Shown: positions 1 to 64,000 of the stretch, piece by piece
Layout: each line of letters starts with the position of its first letter
How positions within the stretch are numbered: the stretch's first letter is position 1
Assembly: GCA_964596525.1 (NCBI GenBank)
Contig: CAZQUL010000001.1
Location: forward strand, 601,956 to 665,955
DNA: 64,000 nt
From: an uncultured Gammaproteobacteria bacterium
Lineage (GTDB): Bacteria > Patescibacteriota > Patescibacteriia > Magasanikbacterales > GWA2-37-8
Reading direction: 5' to 3'
The notes under the pieces: model-generated
Database searches by the model: none
Told to the model about the DNA's origin: nothing
The model's input: the letters and a program-made list of their open reading frames with translations, nothing else
Translations under genes and position numbers: made by a program

Positions 1-984
1 TTTCTGCCTAAACAAGAAATAGGTAAATGCACGGTCTCTCTCATTGATAGGAATTAAGTTCGCAACTCGTTGGTTTAAAAGATAATTTTCACCATAAACA
101 ACACAAACACGGCCTACGTTGCCAGTAAGAGAAAGCAAAATATCTCCATCCTTTAGTTGACAATGTGCTGGTACTTTCGCCGGTATTTCACTGAGAGAGT
201 CGGTGCATTCAGTTACAAAGTATCCATCCTGAACATTTTTTATAGTAACTAACTTATGGCTTCCATCTTCATCAAACATACTGCTATGAAACGGGAATCC
301 CGATTCGACTCTTATCAAATCTGAAACCTTGCCAATACTCCAACCTTTCGGCAATTCATCACCGAAGTCAACAAACCATTTTTTAAACAACGTGATTGCC
401 AGCTTTTCCAGATTGGCATTGATTTTGTGATTAATCTCTATTTTATCGTCGAGAGAGGAAAGAATACCTGTTATTAGTTTTCTTTCGTCTGGTGTTGGAA
501 TGAGTACCTGAATGTTCTTAAAAGTATCTCTTGTGATCGTATCAAAAACAGCACCATGAGATTTTTGTTTAAAATCGGAAATATAATTTTTAAGAAGATA
601 ATATAGAAAGTCGTTGGCTATCTCATCTTTTGCACTTAACCCATAGCATGATTGGTTGAAAGCCATATCCCTGCCGATTTGGGCAATAACTCCAACCGTT
701 CCACGAGCAGAAATAATTATTTGGCCTTTCTTTAAAATCTGTGTATTGCTTTCATTAAGCCCTTTTTCTGTTATTTTTCTTTCTGAATCGTAAACAAAAC
801 GCTGTCCATTGTTGAAATCTGTAACAGAAAGCCAAGGAATATCTCCGTCCCAATAATCGGTATTGCGTGTGTTTGGTGTTCCACCGCCAAGAATATCTAC
901 AATGTCGAAAATTGATGATATTTTCCAATCATTTGCTGTATTTCGATCATCTTTTTCAATTTTTGTGGCGATTTCCGTTTTCAT
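1..984 (-). CDS. hsdS: Type I restriction-modification specificity subunit HsdS, 3' end truncated by the window edge
   Basis: The minus-strand frame is open from an ATG at 982-984 to position 1. Translation begins MKTEIATKIEKDD...FDIVDILGGGTPNTRNTDYWDGDIPW, the classic HsdS target-recognition-domain signature. It sits 2 nt downstream of the small ORF that follows hsdM. Confidence 0.7.
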   Translation of the reverse strand, partial: MKTEIATKIEKDDRNTANDWKISSIFDIVDILGGGTPNTRNTDYWDGDIPWLSVTDFNNGQRFVYDSERKITEKGLNESNTQILKKGQIIISARGTVGVIAQIGRDMAFNQSCYGLSAKDEIANDFLYYLLKNYISDFKQKSHGAVFDTITRDTFKNIQVLIPTPDERKLITGILSSLDDKIEINHKINANLEKLAITLFKKWFVDFGDELPKGWSIGKVSDLIRVESGFPFHSSMFDEDGSHKLVTIKNVQDGYFVTECTDSLSEIPAKVPAHCQLKDGDILLSLTGNVGRVCVVYGENYLLNQRVANLIPINERDRAFTYFLFRQK

Positions 985-986
985 AA

Positions 987-1322
987 TTAAATTAAATTTT
1001 TCACGATTAGAAACCCGAATGAACAGATAAATATAATGCCGATAGCGAGCATAAGGCCTGTTATTGGATTATGGTGAATTTCTTTCCAAGAAATTAATGC
1101 TGTAGGTCCGGTATAAACGTTCGGCGGCTTAATTGTTGAAAATTTCTTTTCGGCGATCCAATAAGAGACACTAATAAGTAACATTCCAATTCCGAGACCG
1201 AATAGATGTTTGTTTTGTATAAATTCGGCTGTGACAGTAAGTGACATAAAAATAGCCCCCACTCCAAGCAGAAGTATAACTTTCCACCAAGTATCTATTT
1301 TTAAGCTTTCCAAAAATTTCAT
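987..1322 (-). CDS. Small polytopic membrane protein encoded between hsdM and hsdS
   Basis: 111-aa ORF with 3-4 hydrophobic helices, overlapping stop/start with both neighbours. No recognisable family. Confidence 0.4.
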   Translation of the reverse strand: MKFLESLKIDTWWKVILLLGVGAIFMSLTVTAEFIQNKHLFGLGIGMLLISVSYWIAEKKFSTIKPPNVYTGPTALISWKEIHHNPITGLMLAIGIIFICSFGFLIVKNLI

Positions 1323-1324
1323 AA

Positions 1325-2878
1325 CTATTTTATTTCAAAACCAATACTCTTGAGATTTTTGCTTATACGTTCCTCAAGAATTTTTGATTGTTTAAATTGA
1401 TCTGAAAGTTCGGCAGTGACCTTGGTCATTTTTTCCTCGAAAGTACCATCATCCTCTTCCACATAATCAGAACCAACGTAACGGCCTGGAGTTAGAACAA
1501 ATCCGCTCTTTTCAACTTCTTCAATCTTGGCCGCTTTACAAAAACCCTTAACATCCTCGTATTTGCCATTGATTGTTCGCCAAGCGTGATAAACGCCGGT
1601 GATCTTTTTTAAGTCATCGTCGGTAAGCTCGCGATTTTTGCGAGTGACCATTGTTCCCATTTTACGAGCATCAATAAAAAGAATCTCATCGTGACGATTA
1701 CGGAATTTGTGGTCGTAGCGATCACGAGAAACAAACCAAAGACACGCTGGAATTTGTGTCGTATAGAAAAGCTGGCTTGGGAGAGCGACTATACAGTCAA
1801 CTAAACCATTCTGAATAAGGCTCTTTCTGATCTCACCTTCGCCGGAAGTATTTGATGATAGTGATCCATTAGCCAAAACAAAACCGGCAATACCAGTGGG
1901 AGCAAGGTGATGGATCATGTGTTGAATCCAAGCGTAGTTTGCGTTGCCAGCTGATGGTGTGCCGTATTTCCAACGCACGTCATCTTTTAAGCGTTCGCCA
2001 CCCCAGTCGCTAATGTTGAACGGCGGATTCGCCAAAATAAAATCTGCTTTTAAATCTTTGTGTAGATCGTTATGGAAAGTGTCAGCGTTGTTCGGTCCGA
2101 GATTACCTTCAATGCCACGAATAGCAAGGTTCATCTTGCATAGTCTCCATGTGGTCGGATTTGATTCCTGACCGTAAATGGCCAAGTCATGAGTTTGACC
2201 GCCGTGTGCTTCCACGAATTTCTCACTCTGCACGAACATACCACCCGAACCGCAACAAGGATCGTAAACACGACCTTTGAACGGTTCGATCATTTCAACA
2301 AGAAGTTTGACGACAGACTGGGGAGTAAAAAATTCGCCTCCGCCTTTTCCTTCGGCTGATGCGAATCTACCCAAGAAGTATTCATAAACACGACCAAGCA
2401 CGTCTTTGCTTCGGCTGGCTTTATCGCCAAGACCAATCGTACTGATAAGATCAATCAATTCTCCGAGCCTGACTTTATCAAGATCGGGACGAGCGTAATT
2501 TTTGGCCAATACACCTTTAAGGCTTGGATTATCCTTCTCAATCGCAATCATGGCATCGTCAAGCATCTTGCCAATCTCCGGCTTTTTGGCGTTGGCCTTC
2601 AAATATTCCCAGCGAGATTCCTGTGGCACCCAAAATACACCCTCGGCAAGGTAAGCATCCTTGTCTTCTTCTTGGCCGGTGTAATAGTCTTTGTCGCTTT
2701 TAATTTCATTAAAAACTTCCTCAAAAGAGTCGGAAATATATTTGAGGAAAATCAAACCAAGAACCACGTGCTTATATTCAGCCGGGTCCATATTGTTTCG
2801 CATTTTATCAGCCGCCGACCAAAGGGTCTCTTCAAAACCTATATTCGCTCCATTGGTTTTTTTAGGTTGTTTTGCCAT
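1325..2878 (-). CDS. hsdM: Type I restriction-modification N6-adenine DNA methyltransferase HsdM
   Basis: 517 aa. The N-terminus ...[16 protein letters not shown] and the motifs DPCCGSGGM (SAM-binding) and ILANPPFN (catalytic NPPF) are canonical HsdM. Confidence 0.9.
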
Positions 2879-2999
2879 AATGTTTGATTGCTTATTTAAG
2901 CCCTAATTGTACAGCTTCATTGTACCTCCTTGACTATGATATGTCAATAATATATACTGGAAGTGGGAGAATATCCAACTTCCATCAAATAAACTCAAT

Positions 3000-3572
3000 A
3001 TGGACAGCTTAATTGCAAAATTATATCAATCTCCGAAAACGATCCTGAACAATAAGGATTTGGCTTTAATTTGGGAGGAAAACGATCCGATCAAACTAAA
3101 GGATAAAATAGCCTATTATGTGAGGCAGGGTGCTTTAATCCGCTTAACAAGAGGTGTTTTTGCCAAGGATAAGAATTTTAATGCAAGAGAATTGGCAACC
3201 AGTCTCTACACCCCCTCTTATGTCAGCTTCGAAACTGTTCTCCGGGAAGCTGGGGTGATTTTCCAGCACTACGATACGATATTTGTTGTGGCTAAGTGGC
3301 CGAAAACCATAACCGTAGATAAATACACTTTTACCTTCAGAAAACTGAAAGACACAATCTTGTTCAATTCGGCCGGTGTTATCAGCAAGGACAACTACAG
3401 CATCGCCACTCCGGAACGAGCCTTCTTGGATATGATTTATTTATTCCCGAACTACTACTTCGATAACCTGAAGCCAATCAACTGGGAAAAGTGTGAGGAG
3501 TTGGTCAAAATATATAACAACAAGGAATTGATAAAACGCTTGAATAAATACAAGAAAACCTATGCTCAATAG
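3000..3572 (+). CDS. AbiEi-family antitoxin / transcriptional regulator (type IV TA)
   Basis: 190 aa with ...LIRLTRGVFA...YTPSYVSFETVLREAGVI, the AbiEi N-terminal wHTH signature. It overlaps the downstream AbiEii-like gene by 11 nt. Confidence 0.6.
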   Translation: MDSLIAKLYQSPKTILNNKDLALIWEENDPIKLKDKIAYYVRQGALIRLTRGVFAKDKNFNARELATSLYTPSYVSFETVLREAGVIFQHYDTIFVVAKWPKTITVDKYTFTFRKLKDTILFNSAGVISKDNYSIATPERAFLDMIYLFPNYYFDNLKPINWEKCEELVKIYNNKELIKRLNKYKKTYAQ

Positions 3573-4275
3573 AGAAAAACACCAATTAATAATGGGACAG
3601 ATTCTGAAAGACATTTATACCGATGTCTCTATCAGTCCGCTCTTGGGATTCAAAGGCGGTACTTCTGCTTATTTCTTTTACGAACTGCCGAGATTCTCGG
3701 TGGACTTGGATTTTGATTTGCTGGAAGTAACCGAGGAAAACCAAAAGCTGGTTTTTGAAAAGGTGGTCGCCATTTTAAGCAAGTACGGCCAGATCAAGGA
3801 TCAGTACATCAAAAGATTTACAGTATTTGCCTTACTTTCCTACGGTGACGAGGATCATAACATCAAGGTTGAGATTAATGTTCGAAAGCTGGTAGAAAAC
3901 ATCAAAGAAAGCTACGAGCTGAAAGAATATCTCGGCATTTCAATGTTTGTCGCCAAAAAAGACTATCTGTTCGCAGGCAAGCTCTCGGCTTTGACGCTCC
4001 GAACCGAAACCGCCATGAGAGATATTTTTGATATTCACTACTTTGCCAAGAATCACTGGGATATCAATGCTGAAGTGGTTAAAAATCTGACCGGTAAAAG
4101 CGTGAAAGAATACTTGCCGGATTGTATTGCTTACATCGAGAAAATAAAGGACAGTCAGATATTGCAAGGACTGGGCGAACTTATCGACACCGAAAAGCAA
4201 AAGGATTGGGTCCGCAATCACTTGAAAGCTGATGCGGTTTTCATGCTGAAAAATTACATGTCAGTGTTAAAATAA
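3562..4275 (+). CDS. AbiEii/AbiGii-family nucleotidyltransferase toxin (DUF1814)
   Basis: 237 aa. FKGGTSAYFFY...RFSVDLDFD matches the GGT...RFSEDIDF NTase motif of AbiEii toxins. Confidence 0.75.
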   Translation: MLNREKHQLIMGQILKDIYTDVSISPLLGFKGGTSAYFFYELPRFSVDLDFDLLEVTEENQKLVFEKVVAILSKYGQIKDQYIKRFTVFALLSYGDEDHNIKVEINVRKLVENIKESYELKEYLGISMFVAKKDYLFAGKLSALTLRTETAMRDIFDIHYFAKNHWDINAEVVKNLTGKSVKEYLPDCIAYIEKIKDSQILQGLGELIDTEKQKDWVRNHLKADAVFMLKNYMSVLK

Positions 4276-4283
4276 AAAACATT

Positions 4284-4790
4284 ATGGTTAATAAGCAAAA
4301 CAACACATCCGAACCGGAAAAAGAAAAAAGATACCTCAAAAAGTTTGAGATTGTTGAAACCGATGTCGAACTGCCGATTCAAGGACAGGTCCAAGACCCG
4401 GAAGATTTGTATAAATTTCTTAAAGACTTGGAAAACGAAAACGTTTCTAAGGTTATTGGAATTTATCTCGATGACAAAAACCTGTTCCTCGGCCATCAGG
4501 TATTTCTCGGCATGACATCGAAAATTTTTGATACGCAACTTCTGTACCACTATTACGCATTATTTTTGGCAAAGAAGTTTATTCTTCTGATTAATCACCC
4601 AGACTCCATTGACCCGACACCGGATGATGCCGATAAGAAGCTGATGCGAGCATTGCAAGCGGACGCAGGGGTGCTCTCGTTCAAGCCGTTTTTTGCCGAT
4701 TTTATTATCGTGGCCAAGAGATCATACTTTAGTATGGCCATGAATGATGGTACCGCCGGTCACGGCCATCAGCACGTCATCAATGAATAA
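4284..4790 (+). CDS. RadC-like JAB/MPN-domain protein
   Basis: 168 aa. ...ILLINHPDSIDPTPDDADKKLMRAL... is the RadC/JAB metal-binding HxHPSG...PSxxD signature with the characteristic C-terminus. Confidence 0.7.
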   Translation: MVNKQNNTSEPEKEKRYLKKFEIVETDVELPIQGQVQDPEDLYKFLKDLENENVSKVIGIYLDDKNLFLGHQVFLGMTSKIFDTQLLYHYYALFLAKKFILLINHPDSIDPTPDDADKKLMRALQADAGVLSFKPFFADFIIVAKRSYFSMAMNDGTAGHGHQHVINE

Positions 4791-4800
4791 TAAAACAACT

Positions 4801-5013
4801 ATGGACGGTGGAGAAAAATACATGGTAGGTGTCTGGATCGTGGGAGTCATCTCCTTTATAGCGATTTGGATATACGCCCTGGCTTCATGGGGATTTTTAC
4901 TGGGTTTGATGTTTGGCTGGATACCAGCTCTAATCGGCGGAACTATTCTCGGTTTCATCTGGCCATTGGTGGTGCTGGCGGTTATCGGAATTATTATCCT
5001 GATAGCAAAATAG
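4801..5013 (+). CDS. Small membrane protein (two TM helices)
   Basis: ATG at 4801 lies just after the RadC stop. The product MDGGEKYMVGVWIVGVISFIAIW...VVLAVIGIIILIAK is strongly hydrophobic. Confidence 0.35.
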   Translation: MDGGEKYMVGVWIVGVISFIAIWIYALASWGFLLGLMFGWIPALIGGTILGFIWPLVVLAVIGIIILIAK

Positions 5014-5137
5014 TCCCGTTTATTATTTATGCACAGCTGGAACTATTGTTGCTTTTTTCAAAAAGGAGTACAATGCAATTAACAACTAAATAAATTTATG
5101 CCTTACGAGGCATCCTGAAAGGAATTCCGGGTTCAAG

Positions 5138-5188
5138 AGCTCGTGATCCATTATCACTTTTTGTGGTAATCGGTCACGAGCTTTTTTG
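5138..5188 (+). terminator. Rho-independent terminator-like hairpin
   Basis: agctcgtgatc (5138-5148) pairs with ggtcacgagct (5172-5182) as an 11-bp stem with one G-U pair, followed by TTTTTT. Confidence 0.45.
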
Positions 5189-5332
5189 TTTGGTTGTTGC
5201 CAGCTCTCTGTCACTCCTTGAAAAGGTCGACATCACCATCTCGCATAATCGACCTCACACTGCCCGAGCTCACGGGTTCGGGTACATAAAAATATTGCGA
5301 GAGATGTAGGAGTGCCAGAGAATTGAAAATTT

Positions 5333-6352
5333 ATGTTCAGCAAATTTCAAGCATTGCCGAGTTACTTCGGCGGAAAAAGAAAATTGGTCAAGCACATTTT
5401 TAAACCCATCAAAAAGACCGAGGGAGTTTTTATTGATGCCTTCTTGGGAGGCGGATCAGTAAGCCTCTACGCCAAAGCCAAAGGATACAAAGTGATATCA
5501 AACGACATTGCCTTCCGGTCCGTAATTATCGGCCGAGCAATCATCGCCAACAATTCCGTAAAGCTTGAATCCGAGGATCTGGCCAGACTGTTCTTTGAAA
5601 CCAAGAATGACGGCTTTATAAAGAAAAACTACTGCCCGAAAGTATTCACCAGCAAAATATCTGACTTTTTAGATAACGCCTTTGCATCCGCCAACAAGGT
5701 GGAAAATGATACTAAACGATACCTTCTGCTCCATTTATTGATTAAGTTTATTCTTTCGTGCCGACAATTTGGAAAATTTACGCATACCCGGGACACGCTG
5801 GACTTGGAAGCCCGAAAATGGGAGTGGCCTCTCCGGTCCAAGTCTCATGCACCGAAAAACCTGCGGATGATCCAAAACCCGATGCTTACTTTGGAAAAAT
5901 TAAAAGATGAAATAAACCATGGCATCTTTGATAACCATCAGGATAACGAAATACACCAAAAGGACGTGTTTGATTTCCTCAAGACCGTTCAGGGTGATGT
6001 TGTTTATTTTGATCCTCCTTACCCTGGCTCTTCTGCCTATGAAGTCGAGTACGGGATTTTAGACAACATCCTCGCCAATAAAAAGCTGGATAACAAACCG
6101 AGCGGATTCTCCAACAACGATGCCGATGAATTCTTGGAAAAAATGTTTGAATCGGCCAAGCACATTCCGCAGTGGATCATTTCGCTCGGCCAAAATAAAG
6201 AGGACGTGGGAGTAAAGCCGGAAAAGCTGTTGGCGATGGTGCAAAAGTACCGCAAAGCCGAAGTGCAGATGATGGAACACAAGTGGAGCGTGGCCAACGC
6301 CGGAGGTCGAAACCAGAGCAACAACATCGAATACATGATCGTAACTTTATGA
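5333..6352 (+). CDS. Dam-like (D12 class) N6-adenine DNA methyltransferase, orphan, phage-encoded
   Basis: 339 aa. SYFGGKRK near the N-terminus, FIDAFLGGGSV (motif I) and YFDPPY (motif IV). Confidence 0.8.
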   Translation: MFSKFQALPSYFGGKRKLVKHIFKPIKKTEGVFIDAFLGGGSVSLYAKAKGYKVISNDIAFRSVIIGRAIIANNSVKLESEDLARLFFETKNDGFIKKNYCPKVFTSKISDFLDNAFASANKVENDTKRYLLLHLLIKFILSCRQFGKFTHTRDTLDLEARKWEWPLRSKSHAPKNLRMIQNPMLTLEKLKDEINHGIFDNHQDNEIHQKDVFDFLKTVQGDVVYFDPPYPGSSAYEVEYGILDNILANKKLDNKPSGFSNNDADEFLEKMFESAKHIPQWIISLGQNKEDVGVKPEKLLAMVQKYRKAEVQMMEHKWSVANAGGRNQSNNIEYMIVTL

Positions 6353-7158
6353 AAAAAGAAAAAACCGAAATCAAAACAGTGAAAATAAAAGAGTGCGTTC
6401 CGAACTGGTGGAATCCGAACGAAATGAACGCACGCCAATTTACCTCGCTGAAAAAAGCTCTGACCAAATACGGGCAGACCAAACCGATCCAAGTCGGTGT
6501 CTGGCCGAACATGAAAGTCAAAGACGGCTACGTGATCGTGGGAGGTTATCACACTTGGAAAGTGCTCGGCGAACTGGGCGAAGCCGAGATTGAAGCCAAT
6601 ATCCACAATTTCAAGAATGAGGACGAAGCCAAGCTTTATGGATTGACCGATAACATTCACGGATCTAACCAGCAAATAAAACTCGGCAAGCTGGCCTACG
6701 AGCTGACCCAAAACGGATATTCAATCAAAGATATTGCCCAGAGTCTTGGCGAGGAGGATATCAACGTGAAAGATGCTCTCGACTTAGTGAAAGATGAAAT
6801 AGAAAAGAAAATGATTGAGCTTAAAAAAGCCGAGCGAGAAAACACTGTCGTTTTGAATTTTATCGTAGACAAAGACCCGGAAGCATCAGCTGATGAATTT
6901 ATAAAAGCCGTGACTGTATTTGCGAAAGCAAAAGGCGTAAAGGTCGAGAAAGCAGTCAAAGATATTAATAAGCAAAGAGAGACTATCGCCCTAATGAGTT
7001 TCAATGTGACCAATCCGCAAAAGGGCGTGATAGACGAAGCGTTAAATACACTGTCAAAAGAAACAAAAATGACCGAGAGTGAGGCGATCGCCGAGGTGTG
7101 TAGCCGATTTATAAATACACAAAACGGCAACATTCAGAAACAAGATACAACAAAATGA
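6349..7158 (+). CDS. ParB-like nuclease domain protein
   Basis: ATG at 6349 overlaps the MTase stop in an ATGA arrangement. KIKECVPNWWNPNEMN...IQVGVWPN is ParB N-terminal-domain-like. Confidence 0.55.
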   Translation: MKKEKTEIKTVKIKECVPNWWNPNEMNARQFTSLKKALTKYGQTKPIQVGVWPNMKVKDGYVIVGGYHTWKVLGELGEAEIEANIHNFKNEDEAKLYGLTDNIHGSNQQIKLGKLAYELTQNGYSIKDIAQSLGEEDINVKDALDLVKDEIEKKMIELKKAERENTVVLNFIVDKDPEASADEFIKAVTVFAKAKGVKVEKAVKDINKQRETIALMSFNVTNPQKGVIDEALNTLSKETKMTESEAIAEVCSRFINTQNGNIQKQDTTK

Positions 7159-7577
7159 GCAAAAAAGCCGACATCAAGAATGCAAAGTATCAAGAAGCGA
7201 TTCGCCTTAAGTATAACGGTGAGTCTTATCCTGTTATTGCCCGAAAGCTTAAAACCCCGGTCTCGACGGTCGAAAAATGGTTCGCTTTTGGCGGTCTGCT
7301 TAAGGAGGAATACGAACAATACCGAGATGAACAAAACGAAGTCAGAAAATCACAAGCCCAATGGATCATGCACAAGAGCGTTGAAACCGCCGCTTCAATG
7401 CTCGTCGCCCTTATGGGCAGTCCCGATGACGGCGTAAAATTTCGCGCGTGCAAAGAGATACTCGACCGTGAACTCGGAAGCCCCAAAGAAACGATCGAGC
7501 ACAAGGGATTATATGGAACAGGCCTAAGTTATGAACAAATACTCAGAAAAGCCAGAGAGAGACCACCCGACGGTTAA
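7155..7577 (+). CDS. Putative terminase small subunit (HTH)
   Basis: 140 aa with an N-terminal HTH (YPVIARKLKTPVSTVEKW), immediately upstream of and overlapping the terminase large subunit gene. Confidence 0.45.
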   Translation: MSKKADIKNAKYQEAIRLKYNGESYPVIARKLKTPVSTVEKWFAFGGLLKEEYEQYRDEQNEVRKSQAQWIMHKSVETAASMLVALMGSPDDGVKFRACKEILDRELGSPKETIEHKGLYGTGLSYEQILRKARERPPDG

Positions 7578-9177
7578 AACGCTGGTGGATTTCGTGAATT
7601 TTTTCGACGCTGATCCGAGAGAATTCATCGAGGAGTGCCTGTTCATAAAGACCAAAGACCAGCAGACTGTTCCTTTAAATTTTAATACCGCTCAATCCCT
7701 GATTTACAAGAGAATCAAACAGGTGAAAGCCCAAAAGAAGCCGATCCGAATGATTATTCTTAAGGCCAGACAAGAGGGCGTGTCCACGCTTTGCGAGGGT
7801 TTGATATTCGAACGGACAGCGAGGTTTGAAAACACCAATTCATTGATCGTTGCCCACGAACCCGAATCAACCGATGCGATATTCTCAATGAGCAAACTGT
7901 TCTACGACCTCCTGCCGTTTGATGTTAAGCCGATGCGACGGTACGACAACAAAAAGCAGATGGTCTTAGAGAATCCGGATGAGAAAGGCCGAACCAACAA
8001 TCCCGGACTGCGAAGCCGAATGGTCATATCAACCGCCGACAAGACAAAAATCGGTAGAGGTCTGACCATCCACAACTTCCACGGGTCAGAGGTGGCCTTT
8101 TGGAAAAACGCCAAGGCCTTGATGCTCTCAGTACTGCAATCAATTCCGAGTCTGCCAAACACCGCTGTCTTTCTTGAATCAACCGCTAATGGCTTCGGAG
8201 GTGACGGCGAATATTTCTACCAAATGGTGCAAGATGCCCTGGCTGGTAAGAACGAATTTGAGCTTATATTCCTGCCATGGCACCTGATGCCAGAATACAG
8301 CCAACCGTTCGCCAATGAGGCCGATAAAAAGAAGTTTGCCGAAACACTGGATGAATGCGAGAAAGAATTGCTGGCTAAAGAGAATCTGAAATATGAACAG
8401 CTGAAATGGCGTAGATGGGCAATCCAAAACCTCTGCGGTGGCGACACTGACAAATTCAAACAAGAATACCCAGCCACCATCGAGGAATCATTCGTTGCTT
8501 CAAGCAAGGCAGTAATCCCGAAGCAGTACATCGAAGCCCAGAGCAAATTCGTAAGGCAACCGATAAGAAAGCTGGATGACATCCTGATATACGAGGAACC
8601 TAATCTGAACCATTTCTACAGCTTGGGTGCCGATCCGGCCGAGGGTATCGGACAAGACGACTCGGCGATCACAATCATCGACAAGATGACCGGACGAGAA
8701 GTCGGAAGCTACATCGGGCAGATACAGCCAGACTTATTCGCCAAGAAAATCAGACAATCGGCCGAACTGTTCAATAACGCTCTGGCAGTAATCGAAATAA
8801 ACAATCACGGACTGGCGGTAATAAACGCTCTCAAGACCGAATACTCAAACATCTACCAACGGACGGTCTTTGATAAAGCCACGAACACCAAGAGAAAAGA
8901 GCTGGGATGGAAAACGAGCCAAACCACCAAACCTCTGATGGTCGATGACTTTATAGCCGGATTGCGTGACGATGACATCGGACTATCAAGCCAAGCCACT
9001 GTCAGCCAGATGATGACATTCGTTCATACCAGCGAAAGCAACAAATACGGCATGGGAGCGGAAACCGGACAAAAAGACGATGCTTTAATTTCGGCAATGC
9101 TCGCCTGGCAAGGATTAAAAGAACTGCCAAGCGAGATGCCAATGTCACGAAAAGGTCGAACAATAAAACTTTATTAA
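7531..9177 (+). CDS. Phage terminase large subunit
   Basis: 548 aa. ...MIILKARQEGVSTL... is the terminase ATPase Walker-A-like motif, followed by a C-terminal nuclease-like region. Position fits between TerS and portal. Confidence 0.85.
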   Translation: MNKYSEKPERDHPTVKTLVDFVNFFDADPREFIEECLFIKTKDQQTVPLNFNTAQSLIYKRIKQVKAQKKPIRMIILKARQEGVSTLCEGLIFERTARFENTNSLIVAHEPESTDAIFSMSKLFYDLLPFDVKPMRRYDNKKQMVLENPDEKGRTNNPGLRSRMVISTADKTKIGRGLTIHNFHGSEVAFWKNAKALMLSVLQSIPSLPNTAVFLESTANGFGGDGEYFYQMVQDALAGKNEFELIFLPWHLMPEYSQPFANEADKKKFAETLDECEKELLAKENLKYEQLKWRRWAIQNLCGGDTDKFKQEYPATIEESFVASSKAVIPKQYIEAQSKFVRQPIRKLDDILIYEEPNLNHFYSLGADPAEGIGQDDSAITIIDKMTGREVGSYIGQIQPDLFAKKIRQSAELFNNALAVIEINNHGLAVINALKTEYSNIYQRTVFDKATNTKRKELGWKTSQTTKPLMVDDFIAGLRDDDIGLSSQATVSQMMTFVHTSESNKYGMGAETGQKDDALISAMLAWQGLKELPSEMPMSRKGRTIKLY

Positions 9178-9179
9178 AT

Positions 9180-11048
9180 ATGGCAAACACAAAAGAACTG
9201 CAAAAATTTAACAGCGAGTACGATGAAGCCAAGAAAAACTTCCTGTACTACTACAAGCCTGAATTTGATCGGGCTTATAAGCTGTTCTCCTCTTTCAACG
9301 GCGATCGTGCCGAACAGCTTGAAAGAACCAATGACGGCGAGGTTTGGCAATCAAATGTTTTTATTCCTCAAGTTTTTTCATACATTAAAACCTTTTTGCA
9401 AAAGACAGTCGGAATAACCCCCGACTTCAAGCTCGAGGGCAAGAACAGCGAAGCATTAAAAGACCTTGTGCTGTGGCTCTGGGAGATCGGCATGAGCGAT
9501 GACCTGATTGATTACTTCCTGCAAGTATTCATCTGCGGAACGACGGTCGGCAAAGACTTCCTGCGTAAGGAAACCAAGAAAAAGAGACAAAAAGAAATCG
9601 GCATCGTTGATAAAATCAAAAAGCTTATTTTCAAGACAGCAACATCCAAGATCGTCTTCAGACCAGACTTTGATCCGGTGGATATTTATAACTTCTATCC
9701 GCATCCGAGAATGAAAAAGATTGCCGATCCATTCCCGGTATTCCACCGCTATGTCCTGACTCTGGATGAGATGAAAGCCCAATATCCCGATATAAGCGAA
9801 AGTGTCTGGAAACAATTCCTCAATACCGAGGGTGAAGTCGTGAAGTCCGGAGGTGACACCACCGACTACGCCTATGTCCGAAAAGAAGTCCTGATCCAGC
9901 TTAGAAAAAATATCAGAGAAACCACTAAGGCCTCAACTCCTGTGGAGGGTAACTCGAATAATGCAGTATCCGCACCGACCAGCGATGAAAAGCTGTTTGA
10001 AGTCGTTGAACGCTGGATTGACGAGAGGTTCACCGTATTCCTGCCGATGGACGGAACGCCGATAGAGATCAAGGACGGCGACAACCCATACGATCACGAA
10101 CAGAAGCCATATTCCCGAACAGGATTCTTCCCAAGACCGTTCTCGTTTTACTGGCTCGGTATTCCAAAGCTTGTCGACCATTTGCAAGAACTTCTCAATT
10201 CCGTAACCAACCAAAGAGTGGATGCGGTGACAATGAAAATTCACAGCATGATTGCGGCCGCACCGGTGGCTCTGCCCGGTTACAAGCAATCAACCATAAC
10301 GGTCAAACCTCTCGGAATTTTATGGACTAATGATCCGAACTCGGTCCGGGAATTAAAATTCGGCGATGTTAATTCCTCTGCATTTATAGAACCAGACCAC
10401 ATCAAAGAAGCCATGCGTATTGCCGTCGGTGTGGATGAATTCACTACCACGGCCGGTGTGGACAGAAAAGAAACTGCAACCGTTGCCTCATTTATGCGAG
10501 AAGCAACGCTCGAGGGCGTGAAGCTGTTCCTGATAATGCTTCGCAATTCCTACGTGATGCATTTTGACCACTGGATCAGCATGATCAAGCAATTCTGGAC
10601 AAAGAAGTCTGTAATGCCAGACAAGGCCGTAGCGATTCTGACCAGACACGGACTTATAACCGATGCCGATGAAAGCGTAAACGGACTCTTTGACGATGAA
10701 TACGAAATGTCGCTCGAATCAACCACTTCTCTGGCCACGTCATCCGAACTTAGAAAAGCCAAAGATTTGGAACTGTGGGAACTGATAAAAGACGTAAACG
10801 AGCTGACCGATGCCGAGACCGGAATCGTGTACTCAATCAAGAAATTCAAAATACTGATGAAACTTTTTGAGGATTACGGCTGGGAGCCGACCAACTATAT
10901 CACCGAACAAAAACAGCCGGTTTCGATGCCGACAGACCCGAATATTCCAACGGGCGAAGCTCCAGCAATTGATCCAAACGAAAATCCAGCACCGCCGCTT
11001 CCCGGAAATGAAATGGGAGCGATGCTGGGTAACGCACTAAAACAATAA
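9180..11048 (+). CDS. Putative phage portal protein
   Basis: 622 aa, directly after the large terminase, with an acidic Pro-rich C-terminus. Assignment is positional. Confidence 0.55.
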   Translation: MANTKELQKFNSEYDEAKKNFLYYYKPEFDRAYKLFSSFNGDRAEQLERTNDGEVWQSNVFIPQVFSYIKTFLQKTVGITPDFKLEGKNSEALKDLVLWLWEIGMSDDLIDYFLQVFICGTTVGKDFLRKETKKKRQKEIGIVDKIKKLIFKTATSKIVFRPDFDPVDIYNFYPHPRMKKIADPFPVFHRYVLTLDEMKAQYPDISESVWKQFLNTEGEVVKSGGDTTDYAYVRKEVLIQLRKNIRETTKASTPVEGNSNNAVSAPTSDEKLFEVVERWIDERFTVFLPMDGTPIEIKDGDNPYDHEQKPYSRTGFFPRPFSFYWLGIPKLVDHLQELLNSVTNQRVDAVTMKIHSMIAAAPVALPGYKQSTITVKPLGILWTNDPNSVRELKFGDVNSSAFIEPDHIKEAMRIAVGVDEFTTTAGVDRKETATVASFMREATLEGVKLFLIMLRNSYVMHFDHWISMIKQFWTKKSVMPDKAVAILTRHGLITDADESVNGLFDDEYEMSLESTTSLATSSELRKAKDLELWELIKDVNELTDAETGIVYSIKKFKILMKLFEDYGWEPTNYITEQKQPVSMPTDPNIPTGEAPAIDPNENPAPPLPGNEMGAMLGNALKQ

Positions 11049-11052
11049 ACCT

Positions 11053-11292
11053 ATGAGCGAAAAAATAAACAAACAAACCGAGGAAACCATAAGCAATTTG
11101 TACGAGACAAAATACTTTGAAGCGTTGTCCGAGCTTGTTGCCGATGAATTGGAAATAACCAAGACTTGGCTGTTAAACAAGGGACTGCCCAATGACGACA
11201 TTCGGCACTATCAAGGTCGAGCCGAAGGACTGGGAGTCGTGCTATTGAGAATCAAAGCAATCCACGATGAATTTATAAAACCAAAACTATGA
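11053..11292 (+). CDS. Hypothetical phage protein
   Basis: 79-aa ORF tightly following the portal gene. Confidence 0.3.
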   Translation: MSEKINKQTEETISNLYETKYFEALSELVADELEITKTWLLNKGLPNDDIRHYQGRAEGLGVVLLRIKAIHDEFIKPKL

Positions 11293-11394
11293 AAACCTGA
11301 CATTAAACAATCAAAGGAAATCGCCAAATTTTGAGGGGTTCAGCTGGCCTCTTAAGATGGGATTTCTGGCGATTTCCACATCTTGAGAAGCCAA

Positions 11395-11425
11395 CCGAGC
11401 CTCCACAAAGGGGCTCGGTTTTATT
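11395..11425 (+). terminator. Rho-independent terminator-like hairpin
   Basis: ccgagcc / ggctcgg 7-bp stem with a 10-nt loop, followed by TTTTATT. Confidence 0.45.
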
Positions 11426-11496
11426 AACAGACGGACGCTTTCAAGGTCTTTCGTGAGGTCAGACTTAACAAAGAACAATCCGTCATTAATACGCCT

Positions 11497-12342
11497 ATGG
11501 AAAAACCAAACAATTCCGGCGCCGATCCGAATCCAGCACCATCATTCGATGATGCGGTCGGAAAGGAACAACCGGTCAATCAGATTCCGTCAGGCACTCC
11601 GAGCGGAGAGCAACCTGACAACAAACCGGACGCTTCGGGCGAAAAGCCCAAAGATCAATCCGGCGTAACGCCTGCCGATAAAGGCGAAAGTCCCGAGGGA
11701 AAACAACCCGAGGGCAACAAGTCCTTCTGGGGCAAGTTCAAGAGCGAGGATGATGCTAAACGCTCATATGATGAAGCCCAGACGAAAATAATCGATCAAG
11801 GAAAAGAGATCAATGAATTGAAAACGACTCATGAGAAAAACGAACAGTTTCTCTCGGTGCTCGACAAGGCATTGGTCAAAAATCCCCAATTGGCCGAACA
11901 GCTGAAAGCAAGTCTTGCCGAAGCCATGAAAGCCAGCGATGACGAGCCGAAGGACACGCCCGATATAGAAGCACTCCTCGACAAGAAGCTTGAGGAACGA
12001 GATATGAAAGCCAAGACAAAATCCGAGATCGACAAATGGATCGAGGATCATCCGGATTTCAAAGAGCCGGAGCTTGGACATCAAATTCTCGACATCATCG
12101 AGAAAGAGAAACTCCCGTTCAATGCTCGGACACTACAATTGGCCTACGACTCCATAACCAAGGATGCCCAAGCCAAGAAAGCGACCGAGGAAGCTTTGAA
12201 AAAAGAGGAAGTGAAAAATCTCGAGCGAGAAAATGCATCAGGTGTCGGAGGCGGTACGCCAACCGCCAAAGGCCAAACACCCAAAGATAACCCCTTTGAC
12301 GATCTTGTGGGTGAAAGTATCAACCCTAACCGAGTCAGGTAA
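11497..12342 (+). CDS. Putative capsid scaffolding protein
   Basis: 281 aa with a low-complexity Pro/Glu-rich N-terminus and a long charged, coiled-coil-like body. Sits between portal and capsid genes. Confidence 0.45.
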   Translation: MEKPNNSGADPNPAPSFDDAVGKEQPVNQIPSGTPSGEQPDNKPDASGEKPKDQSGVTPADKGESPEGKQPEGNKSFWGKFKSEDDAKRSYDEAQTKIIDQGKEINELKTTHEKNEQFLSVLDKALVKNPQLAEQLKASLAEAMKASDDEPKDTPDIEALLDKKLEERDMKAKTKSEIDKWIEDHPDFKEPELGHQILDIIEKEKLPFNARTLQLAYDSITKDAQAKKATEEALKKEEVKNLERENASGVGGGTPTAKGQTPKDNPFDDLVGESINPNRVR

Positions 12343-12401
12343 CGCTTATAAGATTTGAGGTCCTGTGAGCGGTCACCGACTCGATAACATAACAAACAAT
12401 T

Positions 12402-13625
12402 ATGCCTGAACCAACCCATATCATTGGTACGAGAAATACGCTGACGATCGAACAGTCACAGCGTATTCCCGATGTCGATGACAAAATATTCCTCCTTGAA
12501 CCAGGCGAATCACCGCTCACTGCTTTCTTGACTCAAATCGGAAAGATCGGAGACGGCGGAGGCAAGTTCAAGGGCATGGCTCTACAAAAGAGAGTCGTGT
12601 ACAACCCGGAATTCACTGAATACGAGGATTCATATTCCGGCGTCTGGGCCCAGATCAACAACGGTGCTGGTTACAACGACTCAGCTACTGAATTGGTCGT
12701 AGACAACCCGGGCGGTTCGATATTCACCAAGTACGATCTGATCAAAAACACTCGTACCGGTGAAATCATGCGTGTGACTGCGGTCAACTACTCCACTCAC
12801 ACGATCACCGTAACTCGAGGTGCCGGTGCCACGGCGGCCGCCGCCATTAACAATGACGACTGGCTCTTAATCATCGGTCCTGCTTTTGAGGAAGGATCAA
12901 AGTCTGGCGATTCCAACACGACCAAACTCGTGAAAGTCACCAACTACACCCAAATCTTCAAAACCAAGTTCGGTGTCACTGCAACCGAGAACGCTTCGAA
13001 GCTCTATCCGTCCGGTAGTCCGGGTGCGGATCTTAAATACTTGCGTGCCAAACACGGCATCGAGCAAGCCAAGAAAATCGAACGCGCGTATTGGTTCGGT
13101 GAAAAGAAAGAAGTCACCGGTCCCGATGGCAAGCCTCTCCGCATAACCGGAGGTGTCTTGGAAGCCATCATCTCTGCGGGCAACGTGCAAGATGAAGCAA
13201 GTTCCGCTTTAACCGAAGCAGAATTCCGCTCGTTCTTGCAGAACTATGCCTTTAAGTATGGCTCGTCTGAAAAATACTTCTTCTGCGGAAACACCGTACT
13301 CGGATATTTGGAAAGCTTTGCCACTGGCAAGCTATACCTGACTCCGAGCGACAAGACCTTCGGTGTGGAAGTGAGAAAGTATCAGTCTTCATTCGGAACG
13401 CTGAACATTGTCCGTCATCCGATGTTCGACAATCAGTATGCCGGTATGGGAGTCGTGCTTGATCTCTCAACTTTGAAGCATTGTCCTTTGAACGGTCGAG
13501 ACACCACGCTCGAAACCAACATTCAGGACAACGATGCTGATGAGGAGATGGATCAGTACAAAACCGAAGTCGGTCTACAGAGAGTCAACTTCGAGAAAAA
13601 CGCCTTGATCAAGGGCGTAGCTTAA
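12402..13625 (+). CDS. Putative major capsid protein
   Basis: 407 aa, positioned after the scaffold. The gene is free of internal stops and codon usage matches its neighbours. Confidence 0.5.
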   Translation: MPEPTHIIGTRNTLTIEQSQRIPDVDDKIFLLEPGESPLTAFLTQIGKIGDGGGKFKGMALQKRVVYNPEFTEYEDSYSGVWAQINNGAGYNDSATELVVDNPGGSIFTKYDLIKNTRTGEIMRVTAVNYSTHTITVTRGAGATAAAAINNDDWLLIIGPAFEEGSKSGDSNTTKLVKVTNYTQIFKTKFGVTATENASKLYPSGSPGADLKYLRAKHGIEQAKKIERAYWFGEKKEVTGPDGKPLRITGGVLEAIISAGNVQDEASSALTEAEFRSFLQNYAFKYGSSEKYFFCGNTVLGYLESFATGKLYLTPSDKTFGVEVRKYQSSFGTLNIVRHPMFDNQYAGMGVVLDLSTLKHCPLNGRDTTLETNIQDNDADEEMDQYKTEVGLQRVNFEKNALIKGVA

Positions 13626-13726
13626 GCCTGATCATCGGCTCTGCTCTGACTCGCTGGCTTTCAAGATTTGGAAGCCAGGAGTAAGGGTGGAGGCCATCAA
13701 TTAAAAACTTTAATCAACCAACTTAT

Positions 13727-14083
13727 ATGGCTAAATACAATTCCCACATCAAAAAACTGCGAATCGTTCTCAAGCCGGCCACGCCGGTATATGAGGGCGG
13801 AGTGAAAGTCGGCGATCAGCCGGGTGAATACGCCCAGTTTGAGGATGGCCAATTCGAAACTCAAGACGAAGCGATAATCGAAAAACTCGAATCGCTTGGA
13901 ACATTCAAGATTGACTTCTGGAGGGTCTCCGAGGAGACATCTCCGACCGAGGATACGACGGTGGACAAAGACTTGGCCAAGCTGACCAAGAAAGAACTCC
14001 AGACTCTGGCTAAGGATAAAAGTGTCGAGGTCGACGGCACCGAGAGCAAAGAGAGATTAATCGAGCTTTTGCTTAACAAATAA
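13727..14083 (+). CDS. Phage head-associated protein with C-terminal SAP/Rho-N-like motif
   Basis: 118 aa. The C-terminal LTKKELQTLAKDKSVEVDGTESKERLIELLL resembles the SAP / Rho N-terminal DNA-binding motif common in phage head proteins. Confidence 0.35.
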   Translation: MAKYNSHIKKLRIVLKPATPVYEGGVKVGDQPGEYAQFEDGQFETQDEAIIEKLESLGTFKIDFWRVSEETSPTEDTTVDKDLAKLTKKELQTLAKDKSVEVDGTESKERLIELLLNK

Positions 14084-14115
14084 AATCGGCCGAGGTCGAT
14101 AACCAATTCAAACTT

Positions 14116-14895
14116 ATGCCAATAGTATCTGCGGACTTAAAAGAATATAAGTCATCCAATGCCAACTCAGACGGCGGTGGAATTTCCGCCACTGAAGTCG
14201 TGGATAATACCGACAACAACTTATTCACCGACATCACCGGTGATGAAGCTTCTGCCGGAGGAACAGAATATCGAAAAGTATTCCGTAAAAATAACCACGG
14301 CTCGCTGTCTTGGCAAAACGTGGTCTCGTGGCTTCAAAGCCAGCCGACCAATTCAGCCTTATCATTCGGATTCGGCGTAGATCACGCCGATGATGCCGAC
14401 GGTGCTCAAGGAAACATGTCGGCTTTTTCCGGTAATGCGGTAGTGGCCGTAGTTTCCGACGGTGCCGACACCAGACAAGTGACGATTGTCGGCGAGGATG
14501 CATCAGGAAACAGGCAGACCGAAACCCTGACGTTAAACGGCACAACCGAAGTCGTGGGAGCTCTCACATTCTCCAAGCTTTATGGTGCTTATGTAAACTC
14601 ACTCTCCGCATCCCGTTCGGTGACGATAAGGCAAGGATCGGGAGGAACTTCAAGAGGCGTGATCGGAATAAACAAAAAGATCAGTTTTATCTGGTATGGC
14701 AAACGCTATTCCGGAGGTTCTCTCGTTAATGCCGAGGGTGGCGACATGGCCAGCAAAGCGACCGGACTAAAACACGGCGACATCGCTTCAGCTGGTAATT
14801 TCGGCGTGTGGTATCGCATGACTTGGCCTGCCGGTGCCGGTGCGGTAACGGCAACAACCACGCAAGTGAAATCCGAGGGCGACACTGCGGCCTAA
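14116..14895 (+). CDS. Hypothetical phage structural protein
   Basis: 259 aa, Gly/Ser/Thr-rich, sitting in the structural module. Confidence 0.3.
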   Translation: MPIVSADLKEYKSSNANSDGGGISATEVVDNTDNNLFTDITGDEASAGGTEYRKVFRKNNHGSLSWQNVVSWLQSQPTNSALSFGFGVDHADDADGAQGNMSAFSGNAVVAVVSDGADTRQVTIVGEDASGNRQTETLTLNGTTEVVGALTFSKLYGAYVNSLSASRSVTIRQGSGGTSRGVIGINKKISFIWYGKRYSGGSLVNAEGGDMASKATGLKHGDIASAGNFGVWYRMTWPAGAGAVTATTTQVKSEGDTAA

Positions 14896-14909
14896 AAAGT
14901 TTATAAGCT

Positions 14910-16463
14910 ATGGCCAAAACATTCCTAACAAAAAAGAATAATGCCAAAAGCACAATCACGGACAATCCGCTTCTTTCGGTAGCGACAACTTTGAATGTGC
15001 TGACTGGCGACGGCTCAAAATATCCGGATGCACCGTTCCATGCGACTTTGTATGCGAGCGATCCTGCAACCAGCGAGATCGTGAAAGTGACGGCAAAATC
15101 AACAGACCAATTCACGATCGAAAGAGCCAAAGAAAACACCACTGCCCAGGAATGGCCTCAAGGCACACGCCTTGAACTTTTGGTCACGGCCAAACTTTTT
15201 GACGACTTGCAGACAAGAACAGAGGTTGTGGTCGCCACTGACGGTTCTGGCGATTATAACTGCGACGGCACGGCCGATCAGACGGAAATAAACGAAGCGA
15301 TCAGTAACCTGCCTGCCGGTGGCGGAATCGTAAGAATCAAAAAAGGAACCTACAACCTGACCGGAATCATTGAAATCTTAAAAAGCAACGTTGTCTTGGA
15401 GGGCGAAGGCTCGGCGACCATATTGCGAGCCGCGAATGCCAGCAACTTGGGAGATATTGTGAGAGTCGGAAACGGAGGCACGACCAGCTACCAAAACATC
15501 ATCATCCGAAAATTCATGATTGACGGCAATCAATCCAATCAGACATCGGGTGCCAGCAGTCCGCTGGTGTTATGGGGTACGAGCTCTTACAAACACAGCC
15601 GAATCACTGTCGAGAACATGTGGCTGACCGGTGCAAGACAAGATTGTATGAAAGTGATTGCTGTTGAGGACAGCGTGATAAGGAATAATTTTATTTATTC
15701 CAATACCGGAGCCGCGATCGGATTGTTTACCACTTCTCAATACATCAGCATCACCGGAAACATTCTGACATCGAATTCCTACGGGGTATACGACAATGCC
15801 TGCAATTACTGCACCATGACCGGAAATGTCCTGCGAAGCAACGGCTACGGTTTCTATGTGACCAACGGCTGGCGAGAAAACATATCGGGCAACACGATAT
15901 TCACCAGTACCAACTACGGTGTGTACCTGATCGGAGCTCAAAGAGTGACCGTAACCGGAAATAATTTCTACGGCGATAACTGGAGCATCGTTGTCGGCAA
16001 CAGCTCAAACATCACCCGATACAACGTGATCACCGGAAATGTCATCGCTTGGCCTACGAGCCAAGGAATCGCTTTGTACTACGGAACAGGAACAACTGTG
16101 GGCAATGTAATCACCGGAAACCATATCTTCGGGGCCGGTGGACATGGAATATATCTCTACGCTTCCTCTTACAACACGATCACTGGCAACGCTATCGACA
16201 ATGCTTCAAGAACCACCACTAACACATCACACAGCATCTATCTCTCAGATAACGGTACGGTTTACTCAACCTACAACGTAATCTCATCAAATAATCTGCA
16301 AGCGACCCAAACCAATAAAGTCGCCTACCACATTCGAGAACAAGGTGTGAGCGATGATTATAACCTTGCGATCGGCAATATCTGCAAAGATGCGGTGACC
16401 GGTCAAATCGGCCTGCAAGGTGCCAACTCTGTGCGAGGTACTAACATCCCAGCTTCGGGCTAA
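14910..16463 (+). CDS. Tailspike / right-handed parallel beta-helix (pectate-lyase fold) protein
   Basis: 517 aa with many tandem degenerate 22-25-aa units (..ITGNxI..N..YG.Y..), typical of PbH1 beta-helix repeats found in phage depolymerase tailspikes. Confidence 0.7.
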   Translation: MAKTFLTKKNNAKSTITDNPLLSVATTLNVLTGDGSKYPDAPFHATLYASDPATSEIVKVTAKSTDQFTIERAKENTTAQEWPQGTRLELLVTAKLFDDLQTRTEVVVATDGSGDYNCDGTADQTEINEAISNLPAGGGIVRIKKGTYNLTGIIEILKSNVVLEGEGSATILRAANASNLGDIVRVGNGGTTSYQNIIIRKFMIDGNQSNQTSGASSPLVLWGTSSYKHSRITVENMWLTGARQDCMKVIAVEDSVIRNNFIYSNTGAAIGLFTTSQYISITGNILTSNSYGVYDNACNYCTMTGNVLRSNGYGFYVTNGWRENISGNTIFTSTNYGVYLIGAQRVTVTGNNFYGDNWSIVVGNSSNITRYNVITGNVIAWPTSQGIALYYGTGTTVGNVITGNHIFGAGGHGIYLYASSYNTITGNAIDNASRTTTNTSHSIYLSDNGTVYSTYNVISSNNLQATQTNKVAYHIREQGVSDDYNLAIGNICKDAVTGQIGLQGANSVRGTNIPASG

Positions 16464-16470
16464 AAGAATT

Positions 16471-17772
16471 ATGTTCAACGCTTATCAATTCAACACCGCA
16501 CAACTTAACAGCACTGCGACCAAACCAATCGCAAAAGTGATGAATTATGCGGTGGATGTTCTTGGACTGATAGCCCGACCGATCACTTATGTCTTCGACC
16601 AATTCGTCTCGGTTTTTAATCTGACAACCTACAAAGCTGACATCCTGAACCTGATAGAGAAAACCGAAACTTACGTATTGGATGTTTACTCGGTAATCAG
16701 TAAAGCCATCTTGTATCTGCTGGATGTTAAGAATTTGATCGCCAATACCATGACTTACTCATGGGATTTGCGACAGCTGATATCTAAAACATTCTCGTAT
16801 GTGTGGGACGTGATCGGCGGTGCGTTAATGGGAGTGATTTATAAGCTGGATATCAGACAGCTGGCCGAAAAACAAACAAGATATCTGCACGATATTTTGT
16901 TCACGCTTAGCAAAACACTGACATACCGCTTTGACTCGTTTCTTTCCGCAATCAGTCAGACCATCTACAAGCTGGATATCAGGAATCTTGCGACAAAGTT
17001 TCAATCTTACCTGATAGATATCGGCGGTGTAGTAGCGAGAATCCACAACTACAAACTCGACATCTTAAATCTTGCCGATAAAGCGACTAATTACATTCAC
17101 AATATCAGAGCCTTGATCGCAAAATACTGGACTTATGGTTTTGAGATCAGAAGTTTAATCGCCAAGACACAAAGATACATCCTCGACATTCTCAACACGA
17201 TCGGAAAGACAATCAACTATGCGTTGGACATCTTACTTCTCGCAGTAAAACAGTCGGCTTATATCCTCGACATCCGAAATTTAGCAAACAGACTGACAGG
17301 TTATCTATTCGATGTAAGAAATTTGGCCGAACGAATAACCGCCTACAAGCTGGATATCAAAATACTCGTCGCCAAGATTGAAAGATATCTGTGGGACATC
17401 AGAAGTTTGATCGCAAAAACAGGAACTTACGTGCTGGATGTTCTAAGCAAAATTGCCAAAGCTTGGATGTACGCATTCGATGTCCTGATCGGAATCGGAA
17501 AACAATGGTCATACGTTCTCGATATCAAAGGACTTATAGCAAAGGTTTGGACTTATCGCCTCCGCATTTGGAAAGTCATCGAGGGAGTAAAAATCGCCGT
17601 TGAGTTTTTATCAGCCAAGCTGTCGGTCCTGATGTTTTCGGCAAAAGAAACTCTTGGCCTTACCACGGCCAAATCAAACATAGAGGTCAAAACCGCACGG
17701 CAGGATCAGCAGATGCAGACTTCGAAAACCGACATCAATCTGCCAAGCAATAAAAAAGACATAAACCTATGA
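16471..17772 (+). CDS. Tandem-repeat fibre-like protein (about 22 copies of a 14-aa unit K-x3-Y-x-L-D-I-R-x-L-I-A)
   Basis: ATG at 16471. The translation shows a strictly periodic 14-residue (42-nt) repeat from about residue 45 to 360. Confidence 0.5.
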   Translation: MFNAYQFNTAQLNSTATKPIAKVMNYAVDVLGLIARPITYVFDQFVSVFNLTTYKADILNLIEKTETYVLDVYSVISKAILYLLDVKNLIANTMTYSWDLRQLISKTFSYVWDVIGGALMGVIYKLDIRQLAEKQTRYLHDILFTLSKTLTYRFDSFLSAISQTIYKLDIRNLATKFQSYLIDIGGVVARIHNYKLDILNLADKATNYIHNIRALIAKYWTYGFEIRSLIAKTQRYILDILNTIGKTINYALDILLLAVKQSAYILDIRNLANRLTGYLFDVRNLAERITAYKLDIKILVAKIERYLWDIRSLIAKTGTYVLDVLSKIAKAWMYAFDVLIGIGKQWSYVLDIKGLIAKVWTYRLRIWKVIEGVKIAVEFLSAKLSVLMFSAKETLGLTTAKSNIEVKTARQDQQMQTSKTDINLPSNKKDINL

Positions 17773-18083
17773 GCATAAAAATCGTACAAAACGACACCAG
17801 ACCTCCACTGGAATTCAGCCTGACTCAAGACGGCTCGCCGGTCGATCTAACCGGATGCACGGTCAAATTCTACATGAAAGATGCGACAACCGGATCAGTA
17901 AAGATCAATGGAAGTGCTTGTGTTATCACCGATGCCACCAAGGGCAAATGCCGATACAACTGGACGGCCTCGGACACCAATACGGTTGCGACTTACCTGG
18001 GAGAGGTTGAGGTCACTTTTCCCGACGGCAAAATCCAAACTGGATATAAGCAATTATCAATCATCATCCGTGATGACATTTAA
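17769..18083 (+). CDS. Small phage structural protein (Ig-like / baseplate-associated?)
   Basis: 104 aa. Start codon overlaps the stop of the previous gene. Confidence 0.3.
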   Translation: MSIKIVQNDTRPPLEFSLTQDGSPVDLTGCTVKFYMKDATTGSVKINGSACVITDATKGKCRYNWTASDTNTVATYLGEVEVTFPDGKIQTGYKQLSIIIRDDI

Positions 18084-18088
18084 AACCT

Positions 18089-18721
18089 ATGACCAGAGGC
18101 GAAATTAAAACTGCAATAAAGAACGAGGTCGATGATCAGACAATCGATTCGTCTTTGCTGAACACGTGGATACAAAGAGCCGATGAAAAGGTGCAAAGCT
18201 GGAGACCGCCGGAGGATCGGGATCAGACATTCGACTATTGGGATTATTTAAAAACCGAACAGCCGTTCACGACGGTTGCCAATCAGGAAAAATATCCGGT
18301 ACCGGAAAATTACCGAGCGTTTATCGAACTCAGAATAGGGACAGACAAAACACCTTATAAGCTGGTCGACTTCCGAGACAGAGACAAGTTTGATGACCAT
18401 GCGGTGTACATGCTGGGCGGATATTTCTATCCGGTGGCAACTCCGACAACCAACGGCAACGCCATGAGATTTGTCTTTGTCCGAATATCTGATGACTTTG
18501 CGTCCGACAATGACGAACCGGAAGTCGAAAAACTCTACCATCAAGCTTATGTCGAATGGGGCAAAAAAATGTACTACAACCAGCAGGGCGACACCGAACT
18601 GGAACGACAAGCCGATAATAACTTCGAGAGGGTGATGCTTGGAAAATGGCGTGATCAAGAGCTGGCCAGAATGGCCTCGGCTTCGGATCAAGCGGAAATT
18701 TCAAGAAGCAGTCTCGTATAA
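18089..18721 (+). CDS. Hypothetical phage protein
   Basis: 210 aa in the tail module. No motif recognised. Confidence 0.3.
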   Translation: MTRGEIKTAIKNEVDDQTIDSSLLNTWIQRADEKVQSWRPPEDRDQTFDYWDYLKTEQPFTTVANQEKYPVPENYRAFIELRIGTDKTPYKLVDFRDRDKFDDHAVYMLGGYFYPVATPTTNGNAMRFVFVRISDDFASDNDEPEVEKLYHQAYVEWGKKMYYNQQGDTELERQADNNFERVMLGKWRDQELARMASASDQAEISRSSLV

Positions 18722-18728
18722 AACAGCT

Positions 18729-20420
18729 ATGGCACTACCTAAGAAAATTTGGAAAACATCGCAATTCCATAAAGGCATCTCAAACCTTAATGCCGAGGGC
18801 ACCTTTTGGTTTTCCAACGGCCTGGAATTTGATCAGTATCCGCCATATTTGAAAGTGGCAAATAAATTTTTTAAGGAAAGCGACAGTGTCAGCGTGCCGG
18901 GACTCGATGAGCCGACCTATATGTGTTATTTCAATTACCGATACTACTGCGTCAATCACGATGACGGGAAAATATTTGAAAACGATTACAGCAGTTGGGT
19001 CCAAGTACACGACAGCGTGAACATCTGGGGAGGAAGCGGATTGTACGCCGATGACGACTACATGTACTACGCTGGCAGTACTTGGGTCGGACGCTTTGAT
19101 AAAAACACATGGGTGGACAACTGGCAGTCGTTCAACGTGAACACCGCCTTTGACGATGTTCCCATTACGAAGTTTTTGAAATTTATTTGCTTCGGAAATA
19201 AAAACTATCTGGCCACGTGGGACACCGGTGCCAGCGTATGGAATCCAAACAAACTGACCTTGCCGACCGGGTATGTGATTATGTGGCTCGCACCGCTTAC
19301 TGACTATCTGGTTATTTCCGCCCACCATCCGACATTCGGTTCGGCTTTATTTTTCTGGGACGGCTATTCGCAGACTTATAATCGAGTCCTGCAATTAACC
19401 CAAACGCAAAGTCTTGCCGGAGTGGTCGACAAGAATGTCCTGTACTTTCTCACAAGAGACGGCTGGATTTGCCGATTCAACGGGTCCGGAATTGAAAAAC
19501 TAAACCGTTTTCCGGAAATGAGCCACGAGGACTACATCTCACTTAAAGCCGGATGCATGAAAGTCTATCAGGGCACCATTCTCATAGCTAAAGGATCAAA
19601 CACTTACGATGTGAGTCGCAGAAACCAGTATTGCGGAATTTGGTGCTATAACCCAGCAACGAACGCCCTCTATTTCAAACACCGAGTATCAAGCGGTGCG
19701 GTTAACCATGTGACTCCCGGAGTGGCGGTCATGTACGGACTCTTTGTCGACAACAATACGATCCGGGTGATGTACAGCGACGGCAATAAATCCATCATCG
19801 ACGTGAATCACGAGACCGGAACATTCAGACCTTACGAATTCGGGGCGTATTGGATCAGTCCATTAATCGACAACGAACCGTATCTCCGCAAGAGGTGGAA
19901 ACAGTTTATTTTGAACTTTTTTAAGCCGATGCCAAACAGCAGTTTTGCCCGGTTCGAGATCAAATACAACATCACCGAGCAAAACATAAGAGATCAGGCG
20001 AAGTACGTGACTGGTGGTAGCTATGATTATTTTACGCTGTCATCGATACCCAGCTCATTTGAACTTGGTGATGAAGTGATTGTTCTCGCCGGTCCGGCCG
20101 CTGGACAGATACGACACATAAAAAGCATAGACACTGTGACCAAGACAATCTATCTGGACGAGAGTTTGTACTATTCCGGTGCCTCACAGGGATATTTGCA
20201 AGCCGGAGATTATGTGGCGATCACGCCTTTCAAAAGACTCGGAACAATTAAGGGAAACGAAAACCAAGGCAAGGTAAATAAAATGCTTCGGTTTAATGCG
20301 AGGTCGAAAAAAATTCAATTTAAGGTCGAGGTCTGGAGTAACTCCGGGTACTCTGGCGAATGGGACATGGGAGTAAAAGACGTATCAGCTGTTTTTGTCC
20401 CGGACAGAATAATCAAATAA
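18729..20420 (+). CDS. Hypothetical phage tail/baseplate protein
   Basis: Likely start is MALPKKIW at 18729. The product is Trp/Tyr-rich and probably beta-rich, about 563 aa. Confidence 0.35.
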   Translation: MALPKKIWKTSQFHKGISNLNAEGTFWFSNGLEFDQYPPYLKVANKFFKESDSVSVPGLDEPTYMCYFNYRYYCVNHDDGKIFENDYSSWVQVHDSVNIWGGSGLYADDDYMYYAGSTWVGRFDKNTWVDNWQSFNVNTAFDDVPITKFLKFICFGNKNYLATWDTGASVWNPNKLTLPTGYVIMWLAPLTDYLVISAHHPTFGSALFFWDGYSQTYNRVLQLTQTQSLAGVVDKNVLYFLTRDGWICRFNGSGIEKLNRFPEMSHEDYISLKAGCMKVYQGTILIAKGSNTYDVSRRNQYCGIWCYNPATNALYFKHRVSSGAVNHVTPGVAVMYGLFVDNNTIRVMYSDGNKSIIDVNHETGTFRPYEFGAYWISPLIDNEPYLRKRWKQFILNFFKPMPNSSFARFEIKYNITEQNIRDQAKYVTGGSYDYFTLSSIPSSFELGDEVIVLAGPAAGQIRHIKSIDTVTKTIYLDESLYYSGASQGYLQAGDYVAITPFKRLGTIKGNENQGKVNKMLRFNARSKKIQFKVEVWSNSGYSGEWDMGVKDVSAVFVPDRIIK

Positions 20421-20424
20421 ACAT

Positions 20425-20616
20425 ATGGCTAAATTCACTTTGGAAAAAATAGATACCGAAAATGTAAAAAAGATTGACACTCAGGAGTCAGTCTCAATCG
20501 TGAACGTTCCTGCTCTGCAAAAGCAGAAAGAGGAAATAGAAAAACAAATCACCGCTATGCAAAAACAACTCGTCCAAATAAATGAGGTCTTGGACGAATA
20601 TAAAAAACTTCCATAA
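20425..20616 (+). CDS. Small coiled-coil protein
   Basis: 63-aa ORF with the heptad-like stretch QKQKEEIEKQITAMQKQLVQINEVL. Confidence 0.25.
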   Translation: MAKFTLEKIDTENVKKIDTQESVSIVNVPALQKQKEEIEKQITAMQKQLVQINEVLDEYKKLP

Positions 20617-20618
20617 AC

Positions 20619-20825
20619 ATGAACGACACACCAAACAATAAAGATCAGCCGTTTGATCCGAATCTGGGTTCGATACTCAACCTGCTCAGAGATATTCCGG
20701 TGTTAAACACACCGCCGTCCGATACGCCAAGAACCCCGATCAGCTTCGCTTTGTACGATAACGGAAGTACGCGACGCTTTTATATCTTTTTCAACGGAGT
20801 GTGGAGGTACGCAACGCTAACTTAA
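20619..20825 (+). CDS. Hypothetical small protein
   Basis: 68-aa ORF packed tightly between neighbouring genes. Confidence 0.2.
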   Translation: MNDTPNNKDQPFDPNLGSILNLLRDIPVLNTPPSDTPRTPISFALYDNGSTRRFYIFFNGVWRYATLT

Positions 20826-20831
20826 AAAACT

Positions 20832-22172
20832 ATGTCGCAGATAACAATACAAAAAGGTCAGACCCTTTCGGGAATCGCCAAGCAATACGGCACCACCGTA
20901 AACGATCTTCTGAAAGCCAATCCGACTATCAAGAATCCGAACCTGATATACGCCGGTTCTGCCTTAAATTTGCCCGGATCGCCAACTTCACCCGTTGTTG
21001 CCCCTAAGGCGAGCGTTCCGAGCCCAAGTCCCACCGTGACACCTTCTAAACCCGTAATACCCCCTGTTGCCCAAAATTCGAGCCCAGGGACGAGCGGTGT
21101 TCCTGAAAAGACCACGCTGTATGGAACTGATGTGCCTTCCAACACCTCTTTGCTCAAACAATACCGGTCCGAACTAGGCCTTGATACTTCCTTAAAGAGC
21201 ATGCAAGACAGCCAGACATCCTATCTCGACACTCTCAAGAATTTACCAAAAAAGTCTGATATCTACCAACAGGAGAGAACGAAAAGAGGAATCGATACGA
21301 TGGAAAAGAATTTGCAAAGCTTGGATAACAGGCTGGCGACAATGGAGGAAGCGATCAATAGTTCGGAAAAGGATATCAGAGACAGAATTGTTGGAAGTGG
21401 CGGACTCGTCACCGAAAGCCAAACCCAAAGATTGGTCGCTTCGGAAAAGCAACCGCTTATAGACGAATACAGAAAACTGCTCAATGAAAGAAACAGGCTT
21501 GCAACTCAAATGGGCACTGCCGAGACATCGGCAAAAGAAATTGCCGGTATGCAATATGAGGATTCAACTTTGCCTCTTACTGTCGCCGAAAAAACTCTCG
21601 GATTCCAGAAAGACCAATACAGCGTACTTGGTAACCTGTTAAGCCAAGTATTCGGTGCCTCAGAAAAAGATGTTGCGAACCTGATTGATTCCGCCAAATA
21701 CGGAAAAGAGCAAGAAAAGAAAGAAGCTCAAGACGTTATCGATCGAGCCATAAAACTTGCCCAGCTGGCCAATGATACTCCAGCCGGAACGGTGCTTGAT
21801 ATTGCCGGAACGAAAGTCTTAGGTACAAAGAAATCATCAGGCAGTGGATCGGATGGCGGTTCGGCGAGCGATGTCGAAGCGTACGCATTGGAACTACTGA
21901 ACAACCCGAACTTCACAGCAAGCAATGTCCCTCAGAACATTCGAGCTCAAGTCCTTCAAAAACGAGATCAGATCATAGCTGAAGCAAATACTCAACAGCA
22001 AGCAGATGCGGAGGCCGCCCAAGCACTGAAAGCGAGCCAGCCAAAGATAACAGCCCAAGACTTCGGTGCTGGGGTCAAAGATGTATTCACTCAAAAGATT
22101 CCGAGCCTTGCGAAGTCCGGATACAACACAACCAAGAACTTCTTCAAGGGTCTATTCGGCATCGGAAATTAA
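20832..22172 (+). CDS. LysM-domain virion protein
   Basis: 446 aa. The N-terminal [28 protein letters not shown]...[10 protein letters not shown] is a LysM peptidoglycan-binding domain, followed by a Pro/Ser linker and a long coiled-coil region. Confidence 0.6.
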
Positions 22173-22178
22173 AACGCT

Positions 22179-24986
22179 ATGGCTTACATTAAAGACCTTA
22201 AAACTGGAAAGTATATAAACACCGGATCTGCACCGGCCTCTCCTCCACTCACAAGATCGGCACCCGGTACTGCCATTAAGTACCAAAAGAATGCCGAGGG
22301 AAAGTACGTAACGACTGAAGTTGAAAAACCGGCAGGAAAACCGAACGTAACAACAGTCGAAGGACTGCGAGACTTTGCATTGCAAAATAATGTGGATGTC
22401 TCCTCCACTCAACCAAAAGAATCGACGTTGCAGAAAATTCTCCACGTACTCAATACCGGAGGATATGCTGTCGGCGGTCTTATAAGCGGAAAAGGGATCA
22501 TGGCCGGAATCAAAGAACACATCCAGCCGTCTGAAGCCCTCGGCATTAAGAGCAAGGTCGGCGGATTCATTGCCGACATTCTGCTTGATCCGACAACTTA
22601 TCTAAGTTTCGGCTACGGTGCCGGTGCAAAGCTTGCGACAAAAGCCGGAACAGTAGTCCTCAGTAAGACCGGAACCTCACTGCTCAAGAAATCTATCTTG
22701 GAGCTTGGCGAGGAAGGTGCGAGAAAAATGCTTGCCAAAAAGGTGCTTGAGGAAGGTGGCGAAAAGTTTTTGGCCAAGGGCGGTCTGAAATTTGCCGGTA
22801 AACAGATACTTCCACGTTCGGCCGTGACTGCACCGTTTAAAGCCGCAGACTGGCTTGTGGAAAAGACTCCTGTGGTCGGGAAAATATATGAGGGTGCAAA
22901 AGACTTGGCCGGAAAAGCATTTGTACCATTCAAGAGCATCAAAGATCTGCCCGGACGAATTGGCGAGGAATACATCGATAAATTTTCACAATTCAACAAA
23001 GCAACACGGTCCGAGATTGGAAAGGCTGTTGAGGAGGCGTCTGCATTGGGAAATACTGCCCGAAAGGAACTCGGTAAAGATTCCGGTACGGCTGTCGGTC
23101 GCATGATTGAAGGAATGACCGAAGCTCCTGCAAAGATTGCCGGTGGAATTGATCAAGTCGCCACTGCTGGCAATAAAGTAATTGACGACATCATTGGCCA
23201 CATTCGAGGAGAGCATAAACGTTTCGCAAGCCTTGAAAAAGAGCGAGGACTTTTGGAATTTGAATTGCCGGATTATTTGCGTCACTACCTGACACCGGAG
23301 GGTCGCGACTTTCTACAAAAGAATTCGGATGTTGCTGAGGAGCTAACAAAGAAAATGAGAGTCAGCACTCCATTTGCGAAATCTCGAACGCTTGATGACA
23401 CGATCGTGAACATAAACAAATACTTCCGAAAGACTCACGGCGTGAAGTTGTTTGAACAAGATGCATTCAAAGCATTTGCCGGACGTAAAGCCGAGCACAT
23501 CAAAGCTGTGAATACTTACGATTTCCTAACAGACGTAGGAAAACAATTCGGCAAGCAAGGCGAAGTGATAACCAAAGAATTCAAACATCCAGTGACCGGA
23601 AAAATGGCCACAAAAGAAACAATTAAACCGATTTATGAAAACGGCATGCGGTACATTGAAAGCACCGTGCCTCAACTTAAAGGCGTGCTTCTGCCCGAAC
23701 AGATCGTGAAGCATGTCGAGGAAACTTATAAGGTGCTTACTCATGACGAGGCGACAAAGAAATTCCTCAAAGTTTATGATAAGGCACTCGGCTTCTGGAA
23801 AGGATCAGTCACCGGGTGGTTTCCTGCTTTTCATATCAGAAACTCCATTGGTGGAATTTTCAACAACTGGATTGCTGGCGTGACGAATCCTACCCGGTAC
23901 CTCCAAGGCGACCAAATTGCCCGGGGAGTTAAGGGAATGATCACGACCAAGCTGGGTACAAAGTATTCATACCAAGAAATAAAGGAGATTGCCGAAAAAC
24001 TGGGAGTCGTCGGTCAGCCCGGTTATTTGGATGTGATGCGTGAAGTCGAAAAAGATATTGGCAAAGGGCCGATATCAAAATTGATGGATCTGCCCAAAGG
24101 TGCGATGGAAATAACAGAAAACCGATTGAGATTGCCACTCTTTGTTGATCGACTGATTAAGGGTGACGCACCGGAACAAGCTGCGAAATCGGTATTCCAA
24201 TTCCACTTCGACTACGCTCCTGAAGCTCTTGCACCGTTTGAGCAAAACATTATGAAGCGACTGTTGCCATTTTACCGATGGACACGAGGCAATATACCGC
24301 TTCAGCTTGAACAGATGGTTAAACAGCCAGGCAAGTACGCCGCTCTTGGCAAATTCATTGATAACATCCAAGTCGACAAAGAAAAAGCCAAAGAGGAATT
24401 CCAATACCTACCGCCTTATATGCGAGAAGGACTACCGGTCCGACTTGGTGAGAAAGGTGGATTCTCACAATATCTTTATGGTCTTGGTCTGCCGGTCGAG
24501 GATATTAACCGACTTTACAAAGGAAGTCCTCAAAGAACCTTGGCCAGCTTTGTCGGTGAGTTATCGCCATTGCTTAAATATCCGATAGAAGCCGGAACCG
24601 GACAAAATCTGTTCACTGGCGAGCCAATTATCGAAAACAGCCGAGTGTATCCGTTCGTGAACGCAATACCCGGACTGCGAGACTGGCTGGAAGTAACCGA
24701 ACACAAAGACAAGAACGGCAACGTGAGTTATCGGGCTAATGCTTATAAGCTTCACTTCTTAAATACGGCATTGGGACGTTTCTACACGACCGCCGGTAAG
24801 CTTACAGACGATAAGACATCAGGAGCCGTGAAATTCCTATACGGTCTTGTTGGAGCAAAAGCTAAATCGGTCGATATGGAAAAGGAAAAGTTTTGGCGAG
24901 ATCAGGAAGTGAAAGATCGACTTGAACAAGCATTGGAAAGTAGAGGTCTGATAAACCAGTATGAGCGTGCATACGTTCCGAAATAA
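22179..24986 (+). CDS. Large virion protein (935 aa), possible internal/ejection protein
   Basis: Largest ORF of the structural module, immediately upstream of the lysis cassette. No tail tube, sheath or obvious tape-measure genes are present, which suggests a podovirus-like arrangement. Confidence 0.4.
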   Translation: MAYIKDLKTGKYINTGSAPASPPLTRSAPGTAIKYQKNAEGKYVTTEVEKPAGKPNVTTVEGLRDFALQNNVDVSSTQPKESTLQKILHVLNTGGYAVGGLISGKGIMAGIKEHIQPSEALGIKSKVGGFIADILLDPTTYLSFGYGAGAKLATKAGTVVLSKTGTSLLKKSILELGEEGARKMLAKKVLEEGGEKFLAKGGLKFAGKQILPRSAVTAPFKAADWLVEKTPVVGKIYEGAKDLAGKAFVPFKSIKDLPGRIGEEYIDKFSQFNKATRSEIGKAVEEASALGNTARKELGKDSGTAVGRMIEGMTEAPAKIAGGIDQVATAGNKVIDDIIGHIRGEHKRFASLEKERGLLEFELPDYLRHYLTPEGRDFLQKNSDVAEELTKKMRVSTPFAKSRTLDDTIVNINKYFRKTHGVKLFEQDAFKAFAGRKAEHIKAVNTYDFLTDVGKQFGKQGEVITKEFKHPVTGKMATKETIKPIYENGMRYIESTVPQLKGVLLPEQIVKHVEETYKVLTHDEATKKFLKVYDKALGFWKGSVTGWFPAFHIRNSIGGIFNNWIAGVTNPTRYLQGDQIARGVKGMITTKLGTKYSYQEIKEIAEKLGVVGQPGYLDVMREVEKDIGKGPISKLMDLPKGAMEITENRLRLPLFVDRLIKGDAPEQAAKSVFQFHFDYAPEALAPFEQNIMKRLLPFYRWTRGNIPLQLEQMVKQPGKYAALGKFIDNIQVDKEKAKEEFQYLPPYMREGLPVRLGEKGGFSQYLYGLGLPVEDINRLYKGSPQRTLASFVGELSPLLKYPIEAGTGQNLFTGEPIIENSRVYPFVNAIPGLRDWLEVTEHKDKNGNVSYRANAYKLHFLNTALGRFYTTAGKLTDDKTSGAVKFLYGLVGAKAKSVDMEKEKFWRDQEVKDRLEQALESRGLINQYERAYVPK

Positions 24987-24990
24987 TCAC

Positions 24991-25218
24991 ATGGATAAAA
25001 ACTGCTACCAAAACCAAATACAAGATGAGCGTCTCGATCGGGTAGAAAAAACCGTAAACGAAATTAAAGACAATCATCTGGTGCATTTGCAGACTGACCT
25101 GACAAAAGTAGGGACGGATGTCGACTGGCTCAAACGGTTCTTTTGGATTTTAGCAACAGCATCAGTGGGAGGTCTGATAACGGCATTAATTAACTTATTA
25201 ATTTCTGTAACAAAATAA
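24991..25218 (+). CDS. Putative holin
   Basis: About 75 aa with a single C-terminal TM helix (FFWILATASVGGLITALINLLI), immediately upstream of the amidase endolysin. Confidence 0.4.
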   Translation: MDKNCYQNQIQDERLDRVEKTVNEIKDNHLVHLQTDLTKVGTDVDWLKRFFWILATASVGGLITALINLLISVTK

Positions 25219-25219
25219 T

Positions 25220-25735
25220 ATGGAACTTAAATCATCAAACATCAAATACTTGATTGTGCATCATTCGGCAACAGCCAGAGATACAACCACGTTTGAAGCG
25301 GTCAAAAAATATCACATCTCAAAAGGTTGGGGTGATATTGGATACCATTTCTTTATAACCCCCGAGGGCAAGGTACTGCCCGGACGAGCCGAAAATGTCG
25401 TCGGTGCTCAATGCCAAGCAGATAGCATGAATTTCAAATCATTAGGAATCTGCCTGCCGGGAAACTTTATGAATGAGGTGCCGACTACCCAACAGTTAGC
25501 ATCCTTGCTGAATCTGCTTCAAAAGCTGATGTCAAAGTACAACATTCCGAAAGAGAATGTCCTTGGCCACCGTGAGGTCAATGGTGCTTCGACAGCCTGC
25601 CCGGGAGATAATCTCCAAAGATGGGTAACCAGCTTCAGGATGCAAAAGAGTGAGGCCGATAACCGGTCCATGATCGCTGAGCAGGTCATGAACCACTTAG
25701 AGCAAGCAATCGATAAATTAAAACAATTACTATGA
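25220..25735 (+). CDS. N-acetylmuramoyl-L-alanine amidase endolysin (Amidase_2/PGRP fold)
   Basis: 171 aa with LIVHHSAT, GYHFFI and ACPG, the zinc-binding signature residues of type 2 amidases. Confidence 0.8.
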   Translation: MELKSSNIKYLIVHHSATARDTTTFEAVKKYHISKGWGDIGYHFFITPEGKVLPGRAENVVGAQCQADSMNFKSLGICLPGNFMNEVPTTQQLASLLNLLQKLMSKYNIPKENVLGHREVNGASTACPGDNLQRWVTSFRMQKSEADNRSMIAEQVMNHLEQAIDKLKQLL

Positions 25736-25950
25736 ACCCAGCACATAAAGAAGCTTTAAAGCACCTTGTCATCGTCTTTCTGTATTCCGGAGTCTCATCG
25801 ATCCTGCCGATCGTTTTGGCCTACGTCCAGAATGATCCTCGTTGGGCATTGTTAATTCCGATCATAAACTCCGCATGGTACGCCATAAGCCGGTATCTCA
25901 AAGAAAGGAAACTGATAGAGGAGGCCATACTGAGAGGTGATGAATTTTAA
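25732..25950 (+). CDS. Small two-TM membrane protein (holin/antiholin or spanin-like)
   Basis: 72 aa with two hydrophobic helices. Overlaps the amidase stop. Confidence 0.35.
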   Translation: MNPAHKEALKHLVIVFLYSGVSSILPIVLAYVQNDPRWALLIPIINSAWYAISRYLKERKLIEEAILRGDEF

Positions 25951-26193
25951 GCTAAAATAAGCAATTTACGATTTAATAGACTTTCTGGGCGAAAGCCGGA
26001 ACCTCAAAATAGCTAGGATTTGCCTTGTAAAATCCCCTTAATTGGCGTATAATTTTATCAAGTTTACTGAATGATAAAGTCCTGGCTGGTTCAAAGTTCG
26101 GGACATCCACACCGCACTGTATATTTAGTATCGGATGACTCAAGAGCCCTGTTTTAGGGGCTTTTGTTATAGCCAGAGAATTTCTGTGTTAAA

Positions 26194-26655
26194 ATGGATA
26201 ATCTGACCAAAGTATTTAAAAATATGGCTGATGTCTTTTCCAAAGAAAAGCGAAGCCAGGTGATGTCCTTAATCCGAGCTAAGAATACCAAGCCAGAATT
26301 GGCCCTTCGTAAATTAATCAGCACGGCCTTCTATCCTCTTGGCTTTCGCTATCGGATTCATTATAAAAAATTGCCTGGCAAGCCGGACCTAGTTTTCGTT
26401 TCACAAAAGATTGCCGTTTTTGTCGACGGGGCTTTTTGGCACGGATATACCTTTAGAAAGATAAAAAACAGGCTGCCTAAGAAATATTGGCGGGATAAAA
26501 TCATGTCCAATATTAGACGGGATAAGCAAACCAATCGTGCCCTCAGAAAATTAGGATGGAGAGTTATTAGAGTATGGGATCATGATATAAGTAGGCATTC
26601 CGATAGAGTTTTAAATAAAATCTCGGCCGTCATTAATGCGCGAAAGACGGTCTAG
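26194..26655 (+). CDS. vsr: Very-short-patch repair endonuclease Vsr
   Basis: 153 aa. RSQVMSLIRAKNTKPELALRKLI...GFRYR...LPGKPDLVF...FVDGAFWHG matches the Vsr signature. Confidence 0.8.
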   Translation: MDNLTKVFKNMADVFSKEKRSQVMSLIRAKNTKPELALRKLISTAFYPLGFRYRIHYKKLPGKPDLVFVSQKIAVFVDGAFWHGYTFRKIKNRLPKKYWRDKIMSNIRRDKQTNRALRKLGWRVIRVWDHDISRHSDRVLNKISAVINARKTV

Positions 26656-26700
26656 ACCTAAAAAATATTATGTGTAAAAATAAAGCAAGTACTCTTTTCC

Positions 26701-27510
26701 ATGAAATCGAATAAGCTTCCAAAACCAAACAGCCCTGAGCTGACCTCAATTTTGAAGGGGACCAAGGCTAGGGCTATATATAAGACTCTGTTTGAGAATA
26801 AAGAAAGACCTTTGACGATGTCTGAGATCAGGCTGTTTTTAGGGTTAGAAGCAGGAGAGCAAGAACACCTGAACCGAAGGATGCGCGAACTTTATGGATT
26901 CTTTAATATAGTGCGGTCCAAAAGAGGCAGTGATACTGTGTACCGTTTAGATTCTGTATCCGAGAAACCCTATCAAACGACTAGCAGTATTTCAATTAAA
27001 ACTAGGGCATGGGTCCTGCGCGATCAAAGGTGCGCTCAATGCGGACGCACTCCTGTCGAAGACGGAGTAAAGTTGCATGTAGACCACATAGTTCCCAAGG
27101 AATGGGGCGGAACGGATGATCCTGAGAACTTGCAAGCTCTCTGTTCCGAGTGCAATGAAGGTAAGAAAAATTTATACTCGAGTTTCAATAAATTTGGAAC
27201 TAAAATCAAAATTGCTATTAGTTATGATGAGCCTCACAAAAGAATCGGTGAACTACTAAAGGCTTTTGACGGGCAGCCTGTGCCTTCTGAGCTGCTAGAG
27301 ATAGTGGCTAAAGCCAAGCAGTATCAAGATGATTGGCAAAAAAGGATGCGCGAATTAAGAGAGCTTGGCTGGGAATATACATTCGAGAAACGGAAAGAGG
27401 GCTCGAGGTTCAAAACTTATTTTACCCTCAAAAAATTCGCTCCGTGGCCTGAAGGTAATATTAAGGCTGAAATAAGAAAAAGGGAGCTCCAAAAGAAAGC
27501 ATCTCTTTAA
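26701..27510 (+). CDS. HNH endonuclease with N-terminal wHTH, putative type II restriction enzyme of the Vsr/C5-MTase module
   Basis: 269 aa. CAQCGR...HVDHIVPKEWGG.DDPENLQALCSECN is an HNH motif with a zinc ribbon. It lies between vsr and a convergent C5-MTase. Confidence 0.5.
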   Translation: MKSNKLPKPNSPELTSILKGTKARAIYKTLFENKERPLTMSEIRLFLGLEAGEQEHLNRRMRELYGFFNIVRSKRGSDTVYRLDSVSEKPYQTTSSISIKTRAWVLRDQRCAQCGRTPVEDGVKLHVDHIVPKEWGGTDDPENLQALCSECNEGKKNLYSSFNKFGTKIKIAISYDEPHKRIGELLKAFDGQPVPSELLEIVAKAKQYQDDWQKRMRELRELGWEYTFEKRKEGSRFKTYFTLKKFAPWPEGNIKAEIRKRELQKKASL

Positions 27511-27520
27511 AAGAATTCCG

Positions 27521-28510
27521 TTAGGCAAAGGTTATTTTTTCCTTTCCTAAGAAAAGAGCTTCTTTAATAGCCTTTCCTACCGCCTCAGCAACGGGCGGAG
27601 GGAAAGCATTTCCTATCTGCCGGTAGGCAGCCGTCTTTTTTCCGTAAAATTTCCAATTTGAAGGGAATCCCTGTATAACAGCCGCCATTTCAATCGTAAG
27701 CCGGGGTTTTCCATTAAAATCTGCTGCTGGTACTGAGTCTGCTATGCCTCCGCCATCGACTCCCAATGCAGCCCAAGCGGCCTTTGCTCGAGTTGGGCCT
27801 AGGTCAGCACCTCCGTGTTTCTTTGATCCTCCCACAAGCGTCGGCGCCACTTTTGAGGCCCGCAGCTTCCACTCTTCCGCGCCTTTCCATCCCTGGCTAG
27901 ACATTAAAGCGTAAAGGGCTTCGCCGACAGTTAGTAGTTGATTCTCATTTCCTGTCGGCCATTTGAAATATTCGGCATAAGGTTGCTGTAAGGCAACCAT
28001 TAAAGTTCTTGGGCGTAATTGAGGAACTCCAAAATGAGCCGCATGTAGCAGTTTCCACTCTACCTTATAACCAATTTCTTCCAGCTGTCGTGAAATTTCT
28101 TCTCTATAATCTCTAAATTTAGGATCTAACAACCCTCTTACGTTCTCAATCATTACTGCTTTTGGCCTAGTCTTTTTTATAAGTTTCAGCGCAGCAGGAA
28201 ATAGGTCTCTCTCATCTAAATGCCCCAATTGTTTTCCAGCTTTTGAAAAAGGAGGACAGGGCACTCCGCCCGCAACCAGATCGACCTTTCCTTTGTAAGA
28301 TTCGCCGTCAAAATTATTAAGGTCTTCTTGGATTACATTCCACTGCGGACGATTTAATTTCAGTGTCGAACAAAATTGAGGTTCGATTTCTACAAGAGCG
28401 ATATGATCAAAACCCGCACGTTCAAGGCCTATGGCTTGGCCCCCGGCTCCGGCGCAAACTTCTATGGAAGTTAATTTTTCTTCTCTATGTTTCATAACAT
28501 CTTGTATCAC
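27521..28510 (-). CDS. DNA cytosine-5 methyltransferase
   Basis: 329 aa with motif I (VCAGAGG), the PC motif (GGVPCPPFSKAG), ENV (MIENVRGL) and motif X (QIGNAFPPPV). Confidence 0.85.
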   Translation of the reverse strand: MIQDVMKHREEKLTSIEVCAGAGGQAIGLERAGFDHIALVEIEPQFCSTLKLNRPQWNVIQEDLNNFDGESYKGKVDLVAGGVPCPPFSKAGKQLGHLDERDLFPAALKLIKKTRPKAVMIENVRGLLDPKFRDYREEISRQLEEIGYKVEWKLLHAAHFGVPQLRPRTLMVALQQPYAEYFKWPTGNENQLLTVGEALYALMSSQGWKGAEEWKLRASKVAPTLVGGSKKHGGADLGPTRAKAAWAALGVDGGGIADSVPAADFNGKPRLTIEMAAVIQGFPSNWKFYGKKTAAYRQIGNAFPPPVAEAVGKAIKEALFLGKEKITFA

Positions 28511-28632
28511 GTATAGCTTTAATTTTTTCTTTCTGAAAGACTCAAGTTTTCTGGAGGATCGACTAATTTACGATTAATCTTATCTAGGTGCTTCTCGATT
28601 ATAGCCTATAAGCCTTCTTTTTTGAATGTCTT

Positions 28633-29964
28633 TTATGGCTCATTAATCCTTATTCGCCCTTCCTTTACTTGAATTTTTGATTTAAAATAGCTCATTAATT
28701 CTCTTTTCTCTTCATTTGTTCCATCCCTTAGAATATACTTAACATAAGCCTTTAGATCTATTTCTTCATAGTTAGCCGGGGATTGGGCTATACCCAGCAC
28801 TCGCTTTTGAAGCTTATTTATTCTTTTAATTTCTTCCTCAAATTTATGCTGGATTCCTATGGAATTTAACTCTATCTGGTCTATAAGCTTTTCTAGCTGA
28901 TTAACGAGTTCCTCTTCCCTTAAATACTGATTCTTACAATGCCTATCTTTCGACCTCCCGCACCCATAATAAATATACTTCGCCACCGTTCCATCTTTCA
29001 GCTGCTTATACTTCTCCTCGGCAGAAATACCTGAGCCGCATAAACCGCACGCCATAAGCTTGGTAAAGGCAAACTCGTGACTCTGCCGTACGATATTATC
29101 CCGTTTAAGCTGTGCTTGAGCCAGATCAAACAATTCTTTAGTAATAATCGGCTCATGCTTCCCTTGATACCAATTGCCGGAGTTTTTAGGGTATTCAAAA
29201 ACCCCATAATAAAGGGGGTTTTGCAAGACGCGGAATATGTTTCCTAAAGCCAAGTTGTGATTACCGATTGTCTTGAAATTAAGCTCGAATTTCAGCCAAT
29301 GATATATTTTCCTTCCCGACCATTTCTCATAGGCCATCTTTTCAAAAATTTTCTTCACAATCGGTGCTCGATCTGGATCGATGATAATCTGGCATCTCTT
29401 GTCTATCAGCTTCTGGTTTAAATAGCCGACAGGCGCCAAGCCGGGCCATAAACCCATTTCTACCCGGGCCCTTAAGCCTCGTTTCACATTAATACCTCGA
29501 TTATCGTTCTCCAGTTTTGCCTGACTTCCTAAAATCATGAGAAGGAATTTTTCATTAGGAGAGTTGGTAAAACGCTGTCCATACGTACGGATCTCAGTTA
29601 AAACGTTCTGGTCTATGAGATCGACTATCTTTCCTAGATCGCCGGCGTTTCTAGAAATACGATCTGGTGCCCAGGTAAGTATGCCATTGTATTTTTGATG
29701 CTTGAGGTCTTCAATTATTTCGTTAAAAATCGGACGTTCACCCGCCTCTTTTGCTGAATGGGATTCACGTTTTATTTCTACTACCGTTAACCCTTCTCGC
29801 TCTGCTAGTTGCAACATCTCTTTTACTTGGGAATCAACGGAAAGGACCTGCCGCTCTTCGGACTCAGTACTTTTCCGAGCGTAGAGGCAGTAGCGTACTT
29901 GAGGCACGGCCGTTTGTTTTGCTGCCATCTGTTGAGTTATAGGTGCCATATAAGCTGCATTCAT
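28633..29964 (-). CDS. Large serine recombinase (putative prophage integrase)
   Basis: 443 aa. N-terminal resolvase domain (YARKSTESEERQVLSVDSQ), a central recombinase domain, and a Cys-rich zinc ribbon (CGLCGS...CGRSKDRHC). The true start may be an internal Met. Confidence 0.8.
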   Translation of the reverse strand: MNAAYMAPITQQMAAKQTAVPQVRYCLYARKSTESEERQVLSVDSQVKEMLQLAEREGLTVVEIKRESHSAKEAGERPIFNEIIEDLKHQKYNGILTWAPDRISRNAGDLGKIVDLIDQNVLTEIRTYGQRFTNSPNEKFLLMILGSQAKLENDNRGINVKRGLRARVEMGLWPGLAPVGYLNQKLIDKRCQIIIDPDRAPIVKKIFEKMAYEKWSGRKIYHWLKFELNFKTIGNHNLALGNIFRVLQNPLYYGVFEYPKNSGNWYQGKHEPIITKELFDLAQAQLKRDNIVRQSHEFAFTKLMACGLCGSGISAEEKYKQLKDGTVAKYIYYGCGRSKDRHCKNQYLREEELVNQLEKLIDQIELNSIGIQHKFEEEIKRINKLQKRVLGIAQSPANYEEIDLKAYVKYILRDGTNEEKRELMSYFKSKIQVKEGRIRINEP

Positions 29965-30347
29965 AAGGCAGGCTAATATCTTGCCGGTAAAGCCCGGCTT
30001 TCAATGCACACTTATGACGCGATTGCTCTGATGCGTCTACTTTGGCTTTTGTTGGTAACTCAGACTTCACAAATATTCGCGTATGGTCTAAAATGGCCTT
30101 ACAATTTAAATGGCCTAAACCAGGTGAGGCATCTCCCTGGCATGGCCATAAGTCCTCAACAGTAGAAAGCTCCTAGTCAGAGCGCTGTTGAGGCTATGCA
30201 GGGAAACTTGCATAGGTCCCGTAAGGGATCGCTGACCGGGAGCTTTGTGTTTTTCCGGAAGCTGCCTATTTCCAAGTTTTTATGACAAAACAATCATTTA
30301 AGGAAGCTTAAAAATTTGCTTATTAATTTATTTTTTAGCAAGATTAT

Positions 30348-30596
30348 ATGCCTTTCGTCATACTTTGGATTATCTGCGCTTTTGTTGGGGCAGCCCTTGG
30401 AAAGAGAAAGGGTAGGGGAGGTGTAGGATTCCTTCTGGGTTTATTATTTGGCCCTATTGGCATTTTAGTTGTCCTAGCTATCAGAGGAAATCGAAAAACT
30501 TGTCCTGCCTGCAAAGAACTGATCCACAAAGAAGCTATTAGATGTCCGAGATGCCAATATGATTTAACTACAACTAATAATCCTCCGGCTGCTTAA
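30348..30596 (+). CDS. Small membrane protein with C-terminal zinc ribbon
   Basis: 82 aa with two TM helices, followed by CPAC...CPRC. Confidence 0.35.
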   Translation: MPFVILWIICAFVGAALGKRKGRGGVGFLLGLLFGPIGILVVLAIRGNRKTCPACKELIHKEAIRCPRCQYDLTTTNNPPAA

Positions 30597-30623
30597 GCCG
30601 TATTGTCGGGGTAATTTAGTTTT

Positions 30624-31004
30624 CTAAACACCCCTATCTTCATCAATTAAGTCTTCTAATGTTTTCTCTGGTACTTTAATAGGAATATTTGATTCTGTCC
30701 GGTGCGTTAAGATAACATTCTTTTTTTTCGGCTTATATCTTGGAGAGTTGTGGCTGAGCACGTACTTTATTGCTTCTAGCCTCTTTTCTTTCACGAGCAA
30801 CATTAACGAATGCTCAGCCGCATCGCTCATATTTTCCCTGCCCTGACGCTCGGCCAGTTTTGCTTGTTTATGGAAATCCTTATCTTCTTTACACCACCGA
30901 TAGTAAGTTGATTTATCAATCCCTGTTTTTATGCACGACAAAGACACGTTCCCGCTTTTTGCGATTTCGATAATCAGCTTGGACTTAGTCTCTGCATCGA
31001 TCAT
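30624..31004 (-). CDS. HTH-domain protein (terminase-small-subunit-like or transposase-like HTH)
   Basis: 126 aa. IIEIAKSGNVSLSCIKTGIDKSTYYRWCKEDKDF is an HTH. Lies adjacent to the ParB-MTase gene. Confidence 0.35.
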   Translation of the reverse strand: MIDAETKSKLIIEIAKSGNVSLSCIKTGIDKSTYYRWCKEDKDFHKQAKLAERQGRENMSDAAEHSLMLLVKEKRLEAIKYVLSHNSPRYKPKKKNVILTHRTESNIPIKVPEKTLEDLIDEDRGV

Positions 31005-31009
31005 ATTTG

Positions 31010-32323
31010 TTATTTAATCTTTACCGGTTTTTTACCCGTTTCCTTTTCCCAGCGTCGTAAAATGACTTGGGTATAAACCGGAGACTTTTCCATAATATAA
31101 CAACGGCGTTTCATCCGTACCGCGCTTATAAGCGTTGACCCACTTCCACCGAATGGTTCAACAATCAAATCATTGCGTTTTGTAAGCACCTTGATGTAGG
31201 GGATAAGGATTTCAACCGGCTTCGTACCGAAAATAATCCCCTGGCCGGAAGACTTCTCATCCGCCGCTTTATAGTCAATAAAATCCGTGGGGCAGATCTT
31301 CTTGCCTTTTTCGTATGATTCCCAGTGCGGCTTGCCGCTGATCGCGTAGAGCGCGGTTTCATACTCGTTTTCCAAGAATTCGCCTTCATCCTCGGTCCGA
31401 GGAGTAATGCCTTCCGTTCCCCCGACAATGGCGATATCATGCTTGTTGAAGAACTTGTTGCTGGCAGCAAAACCCTGCATCCGGTTCGGCACGTGCCAGA
31501 CGATCATGTTCCTCACCTTCCAGTGCTTTTCCATCTCGTTCCAAATAGTCCGGATATTCTTCCAGTTCTCGTATACGATGATGGAGAAATTTTCCTTGGC
31601 GACTTTCCGGATATTGCCCATCCATTTTTCGGTAAAGTCCGGCGGGAGCTCGTCAGTCTCTAAATATCTCCGGTTTTTCTTTGAGCCAAAGCCTCCGTCT
31701 TTGTCCTTCGCTCCCTTGAGATAATCGAGGATGTAGGGCGGATCAGTAAAACACATGTCGGCTTTTTGACCGTTCATAAGCTTAAGCATGTCCTCAGGAA
31801 TCGTAGAGTCTCCGCAAAGAATACGTGATCCGTCTAATTCGTAAATGTCACCTTTTTGCACGGTAACGGTCTGGATATCGATCTTCTCCAACTCTTTCTT
31901 TAAATCAAATTGTTCTTCGTGAATCTCCTGTGGAAAGATATTGTCGAGCTCTTCGCTATCGAAACCGACATCAGACAGGAACGATTCATCGAATTGCGCG
32001 AGCAAGTCGAGATCAAATTCACCGGTATTCTTGTTAAGGCGCAGATTCAGCTTTTTCTCCTTGGAAAGGTCAGGAATATTCACGTAAACGACTGGTATGG
32101 TGACTAGCCCAAGCTCTTTTGCGACTTCGGCTCTGAAATGGCCGCCGATAATGACGTTCAAGCGCTCAGGGGCGCTGTTGCAGATAATGGGGTCAACGAG
32201 GCCGAACTGCTGGATCGATTTTTTAAGCTGCTCGGATTGTTCTTTGGAATGCTTGCGCGGGTTGTATTCCGCGGCGCGCAGATTGTTGATAGGTACTTCG
32301 ATGATACTTATTTTGGGGTTCAT
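31010..32323 (-). CDS. ParB-N-domain / DNA methyltransferase fusion (N6/N4 class)
   Basis: 437 aa. N-terminal ParB-like nuclease domain (…YNPRKH…GGHFRAEVAKELG), then CFTDPPY (motif IV) and EPFGGSGSTLISA (motif I). Confidence 0.8.
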   Translation of the reverse strand: MNPKISIIEVPINNLRAAEYNPRKHSKEQSEQLKKSIQQFGLVDPIICNSAPERLNVIIGGHFRAEVAKELGLVTIPVVYVNIPDLSKEKKLNLRLNKNTGEFDLDLLAQFDESFLSDVGFDSEELDNIFPQEIHEEQFDLKKELEKIDIQTVTVQKGDIYELDGSRILCGDSTIPEDMLKLMNGQKADMCFTDPPYILDYLKGAKDKDGGFGSKKNRRYLETDELPPDFTEKWMGNIRKVAKENFSIIVYENWKNIRTIWNEMEKHWKVRNMIVWHVPNRMQGFAASNKFFNKHDIAIVGGTEGITPRTEDEGEFLENEYETALYAISGKPHWESYEKGKKICPTDFIDYKAADEKSSGQGIIFGTKPVEILIPYIKVLTKRNDLIVEPFGGSGSTLISAVRMKRRCYIMEKSPVYTQVILRRWEKETGKKPVKIK

Positions 32324-32605
32324 AGGTAAGGTTTAAGGTTAAACAAAAAAGCTAATTCCTATCATGGATTAGCGTTTTTTGAGTTCGACCTGGAAACCTC
32401 AAAGAATCATTTTTCCAATGATAGGGAAATAATGATTTTCGAGATTCCTGGTCTATTTTCTTCTCTGAAGAGTGGCTACGGCTAAATCCGTATTCTGTGA
32501 GCCAAATGAGAAGTTTTTGGTGATCAGGTCCGAAAGATCGAAAGAGGGGTGCTGCATCGGCTGAGCCTGGCAGCTGTAGATAGGATACACTGGGGATAAA
32601 TTGCG

Positions 32606-32640
32606 TGTCAATGCTGTCAATAAATCTATTGACGGAGAAG
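32606..32640 (+). promoter_or_regulatory. Putative operator palindrome plus -10 box upstream of the lexA-like gene
   Basis: gtcaat-aaatct-attgac inverted repeat (32606-32623), with an extra gtcaat half-site at 32597, then TATAAT at 32635-32640. The gene begins at 32696. Confidence 0.3.
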
Positions 32641-32695
32641 GCTGTATAATGATAAAATTCGATCATCACCACTTCCTTTCATTATTTTTCAGCTT

Positions 32696-33331
32696 ATGAA
32701 TGAGAATCAACAAAAGATTATTGACCTGGCCAAAAAGAAGAATATCTCCCGAATGAGCTTTCGCGAAATCGGGCGCGAGCTGGGGATTCCGAATCCTCAA
32801 ACGGTTATCTATCATCTGGATCAATTAAAGAAAAAAGGGGTTGTCTATTCTGATGCCGCTCATAAAACCCGCGTCGCAAAACCGAAGGCGTTTGCGATAG
32901 ATAAAATTTTCAACATCCCGATCGTCGGCTCCGCTAATTGCGGGCCTGCTTCGGAATTGGCGCAAGAAGATATACAGGGCTATTTGAAAATTTCACAAAA
33001 ATCGCTCGGCGTCTCCAAGCCCGATGGCTTGATCGCGATTAAGGCGATAGGAGATTCGCTCAATAAAGCGAATATTAACGGTGATGCCATTGAAAATGGC
33101 GATTATGTAGTGGTTGACGCAAAGAAGCAGCCGAAAAACGGTGACTATGTCCTGTCGGTTATCGATAATGCTGCAAATTTTAAGAAGTTTTTTAAAGATG
33201 AAAAAAGAGGGGAGATCAGGTTGATCTCAGAGTCTACGTTCGATTTTCCGCCAATTGTTTTGCACGAAGAAGACTTTGAGAGTTCTGGTTATTTAGTAAA
33301 TGGCGTGGCGGTAAGGGTTGTAAAGACTTAG
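32696..33331 (+). CDS. lexA: LexA-like repressor (wHTH + S24 autopeptidase)
   Basis: 211 aa. N-terminal wHTH (SFREIGRELGIPNPQTVIYHLDQLKKKG). The Ala-Gly cleavage context VGSANCGPASE, the Ser motif IGDSL and a downstream Lys are all present. Confidence 0.7.
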   Translation: MNENQQKIIDLAKKKNISRMSFREIGRELGIPNPQTVIYHLDQLKKKGVVYSDAAHKTRVAKPKAFAIDKIFNIPIVGSANCGPASELAQEDIQGYLKISQKSLGVSKPDGLIAIKAIGDSLNKANINGDAIENGDYVVVDAKKQPKNGDYVLSVIDNAANFKKFFKDEKRGEIRLISESTFDFPPIVLHEEDFESSGYLVNGVAVRVVKT

Positions 33332-33339
33332 GAAGTTTT

Positions 33340-34710
33340 ATGAGGTATGTATTTCCAAAACCCGCGTCGGAAGATGATTTTGAAGAAATGGTCTGCGATA
33401 TTTTTTCTCGAATTTTTCAGAATCCCAATTTGCAAAGATTTGGTCGGCGGGGGCAAGACCAAAAAGGTCTAGATATTTTAGGGGGTTTTGCGGGTCAGGA
33501 TTTTAGCGATGGAAAATTGGCCGCTATTCAGTGTAAAAATCATCCTGCTGGCATTAAATCCTCTAAGCTTAGACGAGAGCTGGAAAAAGATTTAAAGAAG
33601 TTTGATAAATCCGGTCTTCAAATTAAAAAATTTTATTTTGTAACAAGTGCCGAGAGTGACAAAGATTTAATAGAGTTTGTTTTAAAGATAAATAAGGATC
33701 GCAAGAAAAAGAGGAAAAGTTTAGTAACTATCCGTTTTTGGAATTTTATTCAACAAGAAATATTTAAATATCAAGATCTGGTTTATAAGTATTTCACAAG
33801 GCTGCTTCCCTCAGAAAAAGGCCTTGATACCTACATTCCTGATTTAAAAATGAAAAATAGAGAGACTCTTGTCGTAAAATACAATGAACTTATCGATAAA
33901 GAAGCCGTGTTGAAAATTCGTAAATCATTAGAAAGAATTATTGAAATTAATCTTAAAAATCTAAAACAGTCTAAAGAATATAACTTATATATAGGCGTTT
34001 CTTCAAAAGAAAATAGTATCTCTGATGGAGTAGTTGATCTGAATATAGATTTTAGCGACCTTTTTAAAACTGAAGAGAATCTGGAAGAAAACTTTCGGAA
34101 TATGGCTTCTTCCCTAAAAGGTCTTTTAAAAATCCTTGATAATAAAATTTTTTCTAAACAGGTAGTTCTATATCTAGAGACTGAGATAAGCCTCGCTTTT
34201 TTACTTGGATTATTTTTTAGGAAATATAAGTTTAACGTTAAGATAGTTTTTAAAGACCAGGTATGGACCACTTCTCAAAATGATCTTCAGTATGTAGACC
34301 CGCAACTTGTTGATAAAAAGCCGATTTTAAAATTTCCTGAAAATGATCAGGGTGGAATAATAGTAGACGTACGTAACGGTGCTGGCTTAGATATTGAGCC
34401 TGAGGTTCAGCAGTATCTAAATTCAATCCCAAATTCTCCCTCAGTCCTCCTGTCTTATAGAGTAATAGGTGAAAGAATCCAAAATAGTGCGCATGCGCTA
34501 TCTTTTGCAAAAGGAATAGCGGATAAAATTCTTCAGCTCAGAATGTGGAATATTAATCATATCCATCTTTTTTTCGCAGTCCCAAAACCGGTCGCTTTTC
34601 TTATTGCTTATTCCCTTAATACTTTAAATAGTAGTTTGCACCTGTATTTTAGAAGCGCAGATCGTACAACTTATTTAAAATCATATACTATCACTAACAA
34701 TACTTTTTAA
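33340..34710 (+). CDS. CBASS Cap4-like effector candidate: N-terminal Mrr-type PD-(D/E)xK nuclease plus a large C-terminal domain (possible SAVED-like sensor)
   Basis: 456 aa. FEEMVCDIFSRIF...GRRGQDQKGLDILGG...AIQCKNH matches the Mrr_cat restriction-endonuclease fold (D...QxK). About 330 C-terminal residues have no recognisable motif. SD-like aggaag precedes the ATG, 8 nt after the lexA stop. Confidence 0.5.
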   Translation: MRYVFPKPASEDDFEEMVCDIFSRIFQNPNLQRFGRRGQDQKGLDILGGFAGQDFSDGKLAAIQCKNHPAGIKSSKLRRELEKDLKKFDKSGLQIKKFYFVTSAESDKDLIEFVLKINKDRKKKRKSLVTIRFWNFIQQEIFKYQDLVYKYFTRLLPSEKGLDTYIPDLKMKNRETLVVKYNELIDKEAVLKIRKSLERIIEINLKNLKQSKEYNLYIGVSSKENSISDGVVDLNIDFSDLFKTEENLEENFRNMASSLKGLLKILDNKIFSKQVVLYLETEISLAFLLGLFFRKYKFNVKIVFKDQVWTTSQNDLQYVDPQLVDKKPILKFPENDQGGIIVDVRNGAGLDIEPEVQQYLNSIPNSPSVLLSYRVIGERIQNSAHALSFAKGIADKILQLRMWNINHIHLFFAVPKPVAFLIAYSLNTLNSSLHLYFRSADRTTYLKSYTITNNTF

Positions 34711-34713
34711 TAT

Positions 34714-35724
34714 ATGGCCTCTCTTAACTCTTCTTTTGAAGAATTTCTCAGTAAAATAGAACCAAATAGCAAAATCCAACAATATGCGCAAAAAGCCCAT
34801 ATTTCGCTTACAGATCATCTCAAAAACGATGCTGAATTTGGGGAATTTGTTGAAAACTCTTTCCTTTACGGTTCTTATAAGCGGCACACTGCAGTTGGCG
34901 ATATTGAGGATATCGATATTTGTCTAATAACAAATTTTAACTCCAACGATCCTTCATTGAAACCAAGCGAAGTTTTAAGAAAGCTTAAAGCATCGATAAG
35001 TAATTTTTATAAATTAGAAAATAATACTGAAATTCAAAGAAAGTCCGTTAAAGTAAAAGATGCTCTCCCCGATAATCCTTCAGTCGAGATTTCGCTTGAT
35101 GTTCTACCTGCAATCGCACCGTATGGAGAAGACGGTGTTTTATTGGTGCCGGATAAAGAATTGGCAGCCTGGGTGAAAAGTGACCCGAAAGCTCATCTAG
35201 CTTATGCCACAAATCTAAATTCGCCAGAAAATAGTAATGGTCGTTACATTCCATTAGTTAAGTTGATGAAATGGTGGTGGAAATATCAAAAGGAAGAGAG
35301 GTGGCCTGGCGAGAAACATAAACCTAAAGGTTTTTGGGTAGAATGTTTAACGGGATTATTTTTTAATCCAAACAAGGAAAATTGGGCGGAAAATTTTATA
35401 GCAGTTCTTGAAGGTGTTGAAAATAGCTATGGTAGTGCATCTGACGTGCCCGCTTTACCCGACCCAGGTTTGCCGGGTGAGAGCATAAAAACAAAAATGA
35501 CTAATGAGGATTTTCAAGATTTTATTGAAGTCGTAAAGAATTCTTTAGATTTAGCAAGAAATGCATATAATGAGAGCGATAATTTTCTAAGCTCAAAATT
35601 ATGGCAGTCAATTTTTGGACATAAATTTCCTCTCTCCGAAGGAAATGGTGGCTCAGAAAATAAGTCGATAAATCCGAGCGTTGGAATTAAACCTCATCGG
35701 CCGTGGCATGCGTATGTTGAATGA
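34714..35724 (+). CDS. cGAS/DncV-like nucleotidyltransferase (CD-NTase, SMODS type)
   Basis: 336 aa. GSYKRHTAVGDIEDIDICL is the pol-beta NTase GS...[DE]h[DE]h motif as found in CdnC/CdnD-type enzymes. Starts 3 nt after the effector gene. Confidence 0.75.
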   Translation: MASLNSSFEEFLSKIEPNSKIQQYAQKAHISLTDHLKNDAEFGEFVENSFLYGSYKRHTAVGDIEDIDICLITNFNSNDPSLKPSEVLRKLKASISNFYKLENNTEIQRKSVKVKDALPDNPSVEISLDVLPAIAPYGEDGVLLVPDKELAAWVKSDPKAHLAYATNLNSPENSNGRYIPLVKLMKWWWKYQKEERWPGEKHKPKGFWVECLTGLFFNPNKENWAENFIAVLEGVENSYGSASDVPALPDPGLPGESIKTKMTNEDFQDFIEVVKNSLDLARNAYNESDNFLSSKLWQSIFGHKFPLSEGNGGSENKSINPSVGIKPHRPWHAYVE

Positions 35725-36403
35725 AAGCGATAAAAAGTGGTTAAAAGAAAAAAATCCAGGATTAGTTATCGAGCCTGATAAAATAACTGGGACCATAAAA
35801 TTTATAGGCGCTTATAGTCCTTCGCTTGATAAATTTTGGCAAATTGAAAAAGGCGTTGTCCCTAGTAAAGACTCCTATATATTAGGGGGTTCATTTTTGG
35901 TGCGTATTCAGGAGAAGGTCGGCCACAGATTTCCCATTCTCTTTTTAGAGGACAGCAAAATTAAAAAAATTCCAGACCGTCATCTTAACTCAGATGGCTC
36001 TGCATGTCTGTATGTTCGTTTAGAAGAGAGTTTTGTTCTGCCTAATTCTGATTTTAAAATTTTTTTTCAACAATTAATCATTCCTTTTTTATACGCACAG
36101 TTATTTTTTGATAGGAAAGGTTGTTGGCCCTGGGATGAATATTCACATGGTTCGGCGGGGATCTTAGAGTCTTTTTTATATTCAAGTGGAAAAATAAAGG
36201 CAGAAGATTGTTTAATAGAGCTAAAAAAATCCAATGATTGGGAAGATGTTAAAAGGATTTTGTCTCAGAAGAAGATTAAAGGCCACTTGACGAGATGTTT
36301 TTGTCCGAAAAAGGATTATTTAAGACGCTGCCATTCCGATGCTTGGAAGGGGATTATAAAGTTGCATGAAGATATGATTGCTCAAAGAATTTTGATTCCT
36401 TAA
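35714..36403 (+). CDS. E2 (UBC)-like protein candidate
   Basis: ATG at 35714 overlaps the CD-NTase stop. About 229 aa. HLNSDGSACLYV resembles the E2 HPN...C active-site loop, and a beta-meander precedes it. Confidence 0.4.
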   Translation: MLNESDKKWLKEKNPGLVIEPDKITGTIKFIGAYSPSLDKFWQIEKGVVPSKDSYILGGSFLVRIQEKVGHRFPILFLEDSKIKKIPDRHLNSDGSACLYVRLEESFVLPNSDFKIFFQQLIIPFLYAQLFFDRKGCWPWDEYSHGSAGILESFLYSSGKIKAEDCLIELKKSNDWEDVKRILSQKKIKGHLTRCFCPKKDYLRRCHSDAWKGIIKLHEDMIAQRILIP

Positions 36404-36431
36404 TTCTTTTTTAAGCAAGAAAAACGTAAGT

Positions 36432-37142
36432 ATGGAATTAAATCTCAAGCCAAAACAGTATTATATCGACCTTTATGATCATGGGACGGTCGATATTTGT
36501 CGGAGGTTCGACAAGTCATCAGCCGATTATGATCCTATGGAACTTAAGAAAAATAAGATATCTAAACGGCAAACGCTCTTAATAGATAAAGGAGCTCGGC
36601 AATGGCTCGTTCATGTGCAATCCGGCGAGCGGCATTTGAATAAGGAAAAAACTATTCGCGAATGGATGGATGCTGATCAGAAGAGAGACGAGCTGTACGA
36701 ATCTGCCCAGCCTCCCGAAGACATCCCTTGCCTCACGTGCCGCAACCGTCTCAAGGTGGCATGCAAGGAACTTTGGACCGAGCACGAAAAAGAAGATCGA
36801 GTTCTTTTCATGTACGACTGCCCCAATAAGTGCCTTCCGCATCGTGCGTTCTTTTCCGATGGTGAAGAGTGGAGGACGAAGCAACCTGCCTGTCTTCGTT
36901 GTGGATCTCTACTCATCCAAGAATCAGAAGATGACGGGCTTAAGCTCATCACCACATCTTCTTGCAAGAAGTGCAGCCATGCCGAAAAGGAGGAGTATGT
37001 CTGGAGTGCAAAGAAAGGGGAAGATATCGACGAGAACTTTGCTGCCGATCGCGACCGCTATTGTATGACCGACGAGGAAGGCAAGAAGTATCAGGATGAA
37101 AAATGGAACATAGAACGCATCGGAAAGTTCATGAAAGAATAG
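36432..37142 (+). CDS. Double zinc-ribbon protein (CLTC/CPNKC/CLRC/CKKC)
   Basis: 236 aa with four CxxC pairs in the C-terminal half. 28 nt after the E2-like gene. Confidence 0.3.
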   Translation: MELNLKPKQYYIDLYDHGTVDICRRFDKSSADYDPMELKKNKISKRQTLLIDKGARQWLVHVQSGERHLNKEKTIREWMDADQKRDELYESAQPPEDIPCLTCRNRLKVACKELWTEHEKEDRVLFMYDCPNKCLPHRAFFSDGEEWRTKQPACLRCGSLLIQESEDDGLKLITTSSCKKCSHAEKEEYVWSAKKGEDIDENFAADRDRYCMTDEEGKKYQDEKWNIERIGKFMKE

Positions 37143-37157
37143 AAAGAAAAGGAAAAG

Positions 37158-37457
37158 ATGCAGGAAGAAAAGCTCAAGCTAAATCCGAAAGGTTTTCATC
37201 TCGATGGTGCCGGATACGCCTGCTGCATTTGCGGCGATCATACGCCCGAAGGAGATAATTGGCATGAAAAGTACGGAATCAAATGCCTTGTCTGCCAGAA
37301 AGCGATCGACGAGGGCGAGATACCAGCGGCTTTGGCGAAGTACAAAGATAGCTGGTACACCAAGTATGATTTTGAGCACTATTTCAACGTGAAGGGTCCC
37401 GCTCTTAGAATGTGGATCAAGAAAGGTGTTGTCAGTCCGCGCATCATCAGTCATTAG
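37158..37457 (+). CDS. Small zinc-finger protein
   Basis: 99 aa with CCICGDH...CLVCQ. Confidence 0.3.
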   Translation: MQEEKLKLNPKGFHLDGAGYACCICGDHTPEGDNWHEKYGIKCLVCQKAIDEGEIPAALAKYKDSWYTKYDFEHYFNVKGPALRMWIKKGVVSPRIISH

Positions 37458-37487
37458 GGCAAAGGCGAGCATGCGCAGGTATTTCTC

Positions 37488-37754
37488 ATGAGAGATAACA
37501 AGAACTTTCTTCCACCGAAGAATCTGTTAAAGAGCCATAGCGTCAACGAGAGAAAGGAAGGTGGAAAGGTCTGGACGCATATGGAACCCTGGTATCGTTT
37601 TGTTGATCCGTATAAGTACCTAAAGAAGTGCAGGATTATGAACTATTTGCGTGTTGTTCCACCCGAAGAAGTGAAGGCTAGGGAGGAGGAAGAAAAGAAG
37701 AAGTATGAAGAGAAAAAAATCCGTCGAGAAGCTCAAAGAAAAATGCGGAAGTAG
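37488..37754 (+). CDS. Small Lys/Glu-rich protein
   Basis: 88 aa. Charged C-terminal tail EEVKAREEEEKKKYEEKKIRREAQRKMRK. Confidence 0.25.
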   Translation: MRDNKNFLPPKNLLKSHSVNERKEGGKVWTHMEPWYRFVDPYKYLKKCRIMNYLRVVPPEEVKAREEEEKKKYEEKKIRREAQRKMRK

Positions 37755-37774
37755 TGTCGCATTTGTCGTATTTT
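37755..37774 (+). repeat. 20-mer tgtcgcatttgtcgtatttt, copy 1 of a duplicated promoter-like motif
   Basis: 19 of 20 nt identical to 45444-45463. Intergenic, immediately after the 37488-37754 stop. Confidence 0.5.
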
Positions 37775-37819
37775 GTTTTTTTCAATTGTTTTAACTATTC
37801 TATTTCTTACTAAATTTTT

Positions 37820-38119
37820 ATGACTCTTTATATCTATGATACAAGCGGCCGAACAGTAGGTTTCCGGAGAGGAAAGTATATTCACGATATGCATGGTAAA
37901 GCCATAGGGCAGATTAACAGGGAGACGCACGTCCACAAGCTCTCAGGAGAATATGTAGGAGAACTCGATCATGACATGGTGGTTGATAAGCATCTGGGCA
38001 ACCTTGGGAATATTGGAAATCCCGGGAATCCCGGTAATCCAGGTTCTCCGGGCAACCCAGGTAGCCGGGGAAGTGTTAATTATGGTTATCCTGATGTTTT
38101 TTCAAAACTTGAAGAATAA
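37820..38119 (+). CDS. Small protein with C-terminal collagen-like G-X-Y triplet run
   Basis: 99 aa. GNLGNIGNPGNPGNPGSPGNPGSRGS is 9 consecutive GXY triplets, encoded by a 9-nt periodic DNA repeat at 37990-38070. Confidence 0.35.
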   Translation: MTLYIYDTSGRTVGFRRGKYIHDMHGKAIGQINRETHVHKLSGEYVGELDHDMVVDKHLGNLGNIGNPGNPGNPGSPGNPGSRGSVNYGYPDVFSKLEE

Positions 38120-38154
38120 TACCCAAATCTTGACGCGTGTTAATCGATTATCAC

Positions 38155-38236
38155 CCTCCGGCCCGAGTACCTCAGTTTAGCCGCTCGACAGAAAGCCCAG
38201 AAAGCCTTACATTGTTGAAGCTACACTCTCCCGGCC
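38155..38236 (+). repeat. Conserved non-coding element, copy 1 (cccgagtRcctca...gctcgacagaa...ccttacaYtg)
   Basis: About 80 nt, alignable at roughly 70% identity to 45475-45551. Lies 30 nt upstream of the MccF-like gene. Confidence 0.5.
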
Positions 38237-38267
38237 AAATTCATCTCCTTCGCTACGAACTTACTCT

Positions 38268-39278
38268 ATGAATCAAATTAAAATACTGCCGCCCCAACTC
38301 CTGCGCGGTAAAAAAATAGGAATGATTGCTCCTGCGGATCCGGTCAGGGGCGTTTGTGCTGAAGAAGCTATCCAGCGCGGCTATAAGTATCTAGAAAGTA
38401 AAGGATTCCCTGTCGTAGAAGGGGAATCAGTAAAAATTCTCGCTCAAACCCATACTGCAGGCTCAATCCCTCTTCGCGTAAAAGATATTCATGATTTTGT
38501 GCAGCGTGAGGATATCGGCTGCATTATGGCTTTTTGGGGTGGTTTTAATACCAACCAGTTACTGGATTATCTAGATTACGATTTAATTAAAGTACGTCCT
38601 AAGATTTTTATCGGCTATTCGGACGTGACCGCCCTTACTACTGCTATTACAACCAAGACAGGGTTGGTAACGTTTTCTGGTCCGGGCGGGATTTCTTTCT
38701 CTAAGCCAGAACCTTTTGAATATGCCTGGAATTATTTTGAGAAAGCCTGTGTTAAACCTCAAAAAAATATTTTGATAGAAGCGTCGCCGGAGTACGCTGA
38801 TGATCTCTATTTTTTGAGAAAAGATAATGATCGCCGGATCATAAAACGCAATGACGGAATAAAGGTATTCGTTAACGGCAAAGCTAAAGGCGAAGTCGTT
38901 GCGGGAAACCTACAGACACTGCTCGTTTTAAGTGGCACTCAGTACCTGCCGGATATGGCCGGGAAAATCCTTTTTGTTGAGGAAGACGAAACCAGCACGC
39001 CATCGCATGTCGATAGATTTATCTGCCAGGCTAAGCAGTTGGGATGGTTCGAAAAGATCTCCGGAATAGTTTTTGGGCGCTTTACGGAACAGTCCCAGTT
39101 CTCCCCGAATGATTCTTTTGAAGATCTTTTGAAGGAATATTTTTCTCGCGCTCAGTTTCCGGTGGTCTATAACGCCGATTTTGGGCATTCAGATCCGATG
39201 ATTACCATACCAAACGGCGGAGTTTGTTCTGTAGACGGCGGACAGATCAGTTTTGAACAGTCGGTTTCAGCAACATGA
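38268..39278 (+). CDS. S66-family LD-carboxypeptidase / MccF-like serine peptidase
   Basis: 336 aa. GYSDVTAL (nucleophile Ser) and DFGHSDP (His) are the S66 catalytic motifs. Confidence 0.75.
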   Translation: MNQIKILPPQLLRGKKIGMIAPADPVRGVCAEEAIQRGYKYLESKGFPVVEGESVKILAQTHTAGSIPLRVKDIHDFVQREDIGCIMAFWGGFNTNQLLDYLDYDLIKVRPKIFIGYSDVTALTTAITTKTGLVTFSGPGGISFSKPEPFEYAWNYFEKACVKPQKNILIEASPEYADDLYFLRKDNDRRIIKRNDGIKVFVNGKAKGEVVAGNLQTLLVLSGTQYLPDMAGKILFVEEDETSTPSHVDRFICQAKQLGWFEKISGIVFGRFTEQSQFSPNDSFEDLLKEYFSRAQFPVVYNADFGHSDPMITIPNGGVCSVDGGQISFEQSVSAT

Positions 39279-39456
39279 AGTAAATCCGTAAGAGCGCCTG
39301 AAAGATTATAGATTAAAAATACTATCATTACTCCACCATTCGGGCAAGTATACTTCGGGTTCCTCATTGACCTGAAGATAAATGCATTGTAGTTTTTCTT
39401 GTGCGGCAATCGATGAACAAGCGCCCTTTTACAACTCTTCAGACAGGTGGTAAATC

Positions 39457-40194
39457 ATGGAATCTCTCGACCGTCTCTATTTCGGCACCTGGCAGTTGGG
39501 AGGGCAGTTCAAAAGCTTTTCTTCCCTTGAAATCGAAGCACTCTTACGCTTTGCTCTTGATTCCGGTATCCGACGTTTTGATACGGCAGCTGTCTACGGT
39601 GGCGGGAGAGTCGAGGAAATGCTCGGCCTCTGCCTTCCGGAAGATGCGGTTATCGTAACCAAAATACCGGCGATCCAAAAACCTGATCTTAGTTCGCCCA
39701 GGCCGATCCAAGAGTGCTACTCACACGATTATCTCTTTAGCAGCCTGGAGAACTCTTTGCGCCGTCTGCGGAGATCTTCCGTCGATACGGTTCTCCTCCA
39801 TAACTGGCTGCCATCATGGTCGTCCGCTGGAAACGAAGTTCTTCAATGCCTGGGTGAAATGAAAAATAAAGGCCTGGTCAAAAGAGTGGGGATTTCTCTC
39901 CCCGACGACTTCGGTTCCTTGCTCGATCAAACAGTCTTATCCTGCATTGACGTCGTCGAAGCCCCGTTTAATCCAGGGCAGCAATGGATCCTAGAGCAGC
40001 TTCCTGACCCGCTTAAGATCAAAAAGGAAGTGCTCCTGAGAAGCTTATTTTGCCAGGGCAAACTGCTTCGTGGACGCTCGGCCGAACCGATACTGCATGA
40101 CGCGCTCAAACTCGGCACGTCGCTCGTCATCGGGATGACAGCTAAAGAACAGATCACTCAGAATATTGAGTGTCTGAAAGGATCAGTCACATGA
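39457..40194 (+). CDS. Aldo/keto reductase family oxidoreductase
   Basis: 245 aa. FGTWQLGG...FDTAAVYGGGRVEEMLG is the AKR N-terminal signature. Confidence 0.7.
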   Translation: MESLDRLYFGTWQLGGQFKSFSSLEIEALLRFALDSGIRRFDTAAVYGGGRVEEMLGLCLPEDAVIVTKIPAIQKPDLSSPRPIQECYSHDYLFSSLENSLRRLRRSSVDTVLLHNWLPSWSSAGNEVLQCLGEMKNKGLVKRVGISLPDDFGSLLDQTVLSCIDVVEAPFNPGQQWILEQLPDPLKIKKEVLLRSLFCQGKLLRGRSAEPILHDALKLGTSLVIGMTAKEQITQNIECLKGSVT

Positions 40195-41426
40195 GTTCCA
40201 AGCAAGAATACTTCGCGGCCGTTAATTCCGAGCCGCTTATTACTATTAAAGGTCGGACTACCGGAGAGGAATTCGCGCTACGCGAATATACCTACGGGGC
40301 CCTTGTTCCTGACAATCAGCACCCTCTTTCCTCGGTCAGTGTCTCCAACAGTTCTCTGAGTATCGATCTGTGGATCGGTTGCGCCTGGCAATGCCGATAT
40401 TGCCATGTTCAGGGAACCTACCAAGATCTGGCGGAACAGGGTGCTATGCCGAGACGCCCGAGACGGCGCAATTCGTTTTCCGTCGATCAAATTCTGGATG
40501 AGCTCGTTAAGCATCCGTTTTTCATCGCCGACGAGACGATTATCAGTATCGGAACAGCCAGTACCGAACCGTTCGCGCCGGGGCCGGTCACCGAAAGCAC
40601 CTTCGAGATCATGAACGCCTTTCTCCGGCGGGAACTCCGGAATCCTTTCTGGATCGTTACCAAAGGCGGCGTTCCCAAGGGGAGAAAGCTCGACTTCGCC
40701 CGGATTTCGAACGTAACCCGCGGGCTTATGCTATCGCTATGCTGGGCTGACAATCCTGATACGATCGAGCCGGCTCATAACAACCGCTTCCTTAATGCTG
40801 CAGAAGCCAAAGAAGCGGGAGCTACTGTCGCTTGGTATATGCGGCCGATTGTTCCGGAATGGAGCGGTAATCGTGATCGCATTGAGATGATGATGCTCTG
40901 GGTCAAAAAATACTACAGCGGCGTCATCGACATGATCGTTCCCGGCGGCTTGCGCTGGACCGAAGGGATTGAAAATGGCTTAGTGGAGATTCATAACCTT
41001 CCTATGCCCAGTATCCCTCGGGATGACAACGTGAAATCCCTGCCACAAGAATTGGTGGATGCGATTTTCTCGCTGAGCGCTGAGCATTTTCCGGGTATTC
41101 CGGTCTATCTCAAATCGTCATGTGCCCTTACGCGAATGCTGAAAATTCCAAGCATCACCTCGGTGCAGGTTTTCGCTCGGCAGGAATGTGAGTCGTCTCA
41201 CTGTCCTCTAGCCCAGCGTCAAATCTGTGCTCAAGGAGCAGCGTACACCATGACAACTGAGCGGGCACAGAGCGTTCTTGATGCGCTGGGAATTCCGGCA
41301 TGTGTCGTAAGTTGGGACGCTCACCGCGGACTTGTTACCCATCCTGAGATGAGTAATTTCAGCTATGCGGTCAGGCAGACGGTATTCAAACATCTGGCAC
41401 GAGGAGGCCTTCATGAAGTTCTCTGA
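40170..41426 (+). CDS. Radical SAM enzyme (SplB-like CxxxCxxC)
   Basis: 418 aa. GCAWQCRYCHV is a CX3CX2C cluster motif. The start may be at the internal Met at 40191. Overlaps the AKR stop. Confidence 0.7.
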   Translation: MSERISHMSSKQEYFAAVNSEPLITIKGRTTGEEFALREYTYGALVPDNQHPLSSVSVSNSSLSIDLWIGCAWQCRYCHVQGTYQDLAEQGAMPRRPRRRNSFSVDQILDELVKHPFFIADETIISIGTASTEPFAPGPVTESTFEIMNAFLRRELRNPFWIVTKGGVPKGRKLDFARISNVTRGLMLSLCWADNPDTIEPAHNNRFLNAAEAKEAGATVAWYMRPIVPEWSGNRDRIEMMMLWVKKYYSGVIDMIVPGGLRWTEGIENGLVEIHNLPMPSIPRDDNVKSLPQELVDAIFSLSAEHFPGIPVYLKSSCALTRMLKIPSITSVQVFARQECESSHCPLAQRQICAQGAAYTMTTERAQSVLDALGIPACVVSWDAHRGLVTHPEMSNFSYAVRQTVFKHLARGGLHEVL

Positions 41427-42537
41427 AGACGCCCAGCGTCACTTCCAACGTTTCGGTTTCGAGTGGCAGGAGGGCGGCCCGATCGTGAGCGCTAATTCCA
41501 AGCTCTTGTTCAATATCTCCGGAGGGGTCGTATTCGAGGAAGCGATCTGCTACGGAGCCGCTCCTACAAAACGGCGCGTGGTATCGGTTCAGACCTGCCT
41601 CAGAACGGACGGCTGGGAAAAGATTGGGCTGTCCGGCCGACACCATCTGGCTTTCGACATGCTCGGTCACTTCTCTCTGTATGAGAAGGGTGGACGTGAA
41701 ACGAAAGAACTGATGATTGAGAGCGCCTGGCGCTATCTGACAGATTTTTTAGAGATTAGTTCTAACAGTCTGTCAGCGACCGTTCATCCCGGTGACCACG
41801 TATCGTCAAAGATATGGGAGAGCTTGGGAGTTAAGACGGTGCTCAACGATGGGAACATCTCGCACACTCCCGCCAGAAACCGTTGCGGCATGCGCACGGA
41901 AATCGTCTGGAAAAATCCGAGTACGCAGCGACCCATCGAGCTGTGGAACTTAGTCTTCACGGAGTTCGAGGGTACCACGCTCTTTGAGTGCCCGCTTTCC
42001 ACAATCGCCGCTGATTCCGGGGCAAGTATCGATCGCATCGTTACGGCAGTCGAATGCTGTTCTAGCGACTACGATAACTCGAACTGGAAGAGTGTCGTTA
42101 GTTTCCTCTCCGAGCTGTCCCGGATTAACGACCGAGCTCTCGCGTGCCGATTGGCTGATCTTGGTAAAGCGGCAACACTGCTGATGGGAGAAGGGCTTCG
42201 ACCGGGAAACCGAGCGGCAGAATATGTCCTTCGGAAAATCATCCGTGAAGCCCTTGTCCTGTGCCAGCAAGCATCTATCCCAGCTGGGGACTTCGCAACA
42301 GTGATGGCAGAACGTTGGGATTCCTCTCAAACAGCGCAAGCCGCGTTTGTCGAAGAGGCAGTCAGATTCGAAAAAGCCCTGGATCGGGGAAGAAAAGAAC
42401 TGGCAAAGCTCTCTGTCCGCCGGAATGGCCCTCTCACCGAACAAGACGTTGAATACCTTGCATCCACGTTCGGTTTTCCTAAAACTCTCATCAAGTTCGG
42501 AGAATCCAAACGGGAGACGGGGGAACACAATGAATAA
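41413..42537 (+). CDS. Stand-alone alanyl-tRNA synthetase catalytic-domain paralogue
   Basis: ATG at 41413 follows a ggagg SD and overlaps the rSAM stop. RHHLAFDMLGHFSL matches AlaRS RHHTFFEMLGNFSF, CGMRTEIVW matches GPCGPCTEIF, ELWNLVFTEF matches EIWNIVFMQF, and IAADSGASIDRI matches VDTGMGLERI (Ala-binding Asp conserved). No editing or C-Ala domains. Confidence 0.7.
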   Translation: MKFSEDAQRHFQRFGFEWQEGGPIVSANSKLLFNISGGVVFEEAICYGAAPTKRRVVSVQTCLRTDGWEKIGLSGRHHLAFDMLGHFSLYEKGGRETKELMIESAWRYLTDFLEISSNSLSATVHPGDHVSSKIWESLGVKTVLNDGNISHTPARNRCGMRTEIVWKNPSTQRPIELWNLVFTEFEGTTLFECPLSTIAADSGASIDRIVTAVECCSSDYDNSNWKSVVSFLSELSRINDRALACRLADLGKAATLLMGEGLRPGNRAAEYVLRKIIREALVLCQQASIPAGDFATVMAERWDSSQTAQAAFVEEAVRFEKALDRGRKELAKLSVRRNGPLTEQDVEYLASTFGFPKTLIKFGESKRETGEHNE

Positions 42538-43288
42538 TAATCTTGTCTTCGAACTGGGCGACGTCTTGCGTGGCCTGCCTGGTATCCAGCTGCTCTTACA
42601 GGTCGGGCTACAGAGGGATAACGAGAAAGATAAAGTCGATTTACTGGCAGGTTGCGCTCGGGGAAGTATCGAGGGGTATGCTAGCCCTGTCCAGTCACTG
42701 CTTAAAGATCGGTGGCCGAACGGAACATCGTTCGTTTGCGATGATAGCGTTCGGTTTGACCTGCCAATCGGAACCGGGGGGATCGCCCTGTGTGACTCAT
42801 CCGTGTTGGTGAGCCAAGTCAAAGAGTGGTCTGCGGGGAAAAATATAAGTGGGCAGCATCGTCCCTGGGCCACTGCGTACTGGGTGCCGGAAGCCTTGTG
42901 CGGAGACATTGCAACGGCGGAGATTCTCTACGACCCCGACAGCACCAGCGCTCTACTGAAAGAACTTGTCGCTGCTTATCCGGTTCCGCTCTCAAAAGCG
43001 ATAACCGACCTGTGCGTGGATGAGCTGAGGCAGAAGATGCAAACGTCCGAAAGACTGCTTGATGGGGATGGGTTGGTTGAGCTGGAGCTATGCATTTCAG
43101 ACGTGGTTGCCGCGCTAGTCCGGCTGGCGTTCGCTCGTAGCCGCGTATATTTCCGCGGTTTCCGATCGCTTGAACAGCAGGCAAGATTGCTTAAGCCAGC
43201 TGATCTCGCCCTCTACCACCTTGCCATAAAGCTATCCGGTAGGAAGAAAGTAAAAAATCTCCTGAAGAACATCCGGGAGATTCTCTAA
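42530..43288 (+). CDS. Hypothetical protein (possible NTase/helical-domain protein)
   Basis: About 252 aa starting at MNNNLVF, overlapping the previous gene's stop. No firm motif. Confidence 0.35.
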   Translation: MNNNLVFELGDVLRGLPGIQLLLQVGLQRDNEKDKVDLLAGCARGSIEGYASPVQSLLKDRWPNGTSFVCDDSVRFDLPIGTGGIALCDSSVLVSQVKEWSAGKNISGQHRPWATAYWVPEALCGDIATAEILYDPDSTSALLKELVAAYPVPLSKAITDLCVDELRQKMQTSERLLDGDGLVELELCISDVVAALVRLAFARSRVYFRGFRSLEQQARLLKPADLALYHLAIKLSGRKKVKNLLKNIREIL

Positions 43289-43319
43289 TATGGAGGCCTA
43301 CAACCGTACGCCTCCTTTT

Positions 43320-43925
43320 TTATTTGAGCATAATTTTTTGGCCATTTTTTATAAACACGGCTTGAGAGTTGTTTATCCGCTCAACGACCACTCCATGTTT
43401 TTTTTCAAAGACTTTCGTTCTCTCCTCTAGTTCGGAAGAATAATGGGGGAGAATGGTAGTGTCTACTAAATCAAGTCCCACTAATTCTTTCAGACTGAGG
43501 TCGTTCTTGTCATCTAATACCTCACCGGCGATCTCGATGGATGGACCGAGAATAATGCTCCCCGCACTTACACCGATATATATGCCATCTCTTTCCAAGA
43601 GATTTTTGATAGCGTCTTTAAAATGGGTTTCCCGTGCGAATTTAAGAAGCTTAAAGGTATTGCCCCCGCAAACGTAGATTATTCCATATTTTGAAAAATC
43701 CCGGGCAGGCTCTGTTTCAAGATCAGTAAATTCAATATCTTTAAATCCAAGATCAGCAAATTGCTTATGTGCCAGTTGGGAGTATTTATTAAGCTCCTTT
43801 CCGTCAGCTGCTGTGGTGATAATAGCCACTGGTTCTCTTTTCTCTAGAGTAAGGCTTTTTAGCTGTTGAACGACCGTGTCGGCAGAGAGGCCGGTAGAGG
43901 TTAGTAGAAGCGCTCCATAATTCAT
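43320..43925 (-). CDS. Peptidase E-like (S51 family, class I glutamine-amidotransferase-like fold) dipeptidase
   Basis: 201 aa. ...YVCGGNTFKLL...GVSAGSII... matches the S51 Ser/His nucleophile-elbow context. Confidence 0.65.
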   Translation of the reverse strand: MNYGALLLTSTGLSADTVVQQLKSLTLEKREPVAIITTAADGKELNKYSQLAHKQFADLGFKDIEFTDLETEPARDFSKYGIIYVCGGNTFKLLKFARETHFKDAIKNLLERDGIYIGVSAGSIILGPSIEIAGEVLDDKNDLSLKELVGLDLVDTTILPHYSSELEERTKVFEKKHGVVVERINNSQAVFIKNGQKIMLK

Positions 43926-44085
43926 AGGTTTTTGTGTAAGCGATCGGTAGAGATTTGAGTTTATAGTATAAAATAAGGCTTAAAAAGAAACAAACATTTG
44001 AACGCTTATCTTTTTAATTGTTATTATCAAAGCCCTGTGCTACCATCGTCTCGGCTGGTAAATCTCAGAAGGAAGGAATGCCGCC

Positions 44086-45378
44086 ATGAAGGTACCGTAT
44101 AAAACGACCGAAGAAGTGCGACAGACGTTTCTGGGCTATTTTCTCAAGCACGACCATCAGCTCGTGGAGCCATCAGGGATCATTCCGAAGAATGATCCGA
44201 CGCTCATGTTCATCAACTCAGGCATGGCTCCGCTTAAGCCCTATTTCCTCGGCCAAGCGAAGCCGCCCTATCCGCGCCTCACGAACGTACAGGATTGTAT
44301 CAGATTTGTGGACGTTGAGAGCGTCGGCGACTCTTACCACGGAACCAGCTTCCGCATGATGGGTTCCTGGTCTTTCGGAGACTACTTCAAGGAACGGGCC
44401 ATCGAGCTCGCCTTCGAACTGATTACCGTTGGATTCGGCATTCCCGCCGACCGTCTCTGCGCCACTGTATTCATGGCTGACGAAAGTCTGCCGGGAGTTC
44501 CGAGTGATGAAGAATCTGCGCGCATCTGGGAGAAATTCCTGCCGCGGGATCGAATCATCGGGCGTCCGCCTGCCGACAACTTCTGGGGTCCGGCTGGAAC
44601 AGCTGGCCCCTGCGGCCCGTGCACCGAAATATTCTTCGATCGCGGCAAGGAATTCGCCGAGAAAGAAACTGATGACGCGCTTGTCCCCGGGCGGCACATC
44701 GAGATCTGGAACGCCGGAGTGTTCATGCAGTACTTCAAGGACGAGCAGGGAAATTTCACCCCGCTGCCCATAAAGTGCGTGGATACCGGAGCCGGGCTGG
44801 AGCGGTTCGCCATGATTCTCCAAGACCGCGCTTCGATCCACGAGATTGACCAGTATGATTCGTCCTACCAGCTCATCCATCAGAAGATCGGCGATGCGGT
44901 ATGGACGCGGATCATCCTCGATCACCTCAAGACGTCGATTATGATGCTCCGCGAGGGTATCATTCCGAACAACACTCGGGAGGGATACCTTCTGCGCCGC
45001 GCTCTCCGGCGAGCGATGATCGGCATGTTCCTGCGAGGGGTCAGCCTGAGTATTCTTGAGGAGTGGATGGAGTCGCTCAGCCAGGTGATGGACAACAAAG
45101 ATCTGACCATGCGCCAGAAACCGGCTATCGACCGCTGGCTCAGCATAGAACGTGACGGCTTTGAAAAACTGATGCAGCGCAGCAGGAAGCATCTGGACAA
45201 AATCGCCTCAGCTAAAGAACTGGACGCGCACTATGCTTTCACGCTCAAGACCGGCATGGGAATTCCCGAAGACCTGCTAGAGGAATTTTGCCTTCGCCAG
45301 GGCATCGCTTTTCCTAAAGCCGGTTTCCTCCGGCTTATCGAGGAGCATAAAGACATCTCTCGGCAGCCGAAAAAATAG
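44086..45378 (+). CDS. alaS: Alanyl-tRNA synthetase N-terminal fragment (aminoacylation plus tRNA-recognition domains only)
   Basis: 430 aa collinear with E. coli AlaRS residues 1 to about 460: FINSGM, HGTSFRMMGSWSFGDYFK, NFWGPAGTAGPCGPCTEIF, EIWNAGVFMQY, VDTGAGLERF. Ends before the editing domain and is diverged at normally invariant positions. Confidence 0.75.
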   Translation: MKVPYKTTEEVRQTFLGYFLKHDHQLVEPSGIIPKNDPTLMFINSGMAPLKPYFLGQAKPPYPRLTNVQDCIRFVDVESVGDSYHGTSFRMMGSWSFGDYFKERAIELAFELITVGFGIPADRLCATVFMADESLPGVPSDEESARIWEKFLPRDRIIGRPPADNFWGPAGTAGPCGPCTEIFFDRGKEFAEKETDDALVPGRHIEIWNAGVFMQYFKDEQGNFTPLPIKCVDTGAGLERFAMILQDRASIHEIDQYDSSYQLIHQKIGDAVWTRIILDHLKTSIMMLREGIIPNNTREGYLLRRALRRAMIGMFLRGVSLSILEEWMESLSQVMDNKDLTMRQKPAIDRWLSIERDGFEKLMQRSRKHLDKIASAKELDAHYAFTLKTGMGIPEDLLEEFCLRQGIAFPKAGFLRLIEEHKDISRQPKK

Positions 45379-45443
45379 CCCTTTCAGCTTATAGCCAGGC
45401 CTGCCTCGCTCATCGGGGCGGGTCTTTTATTATCATTGGGCAC

Positions 45444-45551
45444 TGTCGCATTTGTCTTATTTTAACTTCTAGAACCCCGACCCGAGTGCCTCAAATTCAT
45501 TGCTCGACAGAAGGGCTGGAAACCCTTACACTGATTGCAGTTCTCGGGTAC
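45444..45551 (+). repeat. Conserved non-coding element, copy 2 (20-mer tgtcgcatttgtcttatttt plus an 80-nt core)
   Basis: Aligns to 37755-37774 and to 38155-38236. Sits upstream of the CxxC-x17-CxxC gene. Confidence 0.5.
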
Positions 45552-45626
45552 TTAACTCGAGTGGCCCGCACTGCATGGTTAGTTTCAGAGCGCCCGAATA
45601 CTGCGGGTCTTTTATATGAAGAACTT

Positions 45627-45655
45627 AAAAATCCGATTGATAAGATCGGATTTTT
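45627..45655 (+). terminator. Perfect 11-bp hairpin in a 5' leader (attenuator/terminator-like)
   Basis: aaaaatccgat-tgataag-atcggattttt, then a U-rich tract. Located between the conserved element and the start codon at 45741. Confidence 0.4.
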
Positions 45656-45740
45656 AAGTTGCCTTTTATTGAAAATAACACTAGAATCCAATTCTAGTGA
45701 GTAGTAGCCCGCACTTTAGCAGGCATGATTTTAAACCACT

Positions 45741-46271
45741 ATGGGATATTTCAATGATCGACATGGCGGCGGTTTTCGCGGTGGAAAAGGCGGGGGTTTC
45801 AAGAAGCGTTGGGATAACGATCGTCACGGACCGGGCAGTATGCATAAGGCTACCTGCGCCGAATGTGGTAAGGGGTGCGAGGTGCCCTTTCGTCCGACGG
45901 GTGATAGGCCCACCTATTGCTCGGATTGCTTTGCTAAGAAGCGCGGTGAAGGCGAATTTCCGCTTAAACCGAAACGTGAATTTTCGGATCGTCCATCATT
46001 CAAATCGGTTTCGGGAAGCGATGATCTTAAAAAACAGATCGGCGAATTGAGCGCCAAGATCGATCGTTTGGTAAGTACTGTTGAGCGTCTTGCGCGCGGT
46101 GGTCAGGGCACCTCAAAAGACGAAGAAAAGAAAGAGGATGCTAAAGCCGCTCCGCTGGCTGCCGTTAAAGAAAAAACCTTAAAAAAATCCGAAGTAAAGA
46201 CGGCTGGGGAAAAGACTGCTAAGTCTAAAGCGGCACCGGCCAAAAAAGTGGCTGCTAAGAAAAAGAAGTAA
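45741..46271 (+). CDS. CxxC-x17-CxxC zinc-ribbon protein with RGG-like N-terminus and Lys-rich tail
   Basis: 176 aa. CAECGKGCEVPFRPTGDRPTYCSDC has exactly 17 residues between the two CxxC pairs. The C-terminus is KAAPAKKVAAKKKK. Confidence 0.6.
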   Translation: MGYFNDRHGGGFRGGKGGGFKKRWDNDRHGPGSMHKATCAECGKGCEVPFRPTGDRPTYCSDCFAKKRGEGEFPLKPKREFSDRPSFKSVSGSDDLKKQIGELSAKIDRLVSTVERLARGGQGTSKDEEKKEDAKAAPLAAVKEKTLKKSEVKTAGEKTAKSKAAPAKKVAAKKKK

Positions 46272-46290
46272 GCCAATTTAGCTCCGTTTC

Positions 46291-46322
46291 AATAACCCTC
46301 ATAGTGGGGGTTATTGTTTTTT
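46291..46322 (+). terminator. Rho-independent terminator
   Basis: aataaccctc / gggggttatt stem (9 of 10 positions pair), then TTTTTT. Confidence 0.55.
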
Positions 46323-46379
46323 ACGCACTATTGACTCGTTGGTTTTTAACGTGGCAACAATTTTGGTACTATAGTTCAT

Positions 46380-47108
46380 ATGCTCAACAAGAAGAAGATT
46401 TTTATTGTCCTGATCGCCGTCGTAGCTTTGGTTGTAATCCTTTTGGTAGGGTTTTTCAAGATCAGCAAATCACGCACATTCCAGTTTTTCGACGGTTTAA
46501 CAAACCGAGTGGCGACCGTTGAAAAAGTCGTTGCGCTTACGTTTGATGACGCACCGTCATCTGTTAGCAACGACGTACTGACCCTGCTTCGTCAAAAAAA
46601 CGTACAAGCGACGTTCTATGCCATCGGCTCGAATATCGAGAAGTATCCTGAGGAAGCGAAAGCTATCGTGCGGGCAGGGCATGAGCTTGGTAATCATTCG
46701 TATTCGCACCCGCGGTTTTTACTCGTTTCATCGAAAAAAATAAAGAACGAGATCGAGACGACGAATGAACTTATCCGTTCGGCCGGTTTTGAAGGTGAGA
46801 TAACGTTCCGGCCGCCGTACGGCAAAAAGCTGTTCGGCCTACCGCGGTATCTGGCTAAAAATGACATTAGGACAGTCATGTGGGATGTCGAACCGGATAC
46901 ATATTTCCCGAACGACGCCGAAGAGATGGTGCGCCACACACTTCAAAATGTGCGTCCCGGTTCCATCATCTTGCTGCATCCGTTCTGTGGTGATGGGTGT
47001 AAAGCCGCCCGGGCGGCACTACCCGCGATTATCGATGGGTTGAAAGAGCGTGGCTACCGTTTTGTAACGGTTGGCCAACTGCTGAATGATTTCATCGGCA
47101 TGCCTTAA
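46380..47108 (+). CDS. Polysaccharide deacetylase (NodB-homology) with N-terminal TM anchor
   Basis: 242 aa with TFDDAP and HELGNHSYSH, the NodB motifs. Confidence 0.75.
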   Translation: MLNKKKIFIVLIAVVALVVILLVGFFKISKSRTFQFFDGLTNRVATVEKVVALTFDDAPSSVSNDVLTLLRQKNVQATFYAIGSNIEKYPEEAKAIVRAGHELGNHSYSHPRFLLVSSKKIKNEIETTNELIRSAGFEGEITFRPPYGKKLFGLPRYLAKNDIRTVMWDVEPDTYFPNDAEEMVRHTLQNVRPGSIILLHPFCGDGCKAARAALPAIIDGLKERGYRFVTVGQLLNDFIGMP

Positions 47109-47123
47109 TTTTTTTCTTACTAT

Positions 47124-47411
47124 ATGAACATGGAATATCCACATCCCACGCCTTCCGATAAGTCATCCGAAAAGCAGCGCCCCAAAGGCATGCTTGAAAA
47201 AATCAAGAAACCCGCGGAACGCCTGGCTCAAGCTGCGGCACTCGCGGCTGGTTTAGCAGTGGGTGTCGATACGGTGCGTCCAGATGCCAATGATTACACA
47301 GCTGAAGGTAAAGCCAAGCAAATCCAGGATATCCGTTCGCAAGAAGACGAGCGCCGCCGCAAAGAGAAATCCGGGGTAAAAAGCGGGGAAGGAAATTCCA
47401 CCGATATCTAG
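47124..47411 (+). CDS. Hypothetical small protein
   Basis: 95-aa ORF with an Ala-rich hydrophobic segment. Confidence 0.3.
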   Translation: MNMEYPHPTPSDKSSEKQRPKGMLEKIKKPAERLAQAAALAAGLAVGVDTVRPDANDYTAEGKAKQIQDIRSQEDERRRKEKSGVKSGEGNSTDI

Positions 47412-47437
47412 TTGAAATGAGTTTGTCTGCGTGTGCC

Positions 47438-47464
47438 AAAAACCGCCTCAGTGGGGTGGTTTTT
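47438..47464 (+). terminator. Rho-independent terminator
   Basis: aaaaaccgcc / ggtggtttt 9-bp stem with one G-U pair, 7-nt loop, then a T-run. Confidence 0.5.
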
Positions 47465-47578
47465 GAATTTAAAACGAATGCCTTTTTAAGGCATAACCGT
47501 TGACAAAAAAGAGTTTTTGTGGCAGGGTGAGGGCGGTTCCGTCTATCTCAATGATAACACTGCAAAGGAGTAAAGATC

Positions 47579-47965
47579 ATGGGTTGCCAAGCACCACGCG
47601 ACCTGAACGGAGACGATTTCGGCGTACCTGAGCTCAAGGAGAAAAACAAGAAGCTTAAGCGCGAGCTTGACCGTGTAACGCGACTCCTGTGTGCCTTGTG
47701 CACGAGAGCTGAAAACGAAGGAGTGGTGAGCATCTCGATTTTTGAAAAGATTAAAGGAATGCGAACCTGGTTTGCTCAGCACAAGCGCGCTGACGCCCGC
47801 CGAAAGCGGCTCGAAGAGAAGAAGCGGCGCGAAGCACTTACGCAAAAGGCAACACGCCGTGATTTTGAAGCGCAGGAGCTCGAGCGCGTCCTTGGCGGAC
47901 TCTCGCCGGATGATCGTAGGATCGTCGAGAAACGACTGCGTAGAACCTCCGCCAAAAAGAAGTAG
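47579..47965 (+). CDS. Hypothetical charged coiled-coil protein
   Basis: 128-aa ORF, Arg/Lys/Glu-rich. Confidence 0.3.
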   Translation: MGCQAPRDLNGDDFGVPELKEKNKKLKRELDRVTRLLCALCTRAENEGVVSISIFEKIKGMRTWFAQHKRADARRKRLEEKKRREALTQKATRRDFEAQELERVLGGLSPDDRRIVEKRLRRTSAKKK

Positions 47966-48067
47966 CGCCCGCTTCCCATTTTAAGCCCTGTAGCGTCCTC
48001 GGCGGCCAGGGCTTTTTTGATACTTCGTTTTCTGGTATCGTTTCAAAAACGAATCGCGTGTGTTTTT

Positions 48068-48733
48068 ATGAAATCAAACCTGCAATCGCTTTTTAATCAG
48101 TTCGACGCCTGTGAACGTTGCCGCCGTGAAAACAATCCGTTGCGTCACATCCTGGGCGGTGGTCGTACCGAGCGGCCGCGATTTCTATTTCTTTTCATCA
48201 ATCCGACGCACCAGAATAGTTCGAGTCATCCGGAGTATGGGGGAGAGCGGCGGTTTCCGTTTCTTGGTGTCAGGTATTTTTGGAAGCTTATGGCTAGGGC
48301 CGGCGTGGTAGATGAAAAGATCGTAGAAGATATTTACGAGCGCGGATGGCAGACTAAAGATGAACATGCCATCGAAGCGGAACTCATTAAACGGAGCATT
48401 TATATTACTAATCTCGTGAAATGCACGCAGCCGCATGCGGATAATCCCAGCAAAGAAATCGTAGCTGCGGATCTGCCGCTTTTATGGCGGGAAATTGAAC
48501 TCGTCAAACCAGATTATATCATCGCCTTCGGTAAGCTTCCGACCTCAGCTCTTACGGATCAAGATGTGACTCTTAGAGATTATTTCGCTGCTGCCGAGCA
48601 GGGGACGTACCAACCGCTTACGGCTGCTTATGGTGGAAAAGAATGGAAAGTGCTACCCTGCTACTTCCCCGTCGGTCGGGGTAATCCGCCGAAAGCCCTT
48701 GCCATCCTGAAGTATACTTTGAATACCTTTTAA
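48068..48733 (+). CDS. Uracil-DNA glycosylase superfamily protein (family-4-like)
   Basis: CERCRR near the N-terminus followed by ...FLFLFINP... resembles the UDG family 4 Fe-S/active-site region. ATG at 48068. Confidence 0.45.
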   Translation: MKSNLQSLFNQFDACERCRRENNPLRHILGGGRTERPRFLFLFINPTHQNSSSHPEYGGERRFPFLGVRYFWKLMARAGVVDEKIVEDIYERGWQTKDEHAIEAELIKRSIYITNLVKCTQPHADNPSKEIVAADLPLLWREIELVKPDYIIAFGKLPTSALTDQDVTLRDYFAAAEQGTYQPLTAAYGGKEWKVLPCYFPVGRGNPPKALAILKYTLNTF

Positions 48734-48743
48734 TCCTTTCGAT

Positions 48744-49166
48744 ATGTCATGTGAAGGTGGTTGTTTGTGCGGCACAATCCGCTACCGCTTAACCGGCGAA
48801 CCGGGTAAAGAAGGGGCGGGCTATTGCCATTGTCGCCGCTGTCAGCGATCGACCGGAGCTCCGGTTGGCGCCTGGGTTACGTTTCCCAAGAGCGCACTTG
48901 CGATTCTTGCTGGTGTGCCGAAAACCTTTGCGTCATCCGCCAAGGCAGTGCGCCAGTTTTGCCCGAACTGCGGCACGCAGCTCTTTTTCGCCTTTACCGA
49001 AGGCCCGGAGGATATCGATGTTTCGCTTGCGAGCCTCGATGATCCGGCAGTTTTTCCGCCCACATACCATATTTGGACGGGAAGCCAGATACCGTGGTTC
49101 ACCATTACGGATAACCTGCCGCGCTACGTCGATGACGGCCCGGATTTTACTCCCTACCAGCATTAA
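48744..49166 (+). CDS. GFA-family (CENP-V / glutathione-dependent formaldehyde-activating-like) zinc protein
   Basis: 140 aa. CLCG...YCHCRRCQ...CPNCG is the GFA Cys pattern. Confidence 0.6.
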   Translation: MSCEGGCLCGTIRYRLTGEPGKEGAGYCHCRRCQRSTGAPVGAWVTFPKSALAILAGVPKTFASSAKAVRQFCPNCGTQLFFAFTEGPEDIDVSLASLDDPAVFPPTYHIWTGSQIPWFTITDNLPRYVDDGPDFTPYQH

Positions 49167-49299
49167 AGAACGATTTGACAAATTTACTCAGCATGATAGA
49201 GTACTCCCATCTTGATGTAACCTAACGCAGGTTACCTTTCTTCCTGAAAAACCTCGTAGGGTTTCCTACTGAGGTTTTTCGTTTGTGGTGTTTTACCGT

Positions 49300-52014
49300 A
49301 TGAAAGACAAAATCACTATTAAAGGCGCGCGCGAGCATAATCTTAAGAATATCTCGCTCGAACTGCCGCGCAATAAAATGATCGTTTTTACGGGTTTGTC
49401 CGGTTCCGGCAAATCAAGTTTGGCGTTTGATACCATTTTTGCCGAAGGACAACGCCGCTACATCGAAAGCTTGTCGGCCTATGCGCGCCAGTTTTTGGGT
49501 GGTATGCAAAAACCTGATGTGGACGAGATCGAAGGGTTGTCACCGGCTATTTCTATCGATCAGAAAGCACATAGCGCCAACCCGCGCTCGACGGTGGCGA
49601 CTATCACCGAAATCTACGATTATCTGCGTGTTCTTTTTGCACGTGTCGGCCGGCCTTTTTGCCCGATGTGCGGCACCAAGATCGAGCGCATGACGATCGA
49701 CCAGATGCTCGAGACGATTACGAAGCAGCGCAAGCGCGTTCATAAAGAAGGTAAGAAAGTCGAAGAGATTCTCATTCTTTCGCCGGTCGTGCGCGGGCGC
49801 AAAGGGGAGTACTACCAGATGCTCTACGACATGTACAACGCTGGATATTTGGAAGTACGCGTCGACGGTGCGATGAAGAGTTTGCGCGATCGCATCGTAC
49901 TCTCTAAAAACAATAAGCATACTATCGAGATCGTTACTGATCGCATTCCGCTTATCACTGAAAGCGGCAAGAAAAACGATGCAGCCGATGAGCAGCGCCT
50001 CGCCGAAGCTGTGCGTGCGGCCGTAGATCTGGCCAACGGCTTGTGTTTGGTTATCTATCCGGATGGCACGGAAACGCTCTACAGTACCGAATATGCCTGC
50101 CCTAACGACGGCTTCAGTTTTCCGGAAATCGAACCGCGACTTTTTAGCTTCAACAGTCCTTATGGTTACTGCGAAGCCTGCACTGGTCTTGGCACCAAAG
50201 AACTCTTCAGCGAAGAAATCTGCGCGGTGTGCGAAGGTAAGCGCCTCAATAAAACCGCACTCAGCGTGCGCGTGACGGGTAAAAATATTTGGGAAGTGAC
50301 CAATTTTACCATCAGCGAAGCGCGCGAATTTTTCGCGAGCGCGGAACTCGACATGACCGAAAGCGAACGGGAAATTTCCACCGCGGTCTTTAAAGAAATC
50401 ACGAGTCGTCTGCAGTTCATGTTTAATGTCGGTTTGCACTACCTCACGCTTAGCCGCAAGGCTGGTACGCTCTCGGGTGGCGAAGCGCAGCGCATTCGGT
50501 TGGCATCCCAGGTGGGTACCCGACTTGTCGGCGCCCTCTATGTGCTCGATGAGCCGACCATCGGTCTGCATCAGCGCGACAACGACCAGCTCGTCAAAAC
50601 ACTCCGTAATCTCTGTGATGTGGGCAACACGATCATTGTCGTTGAGCATGATGAAGATACGATTTTGACGAGCGATTGGGTAGTGGATATCGGTCCGGGC
50701 GCGGGTAAGCACGGCGGCGATGTGGTGTATTCTGGTCCGCTCAAAGAATTGCTCGAGCCATCCGCCGAAAAGAAAACCGAAGACAAAGCCGTTTCTGCCA
50801 AGAAAACCTCACGAACTGTATCCGCCTCGGCGAGCGCTTTGGCGGTTAAAAATTCCATTACCAAAACCATACCCGCCGCTCTGCCGGTTTCTAAAACCGC
50901 CCGTACAGTATTCGATTGTACGGTTCAAGGTTCGGCCGAAGCATCCCTCACCGGCCAGTTTTTGCGCGGCGAGCAGAAAATCGCACTGCCCGAAAAACGT
51001 CGTAAAGTAGACGAAGCCACGCCGAAAATAAAAATCAAAGGGGCGGCCGAACACAACCTCAAAGATATCGATGTCACCATTCCGCTCCGCCGTCTCGTGT
51101 GTCTCACTGGTGTGTCGGGTTCGGGCAAGTCCACTCTCATGCATAGCATCCTCTACCAATCGCTTGCCAACAAGTTCAACCACACCAACCACCCGGTCGG
51201 CAAACACAAAGAAATCACGGGTACCGAATACATCGATAAAATGATCACGATCGACCAGTCGGCGATCGGCCGCACGTCGCGCTCCAACCCAGCTACGTAT
51301 ACCAAAGCGTTCGACTACATCCGCGATCTGTTCGCTGCTACGCCCGAAGCGAAAATCCGTGGGTTCAAAAACGGGATGTTCAGTTTCAACGTGCCGGGTG
51401 GGCGCTGCGAACACTGTGAGGGAAAAGGAGTCCTCGAAATTGAGATGCATTTCTTGCCGAGCGTGGAAATCCAGTGCGACGTGTGCCGTGGCAAACGTTT
51501 TACGAATGAAGTGTTGCAGGTTAACTATAAAGAAAAGAACATCGCCGACGTACTCGCCATGACCATCGAAGACGCCGAAGAATTTTTCCGCGATATCCCG
51601 ATGATCAGTGACAAACTCAAAGTGCTCAACCAGGTCGGTTTGGCGTATCTTACCCTCGGACAATCGGCCACCACGCTCTCGGGCGGCGAAGCGCAGCGCA
51701 TCAAACTGAGCCGCGAGCTGGCCAAACAGGGGACAAGCAAAACACTGTACCTCCTCGACGAACCGACGACCGGTTTGCACTACGAAGACGTGCGCAAACT
51801 CATCGACGTTATCCAGCGACTCGTATCGCAAGGCAATACCGTAATGGTCATCGAGCATAACCTAGATGTCATCAAATCCGCAGACTGGATCATTGATCTG
51901 GGCCCGGAAGGTGGCGACAAAGGGGGGCAGGTGATTGCGACCGGGACGCCGGAAACAGTCGCTAAAACCGCTGGGAGTTTTACGGGGCATTATTTGAAGC
52001 GCCTGTTAAAATGA
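49300..52014 (+). CDS. uvrA: Excinuclease ABC subunit A
   Basis: [12 protein letters not shown]...[14 protein letters not shown]..., two ABC ATPase modules (LSGGEAQRI twice) and zinc-finger Cys clusters. 905 aa from the ATG at 49300. Confidence 0.9.
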
Positions 52015-52057
52015 AAAGCCTGCCCGTGGTCGGGTAGGCGGCGTTAAGCAGAAAGCT

Positions 52058-52468
52058 CTAGTTGTTAGCCTGGGTTCTGCGACGATTTCTTACGAACAAG
52101 CTCGCTAGCAGTCCGATCAGAATCCAGCTTCCGGATTTTTCGTGGTGGACGCCCGGGGTGGTTGAGCAGCTGCCCTCACTCGCTTGCTTGGCGCGTTGCT
52201 CAGCTGCTTGTGTTGCTGCGGATTTTGTCGGATTGTTTTTGACCCCCAAAAGATGAGTGTCACGTGCATTTCGATACTCTTCCCACGGTGTCGCTAATCG
52301 GGAAACGGGTTGGAAGATGGGGTCTGAATCTGGCACCGGAGTCGGCGGGCTGGCGGCCTCTTGGTTTTTTTCGGGTTGCTCTTGGGCCCGTGTGGCGTGG
52401 GGTGTTAGAAAAAGCGGAACTAGAAAAAGAATCATTCGTCGTTTCATGGTTTTGTGTCTCCTTGTCAC
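52058..52468 (-). CDS. Small secreted / membrane-anchored protein
   Basis: Signal peptide (MKRRMILFLVPLFLT), low-complexity middle and a C-terminal hydrophobic helix. The region carries overlapping antisense ORFs, so confidence is low. Confidence 0.3.
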   Translation of the reverse strand: MTRRHKTMKRRMILFLVPLFLTPHATRAQEQPEKNQEAASPPTPVPDSDPIFQPVSRLATPWEEYRNARDTHLLGVKNNPTKSAATQAAEQRAKQASEGSCSTTPGVHHEKSGSWILIGLLASLFVRNRRRTQANN

Positions 52469-52607
52469 CCGACATAAGCAGTTTTCTCCCGGTTGGAGAG
52501 ATTGTCAAGGTTTTTTGTATAAAAAACCGCTTAATGCCGAGTAGCGGGTAAGCGGGTTTTAAGTAGATAAGATGCGGGATGTGTTGCTGCTGGTAGAAGC
52601 GGCGCTC

Positions 52608-52955
52608 TTACACAACAGGTTTATTTTTACGGTGCAAGAGATGATAGGCGGTGAGCGCGCTGGCAAAAATAAGCAGGGCAGAATTCGACGAGTGCTTTAC
52701 ACCCCCTCCAGGAACTGCGGCGCAGCTCGGACGGGAATCTTCGGCAGCACTCGCCGCCCGATCTTCTTGGTTCCAGCGGGCAATAGCTTCCTTTCCACTC
52801 CGAACCCACGGTTGCGTTTCTGGGGGTCTGCTCTGCGGTGCAGTTTCGCGTGATTGGGATGCGGTTGGAACGCTTTGATTTGTTTCCGGTTCTTCCGCCC
52901 GTGCACCGTTTTCCAAGCTAATTGCAAAGAGTAAGGCAAGGAACGTTCGTGCCAT
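52608..52955 (-). CDS. Small secreted / membrane-anchored protein (same architecture as 52058-52468)
   Basis: Signal peptide MARTFLALLFAISL..., Pro/Gln/Ser-rich middle, and a C-terminal TM helix. Confidence 0.3.
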   Translation of the reverse strand: MARTFLALLFAISLENGARAEEPETNQSVPTASQSRETAPQSRPPETQPWVRSGKEAIARWNQEDRAASAAEDSRPSCAAVPGGGVKHSSNSALLIFASALTAYHLLHRKNKPVV

Positions 52956-53114
52956 GTAAAAGCCTCCGTAATGTATCCAGCGAACACATGATTATGTGTT
53001 TTTTTGTACTTGTCAAGATAAGCTGAAGAAAAAATAATTTGACGATAAACTAAAACGCCCGGAATCGTCCCGGGCGTTGTGTGTTCATTTTACCGAACCT
53101 TGCTTTAGACCTCG

Positions 53115-53768
53115 TTATTTCTTGAACATGAACGACTGGGCGATCGTCTGCATGGTGTTAAAGTTTTCGCCTGGTTTACTGGCTAGGTTCGTGATGGTCA
53201 CGATGTAAGCCTTGCCGTCTTTGATGGTGAAATATTGCGTGGTGCGCAGGTTGGTAGGATTCGGGGGGCGCGAAGTGGCGGTATAGATAATAAGGCGGGC
53301 AGGCTGTCCGCCGAGGGTCGAACTTTCGTTTTTGATAAGTTTATAATCAGTAAAGAATTCTTTGAGTTTTTCTTCCGAAACTTTGAAATAATCGGCGAGC
53401 GTTACCGACAGATCGTTGATATCCTCTACAACAACACTGACGTTTTCAGAAAACTGATCTTGGGCGTTTGAACGTGGTGAAAGGAAAGAGATGATGGGGT
53501 AGCTTGAGGTGGCGTTTTCGGCGGTTTTGATACTACCTTCGCGTACCTGCCAGTTTGTCGGAATGGCGATATTGATACCTAAATCGCGGTGGTGATACAC
53601 GTTCTTATCGCCCTGCGGGGTGAGTGTTGAAGCTGGCTCTGAACTCGTGGCGGTTGGCGTGGGCGTAACGATAGCAGTCGATGGTGTGTTCGAGCGGCAA
53701 CCGCCGCCGCCAATAACGAGGAGTAATCCTGCTGCTAAAATGCTCGTGCGGATGCGTGATGTGTTCAT
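53115..53768 (-). CDS. Putative lipoprotein
   Basis: 217 aa. Signal peptide ending LLLVIGGGGC. Confidence 0.5.
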   Translation of the reverse strand: MNTSRIRTSILAAGLLLVIGGGGCRSNTPSTAIVTPTPTATSSEPASTLTPQGDKNVYHHRDLGINIAIPTNWQVREGSIKTAENATSSYPIISFLSPRSNAQDQFSENVSVVVEDINDLSVTLADYFKVSEEKLKEFFTDYKLIKNESSTLGGQPARLIIYTATSRPPNPTNLRTTQYFTIKDGKAYIVTITNLASKPGENFNTMQTIAQSFMFKK

Positions 53769-53935
53769 ACCAAAATGAAGTTTAAGTCACGGGTAGTATA
53801 AGAGCGGCCCTTGCTCATTGTCAACCGACGAATGAGGTATGAAGAATTCGGCTGGTTAAGGTTGTTCACCATATGTATTGACTACCGCCGTCCTTTGCCG
53901 GCATGTACTGGTATAACCCTAGGCAGGAGAAGATC

Positions 53936-54541
53936 ATGCCCACCGCACATGAGAATCGCGCTGCGTTTATGGCCCGTATTGTTCCGCTCCACGCCCCATC
54001 GACGGTCCGCCGCATTATGGCTGCTTACGACCGCAGTAAAGAAAACCATCGCAGCCAGAAACGCAAGGGTGGTGAGCGCTATTTCGAGCATCCGCGTGGT
54101 GTCGCGCTTATCCTCATCGACGAGCTTGGGTGTATCGATGCTGACCTTATGTGCGCAGCGCTCTTGCACGACGTCCTCGAGGACGCCTGCCTCGTCGGCG
54201 CGCCCTTTACTGCCGAAGGTCTCGAAGAGCTTTTTGGCGAACGGGTGTGCCGTATCGTGGTGCGGCTCAGCAAAATCCCCAAAGAGGGCTATCACGATCG
54301 TTTAGCCAGATTCGGCACCTGGGAAGAGTTTATGGTCAAACTCTGCGACCAGCTGCACAACCTGCGCAGCATGGACAAGGGAACCACACCTGAGTGGCGT
54401 CGTAAGCAGCGCCTCGAAAGTCGCGAGGTATATGTGCCGCTGTTTGGGCAGCTTACCGATTTGGTGCCGCTGTGTTACCGCAAGCAGGTAGAATACGCGG
54501 TTCGAGAAGTCATCGAGCGCGTAGACCCATCTCTTCCGTAG
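53936..54541 (+). CDS. HD-domain (p)ppGpp-hydrolase-like protein (small alarmone hydrolase-like)
   Basis: aggaga SD precedes the ATG at 53936. ...RKGGERYFEHPRGVALIL...AALLHDVLED... is the RelA/SpoT-type HD motif. Confidence 0.6.
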   Translation: MPTAHENRAAFMARIVPLHAPSTVRRIMAAYDRSKENHRSQKRKGGERYFEHPRGVALILIDELGCIDADLMCAALLHDVLEDACLVGAPFTAEGLEELFGERVCRIVVRLSKIPKEGYHDRLARFGTWEEFMVKLCDQLHNLRSMDKGTTPEWRRKQRLESREVYVPLFGQLTDLVPLCYRKQVEYAVREVIERVDPSLP

Positions 54542-54599
54542 TTTCTTTCTATATCGGCAGTGTGCCGGTATTTTTGTTTCTGTTCGTTCGCTCCAAATC

Positions 54600-54628
54600 T
54601 TGACTTACGCCTGGTTTTTTGGTATAGA
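54600..54628 (+). promoter_or_regulatory. Sigma70-like promoter TTGACT-N17-TATAGA
   Basis: -35 at 54600-54605, 17-nt spacer, -10 at 54623-54628. A gggagg SD follows, and the GTG start is at 54653. Confidence 0.45.
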
Positions 54629-54652
54629 ATCGGCCACCAAGGGAGGTGTATA

Positions 54653-55249
54653 GTGAACCGAACTACACGTTATCCGATCCTGGGACTTCTTGCGGCCTTC
54701 GCTGGTGCGTGCACGCCGCTTCCCCCACAGCTCCGCATGGAACGCGAAGCGATCCGTTGGGTAGGTGCGGGAACAGGTGGGGCCGTTTCTTCTTCGACGC
54801 TAGCATCGCTTGATTGCCGGGCATGGTGCAAAACCGCTCCTGAGCCCGCGCGTGCAGCCTGCTTGCGCACCGTGGAAGAGCGTCTGCATCGCTTAGGCCG
54901 GTTCTACAACGAGCGGTTGCTGTATACGCAGACTGCGGCCTGGAGCTTTTGCCTCGCTGCCCACCAAGATGAGATGCTCGCGGCGGGTGTTAAGCTCGAG
55001 GAACCGGCAGGGGAATGCCGTGTCCGCGAACTCCTCGAATCCATTTCCGTTACGCGCGAACAGTGGATGCGCGAGTGTGGCGAAGCACCGTATGATCCAT
55101 ATAAATGCGACCGCGTTCCCGGGTTATCCCTAGGGAAAATGCAGTATTTGATGGTCCTGCCGGTCTACGATGGTCCGGGCTGCCCCGCGCCCATACCGCC
55201 CCGCGAGGCCGAGCGCCTCATTCCGCGCGAACTCCGCATTCTGGAGTAA
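54653..55249 (+). CDS. Putative Cys-rich lipoprotein
   Basis: GTG start after a gggagg SD. Signal peptide ends ...LLAAFAGAC. The mature protein is Cys-rich. Confidence 0.45.
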   Translation: MNRTTRYPILGLLAAFAGACTPLPPQLRMEREAIRWVGAGTGGAVSSSTLASLDCRAWCKTAPEPARAACLRTVEERLHRLGRFYNERLLYTQTAAWSFCLAAHQDEMLAAGVKLEEPAGECRVRELLESISVTREQWMRECGEAPYDPYKCDRVPGLSLGKMQYLMVLPVYDGPGCPAPIPPREAERLIPRELRILE

Positions 55250-55301
55250 ATCAAAACAGCCGCCTTCCCGGCGGCTTTTGCAATGGTATACTATCTGCAC
55301 T

Positions 55302-56564
55302 ATGAATGCAGTTATAGAAAAACTCCTCACCGAACTCCCCGATAGCCCTGGCATCTATCTATTTTACGATACCCAGGGCGAACTCATCTACGTCGGCAAA
55401 GCCACCTCGCTCACGTCGCGCGTAAGGAGTTACTTCCGCGGCAAACGCACGCCACGCCCTATCGAGAACATGATCCATGAAGTGGTCCGTTTCGAAACCA
55501 AAACCACCGACTCCGCGCTCGAAGCCGTCATTCTCGAAGGTGTTTACATCAAAAAATACTTGCCCAAGTATAACGTCATGGGCAAAGACAATAAAAGCTG
55601 GAACTACCTCGTCCTCACCAAAGAAACGTACCCGCATCTCCGCAGTTTGCGCGAGCACGACCTCAAGCTCCTCGGTGCCCGCGAACGGGCGGCACAGTTT
55701 CGGGAGGAATTCGGTCCCTATCCCGGGCTTAACATGCGTGCCGCGCTCAAAACGCTCCGGCGGCTTTTCGTCATTTCCTCCTGCACGCCGGATGAAGGCC
55801 GTCCGTGCCTTTACCGCCAAATGGGCCAATGCCTCGGCGTCTGCACTGGCGAGATTACTCCCAAAGAATACGAAGAACGCGTCATCCGTCCGCTTACCCT
55901 CTTTTTGCGCGGCGAAAAAAAGCGCCTCATCCGCGAACTCGAACGCTGCATGAAAAAACTCGTTAAAGAAGAAAAATTCGAAGAAGCAACCCGCGTACGC
56001 GACCAACTGCGCGCTCTCATGCATATCCATGATGTCGCCCTTCTTAATGATTCGTTCGTTGAGGATGTGGGCCTCATCCGCGCGCATCGGGGTGGGGAAG
56101 TGGAGAGCCTGCGCATCGAGGGGTACGACATCTCCAATCTCGGCTCAACCGGCAAAGTCGGCAGTATGGTTGTTTTCGACGGCGACGGACCGGTCAAATC
56201 GCAGTACCGCAAGTTCAACATCAAAACCGTCGAAGGGCAAAGCGACGTGGACTGTCTCAAAGAAGTTCTTGCCCGTCGCTTCACGCATCCCGAATGGCCA
56301 CAGCCAACCCTTTTACTCATTGATGGTGGCCGCCCGCAGGTCAACGCCGCGCATTCCGTGATGCAGAGCCTCGGCCTCACCATTCCGGTCGTCGGGATCG
56401 CCAAAGGTCCCGAGCGCAAGCGCAATGATTTCATCTTCGCCGAAGTGGAAGCGAAGACGGTGGAGTTCGTAAGTACCCATCAACCCCTTCTCATCCGCGT
56501 GCGCGACGAGGCGCATCGGTTCGCGATTACGTTTCAGAGGAGTAAGAGGAGGATTACGAGGTAG
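55302..56564 (+). CDS. uvrC: Excinuclease ABC subunit C, short form lacking the C-terminal (HhH)2 domain
   Basis: N-terminal GIY-YIG (GIYLFYD...LIYVGKA...R), a UVR coiled-coil (EEATRVRDQLRAL) and an RNase-H-like endonuclease region ending ...RVRDEAHRFAITFQR. 420 aa. Confidence 0.75.
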   Translation: MNAVIEKLLTELPDSPGIYLFYDTQGELIYVGKATSLTSRVRSYFRGKRTPRPIENMIHEVVRFETKTTDSALEAVILEGVYIKKYLPKYNVMGKDNKSWNYLVLTKETYPHLRSLREHDLKLLGARERAAQFREEFGPYPGLNMRAALKTLRRLFVISSCTPDEGRPCLYRQMGQCLGVCTGEITPKEYEERVIRPLTLFLRGEKKRLIRELERCMKKLVKEEKFEEATRVRDQLRALMHIHDVALLNDSFVEDVGLIRAHRGGEVESLRIEGYDISNLGSTGKVGSMVVFDGDGPVKSQYRKFNIKTVEGQSDVDCLKEVLARRFTHPEWPQPTLLLIDGGRPQVNAAHSVMQSLGLTIPVVGIAKGPERKRNDFIFAEVEAKTVEFVSTHQPLLIRVRDEAHRFAITFQRSKRRITR

Positions 56565-56654
56565 TTTGTTTCACGCCCTTAATCCTTGCGGACAAGACGA
56601 TTTTAAGCCAGTATAAAACGCTATTCTAATAGGAAACTAATTCCCTTTATACCT

Positions 56655-57287
56655 ATGAAAAAAATACTTTTCTTTCTACCAGCTATTCTTTTATTAGGCA
56701 CTGCCTGTACCCGCAGTCAACCGGTTATGCAACAGAGTTTTAAAGATCAGCCGGCTGCCGTTGCTACCGAAACGTTGAAACAGTCCATCTATAGTATTTC
56801 AGATGGTCCAAAAAAAGGTTGGAAAACATATACTAACTCTGCCTATAATTTTAGCTTTAGTTTTCCAGCCGATTTTCAATTTAAAGAACATCCTGCCTAT
56901 CAGCTAAAGGACGAGAACGAGATCGGTGGCTCTCCCGAGCGGTACGGTCAGACGTTCAACGTCGTCACTATCGAGCTGAATAAAGGACCGAAAGTCAGTT
57001 TCAATCTTGCTATGAATCTGGCGGGCGGTTGCAGCGAGACCGCTACAATTGTTACTGAGCAGGCCATGAGAATAGGCGGGCAGGCGATAACCAAATATGT
57101 TACTACCGATGAAAAGATTGACCCTTCCGTTGTTTGTTTTGACTATGCCGGGTTCGAGTTGGGAAGGAATCTTTTCAAGATGGTGGGCCAGGCCCCTTTG
57201 AATGATAAAAAAATTGAATTTATTTTCGATTCGATCGCGCAGAGTTTCAGGTTTACCAGTACAACCAACCCCGTTCCGCTTAAATAG
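56655..57287 (+). CDS. Putative lipoprotein
   Basis: Signal peptide MKKILFFLPAILLLGTAC. Confidence 0.5.
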   Translation: MKKILFFLPAILLLGTACTRSQPVMQQSFKDQPAAVATETLKQSIYSISDGPKKGWKTYTNSAYNFSFSFPADFQFKEHPAYQLKDENEIGGSPERYGQTFNVVTIELNKGPKVSFNLAMNLAGGCSETATIVTEQAMRIGGQAITKYVTTDEKIDPSVVCFDYAGFELGRNLFKMVGQAPLNDKKIEFIFDSIAQSFRFTSTTNPVPLK

Positions 57288-57397
57288 CCAGGGGTAATGA
57301 GAAACAGCTACATTACGTGGTTTGGTAAAGTCCGCCGGGTGCTTGACGTATATCATAAGTACCTATATAATAAGTACACTTATTATTATATCGTACT

Positions 57398-57823
57398 ATG
57401 ATCACCGCAACGTATTCCATCGTCACCCGAGAAGTAAGCAAGGAACAGATGTGGAAGCTTATGTCGAACGTCGACGGCTGGAAAGAATGGGACCCGACCG
57501 TGGAATACTCAAAGCTCGAAGGTAATTTTGTAACCGGCAGTTTTTTCACCCTCAAAGCCGTCAAAGCCCCGCGCGTCAAAATCCGTTTGGCCGATGTCCG
57601 CGCGCCGGGGTACTTCAAAGATGAAACGTCGTTTCCTCTCGCGACTATGAACGGCGAACATTGGTATGAAGACACGGCGGAAGGGCTCAAGATCACCGTC
57701 ACCATGACCATCACCGGCCCGCTGTCGTGGCTCTGGAACAAAATCGTGATGAACGACATCGTCAAAAATCTTCCGGACGACGTGGCACGCCAGACCGCGG
57801 CCGCGAAAAAAATTTCTCTCTAA
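57398..57823 (+). CDS. SRPBCC (START/Bet v1-like) family protein
   Basis: 141 aa with the polyketide-cyclase-like beta-grip pattern. Confidence 0.45.
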   Translation: MITATYSIVTREVSKEQMWKLMSNVDGWKEWDPTVEYSKLEGNFVTGSFFTLKAVKAPRVKIRLADVRAPGYFKDETSFPLATMNGEHWYEDTAEGLKITVTMTITGPLSWLWNKIVMNDIVKNLPDDVARQTAAAKKISL

Positions 57824-57825
57824 AT

Positions 57826-58281
57826 ATGCCGACTAAGAATGATTCCACGTTTTCCGTGGAAACTCCCGCCGAGAGCAGTGGCTTTTTGCTCTGGCAGGTG
57901 ACGAGCTGCTGGCAGCAGGAAATCAAACAAGCTCTGCGCGAGTTCGACTTGACGCACACGCAGTTCGTCCTGCTCGCTAGTATGCTCTGGTTTCTGGAAC
58001 ATAAAGAACCGGTGCACCAAATCAAACTTTCGTCGCATGCGCTCATCGACCCGATGACCACGTCGACGGTTTTACGCACGCTCGAGAAAAAAGGCTATGT
58101 TACGCGTGTCGATAACCAAAAAGATGCGCGTGCCAAAAACATCACGCTGACGAATGCGGGGAAGAAATGCGCGGAAAAAGCGGTTAAGAAAGTTGAAGAG
58201 TGTGATAGGGATTTTTTTAAAACGCTTGGCAAACAAACAAGAGAACTCAACGTTCTCTTGGGAAAGCTCGTGCAATGTTAG
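57826..58281 (+). CDS. MarR-family transcriptional regulator
   Basis: wHTH ...LTHTQFVLLASML...IKLSSHALIDPMTTSTVLRTLEKKGYVTRV. Confidence 0.65.
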   Translation: MPTKNDSTFSVETPAESSGFLLWQVTSCWQQEIKQALREFDLTHTQFVLLASMLWFLEHKEPVHQIKLSSHALIDPMTTSTVLRTLEKKGYVTRVDNQKDARAKNITLTNAGKKCAEKAVKKVEECDRDFFKTLGKQTRELNVLLGKLVQC

Positions 58282-58333
58282 TTATACTTCTCTCACACGG
58301 TTCACAATGATTCTGATCAGCTGTAGAATTTAT

Positions 58334-58762
58334 TTATAAGGGCTTTTTTTCGTCAAATAAAGATTTAACTATCATAAAAATCTGACCCACGATCAAAAGA
58401 GGCGAAAAAAGAATTATAAGCGCCACGTTCCCCAAGGGAAATCCCCGGTAAAATGGTTCCGCCGGCGTTAGACGCAGTCCAGCGGCCTCAAAACGGGCCT
58501 GGATCTCGGTGGGCTGAATTTGGTCAGTATCGAACAACACGTCGACATACTCGTTCAGATCGTCACTCTCGCGTTTCCAAGGAATATGCTGGCAGTTAAA
58601 ATCATTATTAATATTCACGTCCGCCTCGCCGTGGATCATCTCTTCAAGTAGATAGTTAACGCTGTGACGATAGTATTTCTCGCGATAGGGATTGCTCCAG
58701 CCCAGAACGCGGAAACGGATGAGTTTTATGGAGGGATAGGGGAGACCGAGGTAGAGCATCAT
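58334..58762 (-). CDS. Hypothetical protein with C-terminal TM helix
   Basis: 142-aa ORF. Confidence 0.3.
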   Translation of the reverse strand: MMLYLGLPYPSIKLIRFRVLGWSNPYREKYYRHSVNYLLEEMIHGEADVNINNDFNCQHIPWKRESDDLNEYVDVLFDTDQIQPTEIQARFEAAGLRLTPAEPFYRGFPLGNVALIILFSPLLIVGQIFMIVKSLFDEKKPL

Positions 58763-58842
58763 ATAGTAGAGTTCATCTCTAGCGAGCCGTATAAGTTTTT
58801 CAGGGGAAAAATTTGATCCGATGATGAACTAAGGTTCATTAG

Positions 58843-59766
58843 TCACAGTTTTTTTACTTCTTCGCATGTCGGGTAAAAGATTGTTTTTGGCCGGCTGTAA
58901 CTGCCGTCCTCAAAAAGCGTCCAGGCGTAATCTTTGCTGACGGTTGTATTGCTGGTGCATTCGTGTGTGCCGCCATAACAGCGCCATGTCAGGTGTCCTT
59001 GCGCGGCCGATGTCCCGCAAGGGTATACATCACCACCGCCCGTTCCGGTATCCCCGATGGCCGGTAACCCGCGGTAAGCATGGATTGTTTTTCCTTGCAC
59101 GGCTAGTATGATCGTCGAACTGCGCGCGAAAGCTTCTTCGGCGCGGACGCCCTGGTATTCATTAAAATAATAGGGCGAAGTACTGGCGCTCCACAGGCTT
59201 CCGGCAACGATATCGGTATTTCCTTCTCGGCAAAAATAATAGGTGTAGATATCTCGTCCGTACCTTGTACGTGCAAAGTTTTGAATTTTTTCCGATAGAT
59301 TTTTTAGGTATTCCGGCGTATAAATCGTCAGGTGCGTAGTCTGTTGTCGGTTGGTAGTAAAGGCGGGTAAAGTGCTTACCTTTTGGTAGGTTTCCGAATC
59401 ATTAATCAGGGTCGTGATGAGATCGCCGCCTTCAGTGCGCGCTTGCCGATAGCCGATGCAGTCGTCACGGTCGTAGGTATAAAAATAAAGATAGTAGTCT
59501 GATTGGCTTTGATGGCTAATACTTTTATATTCCGATTGGGGAATTATCTTTTTATCAAAGTAATTAGTCTTATAAAAATTGAGCAGCTTTTGACGCTCAT
59601 CGGCAGTCATTTCTTCGGGCCGTGTAACCGACGCAGCGATGGAGGCTGCTTTAGTCGAAGATTGTGTTCTCGATTGCGCCTGTTTACTTGCTGGCAAGTT
59701 CGTTGAGCAACCGGAGATAAGTAATGACAAAGTAATGAGATAGAATATCGAGCGATAGGTAGGCAT
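58843..59766 (-). CDS. Putative lipoprotein
   Basis: Signal peptide ending LLISGC (canonical lipobox). 307 aa. Confidence 0.5.
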   Translation of the reverse strand: MPTYRSIFYLITLSLLISGCSTNLPASKQAQSRTQSSTKAASIAASVTRPEEMTADERQKLLNFYKTNYFDKKIIPQSEYKSISHQSQSDYYLYFYTYDRDDCIGYRQARTEGGDLITTLINDSETYQKVSTLPAFTTNRQQTTHLTIYTPEYLKNLSEKIQNFARTRYGRDIYTYYFCREGNTDIVAGSLWSASTSPYYFNEYQGVRAEEAFARSSTIILAVQGKTIHAYRGLPAIGDTGTGGGDVYPCGTSAAQGHLTWRCYGGTHECTSNTTVSKDYAWTLFEDGSYSRPKTIFYPTCEEVKKL

Positions 59767-59884
59767 ACTTTTTTGTTTAACACATTAATTATACTAAATC
59801 TATTTACCGGAAAATGGAAATAAAAGGTAAGAAAATGAGCAGTTTTTTGAAAACTGCTCAAAGTATTTTCGACGCTTGTCGCGG

Positions 59885-60919
59885 TTACGGACGAAGCGTG
59901 AAAATTTTGCGCGGACTGCTGCTCATGATTACGCTGAAGTTGTACTCAACGCCTTTTGCGTATGAGCCAGTATCGTAGCAGTATGTTCCGCCTCCACAGC
60001 CGCGCCATCGGCCGTTAGGATCGTTGGCGATAATCGTGGCGGTTCGATAGTCGTTACCGTTAAAGCCGGTTACGACAATGTAGTGTCCCGCGCTGCTGAA
60101 CGCTCGTGAGCCGAGAATGACCGGCCGTCCGGCACGTATCTCTGTTTGGATGGCGGAAAAAATTTGTGCCGAACTCGACTCGTCGTAACCTATGGCTAGG
60201 CTGTACGTCCCTTGCAGGTAGTCGATCAGAACATCTTTTCCCCGGAGTCCTTCGGGGCCGGACGTGGCCGCAAAACACGATTGGGCAGCTGTGATCATGC
60301 TATTCTTGTCGGCTCTGATTTTGGCTTGATAGGCCAAGATCATTGCCGCGCTGGTCGAAGCACAGGCTGACGGGCCGATTACCGGGATTTCGTATTGGCT
60401 GAAGTACGGCACGTCCAGCTCTAGCCGATTCCCGACTTCCCACGATACCGACAGGCTGAACCCGGCATCCACATTGCTCGCGACGTAAAAGTAGTCGCTG
60501 CTACCGAAGCCAGTGCCCTGCATTCGATCCACGTATAGAGCCCCGTTTGTACTCGTGCCGCGGTACAGCCATCCCAGGCCTGTCCAACTGTAGCGTGTCA
60601 GATCAGGATTGCCTTTCGTCGGTGTCAACGTGGCGAAGTATGTTTGATTGCTGGCTAAACCTGAAGGCTTAAAGAGCACTCCAGAACCGCCAAACAATGA
60701 AAAGCCTGTGGTGTAATTGAGGCCTTGCCGCAGCATGCCTGTCTGACCACTTTCTTCCGCGTTCGACGTATCTGCAGAAGAGAAGTTTCGGAGGTGAATT
60801 ACACTCCCATCAGATGCAGGGAGTTCTCCTGTGGCTGTACCGTCGCACCCCAACATTAGAAGCGCTGCCCCTGCGAGCATCGCCACGCCGCTTGTCAACG
60901 AACGAACGCTTTTCAACAT
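59885..60919 (-). CDS. Lipoprotein with C-terminal papain-like C39-like peptidase domain
   Basis: Start MLKSVRSL... with lipobox LMLGC. C-terminal YFSQ...GPSACASTSAAMILAY (Cys nucleophile) and SAGHYIVVTG (His). Confidence 0.5.
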   Translation of the reverse strand: MLKSVRSLTSGVAMLAGAALLMLGCDGTATGELPASDGSVIHLRNFSSADTSNAEESGQTGMLRQGLNYTTGFSLFGGSGVLFKPSGLASNQTYFATLTPTKGNPDLTRYSWTGLGWLYRGTSTNGALYVDRMQGTGFGSSDYFYVASNVDAGFSLSVSWEVGNRLELDVPYFSQYEIPVIGPSACASTSAAMILAYQAKIRADKNSMITAAQSCFAATSGPEGLRGKDVLIDYLQGTYSLAIGYDESSSAQIFSAIQTEIRAGRPVILGSRAFSSAGHYIVVTGFNGNDYRTATIIANDPNGRWRGCGGGTYCYDTGSYAKGVEYNFSVIMSSSPRKIFTLRP

Positions 60920-61117
60920 GACCCATCTTCTTTCCGCCGGTATCATAAAACCGGCCTCGTTGCCGGTGTAAGAAAAAAAACGCCTCAACGCGAGACGTTC
61001 CCTCCTTACTACCGAAGAATAGTTTAGACCTGCAAAAATCGAGCGCATGGGTTTCGTGTGGATAAGATTCAAATGTAAGTACGCATCGGGCTCATTTTCT
61101 GCTACGATTATCTCACT

Positions 61118-61846
61118 ATGAAAAAACTCCACCACCTCATCCTCCCTTCCTTTGATTTGGCTTCGCAGACTCCCGGTTCACCGTTCACCCTAACCGATCG
61201 TGCTTCCCTCCATCACCTCACGCGCGTTCTCAAACTCACTCCCGGCGAATGTTGTGTCGTGGGTGATGGCAAAGGAGTGCAGCTCTTCCTCGAACTCACC
61301 GACGTCGGAATACAAAAACTATCCGGCATCGTCCGCGAAGTCTTTCGGGGGAGAGGGGAGAGTAAACGCTCGGTTGCGCTCTGCATTGCCGTCCTCAAAC
61401 GCGACTCCTTCGAATGGGCTGTCCAAAAGGCCGTCGAAGTCGGTGTTACAACGATTGTTCCGCTTCTCACCGAACGCACCGTCAAAACCGGTTTCAACAA
61501 AGAACGCCTCATGACCATCATCCGCGAAGCGGTGGAACAATCCGAACGCAGTGTTGTGCCTAAACTCTATGACCCGATGAAGCTCGGCGATGCGTTCACC
61601 TGGTGTGTGCAAGAAAAGCACATGCCGTACTGGTGTGATACGCCGTCTGATTTTCAGCGTGATTCATCTTTTGTCGGTAGCCAGCCGGCGGCGGTATTTA
61701 TCGGTCCAGAGGGTGGTTGGAGTGAAGCTGAGCGTCTGCGGGCTCATTCTCAGAATGTGCAGACGTTACTTCTCACCCCCACCGTCCTGCGCGCCGAGAC
61801 TGCTGCAACGCTCGCCTGCTTTGCACTTCTCGGTCAAAACGAGTAA
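61118..61846 (+). CDS. rsmE: 16S rRNA (uracil1498-N3)-methyltransferase RsmE
   Basis: 242 aa. C-terminal FIGPEGGWSEAE SPOUT-fold motif with an N-terminal PUA-like domain. Confidence 0.75.
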   Translation: MKKLHHLILPSFDLASQTPGSPFTLTDRASLHHLTRVLKLTPGECCVVGDGKGVQLFLELTDVGIQKLSGIVREVFRGRGESKRSVALCIAVLKRDSFEWAVQKAVEVGVTTIVPLLTERTVKTGFNKERLMTIIREAVEQSERSVVPKLYDPMKLGDAFTWCVQEKHMPYWCDTPSDFQRDSSFVGSQPAAVFIGPEGGWSEAERLRAHSQNVQTLLLTPTVLRAETAATLACFALLGQNE

Positions 61847-61877
61847 GGTAATGGTACAATTTACCTAAGCCCCTAAC

Positions 61878-62348
61878 GTGTCAGCTATGCCTCTCTCTGC
61901 CCGTGTTACAGCTCCCACCTTTTCCCTTTCCGACCAAGACGGCAAACTCCACAGCCTTGCCGATTACCGCGGCTCATGGGTCGTGCTCTACTTTTATCCC
62001 AAAGACGACACTCCGGGATGCACCAAAGAAACCTGCAGTTTCCGGGACAACCTCCCGCACTTCAAAGATCTCAAGGCCCAGGTTTTCGGTATTAGCGCCG
62101 ACTCGGTGAAAAGCCACAAGAAATTCGCCGAAAAATTCCAGGTTTCCTTTCCGCTCCTGTCCGATGAAAGTAAAGAAACCATCCATGCGTACGGCGTCTG
62201 GGGCAAGAAAAAGTTTATGGGGCGCGAATACGACGGTATTTTGCGCACTACCTTTATTATCAATCCGCAAGGGGAGATCGCGCGGGTGTTTGAGAATGTA
62301 AAGCCGGAAGGGCATGCCGAAGAAGTTATGCGGGCTATTTCTTCCTAA
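61878..62348 (+). CDS. bcp: Peroxiredoxin Bcp (thiol peroxidase)
   Basis: YFYPKDDTPGCTKE is the peroxidatic Cys motif. Confidence 0.85.
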   Translation: MSAMPLSARVTAPTFSLSDQDGKLHSLADYRGSWVVLYFYPKDDTPGCTKETCSFRDNLPHFKDLKAQVFGISADSVKSHKKFAEKFQVSFPLLSDESKETIHAYGVWGKKKFMGREYDGILRTTFIINPQGEIARVFENVKPEGHAEEVMRAISS

Positions 62349-62460
62349 GTAAGGCCCTTTCACACCCTGCAACGCACCCTGGCCAGGCTTTTTTGCCGCC
62401 ACGACCTCTATTCTTGACATTTCTCGCTTCTTCCTTTAGGATAGCGTCACGTTCTTCTCT

Positions 62461-62802
62461 ATGGCTCGACAATCGCGCGCCTCCGATTCTTCCAGTGAGG
62501 CGCTTAAATTCATCACCAAATGTCCGCTCTGTAACGAAGCGTACGACCCGAGCCGTGCTCACTTTTTTGGTAAAACCGATCGTGCCACGCTCGTGCACAT
62601 TACCTGTCTCAACTGTCAGAGCTATTTCATGGCCATGGTCGTCATGATGGGGCACGGCCTTAGTTCTGTGGGCATGATCACCGATTTGAGCCTCTCTGAT
62701 GCCGAACGTCTGTACCAAGCCCCGCCCGTCACGCTCGACGAAGCTCTCAAGGCTGTGGAAGAAATGGAAAACCCCTCTTTTATCTCGCATTTTATTTCTT
62801 AA
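62461..62802 (+). CDS. Small zinc-ribbon protein
   Basis: 113 aa with CPLC...CLNC. Confidence 0.35.
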   Translation: MARQSRASDSSSEALKFITKCPLCNEAYDPSRAHFFGKTDRATLVHITCLNCQSYFMAMVVMMGHGLSSVGMITDLSLSDAERLYQAPPVTLDEALKAVEEMENPSFISHFIS

Positions 62803-62826
62803 AAAAATTCCGTTTAACCGTTATAT

Positions 62827-63531
62827 ATGTCCCATAGTTTGGTTGCCCTCACTCGCTCTGGCCGCGCCGATGTTACCCGCGCCAGTGGTCAAATCCCCGG
62901 TACGCTCTACGGCGGTACCTTACCTCCGGCTTCCATTGCCGTCGATCTGCAGCAGTTTACCAAGCTTTACTCCGAAGCTGGTGAGTCCACCCTTATCGAC
63001 CTCACGGTTGATGGCAAGAGCGCTGGCAAGGTTCTTGTTCAGGATGTTCAGCATGACCCGCTTACGTCGCGCCTCATCCACCTCGATCTGCGCCGCATCG
63101 ACATGAACAAAGAGCTCACTGCTCCGGTCGAACTGCGCTTCGTGGGCGAAGCTCCGGTCATCAAAGCTTCGGGTGGTACGCTCGTCACTACCCTCAATAC
63201 AGTTACGGTTAAATGTTTGCCGAAAGATCTCGTTTCACACATTGACGTCAATATTTCTACACTTGCTTCCTACGATGTATCGATTGCGGTAAAAGACATC
63301 GTCGTTCCTGCGGGCATTGCCATCATCGAACCGGCCCCAGAAGCGCTCGTCGTCAAAGCCGCCCCGGCTATCACCGAAGAAGAAATCAAAGCTATGGAAG
63401 AAGCTGGCAAAGCTCCAGTCGACCTCTCGAAGATCGAATCTGCGGTCAAGAAGAAAGAGAAAGAAGATGAAGCTGAAGGTGCTGCCGCCGCTACCGAAGG
63501 TGACAAGGCCGAAAAGTCCGACAAAAAATAA
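62827..63531 (+). CDS. rplY: 50S ribosomal protein L25 / general stress protein Ctc
   Basis: 234 aa. N-terminal L25 beta-barrel (…RSGRADVTRASGQIPGTLYGG...) plus a Ctc-type C-terminal extension with an acidic tail. Confidence 0.8.
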   Translation: MSHSLVALTRSGRADVTRASGQIPGTLYGGTLPPASIAVDLQQFTKLYSEAGESTLIDLTVDGKSAGKVLVQDVQHDPLTSRLIHLDLRRIDMNKELTAPVELRFVGEAPVIKASGGTLVTTLNTVTVKCLPKDLVSHIDVNISTLASYDVSIAVKDIVVPAGIAIIEPAPEALVVKAAPAITEEEIKAMEEAGKAPVDLSKIESAVKKKEKEDEAEGAAAATEGDKAEKSDKK

Positions 63532-63550
63532 TCTTCCAACACGTATACCA

Positions 63551-63576
63551 CAAAACGGGATGAACTCCCGTTTTTT
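63551..63576 (+). terminator. Rho-independent terminator after rplY
   Basis: aaaacggga-tgaac-tcccgtttt, a 9-bp stem followed by a T-run. Confidence 0.6.
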
Positions 63577-63744
63577 GGTTCGTCAAAACCTTTAAGTTTA
63601 AGAGTTTGTCAGATTAACATCAGCGAGTGTGCTATCATTGTCTTGGTAAGATAGGGGTGAGGTGTCGAGGTGGGGTTTTATGTTTCATATATAATTTAAA
63701 ACCGCATGACGTTCCGTCTGCGGCTTGAAGGTGCGGTGGTGATA

Positions 63745-64000
63745 TTATACGGCGAGGTGCGTATCGAACCAGCGGACGAGCTTGGTCCACTGTTCGGTAG
63801 AAAAGGCCCCTTCCGCGCACCGCTCAGGGTTGGAAGCGCCGGGCGTTCCCCAGATGACAATCATCATGCCAGGGAGCCCGTAATCTTTGTACACCGCAGC
63901 ATGACTCCGGGGGCTCGGCGGATGATCGGTCGCGCCGATAGTGCCGCGCAGATCAATGGTGCGCATGGTGGGCTCGCTGAACCTATCCGGTGCGGAAATG
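63745..64000 (-). CDS. Partial ORF running off the window end (unknown function)
   Basis: Open minus-strand frame from the window edge to a stop at 63745. No motif recognised. Confidence 0.2.
   Translation of the reverse strand, partial: ISAPDRFSEPTMRTIDLRGTIGATDHPPSPRSHAAVYKDYGLPGMMIVIWGTPGASNPERCAEGAFSTEQWTKLVRWFDTHLAV

Follow-up and report, generated by a model that had tools for sequence, protein, structure and literature searches.

The closest described counterparts of the element analysed here are regulon promoter cassettes, in which one module precedes many unrelated genes; they include the sigmaB/sigmaF-type stress promoters, with the consensus GTTT-N12-17-GGGTAY, and CIRCE/HrcA, a repressor-controlled heat-shock promoter system. 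Also comparable are small trans-acting RNA genes, the species-specific Correia elements of Neisseria and BOX elements of pneumococci, and the att repeats of tRNA-linked islands. Our element comes from Patescibacteria (the candidate phyla radiation), which make up a large, mostly uncultured share of bacterial diversity and on whose gene regulation, to our knowledge, almost nothing is known. It resembles the regulon promoter cassettes in that one module lies before many unrelated genes, many of them of repair or stress type (MsrB, PCMT, NUDIX, MscS), and the sigmaB/sigmaF-type promoters in that a conserved 23-mer, GGGTACTTAACCCGAGTGGCCCG, opens with GGGTAC, a conserved CCCTTA lies 15-17 nt ahead of it, and repeat boxes are present upstream. 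Unlike in sigma-factor sites, however, its conservation runs 17 nt past the putative -10 and ~60 nt upstream; it lacks the left half of CIRCE and, in contrast to the sigmaB/sigmaF regulons, it has no linked sigma or anti-sigma gene and many copies would drive only a terminator.

As with small trans-acting RNA genes, the second of the two copies described below (copy 2) and ~40% of the family members appear to be short intergenic promoter-to-terminator units, often present as two direct copies. Unlike such genes, the cassette is conserved mostly upstream of the likely start and is also found ahead of protein-coding genes; no complementary target was identified, Rfam 15 holds no family for it, and we found nothing relevant in the literature on Patescibacteria ncRNAs. 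With the Correia and BOX elements it shares a modular intergenic unit of ~100 nt able to bring a promoter or a hairpin, and the occurrence of partial copies, but it has no terminal inverted repeats, occurs at low copy number (in pairs and not by the dozen per 100 kb) and hardly changes in sequence between very divergent lineages. The likeness to att repeats lies in direct repeats flanking accessory genes, in a strong linkage to tRNA-Ser genes and in the resemblance of the 23-mer to the 5' third of tRNA-Ser, whereas there is no integrase, and the repeat spans the promoter part at the 5' side instead of the 3' end of a tRNA and has diverged to 75% identity. We consider it somewhat probable that the element is a shared promoter/operator cassette, which in its full form would yield a short hairpin RNA or a gene leader. 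Because 23 nt are identical across dozens of divergent contigs, tied to tRNA-Ser and absent from Rfam, the cassette offers a concrete sequence with which to search for a regulatory signal or small RNA throughout the phylum.

The window, that is, the whole stretch of 64,000 nt that was analysed, contains the 20-mer TGTCGCATTTGTCKTATTTT at 37755-37774 and 45444-45463. These are its sole matches in the window at up to three mismatches; the chance expectation from shuffles is 0.03, and two matches were reached in none of 100 shuffles. The core that follows was independently detected as a direct repeat (D5) of 57 nt, 38158-38214 versus 45477-45533, 75% identical and ungapped, which together with the 20-mer establishes that the repeat itself is real. 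The original prediction had given the core 80 nt, to 38236 and 45551; the core stands, but not at that length, its likeness stopping at ~38217 and 45536, right after CCTTACAYTG. Its conserved blocks are, in order, CCCGAGTRCCTCA, 8 nt, GCTCGACAGAA, 12 nt and CTTACAYTG, and the longest block common to copies 1 and 2 has 11 nt. Copy 1 was recovered both by a profile made from copy 2 and an orthologue (E=6e-10) and by the family profile (E=8e-5, profile positions 6-72); repeat and profile searches of the 64-kb window gave no third copy.

Using Pfam, the order in this part of the window is a CBASS-like operon, a broken zinc-ribbon gene, the first 20-mer, a Bflower/collagen-like ORF, the first core, and genes for an MccF-like S66 peptidase, an aldo-keto reductase (AKR), a radical-SAM-like protein, a 390-aa AlaRS paralogue, a DUF4037-like protein, an S51 peptidase (minus strand) and a 430-aa AlaRS catalytic-domain protein (AlaRS430), followed by the second 20-mer and core and by a zf_Tbcl_2 gene. 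The features are as follows:

37755-37774, + strand: tandem-repeat box of copy 1 (TGTCGCATT TGTCGTATTT), 45 nt ahead of the Bflower ORF and detached from the core
37820-38119, + strand: ORF of 99 aa with Bflower and collagen repeats (Pfam Bflower, E=4.5e-11)
38150-38217, + strand: copy 1, 5' half only (direct repeat D5, promoter scan, family profile E=8e-5)
38160-38174, + strand: GACCC-type box of copy 1
38185-38190, + strand: -35-like TCGACA of copy 1 (promoter scan)
38208-38213, + strand: -10-like TACATT of copy 1 (promoter scan)
38268-39278, + strand: MccF-like LD-carboxypeptidase (S66) gene (Pfam Peptidase_S66 and S66C)
39367-39395, + strand: promoter TTGACC-17-TAGTTT of the AKR/radical-SAM-like/AlaRS-paralogue operon, conserved between the window and locus L085 and recognisable in L086 and L088
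45444-45463, + strand: tandem-repeat box of copy 2 (TGTCGCATT TGTCTTATTT)
45469-45545, + strand: 5' half of copy 2, including a 13-nt variable linker
45479-45493, + strand: GACCC box of copy 2
45504-45509, + strand: -35-like TCGACA of copy 2 (promoter scan)
45527-45532, + strand: -10-like TACACT of copy 2 (promoter scan)
45546-45568, + strand: invariant 23-mer of copy 2, GGGTACTTAACTCGAGTGGCCCG, with a predicted 8-bp stem, one bulge and a 5-nt loop
45569-45613, + strand: 3' tail of copy 2, with remnants of the family's second motif (TTAGTTTC ... GCGCCCGAATAC)
45592-45608, + strand: intrinsic-terminator-like hairpin of copy 2, followed by a T-tract (site 45592-45613)
45622-45660, + strand: 17-bp perfect palindrome between an A-tract and a T-tract, identical in L001
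45659-45687, + strand: promoter TTGCCT-17-TAGAAT of the zf_Tbcl_2 (CxxC-x17-CxxC) gene (promoter scan), the 3' limit of the copy-2 unit

Copy 2 (45444-45613) belongs to the family as a full member; copy 1 has neither 23-mer nor terminator, and its box is separated from its core by the Bflower ORF. In locus L085, whose AlaRS paralogue is 89% identical to that of the window, a full element with 85% identity to copy 2 along 134 nt lies between an upstream gene and the AKR operon, i.e., in the exact place of copy 1. There, no ORF occupies the place equivalent to that of the Bflower ORF, the gap between box and core is 11 nt, and the core is followed by the conserved stretch ATTGCAGTTCNCGGGTACTTAACNCGAGTGGCCCGCACTG with a terminator and then by the promoter of the AKR operon, which in the window (39367-39395) is separate from the repeat and not part of it. 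At the position of the MccF-like gene, L085 has the 23-mer and the terminator; in the window this gene starts ~55 nt past the -10-like hexamer of copy 1, at the site of the 23-mer in full copies. A look-up of the exact MccF-like protein found none on record. Copy 1 would be a broken copy, its operator box split off by Bflower and its 23-mer and terminator replaced by the MccF-like gene; given this replacement, what is left would be the promoter/operator half, in a position to transcribe that gene. The annotation of the window changes in that the MccF-like gene appears to have captured half a cassette.

A full element is also found in L154 and L155 (in L154 with the variant CTCAAGTGG), downstream of an AlaRS430 gene whose product is 94% identical to that of the window, i.e., in the place of copy 2. 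Since L085 has the upstream copy and L154/L155 the downstream one, the AlaRS-paralogue cluster is bracketed by two direct copies in the window's clade, as had been proposed, and the revised annotation limits this bracketing to that clade. The more distant loci L086, L088, L152 and L153, with the same cluster, have no element copy within 10 kb, and we rejected the element as a component of the cluster on its absence from these four independent loci. The GTDB loci anchored on AlaRS430 belong to other phyla, with proteins just 35-40% identical, and were used as negative controls.

The occupation of both flanks of the cluster in this clade (L085 upstream, L154 downstream) and the presence of the cluster in four other genome contexts without any copy would also fit copies that mark a recombination or insertion hot spot, with accessory genes (here the 7.3-kb cluster with the MccF-like gene) inserted beside or between tandem cassettes and the repeats as the edges of a segment that was acquired or duplicated, as in the alternative offered by the original prediction. 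In all nine two-copy loci of the family, moreover, the copies are direct repeats at a spacing of 0.6-7.3 kb, with variable cargo between them (VanW, a free ThrRS editing domain, a methyltransferase, HIT and nucleotidyltransferases). We nevertheless find a hot spot improbable: the repeats share only 75% identity and lack any long identical core, Pfam searches of the flanking genes gave no integrase, transposase or recombinase domain in or beside the segment between the copies, no protein family recurs, the unit lacks terminal inverted repeats, and simple tandem duplication equally gives direct orientation. A hot spot also accounts for the position of the copies, but not for their phylum-wide sequence conservation. 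The mobile 7.3-kb unit of the original prediction is not supported, there being no integrase, no identical att core and repeats of just this identity. The element likewise differs from att repeats, with their identical cores and an integrase or recombinase, and from MITE/REP sequences, as the unit ends are not inverted repeats and there are one or two copies per locus.

A search with pattern GGGTACTTAACNCGAGTGGCCCG revealed 62 metagenome contigs with the exact 23-mer, and these contigs and the three close relatives constitute the family, which is widespread in Patescibacteria. The proviso that both copies might be remnants of one local duplication, with no further copies and no conservation in relatives, clearly fails, given the exact 23-mer in 62 contigs and the orthologues in L085 and L154/L155. 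Profile searching added six diverged second copies and one copy of the 5' half only, L127:3206-3135. Fifty-one distinct full copies, the six divergent second copies, copy 2 of the window and L085 align over ~100 nt; alignment A3 consists of 57 sequences over ~100 nt. Three stretches are invariant or nearly so in A3: GACCC, followed by a fixed C and T within the box, A.A.CCCTTA, and the 23-mer. Comparison of the copies demonstrates the membership of the family and the architecture, modularity and position of the cassette. From 5' to 3', a tandem GTCTCATTT box leads to a GACCC-N7-CYTCAAA box and to a promoter-like stretch ending in ACCCTTAYAnTG, followed by a variable linker of 13-17 nt, the 23-mer and either an intrinsic terminator or a co-directional gene. 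Tandem GTCTCATTTGTCTCATTT, at up to three mismatches, occurs at 26 sites in 468 kb, 21 of them directly upstream of the element, versus no site in 659 kb of control loci from other phyla, and many members have an inverted AAATGAGACAC copy 20-45 nt farther upstream. Neither a strict core pattern in GTDB genomes, nor a three-block promoter pattern in metagenomes, nor two patterns in viral contigs gave any match.

The two halves of the cassette also occur apart. The 5' half stands alone at two loci (copy 1 of the window and L127:3206-3135), with an ORF after each, and a module-only profile search disclosed no more such copies; the 23-mer stands without the 5' half in one case, L108. This modularity favours a promoter/operator cassette with the 23-mer near the 5' end of its product. 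A terminator-like site follows the 23-mer at a distance of at most 90 nt in 20 of 53 copies, versus 32 of 310 random windows, and in ~15 others an ORF on the same strand begins 1-70 nt beyond it. The products of the downstream ORFs include MsrB, an MsrQ-like reductase, PCMT, two NUDIX proteins, HIT and a YfiH-like protein, as well as MscS, a DedA/VTT protein, VanW, a free ThrRS editing domain, nucleotidyltransferases and a methyltransferase. Across the family these genes are functionally heterogeneous, often of repair or stress type. Near the elements there is no recurrent neighbouring protein family or consistently linked regulator gene, and the zinc-ribbon protein adjoining four copies has no Pfam hit.

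The shared promoter of the original prediction fits these observations, in that the window copies have exactly the promoter-like 5' half in common. A promoter scan placed TCGACA-17-TACAYT within both, such that the hexamers fall on the conserved blocks and the spacer on the variable one; in copies 1 and 2, L085 and L154 the hexamers are invariant and 7 of the 17 spacer positions vary. In the window's clade the site would accordingly read as a sigma70-type promoter, for which conserved hexamers 16-18 nt apart and a variable spacer are expected. Over the whole family, enrichment is modest, the best sigma70 score averaging 8.3 bits versus 5.9±2.4 for shuffles and 5.5 for the opposite strand, and the best -10 ends 12-13 nt ahead of the 23-mer in 15 of 50 members and 22-23 nt ahead in 7 of 50. 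The subfamily of L109, L114, L121 and L127 has no decent sigma70-like site and keeps CCCTCA-N16-GGGTAC, the GGGTAC of which resembles sigmaB/F-type -10 elements; the promoter may therefore be of another type, e.g., with GGGTAC as a sigmaB/F-like -10. The conservation of the GACCC box and of ACCCTTA exceeds ordinary promoter needs.

Several other assignments were tried and rejected. Against a sigma70 promoter in the 20-mer stands a TATTTT that L085 does not conserve, together with the lack of a conserved -35; against a sigma54 site there, or a terminator for the gene upstream, stands a hairpin confined to copy 1. Half-sites of a CIRCE/CtsR operator are absent when the sequence is read against the consensus, and a minus-strand promoter in the box region is contradicted by opposite-strand scores below those of shuffles.

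Under the promoter/operator interpretation, the tandem GTCTCATTT-GTCTCATTT box, often with the inverted AAATGAGACAC, would be the operator for a DNA-binding regulator. The stretch that follows, TCGACA-N17-TACAYT in the window's clade and family-wide A-rich and ending in ACCCTTAYAnTG, would act as the core promoter, and transcription is predicted from the consensus to start a few bases before the 23-mer, which would make the latter a 5'-proximal stem-loop. The transcript would end at an intrinsic terminator, giving in copy 2 an RNA of ~75 nt, or continue into the downstream gene. Copy 2 would be a complete, self-terminated unit, and the window would contain two loci under common regulation and not a metabolite-sensing RNA.

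The conservation of the GACCC box beyond promoter needs would also be accommodated if everything from that box through the 23-mer, in some members with a second hairpin and GACCCGAGTGCC, were one stand-alone structured small RNA, with its promoter in or near the tandem box, its ACCCGAGTG motifs as protein sites of a sponge or scaffold RNA, and copy 1 as a 5' pseudogene fragment situated by chance before the MccF-like gene. The paralogues of L109 and L114, from unrelated loci, do not differ between GACCCCGACCC and the end of the 23-mer and show no relationship beyond these borders, which fall exactly at GACCCCGACCC and just past the 23-mer; this equally fits a single transcribed or mobile unit. 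The ACCCGAGTG motifs are repeated, and some best promoter matches lie farther upstream, with a -10 ending near -48. In a subset of members a second hairpin past the 23-mer has a conserved CAACUUAGUA loop and compensatory changes in its arms (CAUUGA/UCAGUG, GUUUGA/UCAAGC and CCAUGA/UCGUG), followed by another GACCCGAGTGCC; copy 2 of the window retains mere remnants of this motif. A candidate helix that would pair the GACCC box with sequence past CCCTTA shows double-sided changes in 24 cells, versus 12.5±3.3 in shuffles (reached in 1 of 500), a statistic that kinship among the sequences could inflate. However, this helix is just 60% paired, pairing of the GACCC box with the linker before the 23-mer is at shuffle level and was rejected, sigma70-like sites have no consistent placement ahead of the box, and L108 has a 23-mer but no box, the reverse being seen twice. 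We therefore regard a structured RNA of this kind, the strongest of the alternatives, as rather unlikely.

The consensus structure from RNAalifold comprises only the hairpin of the 23-mer, with 0 compensatory pairs; as the copies were retrieved by exact match, this hairpin shows no covariation. Its stability alone is modest (-8 to -9 kcal/mol, z from -1 to -2). Among diverged copies, single-sided changes keep its pairs in L112b and L154 (U.G to U-A) and in L098b (U.G to C-G), and pair-breaking changes are about as many as these three. A closing stem around the 23-mer is not conserved, and a small ORF across it was discarded on reading the sequence, all frames having stops or no conserved start. 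SRP RNA, 6S RNA, tmRNA (including two-piece forms), RNase P and T-box were likewise rejected, their motifs being absent and without support from Rfam or ARAGORN. At gathering score, the sole Rfam 15 match in the window is LOOT (30112-30230), and 19 family loci (146 kb) gave tRNAs and one LOOT, with nothing at the element.

What lies behind copy 2 bears on the main reading of the original prediction, in which the core is a riboswitch or attenuator leader that would sense a ligand or tRNA and act via the terminator at 45622-45660. The hairpin before the zinc-finger gene is present as predicted, not with 11 bp but as a 17-bp perfect palindrome; by its sequence this is a second, bidirectional terminator-like site that closes the copy-2 unit. 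Of the claim that both copies lie directly upstream of genes, the part on copy 1 holds and that on copy 2 does not, as two terminators and the promoter of the CxxC gene intervene. This promoter and a hairpin in the 5'UTR are conserved at homologues of the zinc-finger gene in L002-L004, loci without the element. Since two terminators and the gene's own conserved promoter follow it, copy 2 would be a separate short unit and not the leader of the zinc-finger gene, which in the revised annotation is not under the control of the element. Copy 2 has what may be expected of a small-RNA gene, namely a promoter-like site, terminators, conservation and no conserved ORF (on inspection, a 14-codon ORF is stopped after its ATG in L085), its expression being putative.

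Some observations would accord with a leader: the terminator-like hairpins behind copy 2, the ~15 members directly ahead of co-directional genes, the identity of the 23-mer core CCCGAGTGG with the D-arm of a neighbouring tRNA-Ser, and the lowest-energy fold of 45466-45668, which has the GACCC box paired to the first terminator's 3' arm (z=-4.6). That low z, however, is due mainly to the two terminators. In addition, the region of copy 1 folds at shuffle level (z=-0.1) and has no hairpin or terminator, and the part common to both copies has no covariation and no consensus fold with RNAalifold. At E<=10, Rfam, T-box included, gave only noise for either copy; the gene that follows copy 2 is self-promoted with its promoter kept in relatives lacking the element, and the downstream genes of the family are diverse in function. 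A leader of this kind is thus highly unlikely.

Returning to the promoter/operator cassette, its surroundings are strongly enriched in tRNA-Ser genes, which account for 18 of the 25 tRNAs within 392 kb around elements and of which 16 are on the same strand, mostly upstream. The 23-mer core CCCGAGTGG corresponds to positions 7-19, the D-arm, of the neighbouring tRNA-Ser genes, and the tRNA likeness of the 23-mer is confined to it; ARAGORN predicted no tRNA or tmRNA in the window and none at the element in 60 loci. It is conceivable, if doubtful, that the 23-mer is a tRNA-Ser mimic central to a Patescibacteria-wide regulation, with a tRNA-Ser reader or a dedicated regulator binding the motif and the ACCCGAGTG boxes. 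If so, serine-tRNA status or translational quality control would be tied to a regulon for repair and editing, comprising the free ThrRS editing domain, the MccF-like peptidase, the AlaRS paralogues, MsrB, PCMT and NUDIX. In L133 an element copy adjoins the 5' end of a tRNA-Ser gene, and in L108 the 23-mer lies 25 nt past one.

The two cassette copies are accompanied by a conserved Patescibacteria gene cluster, located at window positions 39457–45378 and also found in the comparison loci L086, L088, L152, L153 and L156, whose members are:

430-aa AlaRS catalytic-domain protein
aldo-keto reductase
radical-SAM-like protein, ~408 aa
AlaRS-related protein, ~372 aa
DUF4037-like protein, 251 aa
S51 peptidase

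The version in the window is rearranged, with an MccF-like peptidase added, and the 430-aa AlaRS catalytic-domain protein shows only 35–40% identity to its best non-CPR matches. The gene content of the cluster is suggestive of an aminoacyl-nucleotide or peptide-type pathway. Comparison locus L098 carries, at 4234–5519 (− strand), a free-standing ThrRS editing domain of archaeal type (tRNA-Thr_ED, E = 5.5e-21), which lies between two cassette copies and directly behind one of them. Taken with the AlaRS paralogues and the linkage to tRNA-Ser, this domain gives a hint of serine mis-charging or quality control as a theme.

Three further features lie 5′ of copy 1 or within it:

33340–36403 (+): CBASS-like defence operon, just 5′ of copy 1 (SAVED-domain effector, SMODS cyclic-nucleotide synthase, prokaryotic E2-like protein)
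36432–37754 (+): single gene, seen as three ORFs in one frame
37820–38119 (+): 99-aa ORF with a beta-flower (Bflower) domain and GNP/GSP collagen-like repeats

The second of these has zinc-ribbon CxxC pairs and 49% identity to a homologue from a close relative of the window's clade (L085:1–774), and gave no match in Pfam. Two TAG codons, at positions 37140 and 37455, break its reading frame; it is probably a pseudogene, because TAG is an ordinary stop in the window, where it ends 18 of the 72 long ORFs. Homologues of this gene also adjoin the cassette in loci L104 and L117. The Bflower ORF separates the halves of copy 1, with the copy's detached repeat box upstream of it.

For the zf_Tbcl_2 (CxxC-x17-CxxC) gene, both the promoter (CTTGC..-17-TAGAMT) and a 5′UTR hairpin, AGCCCGCACTTTAGCAGGC, are conserved across homologues 64–69% identical:

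window 45659–45740
L002:1100–1190
L003:260–342
L004:9905–10000

A second conserved element of ~125 nt, a rod-like inverted repeat (GCGGAGAG(TAAG)GGGATTCGAA ... CGAATCCCTTACTCTCCGC), is directly 3′ of the cassette terminator, 55–90 nt after the invariant 23-mer, in at least 12 loci (including L094, L095, L098, L105, L111, L114, L117, L118, L128 and L144). It is not present in the window and has no match in Rfam, and may represent a MITE or some other ncRNA. Separately, a full-length LOOT RNA (Rfam RF03000; 78.5 bits versus a gathering score of 46.4) occupies window positions 30112–30230 (+), and a second one is found in the cassette-bearing metagenome locus L145 (7508–7632, − strand).

What the first reader, a model, noticed from the sequence alone, without database searches (positions are those of the whole stretch)
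38268..45378. Cluster combining an MccF-like peptidase, radical SAM, aldo-keto reductase, PepE-like peptidase and two truncated AlaRS catalytic-domain genes
A stand-alone AlaRS aminoacylation domain (41413-42537) keeps the Ala-binding residues. It is translationally coupled (overlapping stop/start, ggagg SD) to a radical SAM enzyme that follows an AKR, with an MccF-like S66 peptidase upstream. MccF-type enzymes are known to hydrolyse aminoacyl-nucleotide antibiotics. AlaRS-like paralogues are known from aminoacyl-sulfamoyl-adenosine (ascamycin-type) pathways. This gene set is consistent with biosynthesis of, or immunity to, an alanyl-nucleoside or aaRS-inhibitor compound, or with an unusual tRNA-dependent modification pathway.
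Basis: partly seen in the sequence, partly recalled or inferred. Interest (0 to 1): 0.75.

Follow-up and report, generated by a model that had tools for sequence, protein, structure and literature searches.

The report
Twin truncated AlaRS biosynthetic cluster
This tiny-genome (CPR) bacterium carries a conserved gene cluster built around two shortened copies of the alanine-charging enzyme; it most likely makes, and protects the cell against, an alanine-tagged antibiotic-like molecule, a capability hardly documented in this group.

Summary
Window 38268-45378 encodes an MccF-type S66 peptidase, an aldo-keto reductase, a radical SAM enzyme, a 374-aa AlaRS-like protein (AlaL), an unrecognised 252-aa protein (42530-43288), an S51 peptidase and a 430-aa AlaRS core (mini-AlaRS). 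The four middle genes overlap.

The set is not a chance neighbourhood. It recurs in about 20 genomes (Patescibacteria and gut Firmicutes MAGs) with differing flanks. The 252-aa protein models as an ANT(4')-like nucleotidyltransferase and the radical SAM enzyme as SPL-like. Both occur fused to cluster partners elsewhere.

All six further mini-AlaRS contexts sampled also held a second truncated AlaRS-like gene, and five of them an S51 or S66 peptidase. The tailoring genes fell into three cassettes, and the second paralogue changed with the cassette. In Thermoactinomyces and Priestia the same three enzymes sit with a carrier protein, an aaRS-like ligase, a condensation-like protein, ATP-grasp, S51 and an MFS exporter.

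The closest precedent is ascamycin AcmD/AcmF/AcmE. The likely function is tRNA-dependent (or direct) alanylation of a nucleotide-like metabolite, with peptidase and spare AlaRS as immunity. The product is unknown. Whether these genomes also carry a canonical alaS could not be tested.

The parts
38268..39278 (+). S66 serine peptidase of the MccF type (336 aa)
   Evidence: Pfam Peptidase_S66 and S66C. Best PDB sequence matches are MccF-like proteins: Lmo1638 205 bits, B. anthracis MccF 169, E. coli MccF 159, against LdcA 57-98 bits. The GYSD and FGHSD motifs are present in the sequence. An S66 gene lies inside the gut-lineage type I clusters and the type III clusters.
39457..40194 (+). Short aldo-keto reductase (245 aa)
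   Evidence: Pfam Aldo_ket_red E 1e-26. The D-Y-K-H tetrad can be read in the sequence (FDTAAVYG, VTK, LLHNW). The gene is conserved next to the radical SAM gene in about 19 genomes. In gut-lineage MAGs it is fused to the 252-aa protein (493-aa product).
40191..41426 (+). Radical SAM enzyme of the spore-photoproduct-lyase-like branch (411 aa from the ATG at 40191; the ORF opens at GTG 40170)
41413..42537 (+). AlaL: truncated AlaRS-like paralogue (374 aa; aminoacylation and tRNA-recognition domains only)
   Evidence: tRNA-synt_2c, 134 bits. It belongs to a distinct family of about 104 clusters of 370-390 aa, with a sharp score gap to true AlaRS (148 down to 72 bits). It forms a separate clade in an NJ tree. 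Residue table. GAGGAGG Shine-Dalgarno sequence, and the start overlaps the radical SAM stop.
42530..43288 (+).
43320..43925 (-). S51 (PepE-like) serine peptidase (201 aa)
   Evidence: Pfam Peptidase_S51 E 4e-27. PDB hits are Lmo0363 and PepE. Conserved at this position in the Parcubacteria clusters, and present in type II clusters and in the Thermoactinomyces and Priestia clusters.
44086..45378 (+). mini-AlaRS: 430-aa AlaRS catalytic and tRNA-recognition core without editing or C-Ala domains
   Evidence: tRNA-synt_2c, 342 bits; 253 bits to E. coli AlaRS 1-441. Family of more than 120 clusters of 420-440 aa in Patescibacteria. R69, W170, GPCGPC-TE, E209, N212, V214, D235, G237 and R242 are kept in 37/37 members. 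Family-specific WN-AG-VF insertion. Asp399 (the G3:U70 reader) is replaced in this subclade.
45397..45425 (+). Terminator-like hairpin closing the mini-AlaRS gene
   Evidence: 12-bp stem (8 G-C pairs) followed by a T-run, 19 nt after the stop. A promoter-like site lies at 43998-44027, upstream of the gene. These are consensus matches only.

Best explanation
The cluster is a specialised-metabolite pathway that joins L-alanine to a small, probably nucleotide-like, molecule. Self-protection is built in.

Proposed steps, all inferred unless marked otherwise:
1. Three enzymes build the acceptor or 'warhead': an SPL-like radical SAM enzyme, an aldo-keto reductase with an intact catalytic tetrad, and an ANT(4')-like nucleotidyltransferase.
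2. The 430-aa mini-AlaRS keeps the whole AlaRS activation site. It makes Ala-tRNA(Ala) for the pathway and, as a spare and divergent AlaRS, may also resist the product.
3. The 374-aa AlaL keeps the alanine and adenine contacts but has a remodelled pocket wall. It transfers alanine onto the acceptor, either from Ala-tRNA as AcmF does, or after activating alanine itself.
4. The MccF-type S66 and PepE-type S51 peptidases hydrolyse the aminoacyl bond, for detoxification or maturation.

Shown here:
- gene content, coupling and conservation;
- folds of the two unannotated proteins;
- residue conservation in both AlaRS-like families;
- co-variation of the second paralogue with the tailoring cassette;
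- the Firmicutes cluster in which the AlaRS-like pair is replaced by a carrier protein, an aaRS-like ligase and a condensation-like protein.

Inferred:
- every catalytic step;
- the nature of the product;
- its target, which is AlaRS by analogy with ascamycin and SB-203208.
For: Cluster conservation:
- AKR, radical SAM, AlaL and U251 together with S51 or S66 recur in about 20 genomes. These are Parcubacteria/Paceibacterota, Uhr-, Buchanan-, Nomura- and Yonathbacteria, Saccharibacteria and gut Bacilli/Clostridia MAGs. Flanking genes differ.
- Fusions U251~AKR and rSAM~U251 exist.

Three cassettes around one core:
- Six further mini-AlaRS homologues were chosen only for contig length. All six sit next to a second truncated AlaRS-like gene; five also have S51 or S66 nearby. 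The exception is L088, where no peptidase lies within about 8 kb.
- Three recurrent tailoring cassettes were seen.
- mini-AlaRS stays 40-67% identical across cassette types. The second paralogue drops to 23-29% between most type pairs and reaches about 35% at most. That pattern fits a constant alanine donor and a cassette-specific acceptor-binding enzyme.
- The type II and III second paralogues have lost residues that are invariant in AlaRS. All lack E183. AL2 also lacks E209 and N212. One AL3 carries D235E, the same kind of change reported for AcmF (PMC12945691).

Firmicutes counterpart:
- Thermoactinomyces sp. DSM 45892 and Priestia megaterium carry the same trio plus S51. Alongside are a PP-binding carrier protein, a class II aaRS-like ligase, a condensation-like protein (HMLSDG motif), ATP-grasp and an MFS exporter.

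Folds:
- U251 resembles ANT(4') and LinB, which are small-molecule O-nucleotidyltransferases.
- The radical SAM enzyme is closest to SPL, which acts on a nucleobase substrate.
- NUDIX or MazG genes lie adjacent in some clusters.
- The S66 protein is of the MccF type.

Literature:
- AcmD/AcmF/AcmE, and SbzA, the class I analogue whose product inhibits IleRS.
- aaRS genes in biosynthetic clusters mark either resistance or tRNA-dependent steps (bioRxiv 10.64898/2025.12.02.691738).

Genomic setting:
- The window's cluster lies beside a prophage and a CBASS island.
- tRNA genes or a recombinase flank other copies.
Against: - No product, exporter or regulator is encoded in the CPR versions.
- Most gut-lineage clusters lack a mini-AlaRS, so a resistant AlaRS is not obligatory.
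- Type I AlaL keeps N212, D235, E183, E209 and R242, unlike AcmF. It may therefore be a true adenylating enzyme with a different role.
- The Parcubacterial U251 lacks the GS motif and the first Asp of the DxD motif, so it may be catalytically altered.
- CPR genomes rarely carry secondary metabolism, and a conserved, host-like-GC cluster could serve a housekeeping role.
- Whether the host has another alaS is unknown.
- The SPL-like and tRNA-recognition features would also fit a nucleic-acid substrate.
Confidence: 0.5

Rival explanations
1. Dedicated synthetase for a non-canonical amino acid. The radical SAM / AKR / nucleotidyltransferase trio makes an alanine analogue. AlaL activates it and charges a tRNA, for ribosomal or non-ribosomal use, in the manner of PylS with PylB/C/D.
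For: - AlaL keeps the motif 2 and motif 3 arginines, E183, E209, N212 and D235.
- Its tRNA-recognition helix is conserved (N302 in 33/39; Y307 and R310 invariant).
- Its pocket is enlarged (M43 to Gly in 39/39; W170 to Thr, Phe or Ser).
- The architecture of an aaRS-like gene, a radical SAM gene and an oxidoreductase gene recalls the pyl operon (my own knowledge).
Against: - No dedicated tRNA gene lies in the 64-kb window or in 24 related loci.
- In Firmicutes the same trio is coupled to a carrier protein, a condensation-like protein and an exporter, which indicates a secreted small molecule.
- The type II and III second paralogues have lost activation residues.
- This model does not explain the constant mini-AlaRS or the peptidases.
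Confidence: 0.1
2. Housekeeping reading. The 430-aa protein is the cell's only AlaRS, a minimal or split form, and the neighbouring genes are unrelated or only loosely linked.
For: - mini-AlaRS keeps every AlaRS activation residue.
- E. coli AlaRS 1-441 and the Tupanvirus mini-AlaRS are active without editing and C-Ala domains (PMC10036535; the E. coli fragment activity is my own knowledge).
- No other alaS lies in the 64-kb window.
- mini-AlaRS is more conserved than its partners.
Against: - All six further mini-AlaRS contexts sampled are clusters with a second AlaRS-like gene.
- The mini family forms its own clade, apart from the roughly 590-607-aa 'small-AlaRS' sequences reported for CPR (bioRxiv 10.1101/2023.05.29.542759). 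One example here is L037, from a Parcubacteria MAG.
- The family looks sporadic: only about 18 of 185,579 GTDB species representatives carry type I AlaL.
- Genomic positions are not syntenic.
- The window copy lacks Asp399, the G3:U70 reader.
- No C-terminal half (editing plus C-Ala) is encoded nearby.
Confidence: 0.08
3. Macromolecule modification. AlaL acts like EpmA/PoxA or GluQRS and attaches alanine, or a derivative made by the radical SAM and AKR enzymes, to a protein or a tRNA.
For: - aaRS paralogues paired with radical SAM enzymes are known from EF-P beta-lysylation (EpmA/EpmB; my own knowledge).
- AlaL retains the tRNA-recognition domain.
- The closest fold for the radical SAM enzyme is a DNA-repair enzyme.
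Against: - The variable tailoring cassettes include halogenase-like 2OG oxygenases, aminotransferases, AdoMet decarboxylase and methyltransferases.
- The Firmicutes version has a carrier protein, a condensation-like protein and an MFS exporter.
- The nucleotidyltransferase is of the ANT type, which acts on small molecules.
- An MccF-type peptidase has no obvious role in such a pathway.
Confidence: 0.08
4. Salvage or detoxification rather than synthesis. The peptidases and reductase degrade an imported aminoacyl-nucleoside, a peptide antimetabolite or a cell-wall peptide, and the AlaRS-like proteins act as decoys or resistant targets.
For: - MccF-type and PepE-type enzymes are hydrolytic immunity or salvage enzymes (my own knowledge).
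- CPR bacteria depend on scavenging (my own knowledge).
- The window cluster lies next to defence genes.
Against: - A radical SAM enzyme, a nucleotidyltransferase and two adenylate-forming-type enzymes, tightly translationally coupled, are anabolic in character.
- Gene fusions among the trio, and the carrier-protein and condensation-like variant, point to assembly.
Confidence: 0.1

Closest known systems
Ascamycin acm cluster: AcmD / AcmF / AcmE (Streptomyces sp. 80H647; Zheng et al. ACS Catal 2024, reviewed in PMC12945691)
   Same: - An additional AlaRS copy supplies Ala-tRNA(Ala) and resists the product.
- A truncated AlaRS-like protein has only the aminoacylation and tRNA-recognition domains, and it puts alanine on a nucleoside-type acceptor bound in the former ATP site.
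- A hydrolase removes the alanine again.
- The Asp of the Asp+Asn G3:U70 reader is absent from the second paralogue.
   Different: - Here the spare AlaRS is itself truncated (430 aa).
- Type I AlaL keeps the Asn and Asp that are mutated in AcmF (N219Q, D232E).
- The hydrolases are S66 and S51 serine peptidases, not a secreted alpha/beta hydrolase.
- The acceptor-building genes (SPL-like radical SAM, AKR, ANT-like nucleotidyltransferase) are unrelated to sulfamoyl-adenosine biosynthesis.
- The hosts are Patescibacteria and Firmicutes.
- No AcmF sequence was available, so orthology was not tested.
Microcin C immunity peptidase MccF (S66)
   Same: The window's S66 protein is closest in sequence to MccF and MccF-like crystal structures (159-205 bits). 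It sits beside adenylate-forming enzymes. Type III clusters add AdoMet decarboxylase and methyltransferase-like genes, which recalls the aminopropyl decoration of microcin C (my own knowledge).
   Different: There is no MccA peptide, MccB (ThiF-like) or MccC in the cluster. The substrate is unknown. CPR type I clusters usually carry S51 in place of S66.
Amino acid:[carrier protein] ligases (SerRS-like aaRS homologues; Mocibob et al. PNAS 2010, my own knowledge)
   Same: A truncated class II aaRS homologue loads an amino acid onto a carrier for non-ribosomal use. This arrangement accompanies the same radical SAM / AKR / nucleotidyltransferase trio in Thermoactinomyces and Priestia.
   Different: The window has no carrier protein. 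Its aaRS-like enzymes derive from AlaRS and keep the tRNA-recognition domain, so tRNA is the likely carrier.
Naturally occurring mini-AlaRS of Tupanvirus (PMC10036535) and the CPR 'small-AlaRS' (bioRxiv 10.1101/2023.05.29.542759)
   Same: [quoted passage not shown]
   Different: The Tupanvirus enzyme is of eukaryotic origin and stands alone. The small-AlaRS keeps the editing domain. The 430-aa family here is bacterial, forms its own clade, and was always found paired with a second AlaRS-like gene.
SbzA (IleRS-like aminoacyl transferase, SB-203208 pathway; PMC12945691)
   Same: An aaRS-derived enzyme transfers its cognate amino acid from aa-tRNA onto a small-molecule amine. The product inhibits the cognate aaRS.
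   Different: It has a class I fold, is full-length, is actinomycete, and its acceptor is a sulfonamide.

Membership tests
Bona fide alanine--tRNA ligase (alaS, TIGR00344), tested on the 430-aa protein | Activation-site residues: R69, W170, GPCGPC-(S/T)E, E209, N212, V214, D235, G237, R242 (E. coli numbering) | tested here: met
   All are conserved in 37/37 family members and in the window protein (alignment to 3hxu).
Bona fide alanine--tRNA ligase (alaS, TIGR00344), tested on the 430-aa protein | Asn+Asp pair reading G3:U70 (N302 and D399 in mature E. coli numbering) | tested here: inconclusive
   Asn is kept (34/37). Asp is replaced by Thr, Ala or Ser in most members, including the window copy, but is kept in type III copies. 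The Tupanvirus mini-AlaRS works without this pair.
Bona fide alanine--tRNA ligase (alaS, TIGR00344), tested on the 430-aa protein | Editing domain (tRNA_SAD), C-Ala domain, and the NCBIfam equivalog score | tested here: not met
   The protein ends at profile position 431 of 552. There is no PF07973 or PF02272 hit. It scores 349 bits against a cut-off of 457.
Bona fide alanine--tRNA ligase, tested on the 374-aa AlaL | Full activation site and the equivalog score | tested here: not met
   136 bits against a cut-off of 457. W170, M43, GPCGPC, G239 and H286 are replaced, although R69, E183, E209, N212, D235, G237 and R242 are kept. AlaL forms a separate long-branch clade.
AcmF-type Ala-tRNA-dependent alanyl transferase | Truncated to the aminoacylation and tRNA-recognition domains | tested here: met
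   Pfam coverage is profile positions 9-402 of 552, and the family is 370-390 aa long.
AcmF-type Ala-tRNA-dependent alanyl transferase | Loss of Ala-AMP-forming residues (N to Q, D to E) | tested here: not met
   Type I AlaL keeps N212 and D235 in 39/39 members. The type II and III partners do show such losses.
AcmF-type Ala-tRNA-dependent alanyl transferase | Co-clustered AlaRS copy and a de-alanylating hydrolase | tested here: met
   mini-AlaRS at 44086-45378; S51 at 43320-43925; S66 at 38268-39278. The pairing with a second AlaRS-like gene recurs in all sampled contexts.
AcmF-type Ala-tRNA-dependent alanyl transferase | Sequence orthology to AcmF, and transfer activity | not testable with these tools
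   No AcmF sequence was retrievable, and no Streptomyces hits appeared among 114 homologues. Activity needs an assay.
MccF-type S66 peptidase | S66 two-domain fold with a Ser-His-Glu triad, and closer to MccF than to LdcA | tested here: met
   Both Pfam domains are found. The GYSD and FGHSD motifs align with Lmo1638. MccF entries score 159-205 bits against 57-98 for LdcA entries. Hydrolysis of an aminoacyl-nucleotide was not tested.
Radical SAM superfamily (SPL-like branch) | CX3CX2C cluster motif and the partial TIM-barrel fold | tested here: met
ANT-type (Pol-beta-fold) nucleotidyltransferase, tested on U251 | NTase fold plus helical domain; G-S...D-x-D/E metal site; catalytic Glu-x3-Lys | tested here: inconclusive
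Split AlaRS (Nanoarchaeum type) | A separately encoded C-terminal half (editing plus C-Ala) that completes the enzyme | not testable with these tools
   None was found among the Pfam-annotated genes within about 10 kb of the cluster in the window or in the related loci. ORFs elsewhere in the window were only partly scanned.

The most novel reading that the evidence does not exclude
Patescibacteria (CPR) and a few Firmicutes carry a diversifying family of pathways that make alanyl-conjugated, nucleotide-like 'Trojan-horse' inhibitors of AlaRS. At least three interchangeable warhead cassettes are plugged into a constant core. The core is a natural minimal, product-resistant AlaRS of 430 aa, a cassette-specific AlaRS-derived alanyl transferase, and an MccF- or PepE-type immunity peptidase. 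This would be a first widespread chemical weapon, or host-manipulation system, assigned to ultra-small episymbiotic bacteria.
Probability: 0.3. Interest if true: 0.85.

Novelty: new variant of a known kind. Interest (0 to 1): 0.72.

Why it matters
- Patescibacteria have tiny genomes, and little specialised metabolism has been assigned to them. A conserved cluster with swappable cassettes, built on two truncated AlaRS paralogues, would give them a plausible chemical means of acting on hosts or competitors.
- It would extend the recently discovered AcmD/AcmF logic (an aaRS-derived aminoacyl transferase plus a resistant aaRS) from one Streptomyces pathway to a broad family.
- It offers a natural 430-aa AlaRS core for study of minimal tRNA(Ala) recognition and inhibitor resistance.
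- It defines three unannotated protein families with high-confidence folds: AlaL, the SPL-like radical SAM enzyme and the ANT-like U251.
- Cultured carriers of the warhead trio exist (Thermoactinomyces sp. DSM 45892, Priestia megaterium), so the chemistry can be tested directly.

Tried and rejected
1. Metagenome scan with a mini-AlaRS profile. The patterns were too permissive: 79 of 80 loci were canonical or 590-aa AlaRS genes, and only L091 was informative.
3. PADLOC: none of the seven proteins matches a known defence system, despite the neighbouring CBASS genes.
4. A dedicated tRNA (Pyl-like model): none in the window or in 24 loci. The tRNA genes present are ordinary flanking genes.
5. The apparent absence of mini-AlaRS in L006 is only a gene-calling difference; the DNA is identical to L005.
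6. The apparent pseudogenisation of the module in the complete genome CP064996.1 is probably frameshift error. The Illumina contig L175 has every gene intact.
7. L093, an 815-aa protein inside the mini clade, was suspected to be a mini~AlaL fusion. It is a canonical AlaRS cut off by the contig end.
8. The 385-aa gene upstream of mini-AlaRS in L176 is not AlaRS-like. The real AL2 there is split by a frameshift.
9. I could not establish whether module-bearing genomes hold another alaS. 

Full report
**1. What is in the window**

- an S66 peptidase (38268-39278);
- a short aldo-keto reductase (39457-40194);
- a radical SAM protein (ORF 40170-41426, CAWQCRYC motif);
- a 374-aa AlaRS-like protein, here called AlaL (41413-42537);
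- an S51 peptidase on the minus strand (43320-43925);
- a 430-aa AlaRS catalytic and tRNA-recognition core, here called mini-AlaRS (44086-45378).

Neither AlaRS-like protein has an editing or C-Ala domain, and neither reaches the alaS equivalog cut-off.

AKR, radical SAM, AlaL and U251 overlap stop-to-start. There is an ATGA overlap at 40191-40194, and a GAGGAGG Shine-Dalgarno sequence lies ahead of the ATG at 41413.

mini-AlaRS has its own promoter-like site and a strong terminator-like hairpin at 45397-45425.

The window carries no tRNA gene. The surroundings are mobile or defensive: a type I RM methylase, an SU10-like prophage block, a LOOT RNA and a SAVED/SMODS (CBASS) pair lie upstream, and core genes such as uvrA lie downstream.

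**2. The cluster is conserved**

AlaL belongs to a sharply bounded family of about 104 clusters of 370-390 aa. Members carrying a source name come from Patescibacteria, and related loci also occur in gut Firmicutes MAGs. Scores fall from 148 to 72 bits before the first true AlaRS appears.

Look-ups and a scan of GTDB species representatives gave 18 AlaL loci. Further loci came from assemblies.

tblastn mapping shows three arrangements.
- Parcubacteria and relatives: mini-AlaRS (divergent orientation) | AKR - radical SAM - AlaL - U251 | S51.
- Saccharibacteria: the same genes, rearranged (L024, L025, L088).
- Gut Bacilli, Clostridia and Erysipelotrichaceae MAGs: [U251~AKR fusion] - radical SAM - S66 - AlaL.

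Flanking genes differ between lineages. About 19 of 21 independent AlaL loci keep the radical SAM, AKR and U251 genes, and 20 of 21 keep an S51 or S66 peptidase. The window is unusual in having both peptidases.

Fusions U251~AKR and rSAM~U251 also exist. These show that the three enzymes act together.

**3. The two unannotated proteins**

*AKR.* The D-Y-K-H tetrad can be read in the sequence.

*S66 protein.* It is closer to MccF-type structures than to LdcA.

**4. The two AlaRS-like proteins**

Both families were aligned to E. coli AlaRS and to canonical sequences from fetched loci. The functional roles of the residues are from my own knowledge of the AlaRS literature. The numbering was checked.

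*mini-AlaRS.*
- It keeps R69, W170, the GPCGPC-TE loop, E209, N212, V214, D235, G237 and R242 in 37/37 members.
- It has a family-specific one-residue insertion (WN-AG-VF).
- In the window's subclade, the motif 2 Glu and Asp399 (the G3:U70 reader) are lost.

*AlaL.*
- It keeps R69, H86, H87, F90, E183, E209, N212, V214, D235, G237 and R242, and mostly N302.
- It replaces M43 (by Gly), W170 (by Thr, Phe or Ser), the GPCGPC loop (now carrying an invariant Arg), G239, H286 and Asp399.
- So the alanine amino-group contacts and the adenine and phosphate contacts survive, while one wall of the pocket is rebuilt.

An NJ tree gives separate clades for AlaL, for the mini family, for a third paralogue (AL3), and for the 586-607-aa 'small-AlaRS' sequences. 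The tree has no support values. The small-AlaRS form is the one the literature reports for CPR. L037 is an example from a Parcubacteria MAG.

**5. A constant core with swappable cassettes**

Six further mini-AlaRS homologues (40-82% identical to the window copy) were chosen only for contig length. Each sits in a cluster with a second truncated AlaRS-like gene. Five also have an S51 or S66 peptidase nearby. The exception is L088, where none lies within about 8 kb.

| Type | Tailoring genes | Peptidase | Second paralogue | Loci |
|---|---|---|---|---|
| I | AKR, SPL-like radical SAM, U251 | S51 or S66 | AlaL | window and about 20 others |
| II | class IV aminotransferase, WelO5-like 2OG oxygenase, GFO/IDH/MocA oxidoreductase, YqcI/YcgG | S51 | AL2 | L089, L176 |
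| III | methyltransferase(s), AdoMet decarboxylase, 370-aa Asp/Lys/Asn-type aaRS-like protein | S66 | AL3 | L090, L091, L177 |

mini-AlaRS stays 40-67% identical across types. The second paralogue falls to 23-29% between most type pairs and reaches about 35% at most. A Saccharibacterial type I mini-AlaRS is 66% identical to a type II one, although their partners are barely alignable.

AL2 has lost E183, E209 and N212. AL3 has lost E183, and one copy carries D235E.

tRNA genes or a recombinase flank several clusters.

**6. The Firmicutes link**

The radical SAM family includes proteins from Thermoactinomyces sp. DSM 45892 and Priestia megaterium.

There the U251 / AKR / radical SAM trio and an S51 peptidase sit with:
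- an 82-aa PP-binding carrier protein;
- a 331-335-aa class II aaRS-like ligase;
- a 403-405-aa condensation-like protein (HMLSDG motif; Pfam Condensation E 4e-4);
- ATP-grasp ligases;
- an MFS exporter;
- in Priestia, a MazG-like protein.

This is the layout of a secreted small-molecule pathway. Its logic is 'an aaRS-like ligase loads a carrier, then a condensation enzyme transfers the amino acid'. That parallels 'mini-AlaRS loads tRNA, then AlaL transfers'.

**7. Comparison with what is known**

In ascamycin biosynthesis three proteins do the corresponding jobs (PMC12945691).
- AcmD is an extra AlaRS that makes Ala-tRNA(Ala) and resists the product.
- AcmF is a truncated AlaRS-like protein with only the aminoacylation and tRNA-recognition domains. 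It transfers alanine to the sulfamate amine of an adenosine analogue bound in the former ATP site.
- AcmE is a hydrolase that removes the alanine.

SbzA is the class I analogue, and its product inhibits IleRS. A recent preprint generalises that aaRS genes in clusters mark either resistant targets or tRNA-dependent steps.

The window's core trio matches this logic but differs in four ways:
- the spare AlaRS is truncated;
- type I AlaL retains the Asn and Asp that AcmF has lost;
- the hydrolases belong to other families;
- the acceptor-building genes are unrelated.

I found no paper describing these CPR families.

**8. Interpretation and limits**

The best-supported reading is an alanylating specialised-metabolite pathway with built-in immunity. 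The acceptor is probably nucleotide-like. The hints are the ANT-like transferase, the SPL-like radical SAM enzyme, the NUDIX or MazG neighbours, the adenine contacts retained in AlaL, and the MccF-type peptidase.

Every catalytic step is inferred, along with the product and its target.

The main gap is that I could not test whether module-bearing genomes have another alaS. The arguments against the housekeeping reading are therefore indirect:
- mini-AlaRS was always paired with a second AlaRS-like gene;
- its distribution is sporadic;
- it forms its own clade;
- its genomic position is not syntenic.

Type I AlaL might itself adenylate alanine or an analogue, and the Parcubacterial U251 may be catalytically altered.

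I rate the finding as a new variant of a known kind, of high interest.

Noticed in passing
window 5333-27000: A prophage-like block: SU10-type portal (9180-11048), SU10 major capsid protein (12402-13625), beta-helix tail protein (14910-16463), LysM protein (20832-22172) and several large ORFs with no Pfam hit. It has a strongly positive AT skew (0.13-0.27). It is preceded by a type I RM HsdM gene (1325-2878, minus strand) and a Dam-like methyltransferase (5333-6352).
   Followed up: partly
window 30112-30230 (+): LOOT RNA (Rfam RF03000), 78.5 bits, full-length match, in an intergenic region between the prophage block and the CBASS genes.
   Followed up: no
window 33340-35724: A CBASS-like pair, SAVED-domain effector (456 aa) and SMODS nucleotidyltransferase (336 aa), in a low-GC (0.36) island. 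It is followed by five small genes with no Pfam hit on record (35681-38119).
   Followed up: partly
window 37820-38119: A 99-aa ORF ending in a Gly-Asn-Pro repeat (GNLGNIGNPGNPGNPGSPGNPGS), directly upstream of the S66 gene.
   Followed up: no
L003 12004-16306; L174 3049-5774; L177 13815-18443: An HisKA_7TM histidine kinase recurs beside the AlaRS-pair clusters in three unrelated genomes. It is accompanied by a TM1586-type nitroreductase (L174, L177) and/or an MvdD-type ATP-grasp (L003, L177). This may be a neighbouring RiPP (graspetide-like) locus or a regulator of the clusters.
   Followed up: no
L029-L034 (Caldisericota), about 9995-13329: A canonical 867-aa alaS is followed directly by an AKR-like gene that is 26-29% identical to the window's AKR. 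The pairing recurs in several Caldisericota MAGs. It may be coincidental.
   Followed up: no
L090 12339-13463; L091 13577-14683; L177 12605-13714: Type III clusters carry a third aaRS-like gene, a 368-374-aa Asp/Lys/Asn-type class II core. It lies next to S66, AdoMet decarboxylase and methyltransferase genes, which recalls the aminopropyl decoration of microcin C.
   Followed up: partly
L018 4628-8953: In one gut Clostridia MAG the radical SAM / AKR / U251 trio upstream of S66-AlaL is replaced by a 1441-aa BcrAD/BadFG-type activase with a DUF2229 domain.
   Followed up: no
L174 (CP064996.1, complete 943-kb CPR genome) 7231-13093: All module genes except mini-AlaRS are split into fragments, whereas an Illumina contig of a close relative (L175) has them intact. 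This is probably long-read frameshift error rather than gene decay. A yceG/mltG gene lies next to the cluster; mltG often lies near alaS in other bacteria.
   Followed up: partly
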